Below are positions 1 through 64,000 of a stretch of 64,000 nucleotides of DNA, piece by piece. The notes beneath the pieces were generated by a model. It was not told the DNA's origin, did not search any database, and saw nothing but the letters and a program-made list of their open reading frames with translations. This DNA is from Macrostomum lignano. Its lineage: Eukaryota. The DNA is taken from positions 136,021-200,020 of the forward strand of contig NIVC01001888.1 of the NCBI GenBank assembly GCA_002269645.1. The letters are read 5' to 3'. Every line of letters begins with the position of its first letter. Within the stretch, counting starts at the first letter, position 1. The translations under genes and the position numbers were made by a program.

Positions 1-540
1 CACAAGACCCATGTACAGAACGATTGCTAGAGACTTCTTCACCTCATTGTCGGTACACGCTCTCCAAGTTGATAGCAAATTGGGAAGAGCTCCGTCCTGA
101 GCTTCAGCTGTTGAAGCTCCATGTCAGCTCGGGCGTTGGTCCAGATGCGAATGGCAGACACCAGATCAGCGGTGAGAAAGTGCTGCAGATAGAATTGCAC
201 CTGGGCCATTTTATATGTACCTTCAGGAGCTTGTGCTTGAATGTCCGGGTTCAGGCCAGACACAGCGAGGAATTCTCGTGGTTAAGCACAGCGAAACGTA
301 CCATTCCACAATCCAGTGATTAAGCAGCTGTGTCAGCGGGAAAAAAGTCGCGCTGAAGAGGATCTCAAGGCAACTGCTGCAAAATGCGGAGGATGGCATC
401 GGAAAATGATGGAGCTACCTCCACCGGTGCATTACTGGCAACATATTCTCCTAGCTTGGTAAATTTCGAAACTGACTATTCAGCACGGTGGCTCCTTTGT
501 TGCGTTGCGTTGCCTTGTTAGATGCTAGAAGATGCACGAT
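1..540 (-). mobile_element. Inverted copy of the 5' part of the piggyBac transposase region (left palindrome arm; continues off the window)
   Basis: 1-540 is the reverse complement of 4376-4916, with no differences seen by eye. ORFs 24..323 and 39..263 mirror 4594..5025 and 4654..4878. Confidence 0.9.
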
Positions 541-2083
541 GACTGCTCACAACTGAGCATCAATGCTCACAACTGAGCATCACTGCTCACAACTGAGCAT
601 CACTGCTCACAACTGAGCATCACTGCTCACAACTGAGCATCAATGCTCACACCTGAGAATCACTGCTCACAACTGAGCATCACTGCTCACAACTGAGCAT
701 CACTGCTCACAACTGAGAATCACTGCTCACAACTGAGAATCACTGCTCACAACTGAGCATCACTGCTCACAACTGAGCATCACTGCTCACAACTAAGCAT
801 CACTGCTCACAACTGAGCATCACTGCTCACAACTGAGAATCACTGCTCACACCTGAGAATCACTGCTCACAACTGAGCATCACTGCTCACAACTGAGAAT
901 CACTGCTCACAACTGAGAATCACTGCTCACAACTGAGCATCACTGATCACAACTGAACATCACTGATCACAACTGAGCATCACTGATCACAACTGAGCAT
1001 CACTGATCACAACTGAGAATCACTGCTCACAACTGAGCATCACTGCTCACAACTGAGAATCACTGCTCACAACTGAGCATCACTGCTCACAACTGAGCAT
1101 CACTGCTCACACCTGAGAATCACTGCTCACACCTGAGAATCACTGCTCACACCTGAGAATCACTGCTCACACCTGAGAATCACTGCTCACACCTGAGAAT
1201 CACTGCTCACAACTAAGCATCACTGCTCACAACTGAGAATCACTGCTCACAACTGAGCATCACTGCTCACAACTGAGAATCACTTCTCACAACTGAGAAT
1301 CACTGCTCACAACTGAGCATCACTGCTCACACCTGAGAATCACTGCTCACAACTGAGCATCACTGCTCACAACTGAGCATCACTGCTCACACCTGAGAAT
1401 CACTGCTCACACCTGAGAATCACTGCTCACAACTGAGAATCACTGCTCACAACTGAGAATCACTGCTCACAACTGAGAATCACTGCTCACAACTAAGCAT
1501 CACTGCTCACAACTGAGAATCACTGCTCACAACTAAGCATCACTGCTCACAACTGAGAATCACTGCTCACAACTAAGCATCACTGCTCACAACTAAGCAT
1601 CACTGCTCACAACTAAGCATCACTGCTCACACCTGAGAATCACTGCTCACAACTAAGCATCACTGCTCACAACTGAGCATCACTGCTCACAACTGAGCAT
1701 CACTGCTCACACCTGAGAATCACTGCTCACACCTGAGCATCACTGCTCACACCTGAGCATCACTGCTCACACCTGAGAATCACTGCTCACACCTGAGCAT
1801 CACTGCTCACACCTGAGAATCACTGCTCACACCTGAGAATCACTGCTCACACCTGAGCATCACTGCTCACAACTGAGCATCACTGCTCACACCTGAGAAT
1901 CACTGCTCACACCTGAGAATCACTGCTCACAACTGAGAATCACTGCTCACACCTGAGAATCACTGCTGACACCTGAGAATCACTGCTCACAACTGAGAAT
2001 CACTGCTCACAACTGAGAATCACTGCTCACAGCTGAGAATCACTGCTCACAACTGAGCATCACTGCTCACACCTGAGCATCAC
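541..2083. repeat. 20-bp satellite (cactgctcacaactgagcat), about 77 units
   Basis: Direct 20-bp periodicity with a few single-base variants. Confidence 0.98.
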
Positions 2084-2417
2084 TCCTTTCAGCAGATAAT
2101 CTAGGAGTACTACATGCAATTATAAGCAGCACTAACGACTAGGCGTTCTGTTGATTATGTAGGTCAACACAGCTACAAGGGTTCATGCTTGAATGCAGTG
2201 CAAACAAAGGCTATTAAGGTGATTGTCTTACACGCCAACTCATCCTAACTGAGAGCACCAATCCCAGTGACCCAGCCCAAGTCAAACAGTATTTCGGAGG
2301 CAGTTGCAAGTTTTTGTTGCTGTGATCTTTTTAAGTAGGTAAGTCTGGCGCTCACGTGCCAGCCCGGCAGTCCAAACAGAAGGCAGTCGGAGCGGAAAAA
2401 CGTGCCGATTTCGGCTG

Positions 2418-2456
2418 CATAAATGCGTCGCCTAAAGCAGCTGGCTGAGATCAATT
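2418..2456 (+). promoter_or_regulatory. TATA-like CATAAAT (2418-2424) and Inr-like TCAATT (2451-2456) of peptide gene copy 1
   Basis: The two motifs are about 30 bp apart, 60-100 bp upstream of the ATG, and conserved in copy 2 (7690-7696, 7723-7728). Confidence 0.5.
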
Positions 2457-2516
2457 AACAGGAAAAGTAGTCACAGACTCTCAGCTTCATCAGCTCGCAC
2501 AGCAACAGACTCAACC

Positions 2517-2759
2517 ATGAAGTGGCAACTCGCTCTCGGACTTCTGCTCTGCACGGCCCTGGCCGCCGCCGCTCCCAGCGCGGAGCAGGCCGAGGACGCC
2601 GATGCGATGAACGCGCTGGAGGCCCTGGCCAACCTGGAGGAGTCCGACATGTCCGAGGACGGCGCCCTGCAGCCGGCCGAGAAGTGGCGCAGGAGGAGGC
2701 GCTTCCGCTGGAGGAAGGCCATCCGCGTGGCCGGCAAGGTCGCCAAGGCGGTGCTCTGA
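2517..2759 (+). CDS. Secreted cationic prepropeptide, antimicrobial-peptide-like (copy 1)
   Basis: 80 aa: hydrophobic signal peptide, acidic propiece (11 D/E), then KWRRRRRFRWRKAIRVAGKVAKAVL (12 K/R). 74 of 80 codons end in G/C. Single exon. Confidence 0.85.
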   Translation: MKWQLALGLLLCTALAAAAPSAEQAEDADAMNALEALANLEESDMSEDGALQPAEKWRRRRRFRWRKAIRVAGKVAKAVL

Positions 2760-2994
2760 GCTGAGCAGCTGAGCTCGGAGAACCCCGGCTTTGACTCTGA
2801 TCTGACTGCCCAAGTGCCCGAATACGCAGCACAAATACACGCTTAAGCTTAACAATTGGAGCTCCTATTTATTCAAAATGAAGGCATGCCGACCTCTGCA
2901 TAACCGTTCCGGACTCAACATTCTTTTGTAGCATTGAGGCTAGCTGGGAATGCAAAACAGAAGCATCATGTTTAGGCTTGATTAGATATGAATT

Positions 2995-4375
2995 TGATTC
3001 TCAGTTGTGAGCAGTGATGCTCAGTTGTGAGCAGTGATTCTCAGTTGTGAGCAGTGATGCTCAGGTGTGAGCAGTGATGCTTAGTTGTGAGCAGTGATGC
3101 TTAGTTGTGAGCAGTGATGCTTAGTTGTGAGCAGTGATGCTCAGTTGTGAGCAGTGATTCTCAGTTGTGAGCAGTGATGCTCAGGTGTGAGCAGTGATTC
3201 TCAGGTGTGAGCAGTGATTCTCAGGTGTGAGCAGTGATTCTCAGTTGTGAGCAGTGATGCTCAGTTGTGAGCAGTGATTCTCAGTTGTGAGCAGTGATGC
3301 TCAGTTGTGAGCAGTGATTCTCAGTTGTGATCAGTGATGCTCAGTTGTGATCAGTGATGCTCAGTTGTGAGCAGTGATTCTCAGTTGTGAGCAGTGATTC
3401 TCAGTTGTGAGCAGTGATGCTCAGGTGTGAGCAGTGATGCTCAGTTGTGAGCAGTGATGCTCAGTTGTGAGCAGTGATTCTCAGGTGTGAGCAGTGATTC
3501 TCAGTTGTGAGCAGTGATGCTTAGTTGTGAGCAGTGATGCTTAGTTGTGAGCAGTGATTCTCAGTTGTGAGCAGTGATGCTCAGTTGTGAGCAGTGATTC
3601 TCAGTTGTGAGCAGTGATGCTCAGTTGTGAGCAGTGATGCTTAGTTGTGAGCAGTGATGCTTAGTTGTGAGCAGTGATGCTCAGTTGTGAGCAGTGATGC
3701 TCAGTTGTGAGCAGTGATGCTCAGGTGTGAGCAGTGATTCTCAGGTGTGAGCAGTGATTCTCAGGTGTGAGCAGTGATGCTCAGTTGTGAGCAGTGATTC
3801 TCAGGTGTGAGCAGTGATGCTCAGTTGTGAGCAGTGATGCTCAGTTGTGAGCAGTGATTCTCAGTTGTGAGCAGTGATGCTCAGTTGTGAGCAGTGATTC
3901 TCAGTTGTGATCAGTGATGCTCAGTTGTGATCAGTGATGCTCAGTTGTGATCAGTGATGCTCAGTTGTGATCAGTGATGCTCAGTTGTGAGCAGTGATTC
4001 TCAGTTGTGAGCAGTGATTCTCAGTTGTGAGCAGTGATGCTCAGGTGTGAGCAGTGATGCTCAGTTGTGAGCAGTGATGCTTAGTTGTGAGCAGCGATGC
4101 TCAGTTGTGAGCAGTGATGCTTAGTTGTGAGCAGTGATGCTCAGTTGTGAGCAGTGATGCTCAGTTGTGAGCAGTGATTCTCAGTTGTGAGCAGTGATTC
4201 TCAGTTGTGAGCAGTGATGCTCAGTTGTGAGCAGTGATGCTCAGTTGTGAGCAGTGATTCTCAGGTGTGAGCATTGATGCTCAGTTGTGAGCAGTGATGC
4301 TCAGTTGTGAGCAGTGATGCTCAGTTGTGAGCAGTGATGCTCAGTTGTGAGCATTGATGCTCAGTTGTGAGCAGT
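2995..4375. repeat. Same 20-bp satellite in opposite orientation, about 69 units
   Basis: Unit tcagttgtgagcagtgatgc. The variant pattern mirrors 541-1020 near the piggyBac side. Confidence 0.98.
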
Positions 4376-6531
4376 CATCGTGCATCTTCTAGCATCTAAC
4401 AAGGCAACGCAACGCAACAAAGGAGCCACCGTGCTGAATAGTCAGTTTCGAAATTTACCAAGCTAGGAGAATATGTTGCCAGTAATGCACCGGTGGAGGT
4501 AGCTCCATCATTTTCCGATGCCATCCTCCGCATTTTGCAGCAGTTGCCTTGAGATCCTCTTCAGCGCGACTTTTTTCCCGCTGACACAGCTGCTTAATCA
4601 CTGGATTGTGGAATGGTACGTTTCGCTGTGCTTAACCACGAGAATTCCTCGCTGTGTCTGGCCTGAACCCGGACATTCAAGCACAAGCTCCTGAAGGTAC
4701 ATATAAAATGGCCCAGGTGCAATTCTATCTGCAGCACTTTCTCACCGCTGATCTGGTGTCTGCCATTCGCATCTGGACCAACGCCCGAGCTGACATGGAG
4801 CTTCAACAGCTGAAGCTCAGGACGGAGCTCTTCCCAATTTGCTATCAACTTGGAGAGCGTGTACCGACAATGAGGTGAAGAAGTCTCTAGCAATCGTTCT
4901 GTACATGGGTCTTGTGAAGAAGCCCGAAATGCACATGTACTGGTCCACGGGAGACTTCTACGGCGGCGAATACTTGCAGAAAGAACATTGCCTTGGAAGG
5001 GATCGGTTTGTGCAGATTTTATCATTCCTTCGATTTTACGACTGCACCACCGTCAACCAACAAGGACTCCTTGAAAAAGATTCGACCGTTTCTTAACATT
5101 GCCCGCGATATTTGCCAAGCAAATTACAGCCCAAGTCAAGGCAAATTACAGCCCAAGTCAAGAGGTGTCTGTCGATGAAGAACTGGTCATGTACAAGGGC
5201 AGGCTCATTTTCCGGCCGTTCATGCCCAACAAGCGTGCCAGATTCGGCATCAAGGTGTACTGCTGGACACAGAAGCTTTGACATGTTTTCTGTGGAACTT
5301 TCATGTACATGCTGCTAAGCAGGATAACGACAAGTTTGGAGATGGATTAAACTGCGGGAATTTGTCGATGAGCGAGAAGATCGTCCTTGAATTGAGTAAA
5401 AATTTGCTGGACCTGGGGCACAAGGTCTTCTGTGACAGCTGTTTCACATCGCTCCGTCTGGCGCAGTTTCTGCTGGAACTCAGTACTTTACTGACTGACT
5501 GGGACGGTGAGGCCCAATCGAGGTGTGCCGAATGAGCTGAAATTGCTGCCCGTGCAACCCGTCAGTCACGCACGGTGTTGCTGAAATCACGGAAGTGAGG
5601 CGAGTGATCCAAGGCCGAGCAGAGGAGTCAGTTTTAAAGCCGAATTCGGTGCTGCAGTACAATAAGAACATGGGAGGCGTTGATCGCCTTGATGCAGCAC
5701 TGCAGCCTTACAGTGGGGGGAGCCTACAGACCTACAGATGGCACCAGAAGCTCGGGTTCCACGTTTTGCTGCAGTTGGTCCGCAGTGCCTGGGTCTGCAA
5801 CTGCCAAGAAGGAAGCGATATCAAATTCGTTGAATTTTTGATAGCTGCGATCCGCACTCTCATGGAGCAGACAGGCCGGGGCAAACGTCTGAATACATCG
5901 AAGCGCAGGGCCGTCTCACAGCACGCGCCATCGAAGCTGCCGCCGACAGATGCCAATGCAAGGCCGACAAAGCGATGCAGAGTCTGCTACAGCAATGGTG
6001 TCAATTTTTGCAACTTAGTATTTAAGCCAGTTTTCATATCGATTCATATTGCACTTTTATTGCACTTACAAAATAATTTGGTGTGGCCAAGAGAACGGTG
6101 TTCGAATGCGCTGGTTGCCCAGGAGAGCCCGGGCTGTGTGCTGTCCCGTGCTTCAGAATTGGCACACTGCAGCAGCACAGTAGTTGCACTGGTGGTACGG
6201 TGTAAAACTTATTACGTTCAGAATACGAAATTCAAAACGCTCCTCCTAAATGCCTCATCGATGCATTAAATATTGTTTACCTAACTGTTCTTAGTTCTGT
6301 TGTTGTCCTTTTTTAAAGTTTTTAAAGAATTCTTATCTATCCTGTACTTGCAGTGAAATATAGTTGAAAAATTGCGAAAAACATGGTACGCACAGCATGC
6401 CATCCGTAACTTATGGGGATGTCGAAAAGTCATATTTATGCTAAACTATCTAGGCCATAGACATGTATTCTCAGTATATGGTTAAATGAGACCCATGGCA
6501 CGCCTGGCGTGTGCCATCAGTCTTTGGAGGG
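4376..6531 (+). mobile_element. Decayed piggyBac DNA transposon, right end intact, left end not found
   Basis: Transposase fragments carry the catalytic motifs VSVDEE, FCDSCFTS and YNKNMGGVDRLD plus a C-terminal Cys-rich domain, broken by frameshifts including a 22-bp duplication near 5119-5161. The element ends ...TTTGGAGGG at 6531 followed by TTAA (6532-6535). Confidence 0.9.
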
Positions 6532-6582
6532 TTAAGACTCAGGTAGGGTAAATGCTTAATACTTATTAACGAGTACCGAAGC

Positions 6583-7045
6583 TGTGAAGAGCAGTGATTC
6601 TCAGTTGTGAGCAGTGATTCTCAGTTGTGAGCAGTGATTCTCAGTTGTGAGCAGTGATTCTCAGTTATGAGCAGTGATTCTCAGGTGTGAGCAGTGATTC
6701 TCAGTTGTGAGCAGTGATGCTCAGTTGTGAGCAGTGATTCTCAGTTGTGAGCAGTGATTCTCAGTTATGAGCAGTGATTCTCAGGTGTGAGCAGTGATTC
6801 TCAGTTGTGAGCAGTGATTCTCAGTTATGAGCAGTGATTCTCAGGTGTGAGCAGTGATTCTCAGTTGTGAGCAGTGATGCTCAGTTGTGAGCAGTGATTC
6901 TCAGTTGTGAGCAGTGATTCTCAGTTGTGAGCAGTGATTCTCAGTTGTGAGCAGTGATTCTCACGTGTAAGCAGTGATTCTCAGTTGTGAGCAGTGATGC
7001 TCAGTTGTGAGCAGTTGTGAGCAGTGATTCTCAGTTGAAGAGCAA
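6583..7045. repeat. Third array of the 20-bp satellite
   Basis: Unit tcagttgtgagcagtgattc, starting about 50 bp after the piggyBac TTAA. Confidence 0.95.
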
Positions 7046-7788
7046 TGCATGATTATCTAGCTGTTGGGGGAAATGATTCTCAGTTATCAGTCATATTTAA
7101 TATGGGACTTTGTGGATAACCTTGAAATTCAGACACGGCTTCTCTATACAAATCTTTTATTAAACAAAAGTATAAGGATTTCACATCAGAAATGCTGAAT
7201 TCAATCATCAGTAATAATTAAAACGGAACCCCAGAGTCTTGGATGTTGTTACGCCTATGCTTTATCGATCATTTCAATGTATTCATCATGGATTCTCCAT
7301 CGTGAAGCTCAGCTCTCTTCATCGCGAGTTCCTGATGCTCATAAGCTACAAGAGCTATTAAATTGCGCATTTCAATAGAATGTGAATTCGATGACTATTC
7401 AAATAGGGCCGTGTTTGCAGTAGCAAGACCCCCAGAGTGCAACAGCCGCTCAAACAAACGTAACACTAAACGAAAAAACTCTAGTGTAAATTTACAGATT
7501 AAGTTGCTTGTTCAAGAACCTTATTACTCGTAATTATACAGGAATTCGGTTCTATTTGCCACCAGAAACTTTGTTTCAAATGATTGAAAAGAGAGTGTGC
7601 GATCTGGGAGAGGTCAGCCCTTGTCACGTGCCAGCCCAGCAGTCCAAACAGAAGGCAGTCGGAGCGGAAAAACGTGCCGATTTCGGCTGCATAAATGCGT
7701 CCCCTAAAGCAGCTGGCTGAGATCAATTAACAGGAATAGTAGTCACAGACTCTCAGCTTCATCAGCTCGCACAGCAACAAACTCAACC

Positions 7789-8031
7789 ATGAAGTGGCAA
7801 CTCGCTCTCGGACTTCTGCTCTGCACGGCCCTGGCCGCCGCCGCTCCCAGCGCGGAGCAGGCCGAGGACGCCGATGCGATGAACGCGCTGGAGGCCCTGG
7901 CCAACCTGGAGGAGTCCGACATGTCCGAGGACGGCGCCCTGCAGCCGGCCGAGAAGTGGCGCAGGAGGAGGCGCTTCCGCTGGAGGAAGGCCATCCGCGT
8001 GGCCGGCAAGGTCGCCAAGGCGGTGCTCTGA
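7789..8031 (+). CDS. Secreted cationic prepropeptide, antimicrobial-peptide-like (copy 2)
   Basis: CDS is nucleotide-identical to 2517-2759. The shared block is about 7625-8266 versus 2353-2994, with about 5 substitutions, all non-coding. Confidence 0.85.
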   Translation: MKWQLALGLLLCTALAAAAPSAEQAEDADAMNALEALANLEESDMSEDGALQPAEKWRRRRRFRWRKAIRVAGKVAKAVL

Positions 8032-8800
8032 GCTGAGCAGCTGAGCTCGGAGAACCCCGGCTTTGACTCTGATCTGACTGCCCAAGTGCCCGAATACGCA
8101 GCACAAATACACGCTTAAGCTTAACAATTGGAGCTCCTATTTATTCAAAATGAAGGCATGCCGACCTCTGCATGACCGTTCCGGACTCAACATTCTTTTG
8201 TAGCATTGAGGCTAGCTGGGAATGCAAAACAGAAGCATCATGTTTAGGCTTGATTAGATATGAATTTTTTTGGTGATGATTCACAAAGACTAAATATAAA
8301 GTTTTTACTGGTGGTTCATCAGTGTACTATACAGTTAGATAATTACATCACAAAAGTTGTGCTCGCAGCCTACTACTGCACACGGCTCTGTTAGTAGATA
8401 CAGTTGGCAAAAGCTTGTGCACAATAATGGGAGAGGTGATATTAACAAATGAGTGACGCACATTTCTAATTATTGATATTAATGATATAGGCATACAAAA
8501 TTGGCATTAGGGAAGCATGACGCATACATTTATTAATAAATTCAAAAACCTAGCATTCAAGTAAATTTCTATCGTTCTTGCGACTGAAGCTTAAAATACA
8601 CGCAGGAGACAACTGCAACACTTTATTAGATAGTAACAGACAAATTTTCGGTTACATTGTCCTGGAATAACACTGGCTGGAAACTGGAATAATATAAAAG
8701 TACGCACAATCAATCAGCTTAAACGTGCATCATTTTAACTAGCAGTAAGTGTTATTAAATGCTTCTATCCGATTTAAAATATGATTGAGCTCTTTCCCGA

Positions 8801-9045
8801 TGAAATCGCTAAGAAGCGTCCCAGTCACTTGCATCGTCCCAAGAGTTTTTGTCTGCGACTTTGAAACGATGCTGGGGCGACAGAGTCGCACTTTATAACA
8901 GCTACATTTAGTCTATTTGAGTTAGTGAAAAAGTTAAACGCTAACACTTTTAGACGACTTTTTGGCGACTTTTATTACGATGCTAAAACTCTATAGTCGC
9001 TATAGTCACTAGCGACTTGTTTGCAATGACTCTTTAGCGATTCTC
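8801..9045. mobile_element. Possible degenerate MITE
   Basis: Imperfect inverted ends (gaaatcgctaagaag / ctctttagcgattctc) and repeated gtcgc/gcgac motifs. No TSD found. Confidence 0.3.
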
Positions 9046-9112
9046 TATCAAAATTAACTACTACCTAGATACAAAAGTACACGATAAACTTTAATTTAAC
9101 GGACATTCAGGA

Positions 9113-10718
9113 CTATCCGAGAGGTGCCTGAACAGCCCGCACAATGGACCGCTCGCAGCAGGGACAATGCGGCGGCGGGCCAGACTGTCTCCTAATAAAA
9201 TTCGAGCAGATCTCGCACAGGCGGATAGCGTGAGTCTCCACTCGAGCAGCCGCCAATGCGCAGACCGTATCGTACTTGGCGGTACACACGGGCTGATTGA
9301 TCCGGCAGAACTGGCACAGATCTAGCAGGCTGAATGCGGGCTCGCGGAAGCGGAGAAACAGGCAGCTGAACTGCGTTGATGCCCAGCTGATTGCGCGGAC
9401 CATTCGGCGGAAGGCGTCGTCCGGGTTGGTCTCGCTTGGCACGATGCCAAACCGGCTAGCGAGAGGGCGCGGGGAGGGGCCAGGGAGTTTCTTAGAAAAA
9501 GTCACTCATGTTTGAGACAGCAGACTTTGGTATGAACCTAGTCTTTGAGAGAGAGTCATCTGCTGGGGTTCGTCTTTAGGGACGAAGTCATGGATGAGGT
9601 CATAGATGAGGTCACGGATAAGATCATAGATGATGCCACGGATAAGATCATAGATGAGGTCACGGATAAGATCATAGATGATGCCACGGATAAGATCATA
9701 GATGATGCCACGGATAAGATCATAGATGATGCCATGGATAAGATCATAGGTGAGGTCACGGATAAGATCATAGATGATGCCACGGATAAGATCATAGATG
9801 ATACCATGGATAAGATCATAGATGATGCCACGGATAAGATCATAGATGATGCCATGGATAAGATCATAGGTGAGGTCACGGATAAGATCATAGATGAGGT
9901 CACGGATAAGATCATAGATGATACCATGGATAAGATCATAGATGATGCCACGGATAAGATCATAGATGATGCCATGGATAAGATCATAGGTGAGGTCACG
10001 GATAAGATCATAGATGATGCCACGGATAAGATCATAGATGATGCCACGGATAAGATCATAGATGAGGTCACGGATAAGATCATAGATGATGTCACGGATA
10101 AGATCATAGATGAGGTCACGGATAAGATCATAGATGAGGCCACGGATAAGATCATAGATAATGTCATCACAGCCTAAGAAAGCAGTGTCGCCGCTCTCAC
10201 CGGTACAGGAACAGCACATCGTCCACAGTGATGTTCTGCCTGCAGCGATGGTCGGAGTGTCGGCTGAAGTGCTCATTCAATCTGGCAGCGAATCGCTGGG
10301 GCGTGTCGGCTAGCCAGTGCTCGGGGCCGCCAGTCAATCTCATCAGCCGATGCCAGCGCTCTAGCAGGCCAATCAAATCGTGACAGGTCAGGTCGCCGCC
10401 TCTGGCAGATTTGAAAAACTCGAACAGCAGATGAGAGTTGGGATTACTAGCGTTGCCAGGCGGTAACCAGGCTCGCCAGCCGTCTGGCCCGCGGCAAGTG
10501 GGATCGGGGAACAGCTGTCTAGTCGATTGACTGGCGCGCAAGTGGACGTAAAACTCGGCGCTAGTTGCGTCCGGCCGGCCGGACAAAAAGCTGGCCAGCT
10601 CGTCTACTAAGGTGACGCTGTCGGACACGGCGCGGGGTGAGGGCGGAACGGCTAGGGGACTAACAGGATTGCTGACGGATGAAGCTCTGCTGCTATCGCG
10701 CCCCGCCGCATATTGCAT
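9113..10718 (-). CDS. Unnamed 286-aa protein with C-terminal RING-like zinc finger; exons 10718-10201 and 9455-9113
   Basis: GT donor at 10200 and a pyrimidine-tract AG acceptor at 9457-9456 join two ORFs in frame (518+343 nt). The C-terminus reads CQFC...C...H...CEIC...CPCC. Confidence 0.7.
9589..10160. repeat. 24-bp intronic minisatellite (gataagatcatagatgatgccacg)
   Basis: Direct periodicity; fills the intron of the RING gene. Confidence 0.95.
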
Positions 10719-10852
10719 AGACTAAAATCTATGGCGATGGGGTGGCGATGGGGCGCTGCTTATAATTAATGGCGCCTCCACCGTCAGCAACATGCAATGA
10801 AACAGTGGCTAAGCATTTTAGGGGCTGCGGTCTGCGGCAGAAGCGGGATATC

Positions 10853-11385
10853 TAGAGGACTGGGAATAGGATACTAGAGGGTTGTGAGTGGGATATCTAG
10901 ATGGCTGAGAGTGGGATATCTAGAGGGTTGTGAGTGGGACATCTAGATGGCTGAGAGGGATATCTAGAGGGTTGGGAGTGGGATATCTAGATGGCTGAGA
11001 GTGGGATATCTAGAGGGTTGTGAGTGGGATATCTAGATGGCTGAGAGTGGGATATCCAGGGGGCTGGGAGTGGGACATCTAAAGGGCTGGGAGTGGGACA
11101 TCTAAAGGGCTGGGAGTGGGACATCTAGAAGGCTGGGATTGGGATATCCAGGGGGCTGGGAGTGGGACATCTAAAGGGCTGGGAGTGGGACATCTAAAGG
11201 GCTGGGAGTGGGACATCTAGAAGGCTGGGATTGGGATATCTAGAGGGTTGGGAGTGGGATATCTAGAGGGTTGGGAGTGGGATATCTAGAGGGTTGGGAG
11301 TGGGATATCTAGAGGGTTGGGAGTGGGATATCTAGAGGGTTGGGAGTGGGATATCTAGAGGGTTGGGAGTGGGATATCTAGAGGG
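10853..11385. repeat. About 23-bp minisatellite (gagtgggatatctagagggttgg)
   Basis: Direct periodicity, between COX19 and the RING gene. Confidence 0.95.
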
Positions 11386-11648
11386 CCGGGTTGTGACTTG
11401 AGCTTAAGAGGTGAAATAAAACTTGCATGAGCAGTTCGGAATCCCACAGCCACATCAATGGTGCGTACGGATAATGAAGTATGAGTTTGCAAATTCTCAA
11501 ATGTAAAACTTTCACGTCAATTTATTGCAGTGACTGCAAGGGCAAAGTACATTTGAAAACTAAGTTACTACACGAATCGATAATAATTGCCAATGAATAG
11601 CAATTATGACATTACAAACGAGTTTAAAAATCCGAAATGCATCAAATA

Positions 11649-11918
11649 TCAATTAGATTGCTTCTGCGGCTGTTGATCAGCCTGGTGGAAGCCCAACTGT
11701 TCGAAGTCTTCCCGAAGCATTAGGCGCTTGTCCATTCTGCATTGAAAGTAGCGCTTAGACAGGTGCTTGCACTGCGCCTGGTCGCTGTTGTTCGCTTTCA
11801 GGCAGCGCATGTACTCCACCATCTCCGCCTTGCACTCGCCGTAGTGGTCGAGGGGGAACGAGCCCTTGTCTGGCGGCTTCACCTGCGACGGTTTCGGCAG
11901 ATTTATAAAGGACGACAT
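11649..11918 (-). CDS. COX19: Cytochrome c oxidase assembly protein COX19 (twin CX9C)
   Basis: PPDKGSFPLDHYGECK, twin CX9C and CRMDKRLM match the COX19 family. Confidence 0.95.
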   Translation of the reverse strand: MSSFINLPKPSQVKPPDKGSFPLDHYGECKAEMVEYMRCLKANNSDQAQCKHLSKRYFQCRMDKRLMLREDFEQLGFHQADQQPQKQSN

Positions 11919-12048
11919 TGTTCCTGCAATGTGCCAATCATACAGGCTGAAATCATTATGTCAACAGATTGCATAATAAATATTAATACATTTTTAATGT
12001 TCCTAATGATATCATTTGTGAAACTGAATGACAAGGTGCCATTTTTCA

Positions 12049-12282
12049 CATAAATGCGCAACACTTGGTCGAGCCAGCCGATTCAGCCAGCAAAAATGCC
12101 CACCCAAGATTCAAGAAATACAGATGTAGTAATAATTAGATGACGAGGCATTTAGACTTAATAATACTGTTATAGTTACTCCTGCCGTTTACCCAAATTT
12201 AACAAAATTTTCTTAGTTTTTTTCATAGGTAAGTCACATTTTTGGCCAAAAAGTAAGTTGCATGGCCGGTTGCGCATGTATG
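12049..12282. mobile_element. hAT-type MITE
   Basis: TIRs CATAAATGCGCAAC / GTTGCGCATGTATG with an 8-bp TSD ATTTTTCA (12041-12048, 12283-12290). Homologous to 41479-41744. Confidence 0.9.
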
Positions 12283-14739
12283 ATTTTTCATGATGCTAGC
12301 TGGCCTCAGTCAGGATATTCGAAATCAAATAAGATTCTTCTCACATGCAAAAGTTGTAGAAGATATATATACAGATTATTCAAATTTGACAGAAGTCTTG
12401 AAATTTAAATAATTGCAAGAGTTAAATAAAATTATTGATAGCTCAAATTAAATGACAATTGAGAACAAAATTCTGAGTGTCAAATTTAAAGTTGATGACA
12501 TATGCAATGATATAAAACTAGACATGGAAAGCATTGGCATAGAAATTGGCCTATTTGACATATATAAAAATATTGAATAATACCTATAAGGTATCCTCTC
12601 CTTTCCTTCTTTCTCATCAACTATTCTATCTTTGCTGTTTGTTTAATATCATTCATGCAAAATGATTTTCCTAATATGGCCTTAGCTACTAGTCATTTTG
12701 TATATTAACTATTAGTAACTAGTAACTAATAGTAAACTACTAAATAATGACTAATAGCTTTTGTATGTTAGCTACAAGTCAAAATTGTATACATGCATTA
12801 ATTTTTTAGAATTTTAAATTTACAAGTTTTAAAAACATTGTGACTTTGATAATTATACTTTTAAAATTGTCTTTTTGGCCTATTTGGCTTACATTTAAAT
12901 ACAATATAGGTAAAATAATAAATTTGTTAAAATAGAAAAAAAATTAATATAGTGACACAGTGAATACTTTTGCAAATGCAATAATATATTTATATATGCT
13001 GTTTATATAAGTACTATATTATGTCATATATATACATTATAGGCTTGTATTAAGATGTTATTCTTATTACCAATAGGCCTATTACCAAATATGTTATTGT
13101 CGAAATGACTAGTATTCTAAAGTGTCTGTGTCAATAATGTAAAATTCAAACTCAAGCACTTTTTAAACTTTCTTAGACATTCATTGACCCCTACTATATA
13201 TTTAACCAATCAAAGCAGGAAATTCTTCATTATTTAGCAGTGCTATTTAATGGTAAGAATATCTTCTATAATGGTACAAAAAGAAATTTGATAAAGAGAG
13301 CAATGGAAGAGTGGGTAGATTCTAAGGATGAAGACCTAAAAGAGATATAGGATAGTAAAGTCTAGGCTATATGATAATAAAAATTCACTTGGTCTTAGCA
13401 ATTCTTCTCTAGACTGTTGCTATAATGTAGAAAGCAGCCTTCTTGTATTTTCTTAGTTGACATTGCAATTATTTAGGTTGACATGACAACTTGACAATGA
13501 TTTGATCCACTACATTTTGTCTGCTACCTTTTCATCTACTAATTTTAAAGTAATTTTGTCCATAAATTTGGTCATTTTAAAAGCCAAATGCCAATGTGTA
13601 CTTCATACACCAAGCGCGCAAAGAAAAAAATTTGAACAATAAAGGCGCGAAGAAATAGTGGAATTTTTTACCAGAAAAGTGCACATAATGTCAGGTTTAA
13701 ATTTAGCAATGTAAACACTAGCGCCAATACTAATTTACTAAAGCTCCCACTAAGCCAAAAATTTTTAAGGAAGTTTTGCATGCACGCGCATTTTATTTTT
13801 TGCCTTCCGCGCAGAACTCGTTTTTTGTTTCTTTTGGGATGAATTTCCCCCGGGTGGTGGTTTCTGGCGTTTTCTATGAATATTAACAGAAATTTGGGTC
13901 TCAGTTAAATGTCACTAGACACAACGCAAATAAAACGGTTTATCAATATACTATATAAAACTTCGAATTTATTATAGTCTTAAACTAGCTTTATTAAGCT
14001 GACTGCAACCTAAATACCTTCAAAGCTATTTTTTAAATTCTTTTGACCGCGGCGGTTTGTTTTTCTGCTGGCAATTGTCGAGGTCCGGTACAACTCACGC
14101 AATCAAAAATGCTTATCTTAAATAAGCATTAAACTTAAAAATGTATAAATAGGTATAATAGAAGGGCTTGCACGTTGCCCATTAAATTGCCTCTGCTGAG
14201 CACACAGGGGCATAGTCTAGCTAGGGGTGGGTGGGGTCGCCTCAATCGGTTGGCAAAAGCATGTTGAACACCTTCGGGTCCATGAAAATTGCCCGCAGAC
14301 AAATTGCCCGAAGAGATTGCCTGCGAGCGAATTGCCCAAGGAGTTTTTTCCTGTCGAGGTTTGCCCGCAATGCCTTAGTAAGTCTCAATAAAGAGATTTA
14401 CCCGATCAAAACGTTTTGATAGTAACTGCAGCATAGCATATCAAATTGCATATTTTCTTGTAGGTATTTTTATATATACACGCAGGGGGTTACATCGTTC
14501 GGTGAGCTATTAATCTCTTTTTTAGACATACTAAGCATTGGGGGGGGGCAATGCAGACAGAATCTGCCACGTGGCAAAATACGCTGCAGGAAAATACATG
14601 CATTAAAGCGAGGCAAGCCTCGGCTGAAAAAATCTCACAGTGAGCAATTTACTCGCACGGTAAATTGCACTCAAGGACCTGTATGTAGCTATATACAGTG
14701 GCTAGTGGTCCTTGCGTGCGCGAGTAACGCGGTCTTTTG

Positions 14740-14880
14740 TCCTACCGGGTCAGCGGCGCCCGAGCACTTGATCCGGACAGAGCCTACTATAGCTATGTAT
14801 ACATGTACATGTACATGTACATAGCCTGCTGCCCTGAGCCGCTGCAGGATGTCCTGCTACTGACGCTGCAAGCACTGCGT
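14740..14880 (+). mobile_element. Small diverged remnant of the same LINE family, opposite orientation
   Basis: Translates ...DRAYY[microsatellite]ACCPEPLQDVLL, against AEAYCPEPLQDVLL in the adjacent LINE. Confidence 0.7.
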
Positions 14881-14953
14881 ATGTATGGTAGTGTACAGGG
14901 AAGGGCGGCTTGTACTGTTACTGTACTTGGTTGACCGACTAAATGAAATGTAA

Positions 14954-17900
14954 TAATAATAATAATAATAATAGTTACGCCCCACGCCAGCCACAGAAGT
15001 GGCCAAAAGGGGGGAGCGTAAAATCGCGCGTTTCAGAGCTAGGTCTCTAATGTGCTTCACACCGGCCGCCTGGCTGGGTGCTCACGCATCTTCAAAAAGG
15101 CGGTCGACGTAGCGGGCTGATCGTCCCTGGCCACGCCTGCGCGGTCCCTGCGGGGTCCACAGCAGGACGTCCTGCAGCGGCTCTGGGCAGTAGGCTTCGG
15201 CCCGGATGACATGTCCGGCCAGCCGCAGGCGCCGCTGACTCAGCAGGGCAGAAGGCCGCGTCAGGCCTGTGCGCTTGTACAGGGACTCGGTTGTCTCGCT
15301 GCCAGGGCCGCGGCGGGCGCCGAAAGCGGCGCGGACTAGGGCCGCATGTGCCGCGTCGAGCTGCGCCTCAAGCGCCCCGGTCAGCGTCCAGGTCTCAGCA
15401 TTGTACAGCAGGGCGGTCTCAACAACCGCCTGGAACAGCTGGGACCTGGCGTCGTCGGACAGGGCCTCGGAGAGCAGCACCGCCCGCACAGATCTTAAGG
15501 CAGCCCAGGCCTTGCCGCGCCGTCTCGCTAGGTCGTCGCCGAAGTCCGGCACCAGTCCGCCGAGGTAGACGAACTGAAGGCACTTCGGGAGCGACGTCCC
15601 GGGGCCGTCGCCGTCTCGAAGTCGAATCTCGGCGGGTAAATCATGCGGCACCGTCAGCACCTCGGTCTTCCTGGCGTTGATGACGAGACCGACCCTCGCC
15701 GCCGCTGCAGTCAAGCCGTCCAGCAGCCGTTGGGCGCCTTCGGCCGTCGAAGACAGCAGGGCGAGGTCGTCCGCGTAGCCAAGGACAGACAGTTTCTTTT
15801 CCGGGTGCCGTCTACTGGTGCGCCTTTGCAGCAGAAAGCCGTCCTCTGATGTCGGCAGGCCGGTCCTGAGCACCCAGTCCATCACCAGCACGAAGAGAAA
15901 GGGCGCCAGAGTGTCACCCTGTAGAACTCCGGACGTCGTGCTAAACAGGTCCGACGGTCCGTCTGGCGTCGCTACCGCGGCGGTGGTGTCCTGATACAGC
16001 GCCATGATGGCGGAGATCAGCTGCTGCGGCACGTTGTAGGCACGGAGAACGTGAGGCAGCGCGCCGCGCGTCACCGAGTCGAAGGCCTTGAGGAAGTCAA
16101 CAAAGATGACGATAAGGCTTGACTGGTGGATGCGCGCCTCCTCGATGATGCGGCGGAGGGCCAGGATCTGTGTCACCGTACCGCGACGGGGGCGGAACCC
16201 GTTCTGCTCGTACCGCAGGAACTAGTCCAGCACGGGCTGTAACCGTGCTAATAGCAACGGTTGAACAGCTTCGCGGTACAGGACATGAGCGAGATTCCAC
16301 GATGCTCCTCCTTCCGTGTAGTGCCCGGCTTCTTCGGGATGCCGACGATGTTGGCCTGGGTCCACTCGTGGGGCGCGGGGCCTCCCGCCAGGACGCCGTT
16401 CATCACGCGGGCCACCTCAGTGGCAACCCTTGTGACTCGCAGCGCCTCGACGGGGACCTCGTCCGGGCCGGGGGCGCGGCCTCCCGGAGCCCTGCGGGCG
16501 AATTCCACGACGTCGGTGCTGGTCACAGGACGGGTGTCGAAGTCCTCCTGCCGCGGCAGCGCCACCTCGGGGGGCAGCGGCATCTCGTTCGGCAGAGTCG
16601 GCGGCGGCGAAGAAGGTGCGCAGCTCGTTTCTGCGCTCTTCGGCCGTGTCGCCAGCCAGGTTGAGCGCCGTCTTCTTTTTGCGACCGGTTAGGGCGTTCA
16701 CGACCGGCCAGACGACCCTATTCTGCCGTTCAGGCCCAACGGAGGCGACTGCCCTGATTGCGTCGTCAACAGCGGCTTGCTGTCGACTAGCGTAGGCGTC
16801 TGCCAGGGCTTTCTCGGCATCGGATGTCGGTCGCCTGGCTCGTCGCAGCTGCTCGACTGTGCGGCGGGCCTCTCGGACCTCCGGGTCGCTCGCCCAAACC
16901 GGAAGTTGCCGTGACGCGGGCTCCATAAGCGGCAGAGTTTTAGCAGCGGCAGTGGTGATGGCTGAGCTGATTGTGGAGTAGTCTGGCGCCTGCGCAGATC
17001 CCAGGGCAGTCGCGAAGGTGTACGCAAAGTTGCTGAGGGTACCAGGGTCTTGCAAGGCGCGGAAAAATAGTCTCCTAGGGCGTTTTGGTGGCCTGTACAG
17101 CGGGTCAGAGAGCCTCAGGTCGCAGTAGAGAAGGCGATGGTCGGACCGGACAGCCAGGGGTTCCACTGTGTCACAGTTCTGCAGCCGACTGCGTTCGCGG
17201 TGTCGAACCAGCACGTGGTCAAGCTGTGCCAGGCGGGTCGTGGCGAGTCGGCCTCGCGCATTCTGTTTCCTTCGCTTGCAGCCGGCGAATGTTGCCAGCC
17301 GGTTGGGTGGTTTGCGGAAGCGCGTGTTGGCCGACACCAGGTCGAGCCTCGCCATCAGGTCCGCTAGCGCGGCGGTGTTGGCGTTCTGGCGTGGCGACAC
17401 AAACGGGCAGCGCTCGGACCGCGGTGCCACGGCGTTGAGGTCACCAAGCACCACCACAGTGTCGCGGTGCGCCACCGACTCGAGCTGCTCGGACAGGAGC
17501 TCGAAGAACTCCTGTGCCTCCTGCTGATGGGCAGCCGTGGGAGCGTACGCACAGAACAGCCGCGCATTGCAGCGGCGCAGCCTCACGTCCACGCGCAGCA
17601 GTCGGGCTGACAAGCTGACGCAGCAGACGCTCTCGCGTAGCCGTGGTCCGACGAGCGCGCCGACTCCTCCGTGGCCTCTGCTGTCCGCTGACGTGTAGTG
17701 CAGCGTCCAGCCGGCCCCCAGGTCTTCACGGTGAAGTCCAGACTCAGCAGTGATTGACAACTCCTGCAGCATGACGAGGTCTAGCCGCAGGTCAGATGCC
17801 AGCAGTGCGAGCATGCCCCTTCTCCAGGCGGACTTCAGTGTTCGGCAGTTAAAGGTGGCTAGTCTTAGAGCGCGGTTTGTAAAGGCTGGGGCCCGATGTT

Positions 17901-18281
17901 GGTGGGCCTCACGGTTCCCGGCGCCACCCGGCGGAGCCGACTGGACGGGGGTCGGCGGGTCAGAGTTGCCAGCAGACTGGCGAAGGCGGCCTTTCGTTCG
18001 TCCTCGCCGGTTGCGTTCCCTTCGCCGTTCAATGCGACGTCGGGTGCTTCGCTGTCCACGCCGTCCTCCTGTCCTGCCGCACTTAGCAGCCGCAGCACCA
18101 GGGCGCGGCTCTCCGTGTTGGCCGAGGCAAGCGCTGGGGCTCCAGCGTCACCAGGAGGCAGCGGCATTTATTTGCACCAGGGTGCATTTCTTTAGAGGTA
18201 TTTAAATTTCAAAAGTACCTTTTAAGTAAAGCATGCAATAAATTGAGTCTTCGCAGTAAGAGACCGTCTTTACGGCTTTAC
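14954..18281 (-). mobile_element. Full-length RTE-type non-LTR retrotransposon (APE endonuclease + RT) with SL at its 5' end; now inactive
   Basis: Endonuclease motifs (ATFNCRTL, LQE, LGDLNA, SDH) and RT motifs (QGDTLAP, YADD). (TAT)n tail and 9-bp TSD GAAATGTAA at 14945-14953 and 18282-18290. Frameshifts near 16590 and 16250, plus an in-frame TAG near 16225. Confidence 0.92.
18232..18275 (-). other. Genomic copy of the spliced-leader exon CCGTAAAGACGGTCTCTTACTGCGAAGACTCAATTTATTGCATG
   Basis: Matches the Macrostomum lignano SL as recalled (not database-checked). Ends in the flatworm-typical TGCATG. Followed by CT rather than a GT donor, so it is a retrocopy and not an SL RNA gene. Confidence 0.85.
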
Positions 18282-18482
18282 GAAATGTAAATAAATTTTA
18301 ATGCATGTTAGATTTGCTCACTTACATGTACGAGTATGTCTCGTAATGCAATTATGCTTAAAATAAAAATTCAACAGCCAAAAATTGTATTTTTCATTCA
18401 AACAATCAATAACTAACAAACGATAGTAATAGTAATATGATAGTACTGTACGTGCATGAGTGCATGTGTACTCAGTCAAGGC

Positions 18483-20095
18483 TTAAGCATAATCGTCGCT
18501 ATACCGCGAAGCGTTGTCATCTTCGGACAAGTCCGACAAGCGGGTCGCATTGCCGCGCAGCTTGCGCAAATCCGTGGCGGTCTCGTTCAGGCAGACCCGC
18601 TGGATATTGGTGCCGCACTCTTCGTACTCGGTCAGTAGGGCGTGCAGCTTCGGCCCGAATCGGCGCTGAGCCTCCTGCAGCCAGCGTCGGTGAAGCAGCG
18701 GCAGGTGGCGCGGCTTCTCTTCGAGTAGCTCTTCAAGCTGGCGCTGGCCTCGAGTCTCTGTGGCCAGCATTGCTCGCTCGTTGTCCATGTGCAACTGCTG
18801 GATGTTGGCAAAGTACGGGACAGCTCGTACAGTTAAGGGAATTTCCGGTTAGGCAGTTAGGGGGTCTTTCCGGTGGGACAGTTGAGGTAGTTTCCCTTGA
18901 GACAAATGAGAGACATTTTGGATGAGACAGTTAAACTGAAAGAGTAGTTTCCAGTGAGATTGTCAGAGGAGTTTCCAGAGACATTTCAGAGAAGTTCCGG
19001 TGAGACATTTCAGAGAAGTTCCGGTGAGACATTTCAGAGAATTTGCGGTGAGACATTTCAGAGAAGTTCCGGTGAGACATTTCAGAGAAGTTCCGGTGAG
19101 ACATTTCAGAGAATTTACGGTGAGACATTTCAGAGAATTTCCGGTGAGACATTTCAGAGAAGTTCCGGTGAGACATTTCAGGGAATTTCCGGTGAGACAT
19201 TTCAGAGAAGTTCCGGTGAGACATTTCAGAGAAGTTCCGGTGAGACATTTCAGAGAAGTTCCGGTGAGACATTTCAGAGAAGTTCCGGTGAGACATTTCA
19301 GAGAAGTTCCGGTGAGACATTTCAGGGAATTTCCGGTGAGACATTTCAGGGAATTTCCGGTGAGACTTTTCAGGGGATTTCCGATGAGACATTTCAGGGG
19401 ATTTCCGGTGAGACATTTCAGGGAATTTCCGGTGAGAAATTTCAGGGGATTTCCGATGAGACATTTCAGGGAATTTCCGGTGAGACATTTCAGGGGATTT
19501 CCGGTGAGACATTTCAGGGGATGTCTCGTGAGACATTTCAGGGAATTGCTGGTGAGGCAGTTGGGGTTTTCGGTGAGCAATTTCAAAGAATTTCCGGTGA
19601 GAAGTTTGGGACTTTCAGAGAATTCGACTTCCATGCAGTAATAAAACTTCAAATCGCCGACATAAAAGCTGACATCTAGCAAGAGCAATATCTCGTGCCT
19701 ATCAGGCGGGAACTACAATCATGCGATAAGCAGCAAGCTGCGGCTCACATCCTGCTGTGTTCCTACGCCTTGCAGCACGCGGTCGGCCCTCTCAAACAGC
19801 CGGTCGTAGCTGTCCCATTCGTCGAACATAGTATAGGCGAAATACTCTGGATAAGACAGTATAAAAAGCGCCAGAACGAAGAAGGTGCCGTACAACGCAA
19901 AGAACAGCAGATAAGGACTGTGCCAGATCTTCAGGGTGACAGTTTCTTCAATGTAATTCTGCACAAATTCCGTACTTAATAGTATCTGCTGGGCTACAGA
20001 TTCCATTTTGCATTCGCGCTTGTAGCACATGCTTGAGTTGGCAGTACTCCAGCAGGAACAGGTTGCAGAGATGACAGCTCGATAACAGCCAGCAG
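18483..20095 (-). CDS. Probable spliced gene for a small membrane protein of unknown family (exons about 20095-19747 and about 18800-18483)
   Basis: Two non-repetitive ORFs flank a repeat-filled intron, with a GTGAGC donor near 19746. Cys-rich N-part and one hydrophobic segment (YLLFFALYGTFFVLALFILSY). The acceptor and start are uncertain. Confidence 0.5.
18950..19620. repeat. 24-bp intronic minisatellite (gagacatttcagagaagttccggt)
   Basis: Direct periodicity. Confidence 0.95.
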
Positions 20096-20309
20096 ACTTA
20101 GATTTGCTTTATTTTATACATAAAAGATTGAATTTTGGGTATAGCGAGTTATCAATTCGAGTCGGTAAGTTCAATTTCCAGATGCTGTTCGACATCTCTT
20201 CTGTTGTCTATGGCTAAAACCACTCGTATTTCGCCGGCTTTTTTCACCGCCAATTTCTCTGCTCAAGTTGAACGATAAACAAAACAGTTTCTCTTGAAGT
20301 TGAGTAAGG

Positions 20310-21065
20310 CCACAGATACTAAAATAACTACGGTAGATGGGTTACTCAGGTATATGTACATATGTAACAGCTTTCTACTTTCAGTTCAGTAGCAATGAAG
20401 AATACATAAGCTATTTTATAAAAAAAGGCAGTTGAAACTACTGTGATAGGTTTAGAAGCCCAAGCTTGCATGCGTAAACAACTTGCTAATTGGTTCAGCA
20501 GTAATGTACATTAGCCAGTCCACTGTACACAGTGTCGAAAGGCTCAGTTGGAGCGTTTGGGCTGGGGGTTATTTTTTTATTAGAGGCAGGGGGGTTGTAT
20601 GCACCCTGGTGCACTTTAAGCGACATAGGCACACAACCGGCGAGAGGCATTACTGCCCATTCCCCCCGACTCCCCTGAGCAGGCATACAAGCGCGCCGAT
20701 ACGTACGCAGTCACACACACAGGAGTGTACAGCGGCCCTAACTTTATATTATCGTTAGGCATGTACACTTCACTGCGCCTTGGGGGGTTGGCTCTCAAGG
20801 CCGTTAATTGCACGAGCAGAGCCAAGCCGAGATTCCAATTCAGCCCCAAATTAATGTGACTGCACTTGGATTCGAGCCTGGGTCGCTGGCACACCAGAGC
20901 CTGCGCTACCGCTGGGCTTACGGCTGGAGGTTAGGAGCCAATAAATAAGCCTTGGCTTTAAAAATACATTAAAATGCTTCTGTTCAACTTACTACTGAGC
21001 TGAAAGTAGTTTACATGCAAATGTGCTGAGTGGCCCATCTAGTTATTTTAGTATATGTGAGTAAG
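20310..21065. mobile_element. Degenerate TIR element hosting a SINE; related fragments near 34220-34430 and 42245-42440
   Basis: 20310-20420 and 20960-21065 are imperfect inverted copies (atactaaaataacta; ttcagttcagtagcaatgaagaatac). Confidence 0.55.
20572..20921 (-). mobile_element. tRNA-derived SINE
   Basis: A-box-like agcccagcgg, B-box ggctcgaatcc, A-rich tail, and a 12-bp TSD with 1 mismatch (20560-20571, 20922-20933). Confidence 0.75.
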
Positions 21066-21724
21066 ACTAACCTTACAGGGCCTGTACATACATAATTCTA
21101 ACAGGCGAACCTGCCTCTGTAACATGTACATGGAATCCTTTGCTTATTCTGTAATGGGAACTTCTGACATCTTATAGACTTTGTTTTTATTCCCACAGCA
21201 TGGTGAGAAATTAGTGACAGACAAGCAAACGCGGGAATAGATCAGAAATTTGATTCACATGGAGCGAAGGCTCGCACAAGAACAGCCGCACAGTTTGAAG
21301 CATGCTGTTTGTATTAGAAAAGATTTTGTAACTAACGATACTCATGGCGGATAAGGAAATGCATTCAGCAAACCCTACTTGAAATTACCTTAATAATTGA
21401 ACAAACTAATTGAGTTAAAATAACACCGGAACATAGATTAGGTAAACTAACGTTACTACTAGCAGCGAGGGACAGCAGTAGCTAATGATGCATTCGAGTT
21501 TTTGCAATGGCTGGACTTGCACAATTTTGGAAACTTAAAAAACCAACTGCCATACCGAACAGAGTGACGCAAAAGTTTGTTAAGGAAAGCTACACTAATA
21601 TGTATATATATATAGTAGAGTAAAACTTACTTCTATCGTACAGAGTAGTTAGTCCAAGCTTACTGCTGCCAACACAATTGAGGCTTAGTAGGGGATAGAG
21701 ACAGACACTAAGATAGGCAATAAG

Positions 21725-21852
21725 ACAGACAGACAGACAGACAGATAGACAGACAAACAGATGGGCAGACAAACAGACAGAAGACAGACAGACAGACAGA
21801 CAGGCAGGCAGACAGACAGACAGGCAGGCAGGCAGAAGACAGGCAGACAGGC

Positions 21853-21925
<73 letters not shown>

Positions 21926-22005
21926 GGCAGGCAGACAGACAGACAGGCAGGCAGGCAGAAGACAGGCAGACAGGCAGACAGACAGGCAGACAGACAGGCA
22001 GGTAG
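21725..22005. repeat. (CAGA/CAGG)n microsatellite at the PRP19 3' end
   Basis: Direct observation. Confidence 0.95.
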
Positions 22006-22013
22006 ACAGAGGC

Positions 22014-25000
22014 TCAGTCAGAGCCGCAGCCGAACACTTTGAGGCTGCGGTCAAGCGAGCAGCTGACAATGGACCGGGCGTTGGTGCCGAAGCGCAGTCC
22101 AGTGACGGCGGCGGTGTGGTTGTCCAGCATGCAGAGCTCGTTGAACTGCTTGGTGTGGTACAGCCGGATGTCGCCGCCGCCAGCGGCCAGGTAAGTGCCG
22201 GAGTGATCGAAGGCCAGGGCCCTGGCGTGAGAGCTGGCCGGGCCGGAAGGCTGGCCGGATTCGGAGCCGCCCAGCTGCAGCACCTTGAAGTTCTTGAGCT
22301 TGCGCAGATCCCACAGCCGGACTGTGGAGTCCTCGGCGGCCGTGGCCAGGTAATAGCCGTTCTCAGAGAAGGCAAGCGCCGTCAACGGGGCGGTGTGCTG
22401 CTCAAAGTTCGTTAAGAACTTTTGCTCGCGAAGGTCCCACATTTTGACCTTGAAATTGGAATTCGTATAAGATAATTGTATTATTCATAACCGTGGGGTC
22501 TGATCAAGCCGAGTGGAGACAGATTAGAGATGGGAGGGGAATGCAGACACAGATTAGAGATGGGAGGGGAGTGCAGACACAGATTAGAGATGGGAGGGGA
22601 GTGCAGACACAGATTAGAGATGGGAGGGGAGTGCAGACACAGATTAGAGATAGGAGGGGAATGCAGACACAGATTAGAGATGGGAGGGGAATGCAGACAC
22701 AGATTAGAGATGGGAGGGGAATGCAGACACAGATTAGAGATGGGAGGGGAATGCAGACACAGATTAGAGATGGGAGGGGAATGCAGACACAGATTAGAGA
22801 TGGGAGGGGAATGCAGACACAGATTAGAGATGGGAGGGGAATGCAGACACAGATTAGAGATGGGAGGGGAGTGCAGACACAGATTAGAGATGGGAGGGGA
22901 GTGCAGACACAGATTAGAGATGGGAGGGGAGTGCAGACACAGATTAGAGATGGGAGGGGAGTGCAGACACAGATTAGAGATGGGAGGGGAATGCAGACAC
23001 AGATTAGAGATGGGAGGGGAATGCAGACACAGATTAGAGATGGGAGGGGAGTGCAGACACAGATTAGAGATGGGAGGGGAATGCAGACACAGATTAGAGA
23101 TGGGAGGGGAATGCAGACACAGATTAGAGATGGGAGGGGAGTGCAGACACAGATTAGAGATGGGAGGGGAATGCAGACACAGATTAGAGATGGGAGGGGA
23201 ATGCAGACACAGATTAGAGATGGGAGGGGAGTGCAGACACAGATTAGAGATGGGAGGGGAATGCAGACGCACAGAGCGGAGGGGAGGGGAATTCAGACAC
23301 ACAGAGCGGAGGGGAGGGGAATGCAGACACACAGAGCGGAGGGGAGGGGAATGCAGACACACAGAGCGGAGGGGAGGGGAATTCAGACACACAGAGCGGA
23401 GGGGAGGGGAATGCAGACACACAGAGCGGAGGGGAGGGGAATGCAGACACACAGAGCGGAGGGGAGGGGAATGCAGACACACAGAGCGGAGGGGAGGGGA
23501 ATGCAGACACACAGAGCGGAGGGGAGGGGAATGCAGACACACAGAGCGGAGGGGAGGGGAATGCAGACACACAGAGCGGAGGGGAGGGGAATGCAGACAC
23601 ACAGAGCGGAGACGGGAGGGGAATGCAGACACACAGAGCGGAGGGGAGGGGAATGCAGACACACAGAGCGGAGACGGGAGGGGAATGCAGACACACAGAG
23701 CGGAGGGGAGGGGAATGCAGACACACAGAGCGGAGGGGAGGGGAATGCAGACACACAGAGCGGAGGGGAGGGGAATGCAGACACACAGAGCGGAGGGGAG
23801 GGGATTGCAGGCCAACAACACTAGCGGATCAGTGCCTGCAACGCCCCTAATGGAATGGAACAATCAGATCCAATAAGACGCACCTGCGCATCCTGGGTGC
23901 CGGTGGCGGCAATCATGCCGTCCGGATGCAGCTGGGCGCAGGTGAGCGGCTGCTGTCCGGCCGGATCGGCCACTCGGACCAGCAGGCGGCCGGCGCGGAT
24001 GTCGGCAAATGCCCAAGTGCCGTCGCGCGAGCCGGACAGCAGGAAGTCGCCAGTCGGATGAACGGAGAGGGCGGTGACGGCGTCCTCGTGGGCGCGCAGC
24101 TGGAATTAGGCGGGGAAATTGAAGGTAAAAAATGCACACGCGAGACAAGTGATTAATGCATATGCATTTGGCATAGAGGCAATGATGATCAGGGAGAAAA
24201 TAGCAACCGACAGCTCAGCCGCAGCTATTGCGCAGCGCATCTGAAGGCTGCATACGGCTGTTCAGTCCAAGGTCTGGGGGGTCGCCACACACACATTCAA
24301 TTACCCCAACTAAAGCTGGCACCATTTTACAGCTGGATGAACTGAAGCAATGCAGAGTTAAAGTGTCTCGCTCAAGGACACAAATTGTTCCAGTGAGATC
24401 AGGAATCGAACCCCCGACCTTCAAGTCGTGAGCCCGACGCTCTAACCGCTAGGCTACAACCCCTCCCAAACCAAAAACCAAAAAGAAATCATCATTAGAA
24501 TACAAACCTGGGTGCGCACCGCCGCAGTGCGCGGATCCCACACTAGCACTAGAGAGTCCTGACCGCCGGTGAACACTAGATCCTCCTCGTAGGGGTGATA
24601 GGCCACCGAGGTGACCTTCTTAGTGTGTCCGTGCAGCACGCAGACCAGCTGTTGCGCATCTGTGTTGAACACCGCGGCAGTTTTATCGTTGCCGCCGGTG
24701 ACAACCCGGGCTGGATTGGCCAGGAAGGCGTCCAGACAGAGGATCCCCGGATTAGAGGCCGAGTGCAGGCCGATGTGGCTGGCCAGCTGCCTGTAGGCCG
24801 ACACCAACTCCACTGAGCACAGGCCTTCGGGCGCCGATTTGCCTCGCTGCTTGCGCTGCGCAGTGAGCTCCTTGGCCTTCTGCTCCAGTCGGCCCGTGAC
24901 AGCGTCTGACATGCCGGATGGTTCCTCTAGTGCGGCCGCTGCGGCAACCGCGGCCGTGGCCTGCTGGGCATCGCCGGCAGCGTGCTCCGGCGTCGGCGGC

Positions 25001-26327
25001 GGGTGCTGCGGTGTGGCTGCGGCCGAGCCCATCGGCTGTTGGGTCGTCTGCGGCTTCAACGTGGCGAGCGCCTCGCGAGCGGCCGTGACCTCCTTGGTGA
25101 GGCGGGCGATAACGCGACAGGCGGCGTCGTGCTGAGTTGTGCGAGCGCGTGTGGGAGAGGGGTGTGAGATAGTGAGGAATAAAGTGGACTGTATGCTCGT
25201 ATATCCGAAATATCCCTAAATCCAAATTTTAGAGTTAATATGTTTCATTTTTATTTCAAATCTAATTCTGCATTCCAGAATTTATGATCGTCTTGTTAAT
25301 AATCCAGATTTCAGGCGCCAGATCCCAGATCCCAGATCTCAGATCCCAGATCCCAGATCTCAGATCCCAGATTTCAGATTTCAGATCTCAGATCCCAGAT
25401 CCTCAGATCCCAGATCCCAGATCTCAGATCCCAGATCTCAGATCCCAGATCTCAGATCCCAGATCTCAGATCCCAGATCTCAGATCCCAGATCTCAGATC
25501 CCAGATCTCAGATCCCAGATCTCAGATCCCAGATCCCAGATCTCAGATCCCAGATCTCAGATCCCAGATCTCAGATCCCAGATCTCAGATCCCAGATCTC
25601 AGATCCCAGATCTCAGATCCCAGATCTCAGATCCCAGATCTCAGATCCCAGATCTCAGATCCCAGATCTCAGATCCCAGATCTCAGATCCCAGATCTCAG
25701 ATCCCAGATCTCAGATCCCAGATCTCAGATCCCAGATCTCAGATCCCAGATCTCAGATCCCAGATCTCAGATCCCAGATCTCAGATCCCAGATCTCAGAT
25801 CCCAGATCTCAGATCCCAGATCTCAGATCCCAGATCTCAGATCCCAGATCTCAGATCCCAGATCTCAGATCCCAGATCTCAGATCCCAGATCTCAGATCC
25901 CAGATCTCAGATCCCAGATCTCAGATCCCAGATCTCAGATCCCAGATCTCAGATCCCAGACCCCAGCTCTCAGTTCCTAAATAAAGATTTATGAAATCAC
26001 CTGGTACATAGTCTGGGACAGCTCCTGTCTGGCTGTCTGCAGTTGCTGCCGCAGAGTGAAGGAATGCAGCATAACGGCATCCCACTCGTCCTGCAGGGCT
26101 TTGAGAATAGCCGGAATGCTGGTGGCGCTGGGCGGTCGCGGCTTGGCAGACGGCGGAACTTTAATGTCAACTAGCTGTTCAACAGTTAGCGGCTCGCCAT
26201 TCATGGGGTCGGTGCCGTTCTCTTGAATGTACTTTTCAATTAGGCGGCGTTCGAACACATGGCCGGACACCTGAGAGACGCAGGGGCTTTCGGGCACCTC
26301 CTGGCATATGCTGCAGGTTAGGGACAT
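22014..26327 (-). CDS. PRPF19: Pre-mRNA processing factor 19 (U-box, coiled coil, WD40), 533 aa; exons 26327-26001, 25131-24508, 24099-23884, 22448-22014
   Basis: U-box ([27 protein letters not shown]) and [21 protein letters not shown], followed by WD40 repeats. All three introns are GT-AG, phase 0, and in frame. Confidence 0.95.
22516..23810. repeat. Two abutting 30-bp minisatellites in PRP19 intron 3
   Basis: cagacacagattagagatgggaggggaatg switches near 23265 to cagacacacagagcggaggggaggggaatg. Confidence 0.95.
24200..24466 (-). mobile_element. tRNA-derived SINE with CORE-like body in PRP19 intron 2
   Basis: A box tagcctagcgg and B box ggttcgattcc, then gtgtccttgagcgagacactttaac...ccagctgtaaaatgg. 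The 3' boundary is uncertain. Confidence 0.75.
25318..25965. repeat. 7-bp (cagatcY) repeat with higher-order structure in PRP19 intron 1
   Basis: Direct periodicity. Confidence 0.95.
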
Positions 26328-26394
26328 TTGCTGTCAGTGGCATGCAAGAGGAAGAAGTTTTTATCTTAGGCATAAAATATTGTGTACCCATGAT

Positions 26395-26670
26395 ATGCCT
26401 GAGCATCTGAGGTGGCCCAGCCTGAGCATCTGAGGTGGCCCAGCCTGAGCATCTGAGGTGATGACCCAAATGGAGGATGTGAGAGAGTGGCCCAGGCTGA
26501 GGATCTGAGAGGATGACCCAACTGGAGGATGTGAGAGGGTGGCCCAGCCTGAGCATCTGAGGTGGCGCTGTCTGAGCATGAGGTGATGACCCAAATGGAG
26601 GATGTGAGAGAGTGGCCCAGGCTAGGATCTGAGAGGATGACCCAACTGGAGGATGTGAGAGGGTGGCCCA
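26395..26670. repeat. Short tandem and direct repeats upstream of PRP19
   Basis: cctgagcatctgaggtggcccag units and two direct repeats of about 115 bp. Confidence 0.8.
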
Positions 26671-27534
26671 ACCAAACCAATCGATGCAAGGGCAGCTCTG
26701 CTTGAAACTTCATTTCACCGAGACTATAATCCAGGCCTTTTCAGAATCAATAAAATGCTGTGAAGCGAGTCTGACTGACTGACTGGGCTACCTGAACCAG
26801 ATGCAAGAGCGTCAGAGTAGAAAGCTGAGGAACATGAGAACACGATACAGTGAATTGGAAAGAGTGGGTGGCTGATGCCGGCCAAAAAATAAGGGGATAG
26901 AAAGTCTGATAGGGAATAGGCCAGCTAGGGAATAGGCTCTCAAACAAGCGCTTTGGGTAGGACGAAATAGAAGGGAGGAGAATAGATGTAGGCAACAGAA
27001 TGGAAGCTTGACGTGGGAGCGATCGTAGCGGACAGAGGCACACCAGGTGTACAGAGGAGGGTGGGTGAAAATCTTTAGATCTAGCATGTAGGCGCTGTTG
27101 GGGTGGTAGTGAGTGAGCATAGAAAAAATGGAGAGAGGGCGGGTGGAGGGCGAGAAGGAACGCAGCACTGGGTGTGCACTAAAGCTTGCTGGTCGCTGAA
27201 CACCCACCCTGGCCTGGACCCCCGCTAATGGAACGCGCTCTCAAATTTGCACACCTATAGAAAAGACTGCTAATACAATCTCGTGTTGGCTCTGCGGTTT
27301 TTTCTCGCACACTCTCCTCTATCTTATTATTTTACAACAATCTCTGGGTAGCCTGCAGACTAGCCAGACATTTAATTATCTTTAAAAAAACTTTGCAGCC
27401 ATATGCTTGCATACCAATGCCTTAAAGATTGAGCTGTGCTCGAGTAAAAAAAAGCGCTAAGTAGCCGGCTCGTTGCGTCTTGTAAAAAGTAGATACAAAT
27501 AGCGGTTTAAACCGGCTAAACTCGACTGGTAGAA

Positions 27535-30429
27535 ATGGAAGACAGCAGCGCCATGGACTTGTCGTTGCCAAGCGGAAGCGATTCGATGCAAAACGTCAGC
27601 AGCAATCAGGAGTCATCCTACATACCAATTAACTGTTTAGGCAAAGGCGCTTTTGGCGAGGCATGGCTCTATAGGTAATTTTTTACTCCCTTTGAATGTG
27701 TAAAAGCTTTATATAGCTATAGATTTAAGCACCATAACCAAACCAAGACTTTCACCAACACAGAAAAACGGAAGAGAACGAAGAGCAGCTAGTGGTTTGG
27801 AAGATGATCAACCTGACCGGACTAGACGAGAGGCGAAGACGAGAAGCGCAAAATGAAATCGACGTATTGCACATGCTCGACCATCCGAACATAGTAGCTT
27901 ATTACAATCATTTCTTTGACGGCAACATACTACTAATAGAGATGGAATACGCCAATGGAGGATCGCTTTATCAGTTTATTGGCCAGTGCAACTCGCTGCT
28001 CAAAGAGGAAACTATAATTTGGTACTTCTTCCAGATGACAATGGCAATTCGGCACATTCACGAAGCCAGCATACTGCACAGGGATATTAAAACATTAAAT
28101 ATCTTCCTGACCAAGGCGGGCTTGATCAAACTGGGCGATTTCGGCATTGCCAAGGTACTGGGCAGCGATGAGATGGCAGAGACGTGCCAGGGCACGCCGT
28201 ACTACATGTCGCCTGAACTAGTACAAGGCAAGCGGTACAACTACAAAAGCGATATTTGGGCGCTCGGCTGTGTGCTATTTGAACTTCTGACTCTAAAGCG
28301 CGCATTCGATGCCACTAATCAACTGAAGTTAGCGCAGAACATTGTGCACACTGAGATTAGCCTATCCCTGGTGGATGAAAGCTATTCGGTCCAGCTGAAG
28401 GCGCTGCTCGGTGCTACACTGAGCAAAGAGCCGGAGGCGCGACCGTCGGCTAGCGAGATTCTAATAAATAAACTTTTTTCGGACGGCGAACGGATGCAGT
28501 CGCGTGTGCGCGAACTTCAACAGCAGAGCCGGCTGGCGAGGCCATCCAGCGCTGGTACCGACACAACGCCAGTAGTTACGTCCAAGACAACTGAAGTATT
28601 CTATTGGGGCGGCGGTAAGCAGACTCCAATAAAGATCGAACAGTTTGAGCGACAGAACAGCGCACTCCAGGTGGCTACGGGTAGTCACCACATGGCGGTA
28701 GTCACAATAGAGCGCGAGGTGTTCACTTGGTGTAACGTGCAGGGCTGCGCTAAACTTTGTGGCCAACTAGGCCATGGTGATCTGGCCTCCTATCGGACAC
28801 CAAAAAAAGTGGAAAAGCTAAACGGAGTGCCAATCGAAGAGGCTCGCTGCGGTGACGAATTCACAGTGCTGCGCACCGTTGAAGGCCAACTGTACGCATG
28901 CGGATCCAACTATCACGGCTGTCTCGGCGTGCCGCGCGAACAGCTAGAAGAGGAGACGGGCGACTCAGATCAGGCCCTAGAGCCTGTGCCCGTCCCTTTC
29001 TTTCTCAACCTGGAGGTGAAACGAGTAGCCTGCGGCGATGCCCATGTGCTGGCGGTGACGCGCCAATCGGAGGTGTTCGCCTGGGGCTGCGGCGAGTTCG
29101 GCCGGCTGGGGCTGAACGGCGAGGACAACTACGACACGCCGCAGCCGGTCAGCCTGCCAGTGAAACGGCAGCTTATAGTCGGCGCTTGCTGCGGCTCGGA
29201 CGGCAGCTTTTTACTAACTGATGGAGGCCGAGTGCTCGCCTGCGGCAGCAATGAGCACAACAAACTCGGCTTTAATAGCGTCGCCAAGGGACTAACAGCA
29301 GCTAATTCTACCTGCAGTTTTGACACTCCATGCGTTCACACGTTCAAGGTGGTGAAACCGCTGACAAAATATCGCGTGCGCCAGTTAAGCTGCGGTCGAT
29401 CGCACACAGCGGCTATCGACGATTGCAACCAGTTGCTCATGTTCGGCTCCAATCGGATGGGCGAACTTGGCCTAGGAGAGATGCGGCACAGAAACGGCGT
29501 ATTTAATATTGGCCGAGCTTGCGGTGGTAAGCGCTTCCTACGAGTGGCCTGCGGTGACGGGTTCACTGTTGCCTGCACAACGGACAATCACATCTATAGC
29601 TGGGGCAGGGCAGACAACGGCCGACTAGGCATTGAACTACAGGCAGCGAGCCTGCTCAATATGAACAAAGCCTCGGCCTCAGCGTGCGTCTCAACGCCGA
29701 GACCAATGTTCGGCTCGCTGCACCTGGTGGCCGATATCTCCAGCCGGCACTGGCACAGCCTCATGATTGCAGAGCGGGTGAGTTTGACGAGTTTGACGTT
29801 GGACAATAAGATTTACAAGTCTGTGAGAGTGCAGGCTGAGGGATCAGTACCTGAAAACCCATAGCCCACTCCCTGCAAACAAACAAGCTAACCGATCCCC
29901 ACACAACTCAAATCAGGTTCTGGAGCAGCGCACAGTCAGACGAGGCGGCGGTCGAACACAAGCCGGCGTGTCGGCATCATCGGCGGCGAGAAGCGCCGGC
30001 TCGACCCTGGATGACTTGTCCTCGCTGCCAGCCGATGACGAGCAGCAGCAAGTATCGTCGGCAAGCCTAGGCGTCACAGATAGCGTCGACGGTGGGAACA
30101 GTGGCGCCAGCAGCGCTAACAGAGGCGCCGGCCTGGATGGAACAGACACCTGCCCTAGCTGGCTGGCAGCCGAGCTGCAGCAGGCGGAGTTCATACCAAT
30201 GGATAACGAAGGTGGAGGAGGATTAGGAGTAGCAGCGGCGGCAGCATCAGACGGCGGCCTTGACGAACAAACACCAGAGCTAACTCCGCGCTGCAATTGC
30301 AACTGCCACTGTCACAGCCTAATTGGCCTAAAGGATCAGGAGATTGCCAGACTACAAGCGGAAGTAGCAAGACTGATGGCGCAGCTTAGCAAAGGAGACG
30401 AAAAAAACAATGGTGGATCAATGGATTGA
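27535..30429 (+). CDS. NEK9: NIMA-related kinase 9 (kinase + RCC1 repeats + coiled coil), 888 aa; exons 27535-27674, 27764-29777, 29917-30429
   Basis: [45 protein letters not shown]1 repeats, and the NEK9-type [17 protein letters not shown] motif. Exon phases are consistent (2667 nt). Confidence 0.93.
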
Positions 30430-31795
30430 GACAATTCTTCTGACACAGTAAAAACACATCACAAATTGATTAGCCTCTAAAACTAGTCTTGAATGTTAAA
30501 TTACTGTTTTAGGGCCTTCCCTCACTAAACTGAAAAGAACTGAAAGTGTTAACATATACTAGCTTTAAAAATGTCTTGGCTTATGTATAAATAAAGCATA
30601 TGTGCCTTATATAACAAAAACCTGTCTGGGATTGTTTATTTATAGAAAAATGTTCACTTGATTAACCTAAAAACACATTAAATTTCATTGATAGATTATA
30701 GAAATTTGCAAGTTAATAACCATTTAATCATAAGCTTTTGTAGTTCTTAATAAAAAGTTAAAACCAAAGGTCAAAACATTTGTGTATAAAAATGTATATT
30801 TTTTATATTGAATAACATTTAAAAATCAAATATTAATCATTTAGTCCAATGCACCAATATTTTAACTGATTAATTCATAATGCATATGAGCAACTCCACA
30901 AGAAGTGGACACCTTCAAAGAAATGGAAATCTCCAGATTACATCTAAACTAATAAAGATATTTAAAAATGGCTATTTTATACTATTTTATAAGAAATATC
31001 TATACATAAAAAGCCGATTTATGATTCTAGATTGATTGATTGCTAATTGCCAAATAAGGGTCTTATAGCATTATATGTACATTAGTTAAAATTAGCACAA
31101 AATTTAAGCAAAAATTTTATGACTTTGACAAACTATTATTATTCATTATTTCTAGCCTTTGTCTTTAAATGTTAGCAAAAGAACAATGAAGATCTCTCCT
31201 ATTGAATTGAATGCATTGGAGATAAAGCTAAAATATAACTGAATTTTAAAAAATTCAATTTGTTGAAAATTGAGGAACAAATCCAGTATGACCAGGATGC
31301 TACAACCAAGATATTAGAAAAATAATATCATAGTAATCAAAGACTTAAAAATGATTATCTGTCTTTCTAAAACAATTTAATTGATTGTTTATGCTATAAA
31401 TCTTTAATATTTTTTATCAATAAACTTGATATATTTAGTAACATAAAAGTAAAAAAACTATTTAACAGTAGGAATACCAAGCTATTTTTCTGACCATCAA
31501 ACTACCAAGAGGAAGAAACCCCCCCTGACAATTTTTTGCTGCACTAGAATGGAGCACTGCAGGCACATGAAACTAAAGAACATGGGTTAACTTTTTTGTT
31601 GCACACCTTCTCAAACAAGAATCAAGTTTCCAGCCCTCCAGACCATCAAGATATTTGACAATACTGCCAGAAGTTTGGACTTTTCCCATAAGCGCTAGTG
31701 TATTCAGTATACCCATGTGTGCCAATCAGCACTGCGCCTCAGTGCAACCTTGCCAGACCTCCAAATTTCATTAGCACATCAAACACGTGTGTCTA

Positions 31796-32566
31796 CATCA
31801 GCTCTGACTTTGTTGGTAACTGGCCTTCACCCAGGTGGAGTTTCTGGACCTTCAACAGGTAATACCAGGTCACTATGGGCATGCTGATACAAATTTCTCA
31901 AGTTCCGCTGATCAAGCCTCAATAGTAGACAAGCCTTAACTGCTGGACATCTTCAGCTAGTCTCTCAAGCATTAAGTCATCACCTTGATGCTGTTGCCAA
32001 CATCACCTTCAACAGATTACACTTGGTGACTATAAGCACCCTGATGCAATGCGAATTTCTCTAGTTTCATTGATGAAGCCTTGATAGTAGGCAAAAATCT
32101 ACTGCTGGATATCCTTAGCTAGTCTCTTGAGCATTCAGTCATCATCCCAATGCTATCAGCACCTTCAATAGATAATACCAGGTGACTATGGACCTCTTAT
32201 TACAACTATGTCAGGTTTTTCTTATCAAGCTTCAATAATAGGCAAAACTCAACTGCCAGATATCCTCAGCTAGTCTCTCAAGCATTCTGTCATCACCCTG
32301 ACACTATCAGTACCTTCAACAGAATATACCAAATGACTATAAGCCTGGTTTCATCTGTTAAAGGTGCTGACAGCATTGGGGTGATAACTTAATGCTTGAG
32401 AGACTAGCTGAGGATGTCCAGCAGTTGAGGCTTGCCCACTGTTGAGGCTTGATCAGCAAAACTAGAGAAATTCATAGAGTGTTCATAGTCACCTGGTGCC
32501 ACCTGTTGAAGGTCCAGAAGCTCCATCTTAGTGAAGACCAGTGATCAACAAAGTCAGAGCTTATTG
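31796..32566. mobile_element. Old foldback/TIR element with internal subrepeats of about 140 bp
   Basis: 31800-32016 and 32348-32566 are imperfect inverted copies, with two further direct subunits between them. Confidence 0.65.
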
Positions 32567-33130
32567 CTAAGCTACCAAGTTGTTGCAGGGCTAAACTTCT
32601 CTTTTTAAATCTTAATTGCTATCACCAAATTATAATAGTGCTTTCTGTTCTATCTTCTAAAATATTTAAGTGATCCTACCAATGTTGCTGCAGGCCTTTC
32701 AGCTGTTTGTATAATTATATCTATCAAAAGTTATAATAGAGATTACTTCTACCATAATAAAAACCCTATTAATGTCATTATAGTTATGGTAGATTATAGT
32801 TCATCTCTGGGTGTAGGTCTTAAGAATACTAAGTATTAGACTAAGTATAGGTCTAAGTATTAGTCTGAGTATATATCTGAGTATATTTCTTATTCCTTAC
32901 TAGTAGCATTTTTATTCTGTAATAGTAGTGTACTAGTATTATTAGTAGGCCTGAGTGGTATATTACTATTACCAGTATGTTATAATGTTATAAGAATAGT
33001 ACAATATTAGAACTTAGCTAAAAGCTTAAATAAATATAGTTTTTTTTACTTTAGTCAATAGATACTAGAATCTTAGGCTCTTATACTGAAATAGATGGGG
33101 GTTTTCTCGGGTGGCCTGGTAGGTCTTTGA

Positions 33131-34117
33131 ATCCCACCGCTGCCACCAGTGAAGTGCTTTGCTATTTGCTTCCCGGATTAGGCCCTTGCAGATTACCTTA
33201 AACCTTGAGCCTCTTCAGTGGGAAGTTCTCTCAACTCTCAGTAGCGTAGGTAGTGCTGCCACCAGTTCCTTCAGGTCTCGGCCTTCGATGAGGTGAGCTT
33301 CCCGTCGGAACAAAATAAACAAGTCAACGAACTCAGCACAGCATGCAGATTTGCAGATTAATGAACAAGGCGTCCTGATCAGCAGGTCCCCGCTGGGCTC
33401 AGGGGTGGCTGGGAAGGCAGTGTTAGCCTCCCTTAGGCTTGGGCTTTAGCGGGGTCTGTCAGACCAGTACAAACAGATTCAGTACGCAAAGGGCAGTTAG
33501 TTAGACACTGATGCACACGGGATCTTAGTGAATTCTCTGCAGATAAGAAGCCAATTCCTTGACGGAAACAAGGGGAGAGGGGTCCTATTTATAGCCGGGA
33601 AACACCCACGCACAAGACCTTGTGACTTGTTCTATTTTTAGAACTGATGTCATTTGAGATCTCGAGGCAGGGTCTCAGTGTGCACAAGACCTCGTGACTC
33701 GTTCTATTTTTAGAACTGACGTCACTTGAGGTCTCCGGCCAGAGTACACGTGGCTGTGACTCAGTTGTTATTTTTAGCAACATGAGTCACTCCTCTCCTT
33801 AGAGAAGGGAGGGGTCCGAAAGCATGTGATTTTCCTGGTAATGTTTACTGCACTTTAGGACTCGAAGAACGCAGAGTCTGTCATGTGACTTGCTCACATG
33901 ACAGAGGACAACGGGACGGGAACAAAACAGAGACAGCCCACAGCAGAGAAGCTGAGGGCTGAGAACAGAGACGCAGAAGGGCAGAACAGGCCAAGGGCAG
34001 CAACAGACGGGCCAAGGGGGGCGGGAAGCTGACCAGCGGCAGACAGCAACCCAGGGCGAGGGCGAGGGAGACTGCTGACAAAGTGGGATGCCTAACACCA
34101 ACTAGCGGATCACTACA
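33131..34117 (-). mobile_element. 5' LTR (34117-33150) plus tRNA-Leu PBS (33148-33131) of a truncated LTR retrotransposon
   Basis: LTR ends TGTAGTG...CACTTCA with TATAAATA near 33590. The PBS TGGTGGCAGCGGTGGGAT is complementary to the tRNA-Leu(AAG/TAG) 3' end plus CCA. No gag/pol follows. Confidence 0.75.
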
Positions 34118-34964
34118 ATACCCTAGCTTAAAATTTCTAATTGCGCCTTTCTGTATTATCCCTGTCTTGCCCTAATTTTTATTGCCTCTTGGAATTTTAG
34201 CCTAAAGCTACCATGTAAATTTCAGTAGACTGGCTAATGTACATTATTGCTAAACCAATTAGCAAAAGTAAATTGTTTACACTTACAAGCTTGGCTTCTA
34301 AACTTATTTAAGTAGTTTATCTGTCTTTATTTTTATAAAATGGCCTATGCATTCTTATTTGCTACTGAACAAAAAGTAGAAAATTGTTTTACTAAGTATA
34401 TATGCCTAAGTGGCCTATTTAATCATTTTAGTTAGTATTTGTACTTTAGTTTAATAACTGATAATAATAAGCTACCTATTAGTATATCAGATATCTAAGG
34501 AAATAAAACATTTGGGTACTAACCAATTTGGTGCCAAACAAATTTGGCAATAGAGATATTTATACATGTGTAACCTTGAGTTTTGGAAATTAGGGAATAT
34601 AATCCTGGGATCCTAAGATCCTGAAATCCTGGGATTAGGCCCAAAGGATTGACCACCAGGATCCCAATCTTGGTTTGCAATAACTTAATCATTCATTGTT
34701 GAGTAATAGTATCTATAGCTGAGCTAATATTAGGTGAAAATCATAACCCAGTTGTCCTGCTTTGATTTAATAATCTTTTAAACATGTAGGCTAATGAGAA
34801 GGCTAATGCTGCAGGGATAAAAAACTGAAGCTATTGGGAGATTGTAGGAGAATTCAGGTATAAAATGTATATGCAACTCTGTGCATATGGTACTTGCAGA
34901 CTAGGAGAATTCAGGTATAAAATGTATATGCAACTCTGTACATATGGTACTTGCAGACTAATCT

Positions 34965-35695
34965 AATCTAAATATACTAATTACAAGCTGTTGAAACCCG
35001 CGGATTTTGAACCCGGGGAATTCTAATCTCCGGAACTACTTTTGCATGTATTCTGAAATCTAAGGCCATACACAAACAAATTAATAGTAGGATAGAGGTA
35101 GACATAAAATGGAGCACATTCGTGTAAAATTAGGGTTTGAGGCAAACGTTGATATTGTTGGCTGGGGTACTGCGCAAAATGTCAGGCAATGTCTGTCTGA
35201 CTCTAAAACATATATTGCTAAACTCTGGTCTCTCCCTGACTCTCCCTACATCCCTTGGATCCTTTAAAATTTCTATCGTCTCTTTGTTTCCTTTCTTCTC
35301 TCTCATCCCTCGTCTCTCCTCTCTCTTCTCTCCTCTCTCCTCTCTTCTCTTGTATCTTCCCTCATCTCTCTTCTGTTTCATCTCTCTTCCCTATTCTTTT
35401 CTCTCTCCTCTCCTCTCTCCTTTCTACTTTTCGTTTTCTCTCTGCTCTTCTCTCTCCTCTCTACTCTTTCGTTTTCTCTCTCCTCTCCTCTCTCCTCTCT
35501 CCCCCTCTTCTCTCATCTCTTCCCTCACATCTTTCCTCTCTCTCTTTCCACTCATCTCTTTTCTTGTTTTATATCTTCTCTCTCCCCTCGTCGCCCGTCT
35601 CTTCCCTCACCTCTCTTCTCTCTCGTCTGCTCTTTCATCTCTCCTTTCTCTTCTTTTATCTTTTCTCTTATCTCTTCTCGTTTCTATCTGCTCTG

Positions 35696-35775
<80 letters not shown>

Positions 35776-38010
35776 CATTCTCCTATTTCCTCTTCTCTCT
35801 CCCTGTCTCTCCTCTCTCCTCTAGTCTCTGTAATCTCTTCTCTCCCATCTTTCTTCTCCTCTCTACTCTCTCCCCTCCATTCTCCTCTTTTCTCTCCTCT
35901 CGCCTCACTCACTTCTCTCTCCCTTTGTCTCTCCTCTCGTCTCTGTAATCTCTTCTCTCTTATCTCTCTTCTGTTCTCTCTATTCTCCCATCTCTCGTCT
36001 GTTCATTTTCGTCTCTGCTCTCAGCTCATCCCCCTCTTTCATCTGTCATCTTTACTGTCTTAATGTTCTCTCATTTTGTCCTCTGTACTCTTTTCTTTCA
36101 CCTCTTTTGTCTCCTCACTTTCCTTTCTCCTTTCTTCTCTTCTCTTCTCTTCCCTCTTCTATATACTCTCTCCATCTCTTGTCTCGTCTCTTCTCTCTCC
36201 ACTCTCCTCCTTTATCTCTCATCTCTCATTTCTCATCTCTCCTTACACCTCTCTCATCTGTACAACTTTATCTCTTCTCTCTTCCATTCTTTCTCTTATC
36301 TCTCCTTTCTCCTCTTTACTAACTCCTCTCTACTCGCTCCTCTACACTCTCCTCTCCACTCGCTACTCTACTGTCTACTCTCTCCTATCTACTCTACTGT
36401 CTACTCTCTCCTATCTACTCGCTCCTCTACTCGCTCCTCTACTCTCTCCTCTCTACTCGCCCCTCTACTCGCTCTTCTACTCTCTCCTCTTTACTCGCTC
36501 CTCTCTACTCTTTCCTCTCCACTCGCTACTCTACTCTCTACTCTCTCCTCTCTACTCGCTACTCTACTCTCTCCTCTCTACTCGCTCCTCTCTACTCTTT
36601 CCTCTCTACTCGCTCCTCTACTCTCTCCTCTACTCTCTCCTCTCTACTCGCTCCTCTACTCTCTCCTCTCTACTCTCTCCTCTCATCGTCCTCACTCCCT
36701 CATCTCTCCTATTATCTTTTATCTTTTCTCTTATTCCCTCTCTCACCTCTCCTCTCTTTTCGAATAGTCTATTCCTTCTTCTCCCCACTCTCAACTGCCC
36801 CTCAGCCATAAGCTGGATTCTTTTCTGGACTTAGAGGTAAAAGTCTGCCCATTCCTGCTTGGAAAGCCAGTTTGTGGGACGTAGTACTCTCATGGCTGTT
36901 CTCATGCTTTGATCATGTCATCTTTCTTGCCAATTTGCAAGCCCTGAAAAGAATTTTTGTATCTTCAGCTCCACTGCAGTCTGCATCAGTCTAACAACCA
37001 AGGAAATACGCATTTCTTAGGAGGCCATTTAAAATTTACACAGTACCTTTAAAAGAAACCTAAAATTTCCATGGTGTGCCTAATTTAGTAGGGTTATATT
37101 GCATTGCATCGCATCGCCTTTTCATAAATCTTTCGCTTTTACAAACCATGCTGGATTCCCTCGATTTGCCAATTGCCATCCAGTGTTAAACTGCTGCAGA
37201 GTTTGCCAATACAGAGGGGAGGGCAGTGGTTAGAATTTCTCACTAAACTGTTATGGCTAAACGTAGCCTCTCCACTCTCGGGGTGCAGAGAAGGTTATAA
37301 ATAAAGCTATTCCAAAACACTGTACATTCGCTATGTACATTGAGCCCTATCGCCTGACCCTTCGTCTGGACTGCGGGAATGAGTGAGTTGAGCGCCACAA
37401 ACAACAGAAAAAGCAGACAAACTTCACATGCTTACAGTTTCTGTTCTGATTGAGTTACAGAGTTAAGACTTAACATTTAGACAGAGAATGAGTCAATGAA
37501 GAATTGTGTCAAGTTTGAAGTCAATCGCTTCACGTGGAGCAAACTTATGGCAGCCGAAAGTTAGTCATTTTAAACCCCTTTTTCACATCTGGGCCCAGAT
37601 CGGGAAAGAGAGGCAGGCGGGCGGAGGTTGGGGTGGCTGCCTCGCTGAAAAAACAGCCTAACTTTAAAAGTGCACAGCGGCTTTCAGGAGTAACTTTAAG
37701 ATTTGAAATTTTACACGATTGTGTCAAAATAGTTGAAAATTGCCTGTGTCAAATTTGAAGAGAATCGGTAGAAGTGGAGCGGCGCTATGGAGGATTTAGT
37801 GAAAAAATCGCGCATTTTGAGCAGTTTTTTGTACTTTTAGGTAGGAAGACTTGAGTCTAGGAAATTAAAAGGTAGCCTAAGACATTCTCCGTAGTAAGTT
37901 TAGGGTGGGTGTAAAGTTTGGTGTAATTTGGTTGAGCGGTTTGGGAGTCCATAGCGAAGTAATTTGTCCACAGACAGACAGACAGAGTTTTGGTTTTTAT
38001 AGGTAGAGAT
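34965..38010 (+). mobile_element. Possible Helentron-associated (HINE/DINE-like) element nested in the hAT element
   Basis: Repeated caa(a/g)tttgaag..aatcg modules and a 3' end ...cacagacagacagacagag...ttttataggtagagat. Family assignment is by resemblance only. Confidence 0.4.
35270..36790. repeat. 1.5-kb polypyrimidine (CT-rich) low-complexity tract
   Basis: Almost only C/T on the + strand, including pure (CT)n at about 35700-35770. Confidence 0.95.
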
Positions 38011-38616
38011 TATTCTAAAACCCGTGCACAGAGTCCAAAGCAATAGAGGCCAATTCCTCATTGTTTCCTATCATAGTACTATAGCTTGCCAAACGGGAGT
38101 CAAATCATTGTTAATTTGAACTCTTAAACCCAGCTAAAATCAAGGGGTGTCAAGTCTTAACTTGTGCAGATCAAAAGCCCCTTTTTAAAGTGCAAAAGTA
38201 TATGTATTTTAAGCAGTCCTTACCTTCAAAACTCCTTGACCATAGTTAGGATTAAAATAGTAGGACCTTGCTATCTAACTATAACCCAATATACCAATTT
38301 ACTATCTAGGATAGGTGCCCTTAGGAGGGTGAAGTCTGATCCTCTTCTACCCTGATATCAGTACCTTAGGTCATAGCTGCTCTATAAGCTATTATTTCCA
38401 AGGCTATATTACAATCAAGTGCAATTTTCCTGAGCTGATACTAGCATGTAAAAAAGCACATCTATTATGCTAGCCTATACATTAGACTCAAATTCAGAGC
38501 TCACTGTCAGTTTCTTGTTAGCAAAATATTTTGTTCTATTCTACTTTTATCATTAAAAGCCCTTTAAAATTAGTCTAGATAGCTTTATAAACCAAAGTTG
38601 CACCAACAAAGAATAT

Positions 38617-39335
38617 AAACTTTTTGGCATTCTTCTCAAATAGTTTATTAAACTATTTTTATGTTTTTCACATTTTCTCTACTTTTTTAGAAGCTGATTT
38701 TAGCATGTTTGGACATCTCCTAAGCTATTAAAACAGTAAAATTAACAACTTTTTAAAGTAATTTTTCTGTCTTTAGACTAGAGCAGGGCAAAAAAGAAAT
38801 GAAGGGCCTAGGCTACAAGTTAAACTTGTATTTATACTAAAAAAGCAAATAGGTCAGCTTATATATCTATGGTAAATTAATGGCTAGGATTGTCTGTGGG
38901 GAAGAGCATGGTAGACAAAGGGAGTTGGCTAAATTGCAAAACATAAAGTACAAATCCAACATGTGTTGTCTAACATGATACTAATGCTTGTTGGGAAGTG
39001 TCTATGGTCTAAAGGGATGAGTTGGTTAGAGGGGGGGAGTCTAAACACTTAGACTTATGTTCTTATTGCTAATTAGTTTTTGCTAAGACCATTAACCAAC
39101 TATTAAATCTATAATACCATGCCAGGAGGCTGCCTTCAAATTGTTAGGAATCGTTAAGAATTGGTAAAGGCAAAAAAAGTGCTTAAAAACAAAGTTGTTG
39201 ATTTTACTATTTTAATAGCTTGGGAGATGTTCAAACATGCTAAAATCAGCTTCCAAAGTAGAGAATATTAAGTAGAGAAAGTAGAGAATAGTAGAGAAAT
39301 ATTAACAAATGATTTGAGAAAAATGCCAAACTTTT
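38617..39335. mobile_element. Degenerate TIR element nested in the hAT element
   Basis: 38617-38790 and 39160-39335 are imperfect inverted copies (agctgattttagcatgtttg / caaacatgctaaaatcagct). Confidence 0.6.
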
Positions 39336-41478
39336 TTTAATCTTAAGATCTTAGGATCCAGGCCCAATTCATCAGGATCCTAGGATTGGCAAAGTCTAGG
39401 ATATCCCAATCCTAAGAGTCCCAGGATTGGTGAAACTTTGGATTTTGTATTTCCTATTGGAAATCTTCAAGAAATTGGATAGAAATGCTAAGCAAAATTT
39501 CTGGGAAGAATAGAACTTTATCAATGAGCATTTTAGGAAAAATTTAAGTAATTAGCTTTAAATTTAGTTAGATTAGGCCCCTCTGATCAAATCAACTATA
39601 GATATATAAGATTTATTACCAAATTTGTCTAGATTAGGCCTATTATCAAATTTGCTTTTGCCAAATTTATCTATATTAAATTTCTGTCAACAAATTAGTT
39701 TGTCCTCAATTTGGTTAGCATTCAATAATTTACACATTGTAAAAGTTTCAATAACCAAAAACCATGACAAATATAGTATTAAGACAGACAAACATTGCGT
39801 CAGTTTTAGTATTAGGAGATACCTTTTTTCAGTTTTTGCCAACCAAGTCCAAGGCATCAAATCTATAAAGTTTGTGAACAATCTGTAATAAAAAACAGAA
39901 AATACAATATTTAGGCATTTTGGAAAATAGTCCTTAATTTTTACAAAGAAATCCACAATGTAGAAAAATCCTTGGTGGTAATCTTTTGGTTTGCCACAAA
40001 AAATTATTTTAATGTGTGTTATATCATATCATATATCATATTATAGCATAGGCCTAAAAATAATTGAAAGCAGGAAACCAAAAGATTGCCAAATCTTCAA
40101 CCCAAATCTATAGGTAGGGGGCCCTATATGGGAATACAATCCATTTCGGTAACGGCCACTTCGGTAACAAATCAGATTTACGACTGTCAACACTTTATTT
40201 TTATGATAATTAAGTTTAGCAATAAGTAGTTTTAATAACTAACATCTCAAATATCTTATTGCACATATCGTTAAACTTTTTAGGTAAACTGTATTATACT
40301 TTGTTTAAACTTGTGCGGTAACTTTGGAAACATTTACAGGCAAAGAAAATGAGGGCCTAACTGTTCGCAAATTAATTTATATGAATTATTATAGGGCCTA
40401 GTTTATGCCTATAATAATTTCATCTTATTATTCTAAAATCTTAGTTCATCAGTGTGCATCAGGATATGTGATCCTTAGATTCAGTTTCTAGTTCATATGA
40501 CTTAAAATCTCCACCTAGTTCTAGGTCGATTAAAATCGCTTTTCTTTATGCCATACTTCTACTCTACTTTAAATCTCATTTATAGATTTAGAGCAATCTC
40601 AAGACCCAAGTGAAATTGTAACAGTTTAATTTAAATGTAATTTTTTATGGCTAGTCCTAATAAAAAACATTATTATAATTTGCTTTTATTTCTTCTAGTT
40701 TGTAATTTAGTGAAATCTACATTTTGTATATCACATGTACAATCAGGTAAGTTATTATAAATTATTTTCTTTAAGCCTACTTAGGCCCAATGGCAATAGC
40801 CTAATACTTTTATTATATAGTAGGTCTAGTTACCAATCACATAAAGAGACCCTAATATAACTGTAGACCTAGTACTCCTAATTCATATTCTCTGGTTTTC
40901 TTTTCACTTTCCTATTCTTATCTATCTTTTGTATAATATATTTATTTCATATTTATTTCTTTTACTAGTTAGATATAAAAAATCATATAGGGCCTAATCA
41001 ATTAGGTATTTCTTTGATTAAGCCTAGGCTTATATTTGGATTGGGCCTAGATCTTTTTCATATTTCTAGGCTATTCTTTCCAAAATTGTTAGGTCTAGAT
41101 ATAGTTTTTCTAAAAGAACCAAGAAAATAATTTTTCTATTTGCTTTTAAAATAATGCTATTTAGTATTTGCTAAAAAAATTCTTATAGCCTATATAGTAA
41201 TAAATTTCTATTTCTAGCTAGGCCCTATAATTTTTGTCAAAATAATGTAGAAAAGACTTCAAAAAATATCAATCAGCCTATCTAGCACTAGCAAGGCCTA
41301 CGTTTTGGTGATTCTTCGGTTTCCCACTCTAAATTATTTTAACATTAGATATTATTATACTATAAAACAAGTTTGAATAGCACAACAGAGGTGAGCATAA
41401 CAAAAAAATAAAAATATATAATATAAGAAGCTATAGTCAGTTACTCAGTCAGTGGCACTACAGTAGATAGTAGTGACT

Positions 41479-41744
41479 CATACATGCGCAACAGTCGGCT
41501 GAGTCGGCCAATCCAGCCGACCGATTTGGTGGCCAGCCAAGGAAGTTGCAAAAATGCCCACCCAAAAAAAATAATCAAGTAGTAGTACTAAGTAGCTGAT
41601 GAGGCATTTTGGCTTAATAAGACAGTCATAGGCTAGTTACTTTTGCCGTTTACCCAAAGTTGCATTAATTTTGCTTTAGGGTTTTTTTACATGTAAGTTG
41701 CATTTTTGGCCAAAAACTATGTCACATTTGGTTGCGCATGTATG
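41479..41744. mobile_element. hAT-type MITE
   Basis: Perfect 14-bp TIR CATACATGCGCAAC and 8-bp TSD TAGTGACT (41471-41478, 41745-41752). Confidence 0.92.
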
Positions 41745-43574
41745 TAGTGACTAATCAAAATCAAAACCATTCACTTTAGAATCAGGATCATTCACTTCAG
41801 GATTGGGAAAATTCACTTCAGGGTCGGGATAATTCCCTTAGGATTGGGTTCATTCACTTTAGAATCAAAATCATTTGCTTCAGAATTGGGATCATTAACT
41901 TCAGAATTGGAATGGATCATTTTAGAATTATTTTAGAATTGCCATTCAAACCCTTTATAATATAATATCACATTAAAATAATTTCAAGTGGGAAACCGAA
42001 GGATCGCTCATATTCTATCTCAGCATATTCCAGCCTTTTTACTATAGCCATTATAGGAATCACCTAGCTGTTTCTATTGGCAATATACACATAAGTTGCT
42101 ATTGGCTAAGACTAAATTTTGTCTTATAGCAAATTACTTGTGTTGCTAATAGGAAATAGCTGGGTAAATCACTAAGTAGTAGGTTGTGCCCAAGTATAAA
42201 GCATCTATATTGACAGATTTTGCTATAATTTTTAATGTCAATATTAACCACAGAAATTAAAATAACTAAATAGGCTATCTAGGTATATATACTTGGTAAA
42301 ACAGCTTTCTACTTTTTGTTCAGTAGCAATGAAGAATACATAAGCTTTTAAAAGCATAAAGAAAACTGAGATGACTTTGATAAAATTTGAAAATAAACTT
42401 TCAGATATAAACAGCTTGCTAATTGGTTTAGCCATAATGTACATTAGCCACTGAAATTTAACAAGTAGATTTTTAGATTGGAACAACCAAGGAAGGTAAT
42501 AAAAATTAGGGGTAGCTAGGTAGGGATAAAGATTCTGTATGGTCTCCACCTTAGACACTACCTTAGACTCTAATCCTATACCATTCATGTTAGCTTTGTA
42601 TATACCAGACAAAGTCAAATTTTGAAAGGTATGTTTGTATTTTATGTCAGTTTTGATTTTTAATCTAAGGTATAAATGTATATTAAAATTGTCCAGATAC
42701 AACTTTTTGGTCAAGGCCTGTATTTTTCTACATAAGCAGCTACAATGAGGTGCAAAAGTCAGAGACTATGCCTATAATTGTTCCAAAGCTGGCTGGCAAC
42801 TTGTCTGTTAACTTGCAAGTGGATGATGGTTGTCCTATTTATCCAATGGATGTGTAAGTATGTTTTCATTTTTTCAATATTTTTGCATGTGGAAATAGTT
42901 TTTTCTTTTGAACAAAATTTTATGTATAGGCTTGTGCATGTTGATTTTGGGTCACTCACTATAAATTATATTTTATTCATTGTCTTTTAGATATTTTCTA
43001 CTACTATTGTGCAGTAGTAGACTATTGGACTATTAACTCTATGTTAAAGTCATATAGGTAATCTTCACCTTGCATTGGTATCAGATGTGCTTGCTCTAGC
43101 ATCTATCAACATGCTGCAAATCAAAAAAATTAATTCTTTCATTTTGATTTCTGAAAGATTTTATGGCGATGGTTTTTAATGTGACTTTTTGCATATTGAT
43201 TAAATTAAATATAGCCAAATTGCTGTGCTAAAGAACAGGTTAGTTAGTTGCGCATATTGGTATTGGTTTGTATTTGAAGTTGTTTTTTGTCTAGGTGCCA
43301 TTCTGCCAAAGGTGACAAGTGCACGGGGATTTTTTCTAAACTGTTTGTTTTTTTTTACCAATTATGTACTATAGAGTAGCTTATTTCAGAATAATCCTAC
43401 TACAGAGTAGCCTACTACAGAGTAACGTACTGCAGAGAAGCCTATTGCAGAGTAACCTACTACAGAGAAACAGCAAGTTCAAATAAGCATCTCAGAGGTC
43501 GTAGTTACAAAAGAGTGTTTCTCTGGATGAGAAAAGGTTTAAATTGTCACGTGACTGGTCTGAACCAATCCCCA

Positions 43575-43770
43575 TCAGCAAGGTCGCAAAAGTGCCCATC
43601 CGGAAAATATACTAATACTAAGTAGATGACGCGGCATTTAGCCCTAATAATGCGGTCATAGTTACTCCTGCCGTTTGCCCAAAATCACGTCAATTTTGGT
43701 TTAGGTTCCTTTCATAGGTAAGTGGCATTTTCGGTCCAAAAGTAAGCCGCACGGCCAGCGTAGATCATGC
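43575..43770. mobile_element. Related MITE-family fragment directly before the first recognisable TMEM8 exon
   Basis: Shares catagttactcctgccgtttRcccaaa and ttcataggtaagt with 12049-12282, but has a different end (tagatcatgcctg). Confidence 0.65.
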
Positions 43771-43784
43771 CTGCATGACCAGCG

Positions 43785-46700
43785 ATGAAGAAAGGTTATC
43801 GGTGTGTCACCCGCAGCTTGATCAGCAGCCAGCACGGCGCCGTTCCCTGGCTAAACGAGTCAGCCTGGTCGCCAGATCTGCTGATCCTTCGCCGACAGAG
43901 ATTCGCTATTCGATTGGACAAATCCTCTACTCGCGCCCGGGCTATGTTCGATACCGTGGGCGGCGGGCTGTTCTACTTTACCGTTATTAGCATGGAGCCC
44001 GAGCAGTCCAAGCTGCAGAAACTGGTAGGTAGGGCTGAAGACTAGGAACTCAATTTCTTAGAAACGCTCTTGAAATCCACCTCTCAGAGTCTATCAACTT
44101 TTAGTTAAAACAATTTTGCTAGGGACTTTAAAGGTCGCTTTCTTGGACAATCTCTTTGCTCATGGAGATGTGTATCTAATTATCAGAAGTTCCAGCTTTC
44201 ATATGCTTCGAAAACATCGTGTTCTCCAGTCAATTTTATAAAATAGTGAATAAGAAAATTACTAAAAAGTACATTCCTAAAAACCATCCGACAAGCATAT
44301 TCCTAGACAGCGTTGTATAGGCATTTTCCTTAAAATCATTCGATAAAGGTATCCCATTTTGCTAGAAACTCTGGCATGACTTAAAGCACATTCCTAGAAA
44401 ATCTGATAAGCATATTCCTAGAAACCTCCCGATAAGCATATTCCTAGAAACCTTCCGATAAGCATATTCCTAGAAACCTCCCAATAAGCATATTCCTAGA
44501 AACCTCCCGATAAGCATATTCCTTGAAACCTCCCGATAAGCATATTCCTAGAAACCTCCCAATAAGCATATTCCTAGAAACCTCCCAATAAGCATATTCC
44601 TAGAAACCTCCCAATAAGCATATTCCTTGAAACCTCCCGATAAGCATATTCCTTGAAACCTCCCGATAAGCATATTCCTAGAAACCTCCCAATAAGCATA
44701 TTCCTAGAAACCTCCCGATAAGCATATTCCTTGAAACCTCCCGATAAGCATATTCCTTGAAACCTCCCGATATCCCGATAAGCACATTCCTAGAAACCCT
44801 CGGATAAGCACATTCTTAAAAACCCTGCCTGCGGCCACGCCTCCCCTGAAGAGAGAATTCGGTCGATACAATATGCCCTGAAAACTACTGATTTCCCATG
44901 AATCCATGACCCAGCAGAAGTCCAAAAAAGCAATCCTAGAAATCCTATCGCATTGTCTGCACAGTGTACAGGTATGCAAAATATTAGTGACTTTAGTTGA
45001 TATCGGTATAGAATGAAACTAATCCATTCTGCCAGAGCCTCAGAAGTTGGCCTTTCATGGCTGAGTATCGCCTCAGGCCAATCGCACGGAATCGAACCAA
45101 CTATACATGCATACATTTTTCGCAAGAGGCAGCTGCTCAGCCTCTCAATTGCTTCATCAGTTGTTTATTATTAAAGTGCAGCCGAGCTCTGGCAGCCCGT
45201 CTCTATTCTGTCCAGCTCTCGGCCTGCCCAGGACAGTGCGGGACTCACATATAGGCTGATTTTGGATTTCACACGGTTTATCTGTGCACTGCGGCTGCCT
45301 GGCTTTTTTATTGCATTTTGCACTTGGTGACCGACACTTCAGCATTTCACTGCTGAGATTTGTCAACTCGAAAGCTCAGCTTCTTTGTTCTCTATCAGAT
45401 CCCAGCTCAGATCATGCAGACTCCGCTCAATAAACGCTTGTTTTCTCATGCTTCGAGAAAGCGCTAAACTATCAAAAAAATGCAGCTGGCTGGCAGCCCA
45501 GCCTCCGCCCGTCATCTCTGAGCACAGAAGCGAAGGTGCAGTGAGGGGGCAGGCAGGGTGCTAAAGCACAATGCAGAGTCTCCATTGTGCAAGGCTGGGG
45601 CTGCAACTCTTTCGGGAGCAGCTGCCACTGCAGCCTCAGACAGCTCAGCTTTGCGCTGGTCATCTCAGCAGCCTCATCGCTAAATGAATCTCCAAGCTTC
45701 ATCTGGAACGGCCCCACCCAGCTCAGCACTCGCAGTGCGACAGTCTGGCGTCATAAAAGCCCGCAAAGAGAAAACTACTCGAGTTCGCAATCACCCCATA
45801 CTGGCCTCTCGAACCACCCAACCCCCGCAACTCCTGCCTGAGATAATAAATAAGTCTAGCTAGAATGCAGCTCCATTCAGCTCACTACTCAAAACAGACC
45901 GAGTACAGCACTGCTGGTTGCCCCCGGAGTCTGCCAAACTGCAGGGAGGCTGACAGAGCGGTGAGCTGGCCTGAGAATAGCGAGCGAGCAGAGATACAGA
46001 GAGGTTAAGCTGGCCTCTCTAACCACCCGCTGCCTACAGCTCGACTGCGTTTTGTCTTAAAAAGCCATTGTGACCATGCTCGCATATCATAATTCGATGG
46101 CTCTCAGGCCATTCAGTGCGTGCTCAAGCCTGTCTGTTGCTGCTGGCTGCAGGTGGCAGGAATGCAAAATGCAGCGAATTGCTGCGGCCGAGAGCTGGAC
46201 AGAGTGGAGACGGGCTGCCGGAGCTCGGCTGCACTTTAATAGTAAACAACTGATGAAGCAATTGAGAGGCTGAGCAGCTGCCTCTTGCGAAAAATGTATG
46301 CATGTATAGTTGGTTCGATTCCGTGCGATTGGCCTGAGGCGATACTCAGCCATGAAAGGCCAACTTCTGAGGCTCTGGCAGAATGGATTAGTTTCATTCT
46401 ATACCGATATCAACTAAAGTCACTAATATTTTGCATACCTGTACACTGTGCAGACAATGCGATAGGATTTCTAGGATTGCTTTTTTGGACTTCTGCTGGG
46501 TCATGGATTCATGGGAAATCAGTAGTTTTCAGGGCATATTGTATCGACCGAATTCTCTCTTCAGGGGAGGCGTGGGCCTGATATAAGGAAATTCCTAGAA
46601 AACCTGGTATAAGCACATTCCTAGAAACCCTCCGGTAAGTAACTCCTAGAAACCCTCGGATAAGTACATTCCTAGAAACCCTCGGATAAGTACATTCCTA

Positions 46701-49700
46701 GAAACCCTCCGGTAAGCAATTCCTAGAAACCCTCTGATAAGTACATTCCTAGAAACCCTCCGGTAAGTAATTCCTAGAAACCCTCGGATAAGTACATTCC
46801 TAGAAACCCTCCGGTAATAATTCCTAGAAATCCTCGGATAAGTACATTCCTAGAAACCCTCCGGTAAGTAATTCCTAGAAACCCTCGGATAAGTACATTC
46901 CTAGAAACCCTCCGGTAAGTAATTCCTAGAAACCCTCGGATAAGTACATTCCTAGAAACCCTCCGGTAAGTAATTCCTAGAAACCCTCGGACTGTACGCC
47001 TATTCTTAGACAAAAATCTTAATGCTAGATGCTTAATCTTCAGATTTCGTTTTTTAATGCTCTTCAGCGGACACAAGCAAACGTATTTCAGTGCTGCATA
47101 CTTGTACTTTTAAATCGCAAACAATTTTTAGGGCATAAAAAAGACGCCATGCTATGCCGTGAACATTATGCTATCTGGTTATGTGCCAATCACTACGCCC
47201 CTGCTTAGCCTGGATACTAATGTTACTGTGCGAATACTAATTGGCCAGGTGCAATTCTTCCGGTGAGTATAACCCCTATTCCTGTCATTTTTGCTTGATA
47301 AGATTGTAAGATTCGAGCTTATGAGATTCGACTTTATGAGATTTAAGTTTGTTAGATTCGAGTTTATGAGATTCGAGCTTATGAGATTTGAGTTTGTTAG
47401 ATTCGAGCTTGTGAGATTCGACTTTATGAGATTTAAGTTTGTAAGATTCGAGCTTATGAGATTCGACTTTATGAGATTTAAGTTTGTAAGATTCGAGCTT
47501 ATGAGATTTGAGTTTGTTAGATTCGAGCTTGTGAGATTCTAGTTTATTAGATTTGAGTTTATGAAATTCGAGTTTATGAGATTCGAGCTTATGAGATTCG
47601 AGTTTATGAGATTCGAGCTTATGAGATTTCAAGCTGATATGATTCGAGCTTGTGAGACCCCTGCCCTGTCTAGTGTTTACAAATCAGTTGTGTTTTTAAC
47701 TTCTACTAACAATTTTAGCCTCGCCCTGCCCGAGTTTGCCTACAGCGTTGAACTCGAGATATTCGACTGCACTCCGAAAATCCACTTTGCCGGCTTAGGC
47801 CTCAGAAATGCCAGCGAATCCGGCTGCGCGCTGTTCGCTCTCGTGTCAGCCGGCTCCGTTGCCGACCCTCGCCAGCTGTCAGCAAGATTAACGTCTACTA
47901 AGCGAATATTCGCCGGCCAATTGTCGCCTCTGTCCGATGCCAATTATTTGTCATTGGCTGCTAATAAAGTTCCAGTTAGTGTGACTGTATCGGTGCGCCT
48001 GCACCGGAAATGTCGACCGCCTTCGGCTAACCTGTCGTTATTGGCTACTTCAGCCTCATCCAATTCAGAAACTGCGTGCGAGCTGTACTCGCCAAGTTTA
48101 CAGGTGAAAAATAGTTTTTTTAGTTTCTTATCTTAAGTTTTATCTCCTATGTGCTCAATTTTATATCTTTCATCACTTCCTCAATCTGATCTGATCTTTC
48201 AATTATCTTATACCGAATATTGTTTTCATATGTCTCTTGAACGTTCTTTACATCTTATCTACAGCCCTATCTTCTCTTCATATTATCATTAATCTTCCTC
48301 TTATCGTCTCCCCAATCTTCCCTTTATCTCATCCCCAAACTCGCCTTCATCTCATCCCCAAATCTCGCCTTCATCTCATCCCAAATCTCGCCTTCATCTC
48401 ATCCCCACTCTTCAATGATTCCTTAATCTCATCCCATCATTCTCGCCTAATCATCTCGCCACCGTGACCCCCACCCCACGCAGAACTACATCTATGGCAA
48501 GACGCTGATCGCGCCGTCCAGCCGAGAGGCTGGCGGACGAATTCTGCGCATTTATTCCAGCATCCCCACTGTGATCCCCTTCACTATTCGCGGCCTATTC
48601 GACTCGGTTCGCTACCTGCTAATTGATGTCGAGTCCAAGACTAATCCAGTGTCCTTGGACTTTTGTCTCGGCAGGCGGCTCAGCCTTGGCCTCGAAGAGG
48701 ACGCCAAGTTTTGCGAGATTCGATTTCAAATGCGAAACCATGACAACCAGCTGAGTCGCGTGATGCCGCATCCGCCGGCCGGGGTCTGGTATCTGGCGAT
48801 CGTGAATAAGCTGCTTAACAGGTAAAACTGTCTGCTTATTTTTTATTAGAGATGAAGGGAGAAATAAGTGATAAAGAGAGAGGCAGGAGATAAAGGGAGA
48901 GGCAAAAGATGACAGGAGAGGCAAGAGATGAAAGGAGATGCTATAGATGAAGGGAGAGGCAATAGATGAAGGGAGATGCAATAAATGAAGGGAGAGGCAA
49001 GAGATGAAGGGAGAGGCAAGAGATTAAGGAAAGGGCAAGAGATTAAGGAAAGGGCAAGAGATGAAGGGAGAGGCAAGAGATGAAGGGAGATGCAATAGAT
49101 GAAGGGAGAGGCAAGAGATGAAGGGAGAGGCAAGAGAGTAAGGAAAGGGCAAGAGATTAAGGGAGAGGCAAGAGAGTAAGGAAAGGGCAAGAGATTAAGG
49201 AAAGGGCAAGAGATAAAGGGAGAGGCAAGAGATGAAGGGAGATGCAATAGATGAAGGGAGATGCAATAGATGAAGGGAGAGGCAAGAGATGAAGGGAGAT
49301 GCAATAGATGAAGGGAGAGGCAAGAGATGAAGGGAGAGGCAAGAGATTAAGGAAAGGGCAAGAGATGAAGGGAGAGGCAAGAGATTAAGGAAAGGGCAAG
49401 AGATGAAGGGAGAGGCAAGAGATGAAGGGAGAGGCAAGAGATTAAGGAAAGGGCAAGAGATGAAGGGAGAGGCAAGAGATTAAGGAAAGGGCAAGAGATG
49501 AAGGGAGAGGCAAGCGATTGAAAGCAAGAAAAGCAGAGGGAATTAAAAGATGGGGAAAAGCTGAATCGAGGTAAAGAAGTGCAGCGAACGGGATATGAAG
49601 GTCACATTTAAGTCGAAGATAGAGGAAAGAATTGATAAAGGAAAATTCAGGAAACCTCCGGAACCGTATCTTAGCACCCGTTTGTAACCCGCTCAAACTG

Positions 49701-52700
49701 CAGAGCAGAGATTACCTTAACGATTCGAACCACGGATTGTCCATCAAAATGCTTAAACGGTGGCCAATGTGACAAGCAGTCCATTGCATCGATGACCGTC
49801 CGCATCTGCCGCTGCTACGATGGCTTCGCTGGCGACCTGTGCGAGGCTCGCGTGCCCCGCAGCCCCGATCCGCTGACCTCCCTGCTGCTGCTCTGCCTCA
49901 GCAATGCCGCCTTCCTGCCTACCGTGGCCTTGGCCTTCCGCCGCGGCCTGCTGGTTGAAGCCCTCATCTACTGCGCTGCCATGCTGGCCTCCGCGGTGAG
50001 CCTCCCTCATCTTGGCTCTCCCATCCTGAATCTCCCATCCTGACTCCCCATCCTGACTCCCCATCCTGACTCCCCATCCTGACTCTCCCGTCCTGACTCT
50101 CCCGTCCTGACTCCCCATCCTGACTCCTCTCCATCCTGAGTCCCCATCATGAATTCTCTCCATCCTGACTCCCCATCATGATTCCCCATCCTGACACTTT
50201 CCCATCCTGACTCTCCCATCCTGACTCCCCATCCTGACTCCTCTCCATCCTGACTCCTCTCCCATCCTGACTCCTCTCCCATCCTGACTCCCCATCCTGA
50301 CTCCCCATCCTGACTCTCCCATCCTGACTCCCCATCCTGACTCTCCCATCCTGACTCCCCATCCTGACTCTCTCATCCTGACCCCTCCCATCCTGACTCT
50401 TTCCCATCCTGACTCTCCCATCCTGACTCTCCCATCCTGAATCTCCCATCCTGACTCTCCCATCCTGACTCCCCATCCTGACTCTCCCATCCTGACTCTC
50501 CCATCCTGACTCCCCATCCTAACTCCCCATCATGATTCCTACCCATCCTGACTCTCCATCATGATTCCTCTCCATCCTGACTCCCCATCATGACTCCCCA
50601 TCCTGACTCTCCCATCCTGAATCTTCCATCCTGAATCTCCCATCCTGACTCTCCCATCCTGACTCTCCCATCCTGAATCTCCCATCCTGAATCTCCCATC
50701 CTGAATCTCCCATCCTGACTCCCCATCCTGACTCCCCATCCTGACTCCCCATCCTGACTCCCCATCCTGACTCTCCCATCCTGACTCCCCATCCTGACTC
50801 CCCATCCTGACTCCCCATCCTGACTCTCCCATCCTGACTCCCCATCCTGACTCCCCATCCTGACTCCCCATCCTGACTCTCCCATCCTGAATCTCCCATC
50901 CTGAATCTCCCATCCTGACTCCCCATCCTGAATCTCCCATCCTGACTCCCCATCCTGACTCCCCATCCTGACTCCCCATCCTGACTCTCCCATCCTGAAT
51001 CTCCCATCCTGAATCTCCCATCCTGACTCCCCATCCTGACTCCCCATCCTGACTCCTACCCATTCTGACTCCTCCCCATCCTGACTCCTCCCCATCCTGA
51101 CTCCTCATCATGACTCCTATTCTGACTCCAATCCTGTCTCCCGCATCCAAAATCTTCCATCTTGACTCTCTCCTCTTGACTCCCTCTCTGACACTCCCTG
51201 ACCCTGACTCTTCCACCTCGTAACTAATCCTCATTGACCCTTACTGTCCCTGACCCTCAATCTGCCCCTCATCTCCATCTTGAACCGCATCTCCCTGGCA
51301 TTACCAGTTTTACCACGCCTGCGACAACAACTACGTGAATCAGCTGTGCGTCTTCCAATTCGATACTCTTGGCAAGCTGGACTTTCTCGGCGCTTTTCTC
51401 AGCCTATGGGTTACTCTACTCCTACTGGTGGACCTGACGCCGCAGTTGAAACAGCTGGCGCAAACTGCCGGCTCGCTGTTCCTAATGATTGGCGTGCTGA
51501 TCAATCGGACTAGCTTTGTTATAATTGCTGTCCCGCTGGGTGTCGGCTTTGCGGCGCTAATCCTGTCCTGGGTGAGGGCTGTGCCGCAGATTATCTCATT
51601 ATTTGCTCAGTTATGATTATCAAGTGAAAAGTATTAGTTAAACGAAATCGGAGCACTACTCTAGAGCATAGATCCTTTATTCTCTAGATCAGCAATACCA
51701 TTGAGCTCAACGCAGCAATGAAAAAATCCGCGACATCAAAAACTTTTCAGTAGTGTGAACGCGCATGGTTGCTATTTTTTGTTTATGAAAGAGACAAGTG
51801 AAGCAACAGCTGCATCAAGCGTTGCGCTGTTGTCAAATGAGTAGTGAAGAAGATGACTGATTTCGCTTAGTTGACTTTAAACCCGCGGAACACACTCCCC
51901 CCGTTCCTCACCCATGGACACGCGTTCCTCACCCATGGACATGCGTTCCTCACCCATGGACACACGTTCCTCACCCATGGACACACGTTCCTCACCCATG
52001 GACACACGTTCCTCACCCTCGGACACACGTTCCTCACCCATGGACACACGTTCCTCACCCATGGACACACGTTCCTCACCCATGGACACACGTTCCTCAC
52101 CCTTGGACACATGTTCCTCACCCATGGACACACGTTCCTCACCCTTGGACACACGTTCCTCACCCATGGACACGCGTTCCTCACCCATGGACACACGTTC
52201 CTCACCCATGGACACACGTTCCTCACCCATGGACACACGTTTCTCACCCATGGACACACGTTCCTCACCCATGGACATACGTTCCTTACCTATGGACATA
52301 CGTTCCTCACCCATAGACACACGTTCCTCACCCTTGGACACACGTTCCTCACCCTTGGACACACGTTCCTCATGCACCCATGGACACACGTTCCTCACCC
52401 ATGGACACATGTTCCTCACCTATGGACACACGTTCCTCACCCATGGACACACGTTCCTCACCCATGGACACACGTTCCTCACCCATGGACATACGTTCCT
52501 TACCTATGGACATACGTTCCTCACCCATAGACACACGTTCCTCACCCTTGGACACACGTTCCTCACCCTTGGACACACGTTCCTCACCCTTGGACACACG
52601 TTCCTCACCCATGGACACATGTTCCTCACCTATGGACACACGTTCTTCACCCATGGACACACGTTCCTCACCCGCAGACACACGTTCCTTACCTATGGAC

Positions 52701-53755
52701 ACACGTTCTTCACCCATGGACACACGTTCCTCACCCGCAGACACACGTTCCTTACCCATGGACACACGTTCCTCACCCTTGGACACACGTTCCTCACCCA
52801 TGGACACATGTTCCTCACCTATGGACACACGTTCCTCACCCTTGGACACACGTTCCTCACCCGCAGACACACGTTCCTTACCTATGGACACACGTTCCTC
52901 ACCCTTGGACACACGTTCCTCACCCATGGACACATGTTCCTCACCTATGGACACACGTTCTTCACCCATGGACACACGTTCCTCACCCGCAGACACACGT
53001 TCCTTACCTATGGACACACGTTCCTCACCCTTGGACACACGTTCCTCACCCATGGACACACGTTCCTCACCTATGGACACACGTTCTTCACCCTTGGACA
53101 CACGTTCCTCACCCATGGACACACGTTCCTCACCCATGGACACGTTCCCCACCCATGGACACGTTCCTCACCCATGGACACACGTTCCTTACCCATGGAT
53201 TGTCTGAAGTTTGCTACAGTATAACTTGCAATGCAAAATTTTGACTAAGTTTTTTGATTTTCGATTTTTTATTTGAATAAGTTTTAAATTTTTATTTTTT
53301 ATTTATTTCTGAATTGACATCACTTTGATTCGATAATTATTTAGACCTGCCGTTGCTACACAAACAAGCGCTGCTATCCGCCGCGGCGGCTCATTCTAAC
53401 CAGCCTGCTTCCTGGCGGCTGCCTCGCCCTAGCCGGATTCGCCATGTTCGCCCTGCTGAACACGCAGTCCAATTACTATTTAGTGCACTCCGGCTGGCAC
53501 TGCTGCGCAGCATTTGCTATTCTTTTGTTTCTAATACCGCTCGATCGGGTCCGGTTTCTACCGCGCAACCGCGTTGATGCCGCTTCGCCGTTCGAATCTG
53601 GCGACGCTGGCGCCGTTCGAAACTGCGGCATCGATCGCTGCTTCGTCTTGACCAGCCGCGGCGTCGGCAACGGCGACCAGTGTTGCCAAGATTCCAATGT
53701 ACACGGTACACCAAATTTGGTCAACTACAGGATGTCTCGGGTGCACGTAATCTGA
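43785..53755 (+). CDS. TMEM8: TMEM8/PGAP6-family protein (EGF-like domain + multi-pass CREST domain); exons 43785-44024, 47132-47262, 47719-48103, 48484-48821, 49704-49995, 51308-51571, 53345-53755
   Basis: PHPPAGVWYLAI, EGF-like CLNGGQC...CRCYDGFAGDLC, LLLCLSNAAFLP, FYHACD and HSGWH. All GT-AG junctions are phase-consistent. The true start or an upstream exon is uncertain, and the C-terminal tail is replaced after 53679. Confidence 0.85.
44385..44815. repeat. About 26-bp minisatellite (ataagcatattcctagaaacctcccg); related array at 46590-46990
   Basis: Direct periodicity. Both arrays have the same orientation and are split by a TIR element. Confidence 0.9.
44835..46577. mobile_element. Non-autonomous element with near-perfect TIRs of about 390 bp, in a TMEM8 intron
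   Basis: 44835-45223 and 46186-46577 are near-identical inverted copies. No TSD or transposase found. Confidence 0.85.
47305..47630. repeat. 15-bp intronic minisatellite (gattcgagcttatga)
   Basis: Direct periodicity. Confidence 0.9.
48850..49512. repeat. Purine-rich intronic repeat of about 19-20 bp (gagatgaagggagaggcaa); mirrored at 63880-64000
   Basis: Direct periodicity. Confidence 0.9.
50025..51130. repeat. 12-13-bp intronic repeat (catcctgactccc); mirrored and longer at 61170-63375
   Basis: Direct periodicity. Confidence 0.95.
51905..53195. repeat. 21-bp intronic minisatellite (cacccatggacacacgttcct); mirrored and shorter at 59992-60382
   Basis: Direct periodicity. Confidence 0.95.
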
Positions 53756-53981
53756 CTCATCCGGAAATTTAAATAGATCGGTTAAAACACTTTAAAGCAA
53801 GTTAAGCACATGCAGGTACGCATGTGTTTTGTCGTTCTTCCATTATAGTTTGTTCGCACATCCTTTCGGAGCCTATCAATTAATGCATATTATATTATTC
53901 TCACTTGTTACCGAAGTGGCTGTTACCGAAATGGCTGTTAACGAAGTGGACTGTTACCCTATATGGCTATAGCATCACTAG

Positions 53982-54589
53982 TATTGGTTTTTGCATGCTG
54001 AGTGAGACATTTTTCAAGCAGTCTGAGACTGAATAGCAAAAACACTATTGTCTATGGCCACCCCTCGCTGCAGCCCAGCTTTTTGGGATCGCCTTGCAAG
54101 CAAAGTGAGAAATTTTTTCAAGCTAAGTGAGAACCATATTGAAAACAAAGGCTGGGCTATGACAAATCAACTGCGTTTAACAAGCAACGAGCTTGGAAGA
54201 GAATCGCTGCATGTCATTCATTACTCCGCACAAGATCGCAGGCTGGGAGCTCCACTGCACTCGAAAGTTTGCTCAGTGTATCAACATGCAACCCTTTATT
54301 TGAACGCTTATAACATTATCAACAATTTTTGTACCGCTTGTTTTGTTGTGTTCCTGCGTATCCTTTTCTAAATATATAGTTTCCGACAGTACATCATTTT
54401 GTAATTTCGTAAAACCACCCCTTTGTTTTCAATATGGTTCTCACTTGGCTTGGGGGAATTTCTCACTTTGCTTGCAAGGCGATCCCAAAAAGCTGGGCTG
54501 CAGCGAGGGGTGGCCATAGACAGTAGTGTTTTTGCTATTCAGTCTCAGATTGCTTGAGGGGTGTCTCACTTGGCATGCAAAAACCAATA
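53982..54589. mobile_element. MITE with TIRs of about 170 bp
   Basis: 53982-54150 and 54420-54589 are inverted copies. No TSD found. Confidence 0.85.
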
Positions 54590-55337
54590 TTTTAGAATCT
54601 AGTGCATAGAATGTATAGTATTTACTTTGAGATTTCTTCAATGTATCATGTAGATGTATGAAACATTTTTTTGGTAAATATACATGTAGCATGTAATAGG
54701 CCTAGGCCTAGCAACCTAGCCCAGGCCCTAGACCTGTTTTAATTAGTATAGTAACTAGGCTCAATGAACAAACCTTAGTTTTAAATGGTCTAAGGCAATC
54801 AAAAGTTAGAAAAGGTAAATTGTCCAAGCTTTAAGACAATCAGAAATTAGAAAAGGTAAAAAATATGATTGTCACTGTCAATTATATTCTAGGTCAAGAT
54901 CTTTAAAACTCTTACACAATATTATCTAAGTCTGGATTTATCTTTAGGCTATCCCGTCAATGGTTATCATATACTATGACCTTACAATGGTAAATTATAA
55001 TTAATCATGATAAATGGGTAATGACTTTCATAAAAATATGCCCTGTAGGCAATGTAATGTGAAGTGAAGTGTTGTTGTCATATATAATTTTGCGATACAA
55101 AAGTACAAAATTTAAATAAACGCTATTGATTTCAACATAATAGTCAGAAAAGAACCATATTTAATCAGATTAAGCTAACGATTCACTTTGCTAACAATGT
55201 TTTTTAATTTAAAATACAGGATATTATTTCAATCAACTCATTTAACGCTAATACTATGTGAACTTGCATGGCTACGAAGTTTAAGATAATTCTAGAAATG
55301 TCATTGCCCAAAATTTCTCCTCATGACAATGACCCAT

Positions 55338-55357
55338 GGCAATGGCCGGCCATTGCC
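55338..55357. other. Perfect 20-bp palindrome GGCAATGGCC|GGCCATTGCC downstream of the recombinase gene
   Basis: Direct observation. Degenerate half-sites also occur near 55301 and 55325. Confidence 0.9.
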
Positions 55358-55582
55358 TAGAATTCCAATTTCAATGCAACCAATTAATTCAAGCCAGTTT
55401 TTATCCAGCATCTTGCAAAGCGGATCTTGCATCAGTCAATTCAAAACGTTTAATTTAAGATGTAAATAATTAAACTGGCACAGTCATTAAATAAAAAATA
55501 TTAAACTAGACTGTCGTTCTTATTCTTTCAGTAATTCTACGAGTACAATTTGCTAATTCCTGTAGAAGTAAAGATTGCATGC

Positions 55583-57066
55583 CTAATTAAAGGAACATCC
55601 GTGAAAGGTGCAATTGTTGAAGGCAAACTTCGTACCAACAGAATAGGCAGCTTCAGTGCTAACACTAACCTCCGTCGATACTGCAGTCTCACCGACGATC
55701 TCAACAGCATCAGCATGTTCGGGTGGCCCAGCTTCTTGCTCTAGATCATGACGATTCATGTGAACAGACTCACTCGTCTTTTGAAGCGACCGGTCGCGAC
55801 GCTTGGCCAGGTACCTCCTAGTCTTTCGCTCGCTCAGCTGTCCAGTAATGCTCATTATATCGCTCATGCTGTGCCCTGCCGCCTCGAGATCGCATATTCG
55901 CGTGACCCTGTTTTAGAGTGCAAATTTATATAGTTGGATTCATGAGTAATTGGTAACATAACATGTATCATAACATAATTAAAGTTACTATTATTAATTT
56001 ATCAGTCTTACCGAATGCAATGATTCGTGTAGGTCTTCGCAAGTCCCACCTTCGTACTCAAGTTTCTCATGAAGCCACTCAGATAATTCTCTCCACGGTT
56101 CTGCTTCGAGGAGAAAACAGGGCCTCCATCGTTGCGGCTGGCCAAAGGACGAGGAAACAGATTGTTGTCCTTCGTTGTAACTGGAAGCAGCTTGAGGTAT
56201 TTCTCCACCTTTTCCACGTCGTAAATTCTGGCCTGCTTGTTGTCCGGCTGCTTCTTGGCCTTCTCTGGATCTGCTGACTTATTTTTCGAGGGCAACGGAG
56301 GCAGACAGTAGTACGGCTTTCCATCAGAGTCGACGTGCAATTGAAGTGAGCTTCTATCCTTCAAGAACTTGAGGTGCTCCTGGCCTCGCTCGCCAAAGCT
56401 GTATATGATGTAGAATAAGAATTTGTCCTGCTCAACTTCAGCTGTGCTGCCTTGGAAGTAGATCATCAGCTTCCTCATGTCCCCCTCCTCGATTGGCTCA
56501 AACTGCTGCGTCCTCCCACCACTCCGGTGAAAGTCTCGAACCTTCACACGCAGCATGCTATTTTCAGAAGAAAAGTCTTCTCCATTGATGATGTCAACGG
56601 TTAGCTTCTCGATCATTCGCAAATAGCGCTGCAGTCCAGCCCTGATGCACACCAGCGATGCGGGAGAGTAGGGTTCGCCGTCAATCTTCTTCAGTTTAAA
56701 GTAGAAGTAGCGAATGTATTGGTTGAGCACCGAATTCGGAATGGTTTGTAAATTGCGCTGAAGATTTTCCTCTGTGAGGAATGTCCTGAACCGCTGTCCA
56801 TGGCTGATCATGTGCTTCCTGCTGTCTGCTGGTAGGCTGACAATCTCGGCGATGTCCATGGCGCTGATATCTACGCCGCCTTCCTGCAGGAGCGGCAGAT
56901 GCTCATCGGGCTCGGGCTCCTTTTGAATGAATTCGAGAAATCTAGCGAACTCGTCGTCCCTTCTGTCATTGTAAGAAGCCTCCGAAACAAAATTCAATTC
57001 GTCCTTGGTCACGTTGCCCAGCTCACTGCAGGGCAAATGCTTCCAATTAATGAGCGGTGCCTCCAT
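55583..57066 (-). CDS. Crypton/DUF3504-type tyrosine recombinase, 459 aa; exons 57066-56012 and 55907-55583
   Basis: GEPYSPASL, FGERGQE (R), SKNK (K), YTNHCIR (HxxR), ITGQ (H to Q), RRY (Y) and a C-terminal FNNCTF motif. A 104-bp GT-AG intron restores the frame, and no stops were seen. Confidence 0.85.
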
Positions 57067-57322
57067 CTCTGCAGCCGTCCGCTTTTCTCTATCTGAGATT
57101 TGACCTCTAGACACGCAAATATTTATATTTGTAATTAATTTAGGGGTGGGTGCAGAGTAAGGGGTGGGTGATTTCAGGTGCGCGACTTAAAGGTGAGACA
57201 TAGGCGAGGTGGAGGTAACCTTATCTCAAACCCCCTTAGCAGCATCGACTGATAAGAATTCACGATAGTGTACATAAAGTGCGTAGATTACGTAAGAGTT
57301 TTGAAATTTTAAGCAATGATGC

Positions 57323-57419
57323 TCATCGGAAGTCAGAGTTTAAGGCAATGGCCTTTGACACGAGCGGCGGTAGCAAGGCCATGTCAAAGGCCATTGCCTT
57401 AAACTCTGACTTCCGATGA
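57323..57419. other. Perfect 38-bp inverted repeat with 21-bp spacer upstream of the recombinase gene
   Basis: tcatcggaagtcagagtttaaggcaatggcctttgaca (57323-57360) and its exact reverse complement (57382-57419). Confidence 0.95.
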
Positions 57420-58187
57420 ACCCTCCATTGCATGATATGGCAAATGTAAAGGAGAATTTAAAAACTTTACAGAAGTCTACTCAACAAAATGGCATTACAG
57501 ATAGCATGATTTATGCAAGCACCACTGTAGTATTAGACGGAAAACTCTAAGATCGTTTTACTTTTTGGAGGCCACTTTCATGGAAAATTTTCCAAGATTG
57601 CCCTTGAGGAGATAGAAAAAAATGATTTTCTCATTAGAAAATCAATGCTTGCATTTGATCTGGGGCAGCGAGGATTACATTTTCTTTAATTTAGCATGCA
57701 CCTCGTATTAATCTGTTATATTTTATGTAGGTTTTATGTACATGTAGTCAAGGATTTATTTTCATATTGTCTTCTTTTTATTTCATAAGCCCAAGCCATG
57801 CATGTGTTACATGTGTTGAAACGCAATAGAGACAAAATTATTTAAGAACATTTGACAAACCAATTAACCAAGTTACGAAAAGCAGACAAACAGCCGCGTG
57901 TTCGACGTATTAAAAGCGAATGCGACTGCAACATCTGTGACAAAGACGAATATAGAATATTTTTTGTAGCACCAGAGTAAAACTAAACAAAGACAAACAA
58001 AGACAAACAAAGAATTTGCGGAGCAAAGAGCTAGGAGACTTCTGTTCAAACCTCGAAGCACAGCAAGAGTGATAAAATAAACAGGGCTGACTTGTCATGT
58101 TTGATTGCAAATCGCCCGTATAGTTCATGCTTGGATCGTGACCATTCGCTGTATAATAGTAATTATAGGTTGCTGGATAAAATAAAG

Positions 58188-59093
58188 GTTCTTAGACACC
58201 CCTTCCATCTCTGCATCTGTTCAATCGATTTCTGTAAAAATTTACACAAACATGGGCCAATATGTAATGAATTCAGTGCTAATGTTTCAGCTTAATCGGG
58301 TTGACAGAGCAAAAGCAATCGATCATCTACTGAGGAACCCACGAAATTAGCAATACGATTTTTGAAGAGCATCGAATCTGGACTCCAGTGGTGACATTGC
58401 AGCTCCAAAATATCACTGCTCCCGCTGAGTATTGATTTAATACTAATGCAAGCTGTGAAGGTTTAGTCATGGATTAAAGAGAAAAAAGAACAAAGCAGTA
58501 AGCAGCATAGCCAGAGTGCGCAGAGATTCAGACGCTGAGACGCGGAACCAGCCTCAGATGGTTTAACAGCAAAAGAGTCGCCGACACGAAGTCTGCTTGC
58601 AACAAAGGGCGGCAATTTCAGCTCTGGGAGACGAGTTCAATCTGAGCAGATTCAGCACACAGGATGATTCCAAGAGGCCAGCGGTTCGCCAGCTTCCCCT
58701 GAGCTGCAAGCGGCTGCGGAGGGGCTGATCAGAGCGACACCTAAGGATATGTGGCCGGCGTGGATTGAGGATGAGAACTGAGGAGTTGCCGATGCGATAT
58801 GACAAGTGCATTCGACGGAATGAAGATTCTTCTGAAGATTTTCACGATTGGTGATCTGTATTTTAAGCTCTGGAACTTGTCAGTTTGAAGTTTGAACTGT
58901 TTGCTCGTTAACTGTTACATTTTGTTGAGTTTAAAATCGTATTGCTAATTTCGTAGGTCCCTCAATAAATGATCGATTGCTTTTGCTCTGTAAACCCTCA
59001 GCACTGAATTCATTACATATTGGTCAATGTTTTGTGTAAATTTTTACAAAAATCGATTGAACAGATGCAGAGACAGGAGGGGTGTCTAAGAAC
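58188..59093. mobile_element. Non-autonomous element with imperfect TIRs of about 170 bp
   Basis: 58188-58363 and 58933-59093 are inverted copies. No TSD found. Confidence 0.8.
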
Positions 59094-59198
59094 TTACTAA
59101 GGACGTACTAAGGTTTAAGGTATATATATCTGGTGAGAAGTTTTCTTGAGAATCTTTTTAATCAGCAGCTGCTCATGCAAGCGGCAGTCAGACAGTGA

Positions 59199-62100
59199 CT
59201 ACAGGCCGCCCGACAAGTCACCAGCCGAAGCTTGCAGGCCAGGCGACCTGCGTCGTCCAACGCGAACGCCGACTAGTTGCCGAGACACCTCCGCCATCTG
59301 CTGCCCGTCGACATCTTCTGCAGCCTTCGTCGCGTCCGCTTCGTCTTCCCCAGACGAAGACGACCGTAGCGACATGGTCGAGTTCGACCGGCGCGACAAG
59401 CCGTTTCCAAGGACGCCGTCACCGTTGCGACTAGACGAAGCTGTGGCGGCGCGAAGCAACGGCAGAGCGGAATATTCGACATCCCGGCTGGTGGCGTCGC
59501 CGACGGCGCGTTGGTCGCCGTTGCCGACGCCGCGGCTGGTCAAGACGAAGCAGCGATCAATGCCGCAGTTTCGAACGGCGCCAGCGTCGCCGGATTCGAA
59601 CGGCGAAGCGGCATCAACGCGGTTGCGCGGTAGAAACCGGACCCGATCGAGCGGTATTAGAAACAAAAGAATAGCAAATGCTACGCAGCAGTGCCAGCCG
59701 GAGTGCACTAAATAGTAATTGGACCGCGTGTTCAGCAGGGCGAACATGGCGAATCCGGCTAGGGCGAGGCAGCCGCCAGGAAGCAGGCTGGTTAGAATGA
59801 GCCGCCGCGGCGGATAGCAGCGCTTGCTTGTGTAGCAACGGCAGGTCTAAATAATTATCGAATCAAAGTGATGTCAATTCAGAAATAAATAAAAATAAAA
59901 ATTTAAAACTTATTCAAATCAAAAATCGAAAATCAAAAAACTTTTTCAAAATTTTGCTTTGTAAGTTTATACTGTAGCAAACTTCAGACAATCCATGGGT
60001 GAGGAACGTGTGTCCATGGTTGAGGAACGTGTGTCCATGGGTGAGGAACGTGTGTCCATGGGTGAGGAACATGTGTACAAGGGTGAGGAACGTGTGTCCA
60101 TGGGTGAGGAACGTGTGTCCATGGGTGAGGAACGTGTGTCCATGGGTGAGGAACGTGTGTCCATGGGTGAGGAACGTGTGTCCATGGGTGAGGAACGTGT
60201 GTCCATGGGTGAGGAACGTGTGTCCATGGGTGAGGAACGTGTGTCCAAGGGTGAGGAACGTGTGTCCATGGGTGAGGAACATGTGTCCAAGGGTGAGGAA
60301 CGTGTGTCCATGGGTGAGGAACGTGTGTCCATGGGTGAGGAACGTGTGTCCATGGGTGAGGAACGTGTGTCCATGGGTGAGGACGGGGGAGTATGTTCGC
60401 GCGGTTTAAAGTCAACTAAGCGAAATCAGTCATCTTCACTACTCATTTGACAACAGCGCAACGCTTGATGCAGCTGTTGCTTCACTTGTCTCTTTCTTAA
60501 ACAAAAAATAGCAACCATGCGCGTTCACACTACTGAAAAGTTTTTGATGTCGCGGATTTTTTTACTGCTGCGTTGAGCTCAATGGTTTTGCTGATCTAGA
60601 GAATAAAGGATCTATGCTCTAGAGAAGTGTTCCGATTTTGTTTAACTAATACTTTCCACTTCATAATCATAACTGAGCAAATAATGAGATAATCTGCGGC
60701 ACAGCCCTCACCCAGGAAAGGATTAGCGCCGCAAAGCCGACACCCAGCGGGACAGCAATTATAACAAAGCTAGTCCGATTGATCAGCACGCCAATCATTA
60801 GGAACAGCGAGCCGGCAGTTTGCGCCAGCTGTTTCAACTGCGGCGTCAGGTCCACCAGTAGGAGTAGAGTAACCCATAGGCTGAGAAAAGCGCCGAGAAA
60901 GTCCAGCTTGCCAAGAGTATCGAATTGGAAGACGCACAGCTGATTCACGTAGTTGTTGTCGCAGGCGTGGTAAAACTGGTAATGCCAGGGAGATGCGGTT
61001 CAAAATGGAGATGAGGGGCAGATTGAGGGTCAGGGACAGTAAGGGTCAATGAGGATTAGTCAGGAGGTGGAAGAGTCAGGGTCAGGGAGTGTCAGAGAGG
61101 GAGGAGTCAAGAGGAGAGAGTCAAGATGGAAGATTTTGGATGCGGGAGACAGGATTGGAGTCAGAATAGTAGTCATGATGAGGAGTCAGGATGGCGAGGA
61201 GTCAGAATGGGGAGTCAGGATGGGTAGGAGTCATGATGGGGAGTCAGGATGGGGAGGAGCCAGAATGGGGAGTCAGGATGGGTAGGAGTCAGGATGGGGA
61301 GTCAGGATGGGAGAGTCAGGATGGGGAGTCAGGATGGGGAGTCAGGATGGGTAGGAGTCATGATGGGGAGTCAGGATGGGGAGTCAGGATGGGTAGGAGT
61401 CATGATGGGGAGTCAGGATGGGGAGTCAGGATGGGTAGGAGTCATGATGGGGAGTCATGATGGGGAGTCAGGATGGGGAGTCAGGATGGGTAGGAGTCAT
61501 GATGGGGAGTCAGGATGGAGAGGAATCATGATGGGGAGTCAGGATGGAGAGGAGTCATGATGGGGAGTCAGAATGGGTAGGAGTCAGGATGGGGAGTCAG
61601 GATGGGGAGTCAGAATGGGGAGTCAGAATGGGGAGTCAGGATGGGGAGTCAGGATGGGTAGGAATCATGATGGGGAGTCAGGATGGAGATGAATCATGAT
61701 GGGGAGTCAGGATGGAGAGGAATCATGATGGGGAGTCAGGATGGAGAGGAATCATGATGGGGAGTCAGGATGGAGAGGAATCATGATGGGGAGTCAGGAT
61801 GGAGAGGAATCATGATGGGAGTCAGGATGGGTAGGAGTCATGATGGGGAGTCAGAATGGGTAGGAGTCATGATGGGGAGTCAGAATGGGTAGGTGTCATG
61901 ATGGGGAGTCAGGATGGGGAGTCAGGATGGGGAGTCAGGATGGGGAGAATTCATGATGGGGAGTCAGGATGGGAGAGTCAGGATGGGAAAGAGTCAGGAT
62001 GGGGAGTCATGATGGGGAGTCAGGATGGAGAGGAGTCATGATGGGGAGTCAGGATGGAGAGTCAGGATGGGAGATTCAGGATGGGAGAGTCAGGATGAGG

Positions 62101-63686
62101 GAGTCAGAATGGGAGAGTCATGATGGGAGAGTCAGGATGGGTAGTCAGGATGAGAGAGTCAGGATGGGGAGTCAGGATGGGAGAGTCAAGATGGGAGAGT
62201 CAGGATGAGAGAGTCATGATGGGGAGTCAGGATGGGAGATTCAGGATGGGAGATTCAGGATGGGAGAGTCAGGATGGGGAGTCAGGATGGGAGAGTCAGG
62301 ATGGGAGATTCAGGATGGAGAGTCAGGATGGGGAGTCAGGATGGGGAGTCATGATGGGAGAGTCAGGATGGGGAGTCAGGATGGGAGGGGTCAGGATGAG
62401 AGAGTCAGGATGGGGAGTCAGGATGGGAGATTCAGGATGGGAGATTCAGGATGGGAGATTCAGGATGGGAGAGTCAGGATGGGGAGTCAGGATGGGGAGT
62501 CAGGATGGGAGATTCAGGATGGGAGAGTCAGGATGGGAGTCAGGATGGGAGTCAGGATGGGAAAGAGTCAGGATGGGAGATTCAGGATTGGAGATTCAGG
62601 ATGGGAGATTCAGGATGGGAGAGTCAGGATGGGAGATTCAGGATGGGGAGTCAGGATGGGGAGTCAGGATGGGAGAGTCAGGATGGAGAGTCAGGATGGA
62701 GAGTCAGGATGGGGAGTCAGGATGGGAGAGTCAGAATGGGAGATTCAGGATGGGAGAGTCAGGATGGGGAGTCAGGATGGGAGTCAGGATGGGAAAGAGT
62801 CAGGATGGGGAGTCAGGATGGGAGAGTCAGGATGGGAGATTCAGGATGGGAGAGTCAGGATGGAGAGTCAGGATGGGAGATTCAGGATGGGGAGTCAGGA
62901 TGGGAGAGTCAGGATGGGGAGTCATGATGGGGAGTCAGGATGGAGAGGAATCATGATGGAGAGTCAGGATGGGTAGGAATCATGATGGGGAGTCAGGATG
63001 GAGAGGAATCATGATGGAGAGTCAGGATGGGTAGGAATCATGATGGGGAGTCAGGATGGAGAGAATTCATGATGGGGAGTCAGGATGGGGAGTCAGGATG
63101 GGTAGGAATCATGATGGGGAGTCAGGATGGGAGAGTCAGGATGGGAGATTCAGGATGGGAGAGTCAGGATGGGGAGTCAGGATGGAGGCGGTCAGGATGA
63201 GAGAGTCAGGATGGAGAGTCAGGATGAGAGAGTCATGATGGGGAGTCAGGATGGGAGATTCAGGATGGGAGATTCAGGATGGGAGAGTCAGGATGGGAAA
63301 GAGTCAGGATGGGGAGTCAGGATGGAGAGGAGTCAGGATGGGAGATTCAGGATGGGAGATTCAGGATGGGAGAGCCAAGATGAGGGAGGCTCACCGCAGA
63401 GGCTAGCATGGCAGCGCAGTAGATGAGGGCTTCAACCAGCAGGCCGCGGCGGAAGGCCAAGGCCACGGTAGGCAGGAAGGCGGCATTGCTGAGGCAGAGC
63501 AGCAGCAGGGAGGTCAGCGGATCGGGGCTGCTGGGCACGCGGAGCCTCGCACAGGTCGCCAGCGAAGCCATCGTAGCAGCGGCAGATGCGGACGGTCATC
63601 GATGCAATGGACTGCTTGTCACATGGCCACCATTTAAGCATTTTGATGGACAATCCGTGGTTCGAATCGTTAAGGTAATCTCTGCT
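59199..63686 (-). pseudogene. TMEM8: Second TMEM8 copy (3' exons 63686-63395, 60975-60712, 59846-59199); keeps the long C-terminal tail but is frameshifted as sequenced
   Basis: Exons are near-identical to the + copy. A 1-nt deletion near 63625 leads to a TGA near 63598, and there is a 1-nt insertion near 63540. These could be base-call errors. 5' exons lie beyond the window. Confidence 0.65.
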
Positions 63687-64000
63687 CTGCAGTTTGAGCG
63701 GGTTACAAACGGGTGCTAAGATACGTTCTGGAGGTTTCCTGAATTTTCCTTTATCAATTCTTTCCTCTATCTTCGACTTACATGTGACCTTCATATCCCG
63801 TTCGCTGCACTTCTTTACCTCGATTCAGCTTTTCCCATCTTTTAATTCCCTCTGCTTTTTCTTGCCTTTCAATCTGCTTGCCTCTCCTTCATCTCTTGCC
63901 CTTTCCTTAATCTCTTGCCCTCTCCCTTCATCTCTTGCCCTTTTTCCTTAATCTCTTGCTCTCCTCATCTCTCTTGCCCTTTCTTAATCTCTTGCCTCTC

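Follow-up and report, generated by a model that had tools for sequence, protein, structure and literature searches.

A Macrostomum lignano gene family with a conserved prepro cassette and hypervariable, mostly cationic C-terminal peptides, and its possible role in host defence

In the frog-skin active peptide, or dermaseptin, superfamily (PF03032, FSAP_sig_propep), the precursor consists of a signal peptide, an acidic propiece, a dibasic KR site and a C-terminal peptide, in that order. The prepro cassette is conserved, and the peptides that it carries are hypervariable and mostly cationic, some being amidated and an occasional one being non-cationic. The cathelicidins (PF00666) likewise join a conserved pro-region, the four-cysteine cathelin domain, to a highly variable cationic C-terminal peptide, and they include alpha-helical, Pro/Arg-rich and Trp-rich types. 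Pleurocidins and piscidins (PF08107) are linear, Cys-free, cationic and amphipathic, and the anionic piece of their precursor is C-terminal, after the mature peptide. Cecropins (PF00272) have only a very short propiece. The conotoxins are disulfide-rich receptor or channel ligands encoded with a conserved signal and pro region and a hypervariable mature region, in which synonymous divergence is elevated as well.

We compared with these systems a gene in a stretch of 64,000 nucleotides (hereafter the window) from Macrostomum lignano contig NIVC01001888.1:136021-200020. The feature at 2517-2759 on the forward strand is a genuine intronless M. lignano gene for an 80-aa prepropeptide, predicted to be secreted, with at least five genomic copies. 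Its 80 codons translate as MKWQLALGLLLCTALAAAAPSAEQAEDADAMNALEALANLEESDMSEDGALQPAEKWRRRRRFRWRKAIRVAGKVAKAVL, followed by the stop. The features of the locus are as follows, numbered from the first nucleotide of the window.

1..1922, no strand: left inverted-repeat arm bracketing copy 1, mostly a 20-bp satellite (542-2084)
2352..2994, + strand: gene unit copy 1, a duplicated block with promoter, 5'UTR, intronless CDS and 3'UTR
2394..2406, + strand: putative upstream promoter motif GGAAAAACGTGCC, found about 11 nt before the TATA-like box of all aligned family genes
2418..2424, + strand: TATA-like box CATAAAT, about 95 nt upstream of the ATG
2517..2759, + strand: CDS copy 1, the 80-aa prepropeptide BOX15_Mlig024774g2 (fAMP-LP no. 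142)
2517..2573, + strand: predicted signal peptide, residues 1-19, boundary approximate, hydrophobic core LALGLLLCTALAAAA (SignalP 4.1 = Y; PMC10414684, S5)
2574..2681, + strand: acidic propiece, residues 20-55, with 11 D/E and no K/R; its core EAMxALEALxxLDE is conserved family-wide
2682..2756, + strand: cationic C-terminal 25-mer KWRRRRRFRWRKAIRVAGKVAKAVL, residues 56-80, with 12 K/R and no D/E, Cys-free
2995..4916, no strand: right inverted-repeat arm, with satellite at 2995-4375; 96.8% identical to 1-1922, in inverse orientation
7624..8266, + strand: gene unit copy 2, with motif and TATA-like box at 7666-7696
7789..8031, + strand: CDS copy 2, coding for the identical 80-aa protein

The protein is a "hypothetical protein" in GenBank (BOX15_Mlig024774g2), and an exact look-up returned two Mlig_3_7 contigs, on both of which the stand-alone 80-aa CDS is recorded. 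The GenBank annotation of M. lignano was made from transcript evidence only, by StringTie/TACO on RNA-seq together with a de novo transcriptome (PMC5730564). The locus is also covered by chimeric annotated models (P0001 and P0004), in which an antisense ORF is joined to a sense ORF. The length of the ORF is no proof of a gene, because the GC-rich stretch at the CDS holds five overlapping ORFs of 80-125 aa. We take the 2517-2759 frame to be real because of its GC content by codon position (0.69/0.51/0.91, with 0.925 at the third position when the stop is left out), because the relatives described below keep the reading frame, with in-frame length differences, and because the 243 bp CDS differs among the five copies by one synonymous and no amino-acid change, versus 14 changes across 343 bp of the non-coding DNA duplicated with it (Fisher p = 0.006-0.02). 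The flanks have a GC content of 0.47, and third-position GC in other coding ORFs of the window is 0.62-0.78.

The two gene units in the window are 99.2% identical and are two of the at least five near-identical genomic copies. The sequence common to five of these extends from about -165 to about +421, counted from the ATG, and beyond it the flanks differ. Part of the identity of the CDS among the copies could have been caused by gene conversion inside the palindromic locus.

The upstream region is conserved along with the coding sequence. In 11 aligned upstream regions, including those of two pseudogenes in the cluster L004, the family genes have the module GGAAA(A/C)ACGTG(C/G)(C/T), a spacer of 9-14 nt and (C/T)ATAAAT; the TATA-like box is CATAAAT or TATAAAT in all of the paralogues examined. 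The upstream motif also occurs in the Logan contig L003. Within the window the motif and TATA pattern has two matches (2394-2424 and 7666-7696), both preceding gene copies, with none expected by chance. The promoter and 5'UTR are common to the family, and the transcript-derived "partial" CDS models of relatives have their 5' ends about 30 nt downstream of the equivalent TATA-like box. From this conservation we infer that the upstream motif functions in a promoter.

By sequence comparison, the window gene belongs to a gene family of some two dozen members that had not been recognised before, the MKWQLALGLLLC prepro family. Exhaustive phmmer and two profile searches gave at least 23 clusters and about 47 distinct sequences, all of them M. 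lignano "hypothetical proteins" except for one Logan contig; phmmer E-values between the window protein and six relatives were 1e-10 to 5e-6. A word-indexed protein search had matched only the protein's own locus, and the relatives surfaced with exhaustive phmmer. A search with a profile of the prepro region alone, meant to avoid saturation by Arg-rich words, added only the divergent member P0028, and members from other taxa were not found in it. The phmmer match P0007 is a repeat protein and was rejected as spurious. In two alignments, the window protein and its relatives have the signal M(K/R)WQ(L/F)(A/V)LGLLLC together with the acidic propiece core, and the window protein has a mean identity to the other members of 0.76 in the signal and 0.50 in the propiece.

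Conservation in the family falls along the precursor: mean pairwise identity is 0.80 in the signal peptide, 0.55 in the propiece, which ends in KK, and 0.32 in the C-terminal peptide. Peptides in this last, hypervariable part have 7-37 residues and net charges of +2 to +18, and many of them end in the amidation signals G, GK or GKR. The short ones have alternating hydrophobic and basic residues (hydrophobic moment about 0.7 at 170 degrees), and the P0008 peptide is a Pro/Arg repeat. The cassette is not limited to polycations, since the P0028 peptide is non-cationic and that of P0027 has zero charge. Between close paralogues, dN is 0.02-0.11 in the prepro region and 0.18-0.49 in the mature peptide, and synonymous divergence is likewise raised in the mature part. 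All nine intact family genes that were read at the DNA level are single uninterrupted ORFs. The genes sit in satellite-rich palindromic loci and can be clustered, with at least five in 27 kb in L004, which also includes two pseudogenes, and two in L005. So far, the family has been seen almost only in M. lignano, where it keeps the promoter, signal and propiece and diversifies the C-terminal peptide.

The earlier note on this DNA had proposed from the ORF a signal peptide, 11 acidic residues in a propiece and a Cys-free 25-mer with 12 basic residues. The N-terminus is indeed a hydrophobic leader, and the residue counts agree, as they do for its nearly charge-neutral precursor (13 basic against 11 acidic residues, net +2). 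Its third-position GC of 92% was recomputed as 0.91-0.92, its TATA-like motif is the conserved box at 2418-2424, and the SignalP and ProP check that it had called for was already available for the identical protein, with a positive SignalP result and one ProP site (PMC10414684, S5). The propiece has 36 residues and is free of Cys, and AlphaFold2 predicts a helix at 27-41 with low confidence. Signal peptidase is unlikely to cut after A19, with Pro20 at +1.

The site at which the C-terminal peptide would be released is less clear-cut. The earlier note had named RRRRR and RRFR as convertase-type sites, and both basic runs are present in the C-terminal part. The conserved KK of the relatives (KK or KKK in 16 of 16 compared) aligns with E55-K56 of the window protein, and RRRRR lies five residues beyond this position; by homology RRRRR is probably not the convertase site, and it may be part of the mature peptide. 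The candidate mature peptides are thus a 24-mer, WRRRRRFRWRKAIRVAGKVAKAVL, with a charge of +11 and starting at W57 after the site homologous to KK, and the ProP-predicted 18-mer FRWRKAIRVAGKVAKAVL, with a charge of +6 and starting at F63 (2703-2756) after RRRRR. The window protein ends in KAVL and is without the C-terminal Gly or amidation signal seen in relatives. Support for the amphipathic helix of the earlier note is only moderate: at 100 degrees the hydrophobic moment of the 18-mer is 0.42, a value found among known helical AMPs, but 9% of shuffled 18-mers score as high (p = 0.09, not significant). AlphaFold2 places a helix at 54-79, with low confidence (pLDDT about 60-67). With a 9-sequence alignment the AlphaFold2 model had a pLDDT of 60 and a pTM of 0.26, too weak for a fold search.

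Among the described systems, the order of precursor parts agrees with that of the dermaseptins, as does the combination of a conserved cassette with variable, sometimes amidated and occasionally non-cationic cargo. We see this as a resemblance in working and not as membership: the window protein has no match to PF03032 at E <= 10 and neither do its relatives, the phylum is different, and the M. lignano genes have an intronless CDS and KK in place of the KR cleavage site. The helical and Pro/Arg-rich cathelicidins parallel the predicted helical window peptide and the P0008 repeat, whereas the M. lignano propiece is acidic, has 30-40 residues, lacks the four-cysteine cathelin domain and has no sequence match to it. 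The products resemble pleurocidin and piscidin in their linear, Cys-free, cationic amphipathic character and similar size, but the anionic piece precedes the cationic peptide in the window protein, which has no Pfam match to that family; nor does it match the cecropins in Pfam, and its propiece is far longer than theirs. The conserved prepro and the hypervariable mature part with raised synonymous divergence are also shared with the conotoxin superfamilies, which are disulfide-rich, whereas most of the M. lignano peptides are Cys-free polycations. The earlier note had cited pleurocidin/piscidin, dermaseptin and cecropin layouts together, and of these it is the dermaseptin order that fits.

Irvine et al. 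(PLoS Pathog 2023) had already listed the identical 80-aa protein (BOX15_Mlig024774g2 and g1) as fAMP-LP no. 142, with one ProP site, a positive call from 100% of the AMP predictors and FRWRKAIRVAGKVAKAVL as the predicted peptide (PMC10414684, S5 File). The entry is a row of a pre-filter table that goes unnamed in the text; it was neither prioritised nor assayed, and was removed at the "Same genome" step as a single-genome find (PMC10414684). The relative BOX15_Mlig001477g4 has a separate entry, "Ungrouped 544", and in the portion of S5 File covered here, which holds no other relatives, the family was not recognised as such (PMC10414684). The AMP-like prediction is thus already published, in line with the AMP-likeness proposed in the earlier note, and what we add is the family context. 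That note was right about a flatworm origin and about the existence of a peptide family; its "unnamed gene" holds for the annotation and for Pfam and PDB, but the prediction and the 18-mer were in print. Most short cationic peptides score positive with AMP predictors.

Other searches brought no named relative to light. A Pfam-A hmmscan of the window protein at E <= 10 gave three unrelated sub-threshold matches, and nine relatives gave sub-threshold noise; a borderline Lock_Gag1-like match on P0015 comes from a duplicated propiece segment and was rejected. Searched against PDB sequences, neither the 25-mer nor the family profile gave a match at E <= 10, so that no named AMP family with a sequence match was found in Pfam or PDB. 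In the searchable literature, queries with gene IDs, peptide strings and M. lignano immunity returned nothing relevant beyond the supplement of Irvine et al., and there was no match in the supplements of Grudniewska 2018, a 2026 ploidy RNA-seq paper and a 2023 experimental-evolution paper. The same literature gave no antimicrobial assay of a family peptide, only the in silico predictors (PMC10414684, S5).

We give about even odds (a probability near 0.5) to the window feature being an intronless gene for a secreted prepropeptide that releases a membrane-disrupting antimicrobial polycation. Transcription would start from a compact TATA promoter with the family-specific upstream motif, and the predicted signal peptide would direct the precursor into the secretory pathway, where the acidic, probably helical propiece would escort and neutralise the cationic C-terminus in transport. 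A subtilisin-like proprotein convertase would then cut at E55-K56, the KK equivalent, and/or at RRRRR, yielding the 24-mer or the 18-mer, and the freed, probably helical amphipathic polycation would bind and disrupt anionic membranes. Counting against an antimicrobial role are that this member lacks both KK and a C-terminal Gly, the outcome of the shuffles, the low confidence of the AlphaFold2 models, the uncharged or non-cationic cargo of P0027 and P0028, and the lack of a match to known AMP families in the searches above. The in situ and positional RNA-seq data for a paralogue, given below, indicate neither epithelium, gut nor another barrier tissue. More tentatively, the family as a whole could be the first host-defence peptide family recognised in a free-living early-branching flatworm, a cassette like those of dermaseptins, cathelicidins and conotoxins but of independent origin, in which one promoter, signal and propiece serve dozens of cationic payloads; these would include helical, Pro/Arg-repeat and amidated alternating hydrophobic/basic 8- to 10-mer types.

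A reproductive role is a live if unlikely alternative, because the only in situ result for a paralogue, L004_10001, is "gonads". On that reading, these would be reproductive peptides secreted in or around the gonads and acting in gamete maturation, egg provisioning or sexual conflict, with divergence driven by sexual selection, which would suit the fast evolution of the variable part. The family's lineage-restricted look would suit it as well, many Macrostomum reproductive genes being lineage-restricted (PMC7336406). The probe covered the whole paralogue (L004 9977-10340) and is only 74% identical to the window gene, over 136 nt, and reads of the paralogue transcript occur already in the head-only fragment, with 93/94/49/176 reads in fragments A-D, class 0,0,0 and no regional enrichment. 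The "gonads" record cites Ramm et al. 2019, who reportedly screened for socially sensitive genes. Expression in gonads would also be compatible with an antimicrobial role, given the germline or reproductive-tract AMPs andropin, the ceratotoxins and Hydra periculin, and may suggest germline or egg protection. A protamine-like nuclear basic protein, for which the Arg-richness and the gonad signal might speak, was rejected in view of the conserved signal peptide, propiece and amidation signals. A releasing factor of the duo-gland adhesive system was also considered as a candidate role and set aside.

The signal peptide, spacer, KK and C-terminal Gly, GK or GKR follow the classical processing grammar of neuropeptides, and short amidated products are predicted for relatives (e.g. 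FVRVHVRF-NH2 and IFRVRVHI-NH2), two of which would end in -RFamide. Precursors of neuropeptides or hormones that act on receptors, with the window member as a divergent paralogue, are still an improbable explanation. Neuropeptide families conserve the mature peptide, whereas in this family that part is the least conserved and ranges from 7 to 37 residues; charges as high as +18 would be unusual for such peptides; an amidation signal is missing from the window member; and none of the sequences was found in the searchable literature. We attach a similarly low probability to cytolytic or toxin-like secretions directed at prey, competitors or predators, which would be membrane-active polycations with a different target. 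The features that favour them are those that favour an antimicrobial role, from which they are indistinguishable in silico, along with the hypervariable mature part behind a conserved prepro that is a hallmark of venom superfamilies such as the conotoxins; but M. lignano feeds on diatoms, and nothing points to expression in pharyngeal, rhabdite or other gland cells. We think it very improbable that the ORF is non-functional or merely transcribed, part of young duplicated DNA in a satellite-rich palindrome with its AMP look a by-product of GC- and Arg-codon-rich sequence. The repeat-rich palindromic locus, the overlapping ORFs, the chimeric models and the two L004 pseudogenes would fit such an origin, but at least 23 diverged clusters share the frame, signal peptide, propiece and KK, with length differences that stay in frame and a conserved promoter, and the non-coding DNA varies more among the copies than the coding DNA.

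To our knowledge, the effectors of flatworm immunity are almost unknown. A 2023 helminth screen termed a Taenia peptide the first cestode AMP and discarded species-restricted candidates (PMC10414684). If the window family is antimicrobial, M. lignano would supply a whole peptide family for study. Transgenesis, RNAi and transparent animals are available in this species, and the family promoter is very compact, at about 165 bp. The diversification of an AMP repertoire, its regulation and the protection of eggs and germline would then become testable. Peptide chemistry could also use the short amidated alternating hydrophobic/basic peptides and the Pro/Arg repeat as simple templates. If the peptides are not antimicrobial, the family would still be a clear example, from a phylum new to this pattern, of hypervariable cargo behind a conserved secretory cassette.

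An exhaustive phmmer search of 1.84 billion representative sequences found relatives of the window protein at E = 1e-10 to 1e-4; a word-indexed protein search returned the locus itself only. Together with two profile searches it yielded at least 23 clusters (90% identity) with about 47 distinct sequences, bearing out the earlier note's proposal of a flatworm peptide family. All clusters but one consist of M. lignano "hypothetical proteins"; the sole member found outside the M. lignano annotation is on a 929-bp Logan contig (L003, run SRR31628392). The family signal peptide, M(K/R)WQ(L/F)(A/V)LGLLLCxxLA, has a mean pairwise identity of 0.80, and the acidic propiece, with the core EAMxALEALxxLDE, one of 0.55. 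The C-terminal peptide is the least conserved part (0.32; length 7-37 residues). In the relatives it is preceded by an invariant KK or KKK, the position at which the window protein has E55-K56. The peptides include:

FVRVRVRLG, FVRVRARIRLG, WLRVRARVRIG, IFRVRVHIG and IFRVHVRFG: alternating hydrophobic and basic residues, C-terminal Gly
FRIRIRWGRVARNVLRLLGK, WLGRRRRVRIRWRKVLRLVYRIYRHMPLGK, WRIRFRRIRIRWRRVYRVVRTAYRIYRHLPFPGK and WRIKSACKIFRRLLHLARKCYAKKG: further examples
FLRVRLPRVRMPRVRLPRVRLPRLRVRFRWSKK: Pro/Arg repeat peptide of the L003 member (541-813), which carries the family promoter module
AVYKPNYYKD: non-cationic outlier, P0028 (BOX15_Mlig020534g2), outside the window

The alternating peptides have a hydrophobic moment of about 0.7 at 170 degrees. 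P0028 is a divergent member with the family's signal peptide and KK site, so the cassette of signal peptide and propiece (prepro) is not exclusive to polycations. Among close paralogues, dN was 0.02-0.11 in the prepro part versus 0.18-0.49 in the peptide, which over 20-30 codons is a pattern and not a test, and dS was likewise higher in the peptide part.

The window gene and its surroundings are arranged as follows:

2517-2759, plus strand: CDS copy 1, 80-codon ORF, translation MKWQLALGLLLCTALAAAAPSAEQAEDADAMNALEALANLEESDMSEDGALQPAEKWRRRRRFRWRKAIRVAGKVAKAVL
7789-8031, plus strand: CDS copy 2, encoding a protein identical to that of copy 1
2.6 kb left of the window, opposite strand: third copy (copy 0)
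2352-2994 and 7624-8266: duplicated block, 99.2% identity
2394-2424 and 7666-7696: promoter modules of copies 1 and 2
1-1922 and 2995-4916: palindrome arms around copy 1, 96.8% identity
542-2084 and 2995-4375: 20-bp satellite, the bulk of the arms
6589-7015: additional array of the 20-bp satellite

The length of the window ORF is in itself no evidence, since the GC-rich patch around it holds five overlapping ORFs of 80-125 aa. GC at its three codon positions is 0.69, 0.51 and 0.91, with flanks at 0.47; GC3 in the other coding ORFs of the window is 0.62-0.78. The reading frame is validated by the family comparison and the copy comparison, and the gene is very probably real. The predicted protein has a hydrophobic leader, 11 acidic and no basic residues at 20-55, and 12 basic residues with neither acidic residues nor Cys at 56-80; the entire precursor has a net charge of +2. 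These recounts agree with the earlier note, as does its GC3 of about 92%, and the gene is still unnamed.

An exact-sequence look-up placed the window protein on two contigs of GCA_002269645.1, the Mlig_3_7 assembly of M. lignano. Window 1-7428 is locus L002 (NIVC01001888.1:123206-143448) reversed, at 100% identity; NIVC01001363.1 carries two additional copies of the gene, and a V70I variant (BOX15_Mlig024774g1) is on a third contig. Similarity among the five alignable genomic copies is confined to about -165 to +421 relative to the ATG. Within this block we counted 14 substitutions or indels in 343 non-coding bp versus one synonymous change in the 243-bp CDS (Fisher p = 0.006-0.02), and one 5-bp repeat-unit deletion that spans the stop codon and leaves the protein unaltered. 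The low rate of coding change fits purifying selection on the protein, and gene conversion in the palindromic locus could have contributed to the sameness. Copy 1 lies within the roughly 1-kb centre of the palindrome (window 1-4916; L002 714-9227), whose arms extend in L002 to 3.7 kb at 98.3%. Copy 0 (minus) and copy 2 (plus) lie just beyond the two arms in mirror orientation. The palindrome structure is probably real, because a divergent gene pair is also present on a second contig (L001).

Other elements in the window are:

15082-17814, minus strand: ORFs of a LINE-type retrotransposon, high GC (0.65)
16417-17814, minus strand: its endonuclease/exonuclease/phosphatase domain
15082-16176, minus strand: its reverse transcriptase, following the endonuclease
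24454-25059, minus strand: ORF with a Prp19-type WD40 match, probable exon of a Prp19-like gene
27792-29864, plus strand: 690-aa single open frame, protein kinase domain then RCC1 repeats (NEK9-like architecture), apparently a large host-gene exon
50002-52296 versus 62281-59992: second palindrome match, 91%
49395-51210 versus 63996-62169: second palindrome match, 89%
56008-57114, minus strand: ORF at the second palindrome's centre (about 56 kb), weak QRICH1 match

The second palindrome (48848-64000, the contig end) is nested and consists of satellites (13/14-bp, 21-bp and 19/39-bp) that are inversely oriented. It may be genuine, or an artefact of assembling long reads.

Mlig_3_7 is annotated in GenBank solely with models derived from transcripts (StringTie/TACO on RNA-seq together with a mapped de novo transcriptome), cut using trans-splicing and poly(A) evidence (PMC5730564). 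A stand-alone 80-aa CDS is annotated in L001 and L002, and copy 1 in the window begins an annotated 103-aa model that continues toward copy 2. In two annotated models, P0001 (127 aa) and P0004 (129 aa), an antisense ORF of one copy is fused to the inverted neighbour's sense ORF; we take these models to be assembly artefacts of reads over inverted duplicates. A paralogue has a 501-nt de novo transcript, RNA815_1838.3, with about 50-180 mapped reads per positional RNA-seq sample.

All nine intact family genes examined as DNA have an uninterrupted ORF. Some family genes are clustered: L005 holds two, and L004 (NIVC01001664.1) has a cluster at 10001-37330, with at least five genes within 27 kb, two of which are pseudogenes, one with an in-frame stop (17007-) and one with a frameshift (26354-). 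The annotated 139-aa BOX15_Mlig001477g4 is thus a chimeric model: in it the start of one L004 copy is joined to the whole of another copy at a distance of 27 kb. Alignment of 11 upstream regions, including those of the two pseudogenes, showed unrelated sequence followed by a sharply conserved module, CGGAA(A)AACGTGCC and, after about 11 nt, (G)CATAAAT or TATAAATA, with a conserved 5'UTR (CTCAGCTTCATCAG...) 3' of it. The TATA-like motif seen earlier is therefore real and conserved. The module pattern has two matches in the 64-kb window, both at gene copies (chance expectation 0). Transcript-derived "partial" CDS models of relatives start about 30 nt 3' of the equivalent TATA box, an offset that fits TATA-directed initiation. 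After the window gene's stop codon there is no canonical AATAAA, only AATACA (2834) and AATGAA (2877).

By homology, the window protein would be processed at E55-K56, the monobasic and weaker site that aligns with KK. This cut would release a 24-mer, WRRRRRFRWRKAIRVAGKVAKAVL, of charge +11; a cut after RRRRR would give an 18-mer. The polybasic convertase site proposed earlier has the support of ProP, which predicts a cut after RRRRR, but the closest relatives retain RRRR inside the peptide (e.g. KK|WLGRRRRVRIRWRKVLRL), so this is not the conserved site of the family. Most relatives have a C-terminal Gly, which the window protein lacks. On a helical wheel of the 18-mer, an arc of 100 degrees takes in R4, K5, R8, K12 and K15, with W3, I7, V9, A10, V13, A14, V17 and L18 on the other side. 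The amphipathic spacing described earlier is moderately supported: the hydrophobic moment of 0.42 is comparable with those of magainin (0.48) and melittin (0.39), but is matched by 9% of shuffled sequences. AlphaFold2 predicted helices at 4-17, 27-41 and 54-79 with low confidence (mean pLDDT 60). We consider it likely that the gene encodes a secreted, processed peptide.

The window protein and nine relatives matched no Pfam model, those for FSAP_sig_propep, Pleurocidin, Cecropin and Cathelicidin among them; sequence searches found no matching PDB chain. The family is outside the dermaseptin, cathelicidin, conotoxin and pleurocidin/piscidin families. In pleurocidin/piscidin precursors the anionic piece follows the mature peptide, and the likeness to that layout drawn in the earlier note fails on this order as well as on Pfam. 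Frog dermaseptin precursors have their parts in the same order as the M. lignano family and the same evolutionary pattern; the two work alike, and cathelicidins and conotoxins resemble the family in principle.

Irvine et al. (2023, PLoS Pathog, PMC10414684) ran SignalP 4.1, ProP and 11 AMP predictors over every flatworm proteome in WormBase ParaSite. Their S5 File, in its row for fAMP-LP no. 142, lists BOX15_Mlig024774g2, identical to the window protein, with BOX15_Mlig024774g1 (SP = Y, PP = 1, peptide FRWRKAIRVAGKVAKAVL, prediction % = 100), and the pipeline-step column reads "Same genome". That row answers positively the SignalP and ProP checks suggested earlier, the latter with one site; the gene was rightly called AMP-like and unnamed, but the prediction was already in this 2023 supplement. 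Single-assembly groups were dropped ahead of prioritisation, so no. 142 was neither discussed, named nor assayed (PMC10414684). In the part of S5 covered there are only three family proteins, split between no. 142 and "Ungrouped 544".

From composition, the consensus of published predictors and the pattern of conserved cassette and hypervariable cargo we infer membrane-active defence peptides; for the window peptide we put a host-defence function at about 0.5. The family peptides may instead have a reproductive, signalling or toxin role. The one in situ record for a paralogue, which Brand et al. 2020 list in Table S11 with a citation of Ramm et al. 2019, reads "gonads". The probe primers for RNA815_1838.3 exactly match L004 9977-10340, the entire L004_10001 gene. 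Positional RNA-seq showed no regional enrichment of this transcript, which head fragments already contain. The probe is only 74% identical to the window gene, over 136 nt, so the in situ and positional results have no direct bearing on that gene. Given the gonad record, the lack of enrichment and the low probe identity, the defence reading is not settled.

New here is a multigene family, seen so far almost exclusively in M. lignano, whose members have promoter and prepro cassette in common. As such it appears to have been previously unrecognised; its signal-peptide and peptide strings were absent from the searchable literature. An AMP that protects the germline or eggs would, speculatively, reconcile the gonad and AMP data.

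What the first reader, a model, noticed from the sequence alone, without database searches (positions are those of the whole stretch)
14945..18290. A LINE retrotransposed from a spliced-leader-capped RNA
Seen: the 9-bp TSD (GAAATGTAA) encloses, 5' to 3' on the minus strand, a short GTAAAG stutter, the complete 44-nt SL, about 64 nt of leader, the APE-RT coding region and a (TAT)n tail. The SL is therefore inside the insertion. Known: trans-splicing adds SL to mRNA and removes the outron; relic SLs mark retrogenes in dinoflagellates; NeSL and SLACS/CRE elements insert into SL genes. Inference: this RTE-type element is itself SL trans-spliced. New copies would lose their promoter and splice acceptor and carry a DNA-encoded SL. 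That implies a life cycle dependent on a master copy or on host read-through, which I am not aware of being described for flatworm LINEs.
Basis: partly seen in the sequence, partly recalled or inferred. Interest (0 to 1): 0.9.

Follow-up and report, generated by a model that had tools for sequence, protein, structure and literature searches.

The report
Dead flatworm LINE carrying a spliced leader
One dead flatworm jumping gene (an RTE-like LINE) was copied into the genome from an RNA that already carried the worm's trans-spliced leader, a clean example of something already suspected in parasitic flatworms rather than a new kind of life cycle.

Summary
On the minus strand a 9-bp target-site duplication (TTACATTTC, 18290-18282 and 14953-14945) encloses, in order:
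- a 5-nt filler, GTAAA;
- the complete 45-nt Macrostomum spliced leader (SL), 18276-18232;
- a 64-nt leader;
- one APE+RT reading frame;
- a (TAT)n tail.

The SL matches the published sequence exactly. It stops at the exon/donor boundary, and none of the SL RNA intron follows it. So this copy was reverse-transcribed from an SL-capped, trans-spliced RNA.

The copy is dead, with three frameshifts, two premature stops and a lost stop codon.

The wider inference, that the family is routinely trans-spliced and depends on a master copy, could not be tested. No other copy of this family is in the window or in any collection I could reach. Eleven contigs of related families, and 80 loci fetched from metagenomes, carry no SL.

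The 45 nt next to the SL are AT-rich (22% GC against 66% for the element body). They are unrelated to the upstream DNA of relatives and may be flank transduced from a source locus.

The idea is not new for flatworms. SL sequences encoded in the genome and fused to transposable elements were reported in Schistosoma mansoni (2018). In 2025, 597 SL-like loci associated with LTR and LINE elements were reported across parasitic flatworms, with the same explanation proposed.

The parts
18282..18290 (-). 5' target-site duplication, TTACATTTC
   Evidence: The 9-mer occurs only twice in the window, at both ends of the element.
18277..18281 (-). 5-nt filler GTAAA between the TSD and the SL; it repeats SL nt 4-8
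   Evidence: Read directly. It does not match the DNA upstream of a genuine SL RNA gene, which reads CTTTG|CCGT in L085.
18232..18276 (-). Complete Macrostomum spliced leader (45 nt, GCCGTAAAG...TTGCATG), encoded in the DNA
   Evidence: Exact match to the published SL. 45/45 identical to the SL exon of the SL RNA gene in L085, with identity ending at the donor site.
18187..18231 (-). 45-nt AT-rich spacer of unknown origin (CTTTAC...AAAGAAA); it holds the 10-codon uORF opened by the SL's AUG
   Evidence: 22% GC against 66% for the element body. Similarity to the upstream DNA of five relatives is no better than for shuffled sequence.
18168..18186 (-). Remnant of the 5' hairpin that precedes the start codon in related LINE families (TGCAC/GTGCA)
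   Evidence: Stems of about 8-14 bp with different sequences sit at the same place in L001, L002/L083, L086, L089 and L091. Only 5 bp remain here.
15019..18167 (-). Single APE+RT reading frame, starting at the ATG at 18167. The APE domain is at about 17865-17116 and the RT domain at about 16349-15550. The frame is broken by 3 frameshifts, TAG at 16224-16222 and TGA at 15084-15082, and the original stop is lost.
   Evidence: Three-frame translation, Pfam, tblastn with P0001/P0003/P0004, coordinates.
14974..15018 (-). Short 3' UTR
   Evidence: It lies between the end of protein homology and the tail.
14954..14973 (-). (TAT)n microsatellite tail
   Evidence: Read directly. Relatives end in (TTG)n, (TAA)n or (TTA)n tails.
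14945..14953 (-). 3' target-site duplication, TTACATTTC (its first TTA could belong to the tail)

Best explanation
This is one full-length, now inactive copy of an RTE-like LINE, made by target-primed reverse transcription of an RNA that carried the host spliced leader at its 5' end.

Shown:
- The DNA-encoded SL is complete.
- It ends exactly at the SL exon boundary.
- It lies inside the target-site duplication.
- The 3' end is the LINE's own UTR and microsatellite tail, not poly(A).

Inferred:
- A source LINE copy was transcribed by RNA polymerase II as part of a longer transcript, either read-through from a host unit or its own transcript.
- The trans-spliceosome joined the SL to an acceptor 64 nt upstream of the LINE start codon.
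- The LINE's reverse transcriptase copied this RNA to its very 5' end, added a short stutter (GTAAA), and the cDNA was joined to the target.
- The 45 AT-rich nt next to the SL are probably flank of the source locus carried along (5' transduction), not LINE sequence. If so, the acceptor belonged to the host, and the event need not be a regular step of the element's life cycle.
- The new copy has no evident promoter or acceptor and has since decayed.
For: - SL identity and uniqueness.
- A genuine SL RNA gene (L085) continues ...GCATG|GTAAGACACC with three hairpins and an Sm-like site. The window shares 45/45 nt with its exon and nothing before or after it.
- The TSD 9-mer is found only at the two ends.
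- APE+RT frame, with the start codon and the hairpin before it retained as in relatives.
- A LINE-type microsatellite tail, as in relatives.
- Spacer composition and lack of homology to relatives.
- Up to 30% of M. lignano genes are SL trans-spliced, so the machinery is widely active (PMC8629364).
- The same explanation was proposed for SL-transposable-element fusions in S. mansoni and in other parasitic flatworms.
Against: - There is only one copy. No source locus, no acceptor and no SL-LINE junction reads could be examined.
- The origin of the spacer is unproven. It could be the family's own 5' UTR.
- Relatives from other, unidentified hosts show no SL.
- The window comes from an assembly whose read support I cannot check.
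Confidence: 0.7

Rival explanations
1. Regular, family-level SL trans-splicing. In this reading the LINE family has no promoter, routinely gains its cap and 5' end by SL trans-splicing, and most daughter copies carry a DNA-encoded SL.
For: - This copy carries an SL.
- Three related families have, just 5' of the conserved hairpin, tandem 16-17-nt units that each contain TATTTTCAG. This fits the published acceptor motif [T/C]TNCAG.
- Flatworm RTE elements are known to be cut out of co-transcripts (Perere-3 twister-variant ribozyme, PMC8501958).
Against: - No second copy of this family is available.
- Eleven contigs of related families and 80 loci fetched from metagenomes contain no SL.
- The closest relatives (L001, L086) show neither an SL nor a TTTTCAG array.
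- The spacer looks like foreign flank.
- The hosts of the relatives are unknown.
Confidence: 0.15
2. Template-switch chimera. The reverse transcriptase finished, or nearly finished, the LINE RNA and jumped onto an unrelated SL-capped host mRNA 45 nt from its SL junction. In that case the SL plus spacer come from a different RNA molecule, as in a U6/L1-type chimera.
For: - The spacer is unrelated to the upstream DNA of relatives and differs sharply in composition.
- The left arm of the 5' hairpin is incomplete at the spacer/LINE boundary.
- This enzyme stutters at 5' ends: the GTAAA filler here, and possibly the 5' tandem units in relatives.
- LINE chimeras with other RNAs are well documented (10.1101/2025.02.02.635956, listed).
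Against: - Jumps usually land on the 3' end of the acceptor RNA. Landing 45 nt from the 5' end of an mRNA is an unlikely position.
- A jump onto the SL RNA itself is excluded, because no intron sequence follows the SL.
Confidence: 0.1
3. The SL was already at the target, either because the LINE landed beside an existing SL relic or SL gene, or because it targets SL genes as NeSL, SLACS and CRE do. Alternatively, the junction is an assembly artefact.
For: LINEs that target SL genes exist. The assembly is rich in repeats.
Against: - The TSD lies outside the SL.
- No SL RNA intron or other SL-gene sequence is on either side.
- The endonuclease is of APE type, not the REL type of the SL-gene-targeting LINEs.
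- The SL is oriented and positioned exactly as the 5' end of the element's RNA.
Confidence: 0.05

Closest known systems
Genome-encoded SL fused to transposable elements in parasitic flatworms (S. mansoni, Boroni et al. 2018, PMC5832876; 24 species, Calvelo et al. 2025, PMC12582326)
   Same: SL exon sequence encoded in the DNA and joined to transposable elements (Calvelo et al. name LTR and LINE elements; Boroni et al. give no class), with no SL RNA features. Both papers propose integration of retrotransposon transcripts that had received the SL.
   Different: Those reports are lists of loci, mostly with partial SLs. They give no junction anatomy, and the authors allow for assembly chimeras. 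Here the SL is complete, the exon boundary is exact, a TSD encloses it, and the host is a free-living macrostomid.
Dinoflagellate retrogenes with relic DinoSL (PMC6050394, PMC5585692, PMC12014239)
   Same: A DNA-encoded SL at the 5' end marks a copy made from a trans-spliced RNA.
   Different: Those are host-gene retrocopies, often with several truncated relic SLs in tandem from repeated cycles. Here the retrocopied RNA is the LINE itself, with one full SL and no relics downstream.
SL-gene-specific LINEs (NeSL-1, SLACS, CRE, CZAR)
   Same: A LINE physically joined to SL sequence.
   Different: Those elements have a restriction-like endonuclease and insert into the SL RNA gene, so SL-gene sequence flanks them on both sides. 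Here the endonuclease is APE type, the SL is inside the TSD, and no SL-gene sequence follows it.
U6/L1 and other LINE-RNA template-switch chimeras
   Same: A foreign RNA segment at the 5' end of a LINE insertion, within one TSD.
   Different: In those chimeras the small RNA is present through its own 3' end. Here only the spliced exon (45 of about 109 nt) is present, ending at the donor site.
Promoterless LINEs released from co-transcripts by 5' ribozymes (R2 HDV-like, PMC3774820; flatworm RTE Perere-3 twister variant, PMC8501958)
   Same: An RTE-type or R2-type element depends on outside transcription and needs an RNA-processing step to define its 5' end.
   Different: In this copy the 5' end was defined by the host trans-spliceosome, not by self-cleavage. 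No Rfam ribozyme family was detected at E <= 1.
LINE-1 5' transduction (my own knowledge, not checked here)
   Same: Flank upstream of a source copy is carried into the daughter insertion when transcription starts upstream.
   Different: That the 45-nt spacer is such flank is only inferred. The source locus was not found.

Membership tests
RTE-clade LINE | Single ORF with an N-terminal APE endonuclease and an RT, and no other recognised domain | tested here: met
   Pfam finds only Exo_endo_phos and RVT_1. Relatives have one ORF of 930-1050 aa.
RTE-clade LINE | Compact size (about 3.2 kb), very short UTRs, and a 3' tail of short tandem repeats instead of poly(A) | tested here: met
   About 3.2 kb from hairpin to tail. 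3' UTR of about 45 nt and a (TAT)n tail. Relatives end in (TTG)n, (TAA)n or (TTA)n.
RTE-clade LINE | RT groups with RTE-1, BovB, SR2 or Perere-3 in a phylogeny | not tested
   No named RTE reference sequences were available in the tools. Database hits carry only generic names.
Retrocopy of an SL trans-spliced RNA | DNA-encoded SL identical to the species SL and ending exactly at the exon/donor boundary | tested here: met
Retrocopy of an SL trans-spliced RNA | No SL RNA intron, Sm site or SL-gene upstream sequence next to the SL | tested here: met
   In the alignment with the SL RNA gene of L085, similarity is confined to the 45-nt exon.
Retrocopy of an SL trans-spliced RNA | The target-site duplication encloses the SL together with the retrocopied body and its 3' tail | tested here: met
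   and direct reading. The duplication is 6-9 bp because of the overlap with the tail.
Retrocopy of an SL trans-spliced RNA | A source locus with an AG acceptor at the junction, and RNA reads with a non-encoded SL | not testable with these tools
   The source genome and its RNA-seq are not in the reachable collections.
SL-gene-targeting LINEs (NeSL/SLACS/CRE) | Restriction-like endonuclease and site-specific insertion within SL RNA genes | tested here: not met
   APE-type endonuclease. No SL-gene sequence flanks the element, and the SL lies inside the TSD.
snRNA-LINE template-switch chimera (U6/L1 type) | The small RNA is present up to its own 3' end at the junction | tested here: not met
   Only the spliced exon is present. 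A jump onto another SL-capped mRNA is not excluded.
LINE with a 5' self-cleaving ribozyme (HDV-like or twister) | A recognisable ribozyme fold at the 5' end | tested here: inconclusive
   No Rfam hit at E <= 1 over 14500-18800. A conserved 5' hairpin exists. The invariant GCCGC/GCGGC pairings lie in coding sequence and carry no information.

The most novel reading that the evidence does not exclude
This lineage of RTE-like flatworm LINEs may be built to be SL trans-spliced. In that reading the elements have no promoter and ride host transcripts. They present one or several TATTTTCAG acceptors just upstream of a conserved 5' hairpin and start codon, and they receive cap and 5' end from the SL. 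An array of acceptors would let daughter copies keep an acceptor even after the RNA was spliced at the first one. The window copy would then be a direct fossil of that RNA.
Probability: 0.15. Interest if true: 0.8.

Novelty: new member of a known kind. Interest (0 to 1): 0.45.

Why it matters
The copy gives unusually clean structural proof that a LINE RNA can be SL trans-spliced and still complete retrotransposition: a full SL, an exact exon boundary and an enclosing TSD. Earlier flatworm papers only suggested this and partly attributed it to assembly errors.

It also has practical uses. SL sequences in Macrostomum genomes cannot be taken as SL RNA genes or as gene 5' ends without checking for LINE bodies. 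Ustyantsev and Berezikov note one such mis-assignment. DNA-encoded SLs could also serve as tags for retrocopies, as they do in dinoflagellates.

Whether trans-splicing is an adaptive way for promoterless LINEs to gain a cap and a 5' end remains open, and it is testable with public Macrostomum data.

Tried and rejected
- Other copies in the window: blastn of the element against the window gave only itself and a 57-nt old fragment. The SL occurs once.
- Other copies of the family elsewhere: the best protein hit is 74% identical. The exact ORFs of the window are not on record. The family's 5' junctions therefore could not be tabulated.
- SL in relatives: blastn-short of the SL and the leader against 82 loci gave only chance 9-14-nt hits. 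The SL's terminal 12-mer was absent from eight further relative contigs.
- SL in public collections: no hit in viral contigs. One hit in the prokaryote genome set proved to be a flatworm SL RNA gene contaminating a bin, which served as the reference gene.
- TSDs in relatives' contigs: none found, so their 5' ends are not defined.
- Ribozyme at the 5' end: no Rfam hit. The consensus fold of the first 150 nt rests on invariant coding nucleotides and was set aside.
- Wasik et al. 2015 could not be read.
- Rejected: SL RNA gene or pseudogene, NeSL-type targeted insertion, and a dinoflagellate-type tandem relic (no partial SL downstream of the full one).
Full report
**Observation**

Read on the minus strand, the region 18290-14945 contains, in order:
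- TTACATTTC (18290-18282);
- GTAAA (18281-18277);
- GCCGTAAAGACGGTCTCTTACTGCGAAGACTCAATTTATTGCATG (18276-18232);
- a 64-nt leader (18231-18168);
- an ATG at 18167 that opens an endonuclease/reverse-transcriptase frame;
- a short 3' UTR;
- (TAT)n (14973-14954);
- TTACATTTC again (14953-14945).

The 9-mer TTACATTTC occurs exactly twice in 64 kb, at the two ends of the element. Because the tail is (TAT)n and related elements also end in ...TA before the flank, the first three bases of the 3' copy may belong to the tail. The duplication is therefore 6-9 bp. Its 5' copy still lies only 5 nt from the start of the SL, which chance would rarely give.

**Is it the spliced leader?**

Yes.
- The 44-mer is letter for letter the trans-splicing leader reconstructed from the M. 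lignano transcriptome (PMC5173321).
- Its last 35 nt are the SL used by Ustyantsev and Berezikov (PMC8629364).
- SLs assembled from RNA of M. cliftonense (45 nt, beginning GCCGTAAAG) and M. hystrix match it at every base they cover (PMC10468722 supplement).

The SL places the window in Macrostomum but does not fix the species.

A scan of the prokaryote genome collection for the SL found one contig, L085, filed as a Flavobacteriaceae bin. It carries a U1 snRNA gene (151.7 bits). About 300 bp downstream is a textbook SL RNA gene...CTTTG|CCGTAAAG...TTGCATG|GTAAGACACC..., with three hairpins and an Sm-like AUAUUUUUAG. It is flatworm DNA in a bacterial bin, and it served as the reference gene.

Aligned with it, the window is identical over the 45 nt from G to ATG and unrelated on both sides. 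Two things follow.
- The SL in the window has 45 nt. The 'stutter' is a 5-nt filler, GTAAA, that repeats SL nt 4-8.
- The SL in the window stops exactly at the splice donor, with no intron, no Sm site and no SL-gene upstream sequence. That is the signature of a spliced product, not of an SL RNA gene, a pseudogene, or a jump onto SL RNA.

**The element**

A conceptual translation has Pfam Exo_endo_phos and RVT_1 and nothing else.

Its relatives are single-ORF proteins of 930-1050 aa on contigs of 3.1-4.2 kb from ENA, JGI and Logan assemblies. The best is 74% identical. UniRef proteins of M. lignano reach 65%. The size, the single APE+RT frame, the very short UTRs and the microsatellite tails fit the RTE clade. 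I did not test this by phylogeny.

The copy is dead.
- The N-terminal frame conserved in relatives (HGEPR...AAAAK...RRIERRRERNRRGR) is out of frame with the ATG, so there is a frameshift within the first 20 codons.
- Two more frameshifts lie near 16673-16591 and 16257.
- There are in-frame stops: TAG at 16224-16222 and TGA at 15084-15082.
- Homology runs past the TGA to about 15019, where the original stop is lost.

Indels could be assembly errors. The two nonsense substitutions are less likely to be.

**What lies between the SL and the ORF**

In every related family I could fetch, a hairpin sits immediately before the start codon. Its stem sequence differs from family to family:
- L001: ATATTTGCAC/GTGCAAATAT;
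- L002, L083 and L088: ATATTTTCAC/GTGAAAATAT;
- L086: TTTATTTATACGCC/GGCGTATAGATAAA;
- L089: TTTCACAC-TTCG-GTGTcGAAA;
- L091: TATTTTCAC/GTGGAAATA.

For the four that I folded, z-scores are -5 to -6.5 against shuffles. In the window only TGCAC/GTGCA is left. The right arm (GTGCAAAT) is as in L001, but the left arm is not complementary.

The 45 nt between this remnant and the SL are 22% GC, against 66% for the element body. They align with the upstream DNA of five relatives no better than shuffled sequence does.

My reading is that LINE sequence begins at or just before the hairpin, and that the spacer is flank of the source locus carried along. This is an inference. The spacer could also be a family-specific 5' UTR.

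The SL's own AUG opens a 10-codon uORF that ends in the spacer, before the LINE ATG.

**Mechanism**

Shown: an RNA with the SL at its 5' end and the LINE's own 3' UTR and (UAU)n tail at its 3' end was copied completely and integrated, creating a target-site duplication.

Inferred:
- The RNA was a polymerase II transcript containing a LINE copy.
- It was trans-spliced at an acceptor 64 nt upstream of the LINE ATG.
- The LINE's reverse transcriptase used the LINE 3' end as usual, ran to the cap, and re-copied a few terminal nucleotides (GTAAA) before the cDNA was joined.

Trans-splicing is common in these worms, with up to 30% of genes affected and acceptor motif [T/C]TNCAG. A LINE sitting in a host transcription unit has a fair chance of being spliced in this way.

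**Rivals**

- Jump onto SL RNA: excluded by the exact exon boundary.
- Jump from the LINE RNA onto an unrelated SL-capped mRNA, 45 nt from its SL: cannot be excluded. It would explain the foreign-looking spacer and the broken hairpin arm. It needs an unusual landing position, so I give it about 0.1.
- SL already present at the target, or NeSL/SLACS-type targeting: contradicted by the TSD, the APE endonuclease and the absence of SL-gene sequence.
- Assembly artefact: cannot be checked without reads.

**Family level**

- The window holds one copy and one SL.
- The protein database holds nothing closer than 74%.
- The window's exact ORFs are not on record.
- None of the 82 related loci first fetched has an SL. 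The SL's terminal 12-mer is also absent from eight further relative contigs.
- The hosts of the related contigs are unknown, so their lack of this SL is weak evidence either way.

One observation does lean towards a link between this LINE lineage and splicing. Three related families carry tandem 16-17-nt units directly 5' of the hairpin, each containing TATTTTCAG: L002, L083 and L088; L089; and L091, with nine units. This fits the published acceptor motif. All of these contigs begin inside the array, so what lies upstream is unknown. The arrays could equally be promoter monomers or products of 5' stuttering by the reverse transcriptase. The two closest relatives of the window element (L001, L086) have no such array.

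**Comparison with the literature**

- Boroni et al. 2018 found 32 extra SL loci in the S. mansoni genome, six merged to transposable elements. [quoted passage not shown]
- Calvelo et al. 2025 discarded 597 SL-like loci associated mainly with LTR and LINE elements in parasitic flatworms. [quoted passage not shown]
- Ustyantsev and Berezikov noted that the sequence first published as the M. lignano SL RNA in fact maps to the 5' end of a 3.1-kb gene model, Mlig013257.g1. That is a LINE-sized unit with a DNA-encoded SL and may be another case. I could not check it.
- Relic SLs in dinoflagellates mark host-gene retrocopies.
- Flatworm RTE Perere-3 is cut out of co-transcripts by a twister-variant ribozyme (PMC8501958). 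That flatworm RTEs depend on outside transcription is therefore established.

Against this background the window copy is a new and unusually clean member of a known kind.

**Verdict**

The core interpretation, that this copy derives from an SL-capped RNA, is well supported (0.7 for trans-splicing of a LINE-containing transcript followed by retrotransposition). The claimed life cycle and the claimed novelty are not supported by what could be tested. Interest is 0.45.

Noticed in passing
window 18168-18186 (-); L001 174-200; L002 21-45; L083 66-91; L086 44-75; L089 24-50; L091 137-160: A hairpin directly before the start codon is kept in six related LINE families, with different stem sequences (covariation). 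Stems are about 8-14 bp; the four relatives folded give z -5 to -6.5. Only 5 bp survive in the window copy. Its function is unknown; it could be a 5'-end, translation or processing signal.
   Followed up: partly
L083 1-65, L088 1-65, L002 1-20, L089 1-16, L091 1-136: Tandem 16-17-nt units, each containing TATTTTCAG, lie just 5' of that hairpin in three families (up to nine units). The motif fits the published Macrostomum trans-splice acceptor [T/C]TNCAG. All of these contigs start inside the array.
   Followed up: partly
L085 (JAGQZA010000190.1) 1121-1283 and 1589-1700: A contig filed under a Flavobacteriaceae metagenome bin carries a eukaryotic U1 snRNA gene and a complete Macrostomum-type SL RNA gene. 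This is flatworm DNA contaminating a bacterial bin.
   Followed up: yes
window 14830-14907 (+): A short fragment (26 aa, the conserved ...YCPEPLQDVLL... region) of an older related LINE lies in the opposite orientation, 40-115 bp from the insertion site.
   Followed up: partly
window 18234-18202 (-): The AUG at the end of the SL opens a 10-codon uORF (MLYLKGTFEI*). It ends in the spacer, 35 nt before the LINE start codon.
   Followed up: no
window 27792-29864 (+): An uninterrupted 690-aa ORF has a protein kinase domain followed by RCC1 repeats (a kinase-plus-RCC1 layout as in NEK9). It is probably a host gene or a retrocopy of one.
   Followed up: partly
window 542-2084 and 2995-4375; also 22519-23785, 50008-51182, 51902-53199, 61091-63388: Much of the window is minisatellite arrays with 13-30-nt units. 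The first two arrays are reverse complements of each other and flank about 900 bp.
   Followed up: no
L087 640-700; L090 340-395: A more distant subgroup of the same LINE lineage has a 5' UTR of at least 400 nt, with TGACGTCA-type motifs just before the ATG. This suggests an internal promoter in those families.
   Followed up: no
literature: PMC8629364 (Mlig013257.g1, scaf577:45663-48770): The sequence first published as the M. lignano SL RNA maps to the 5' end of a 3.1-kb gene model with a DNA-encoded SL. The unit is LINE-sized and may be another SL-tagged retrocopy.
   Followed up: no
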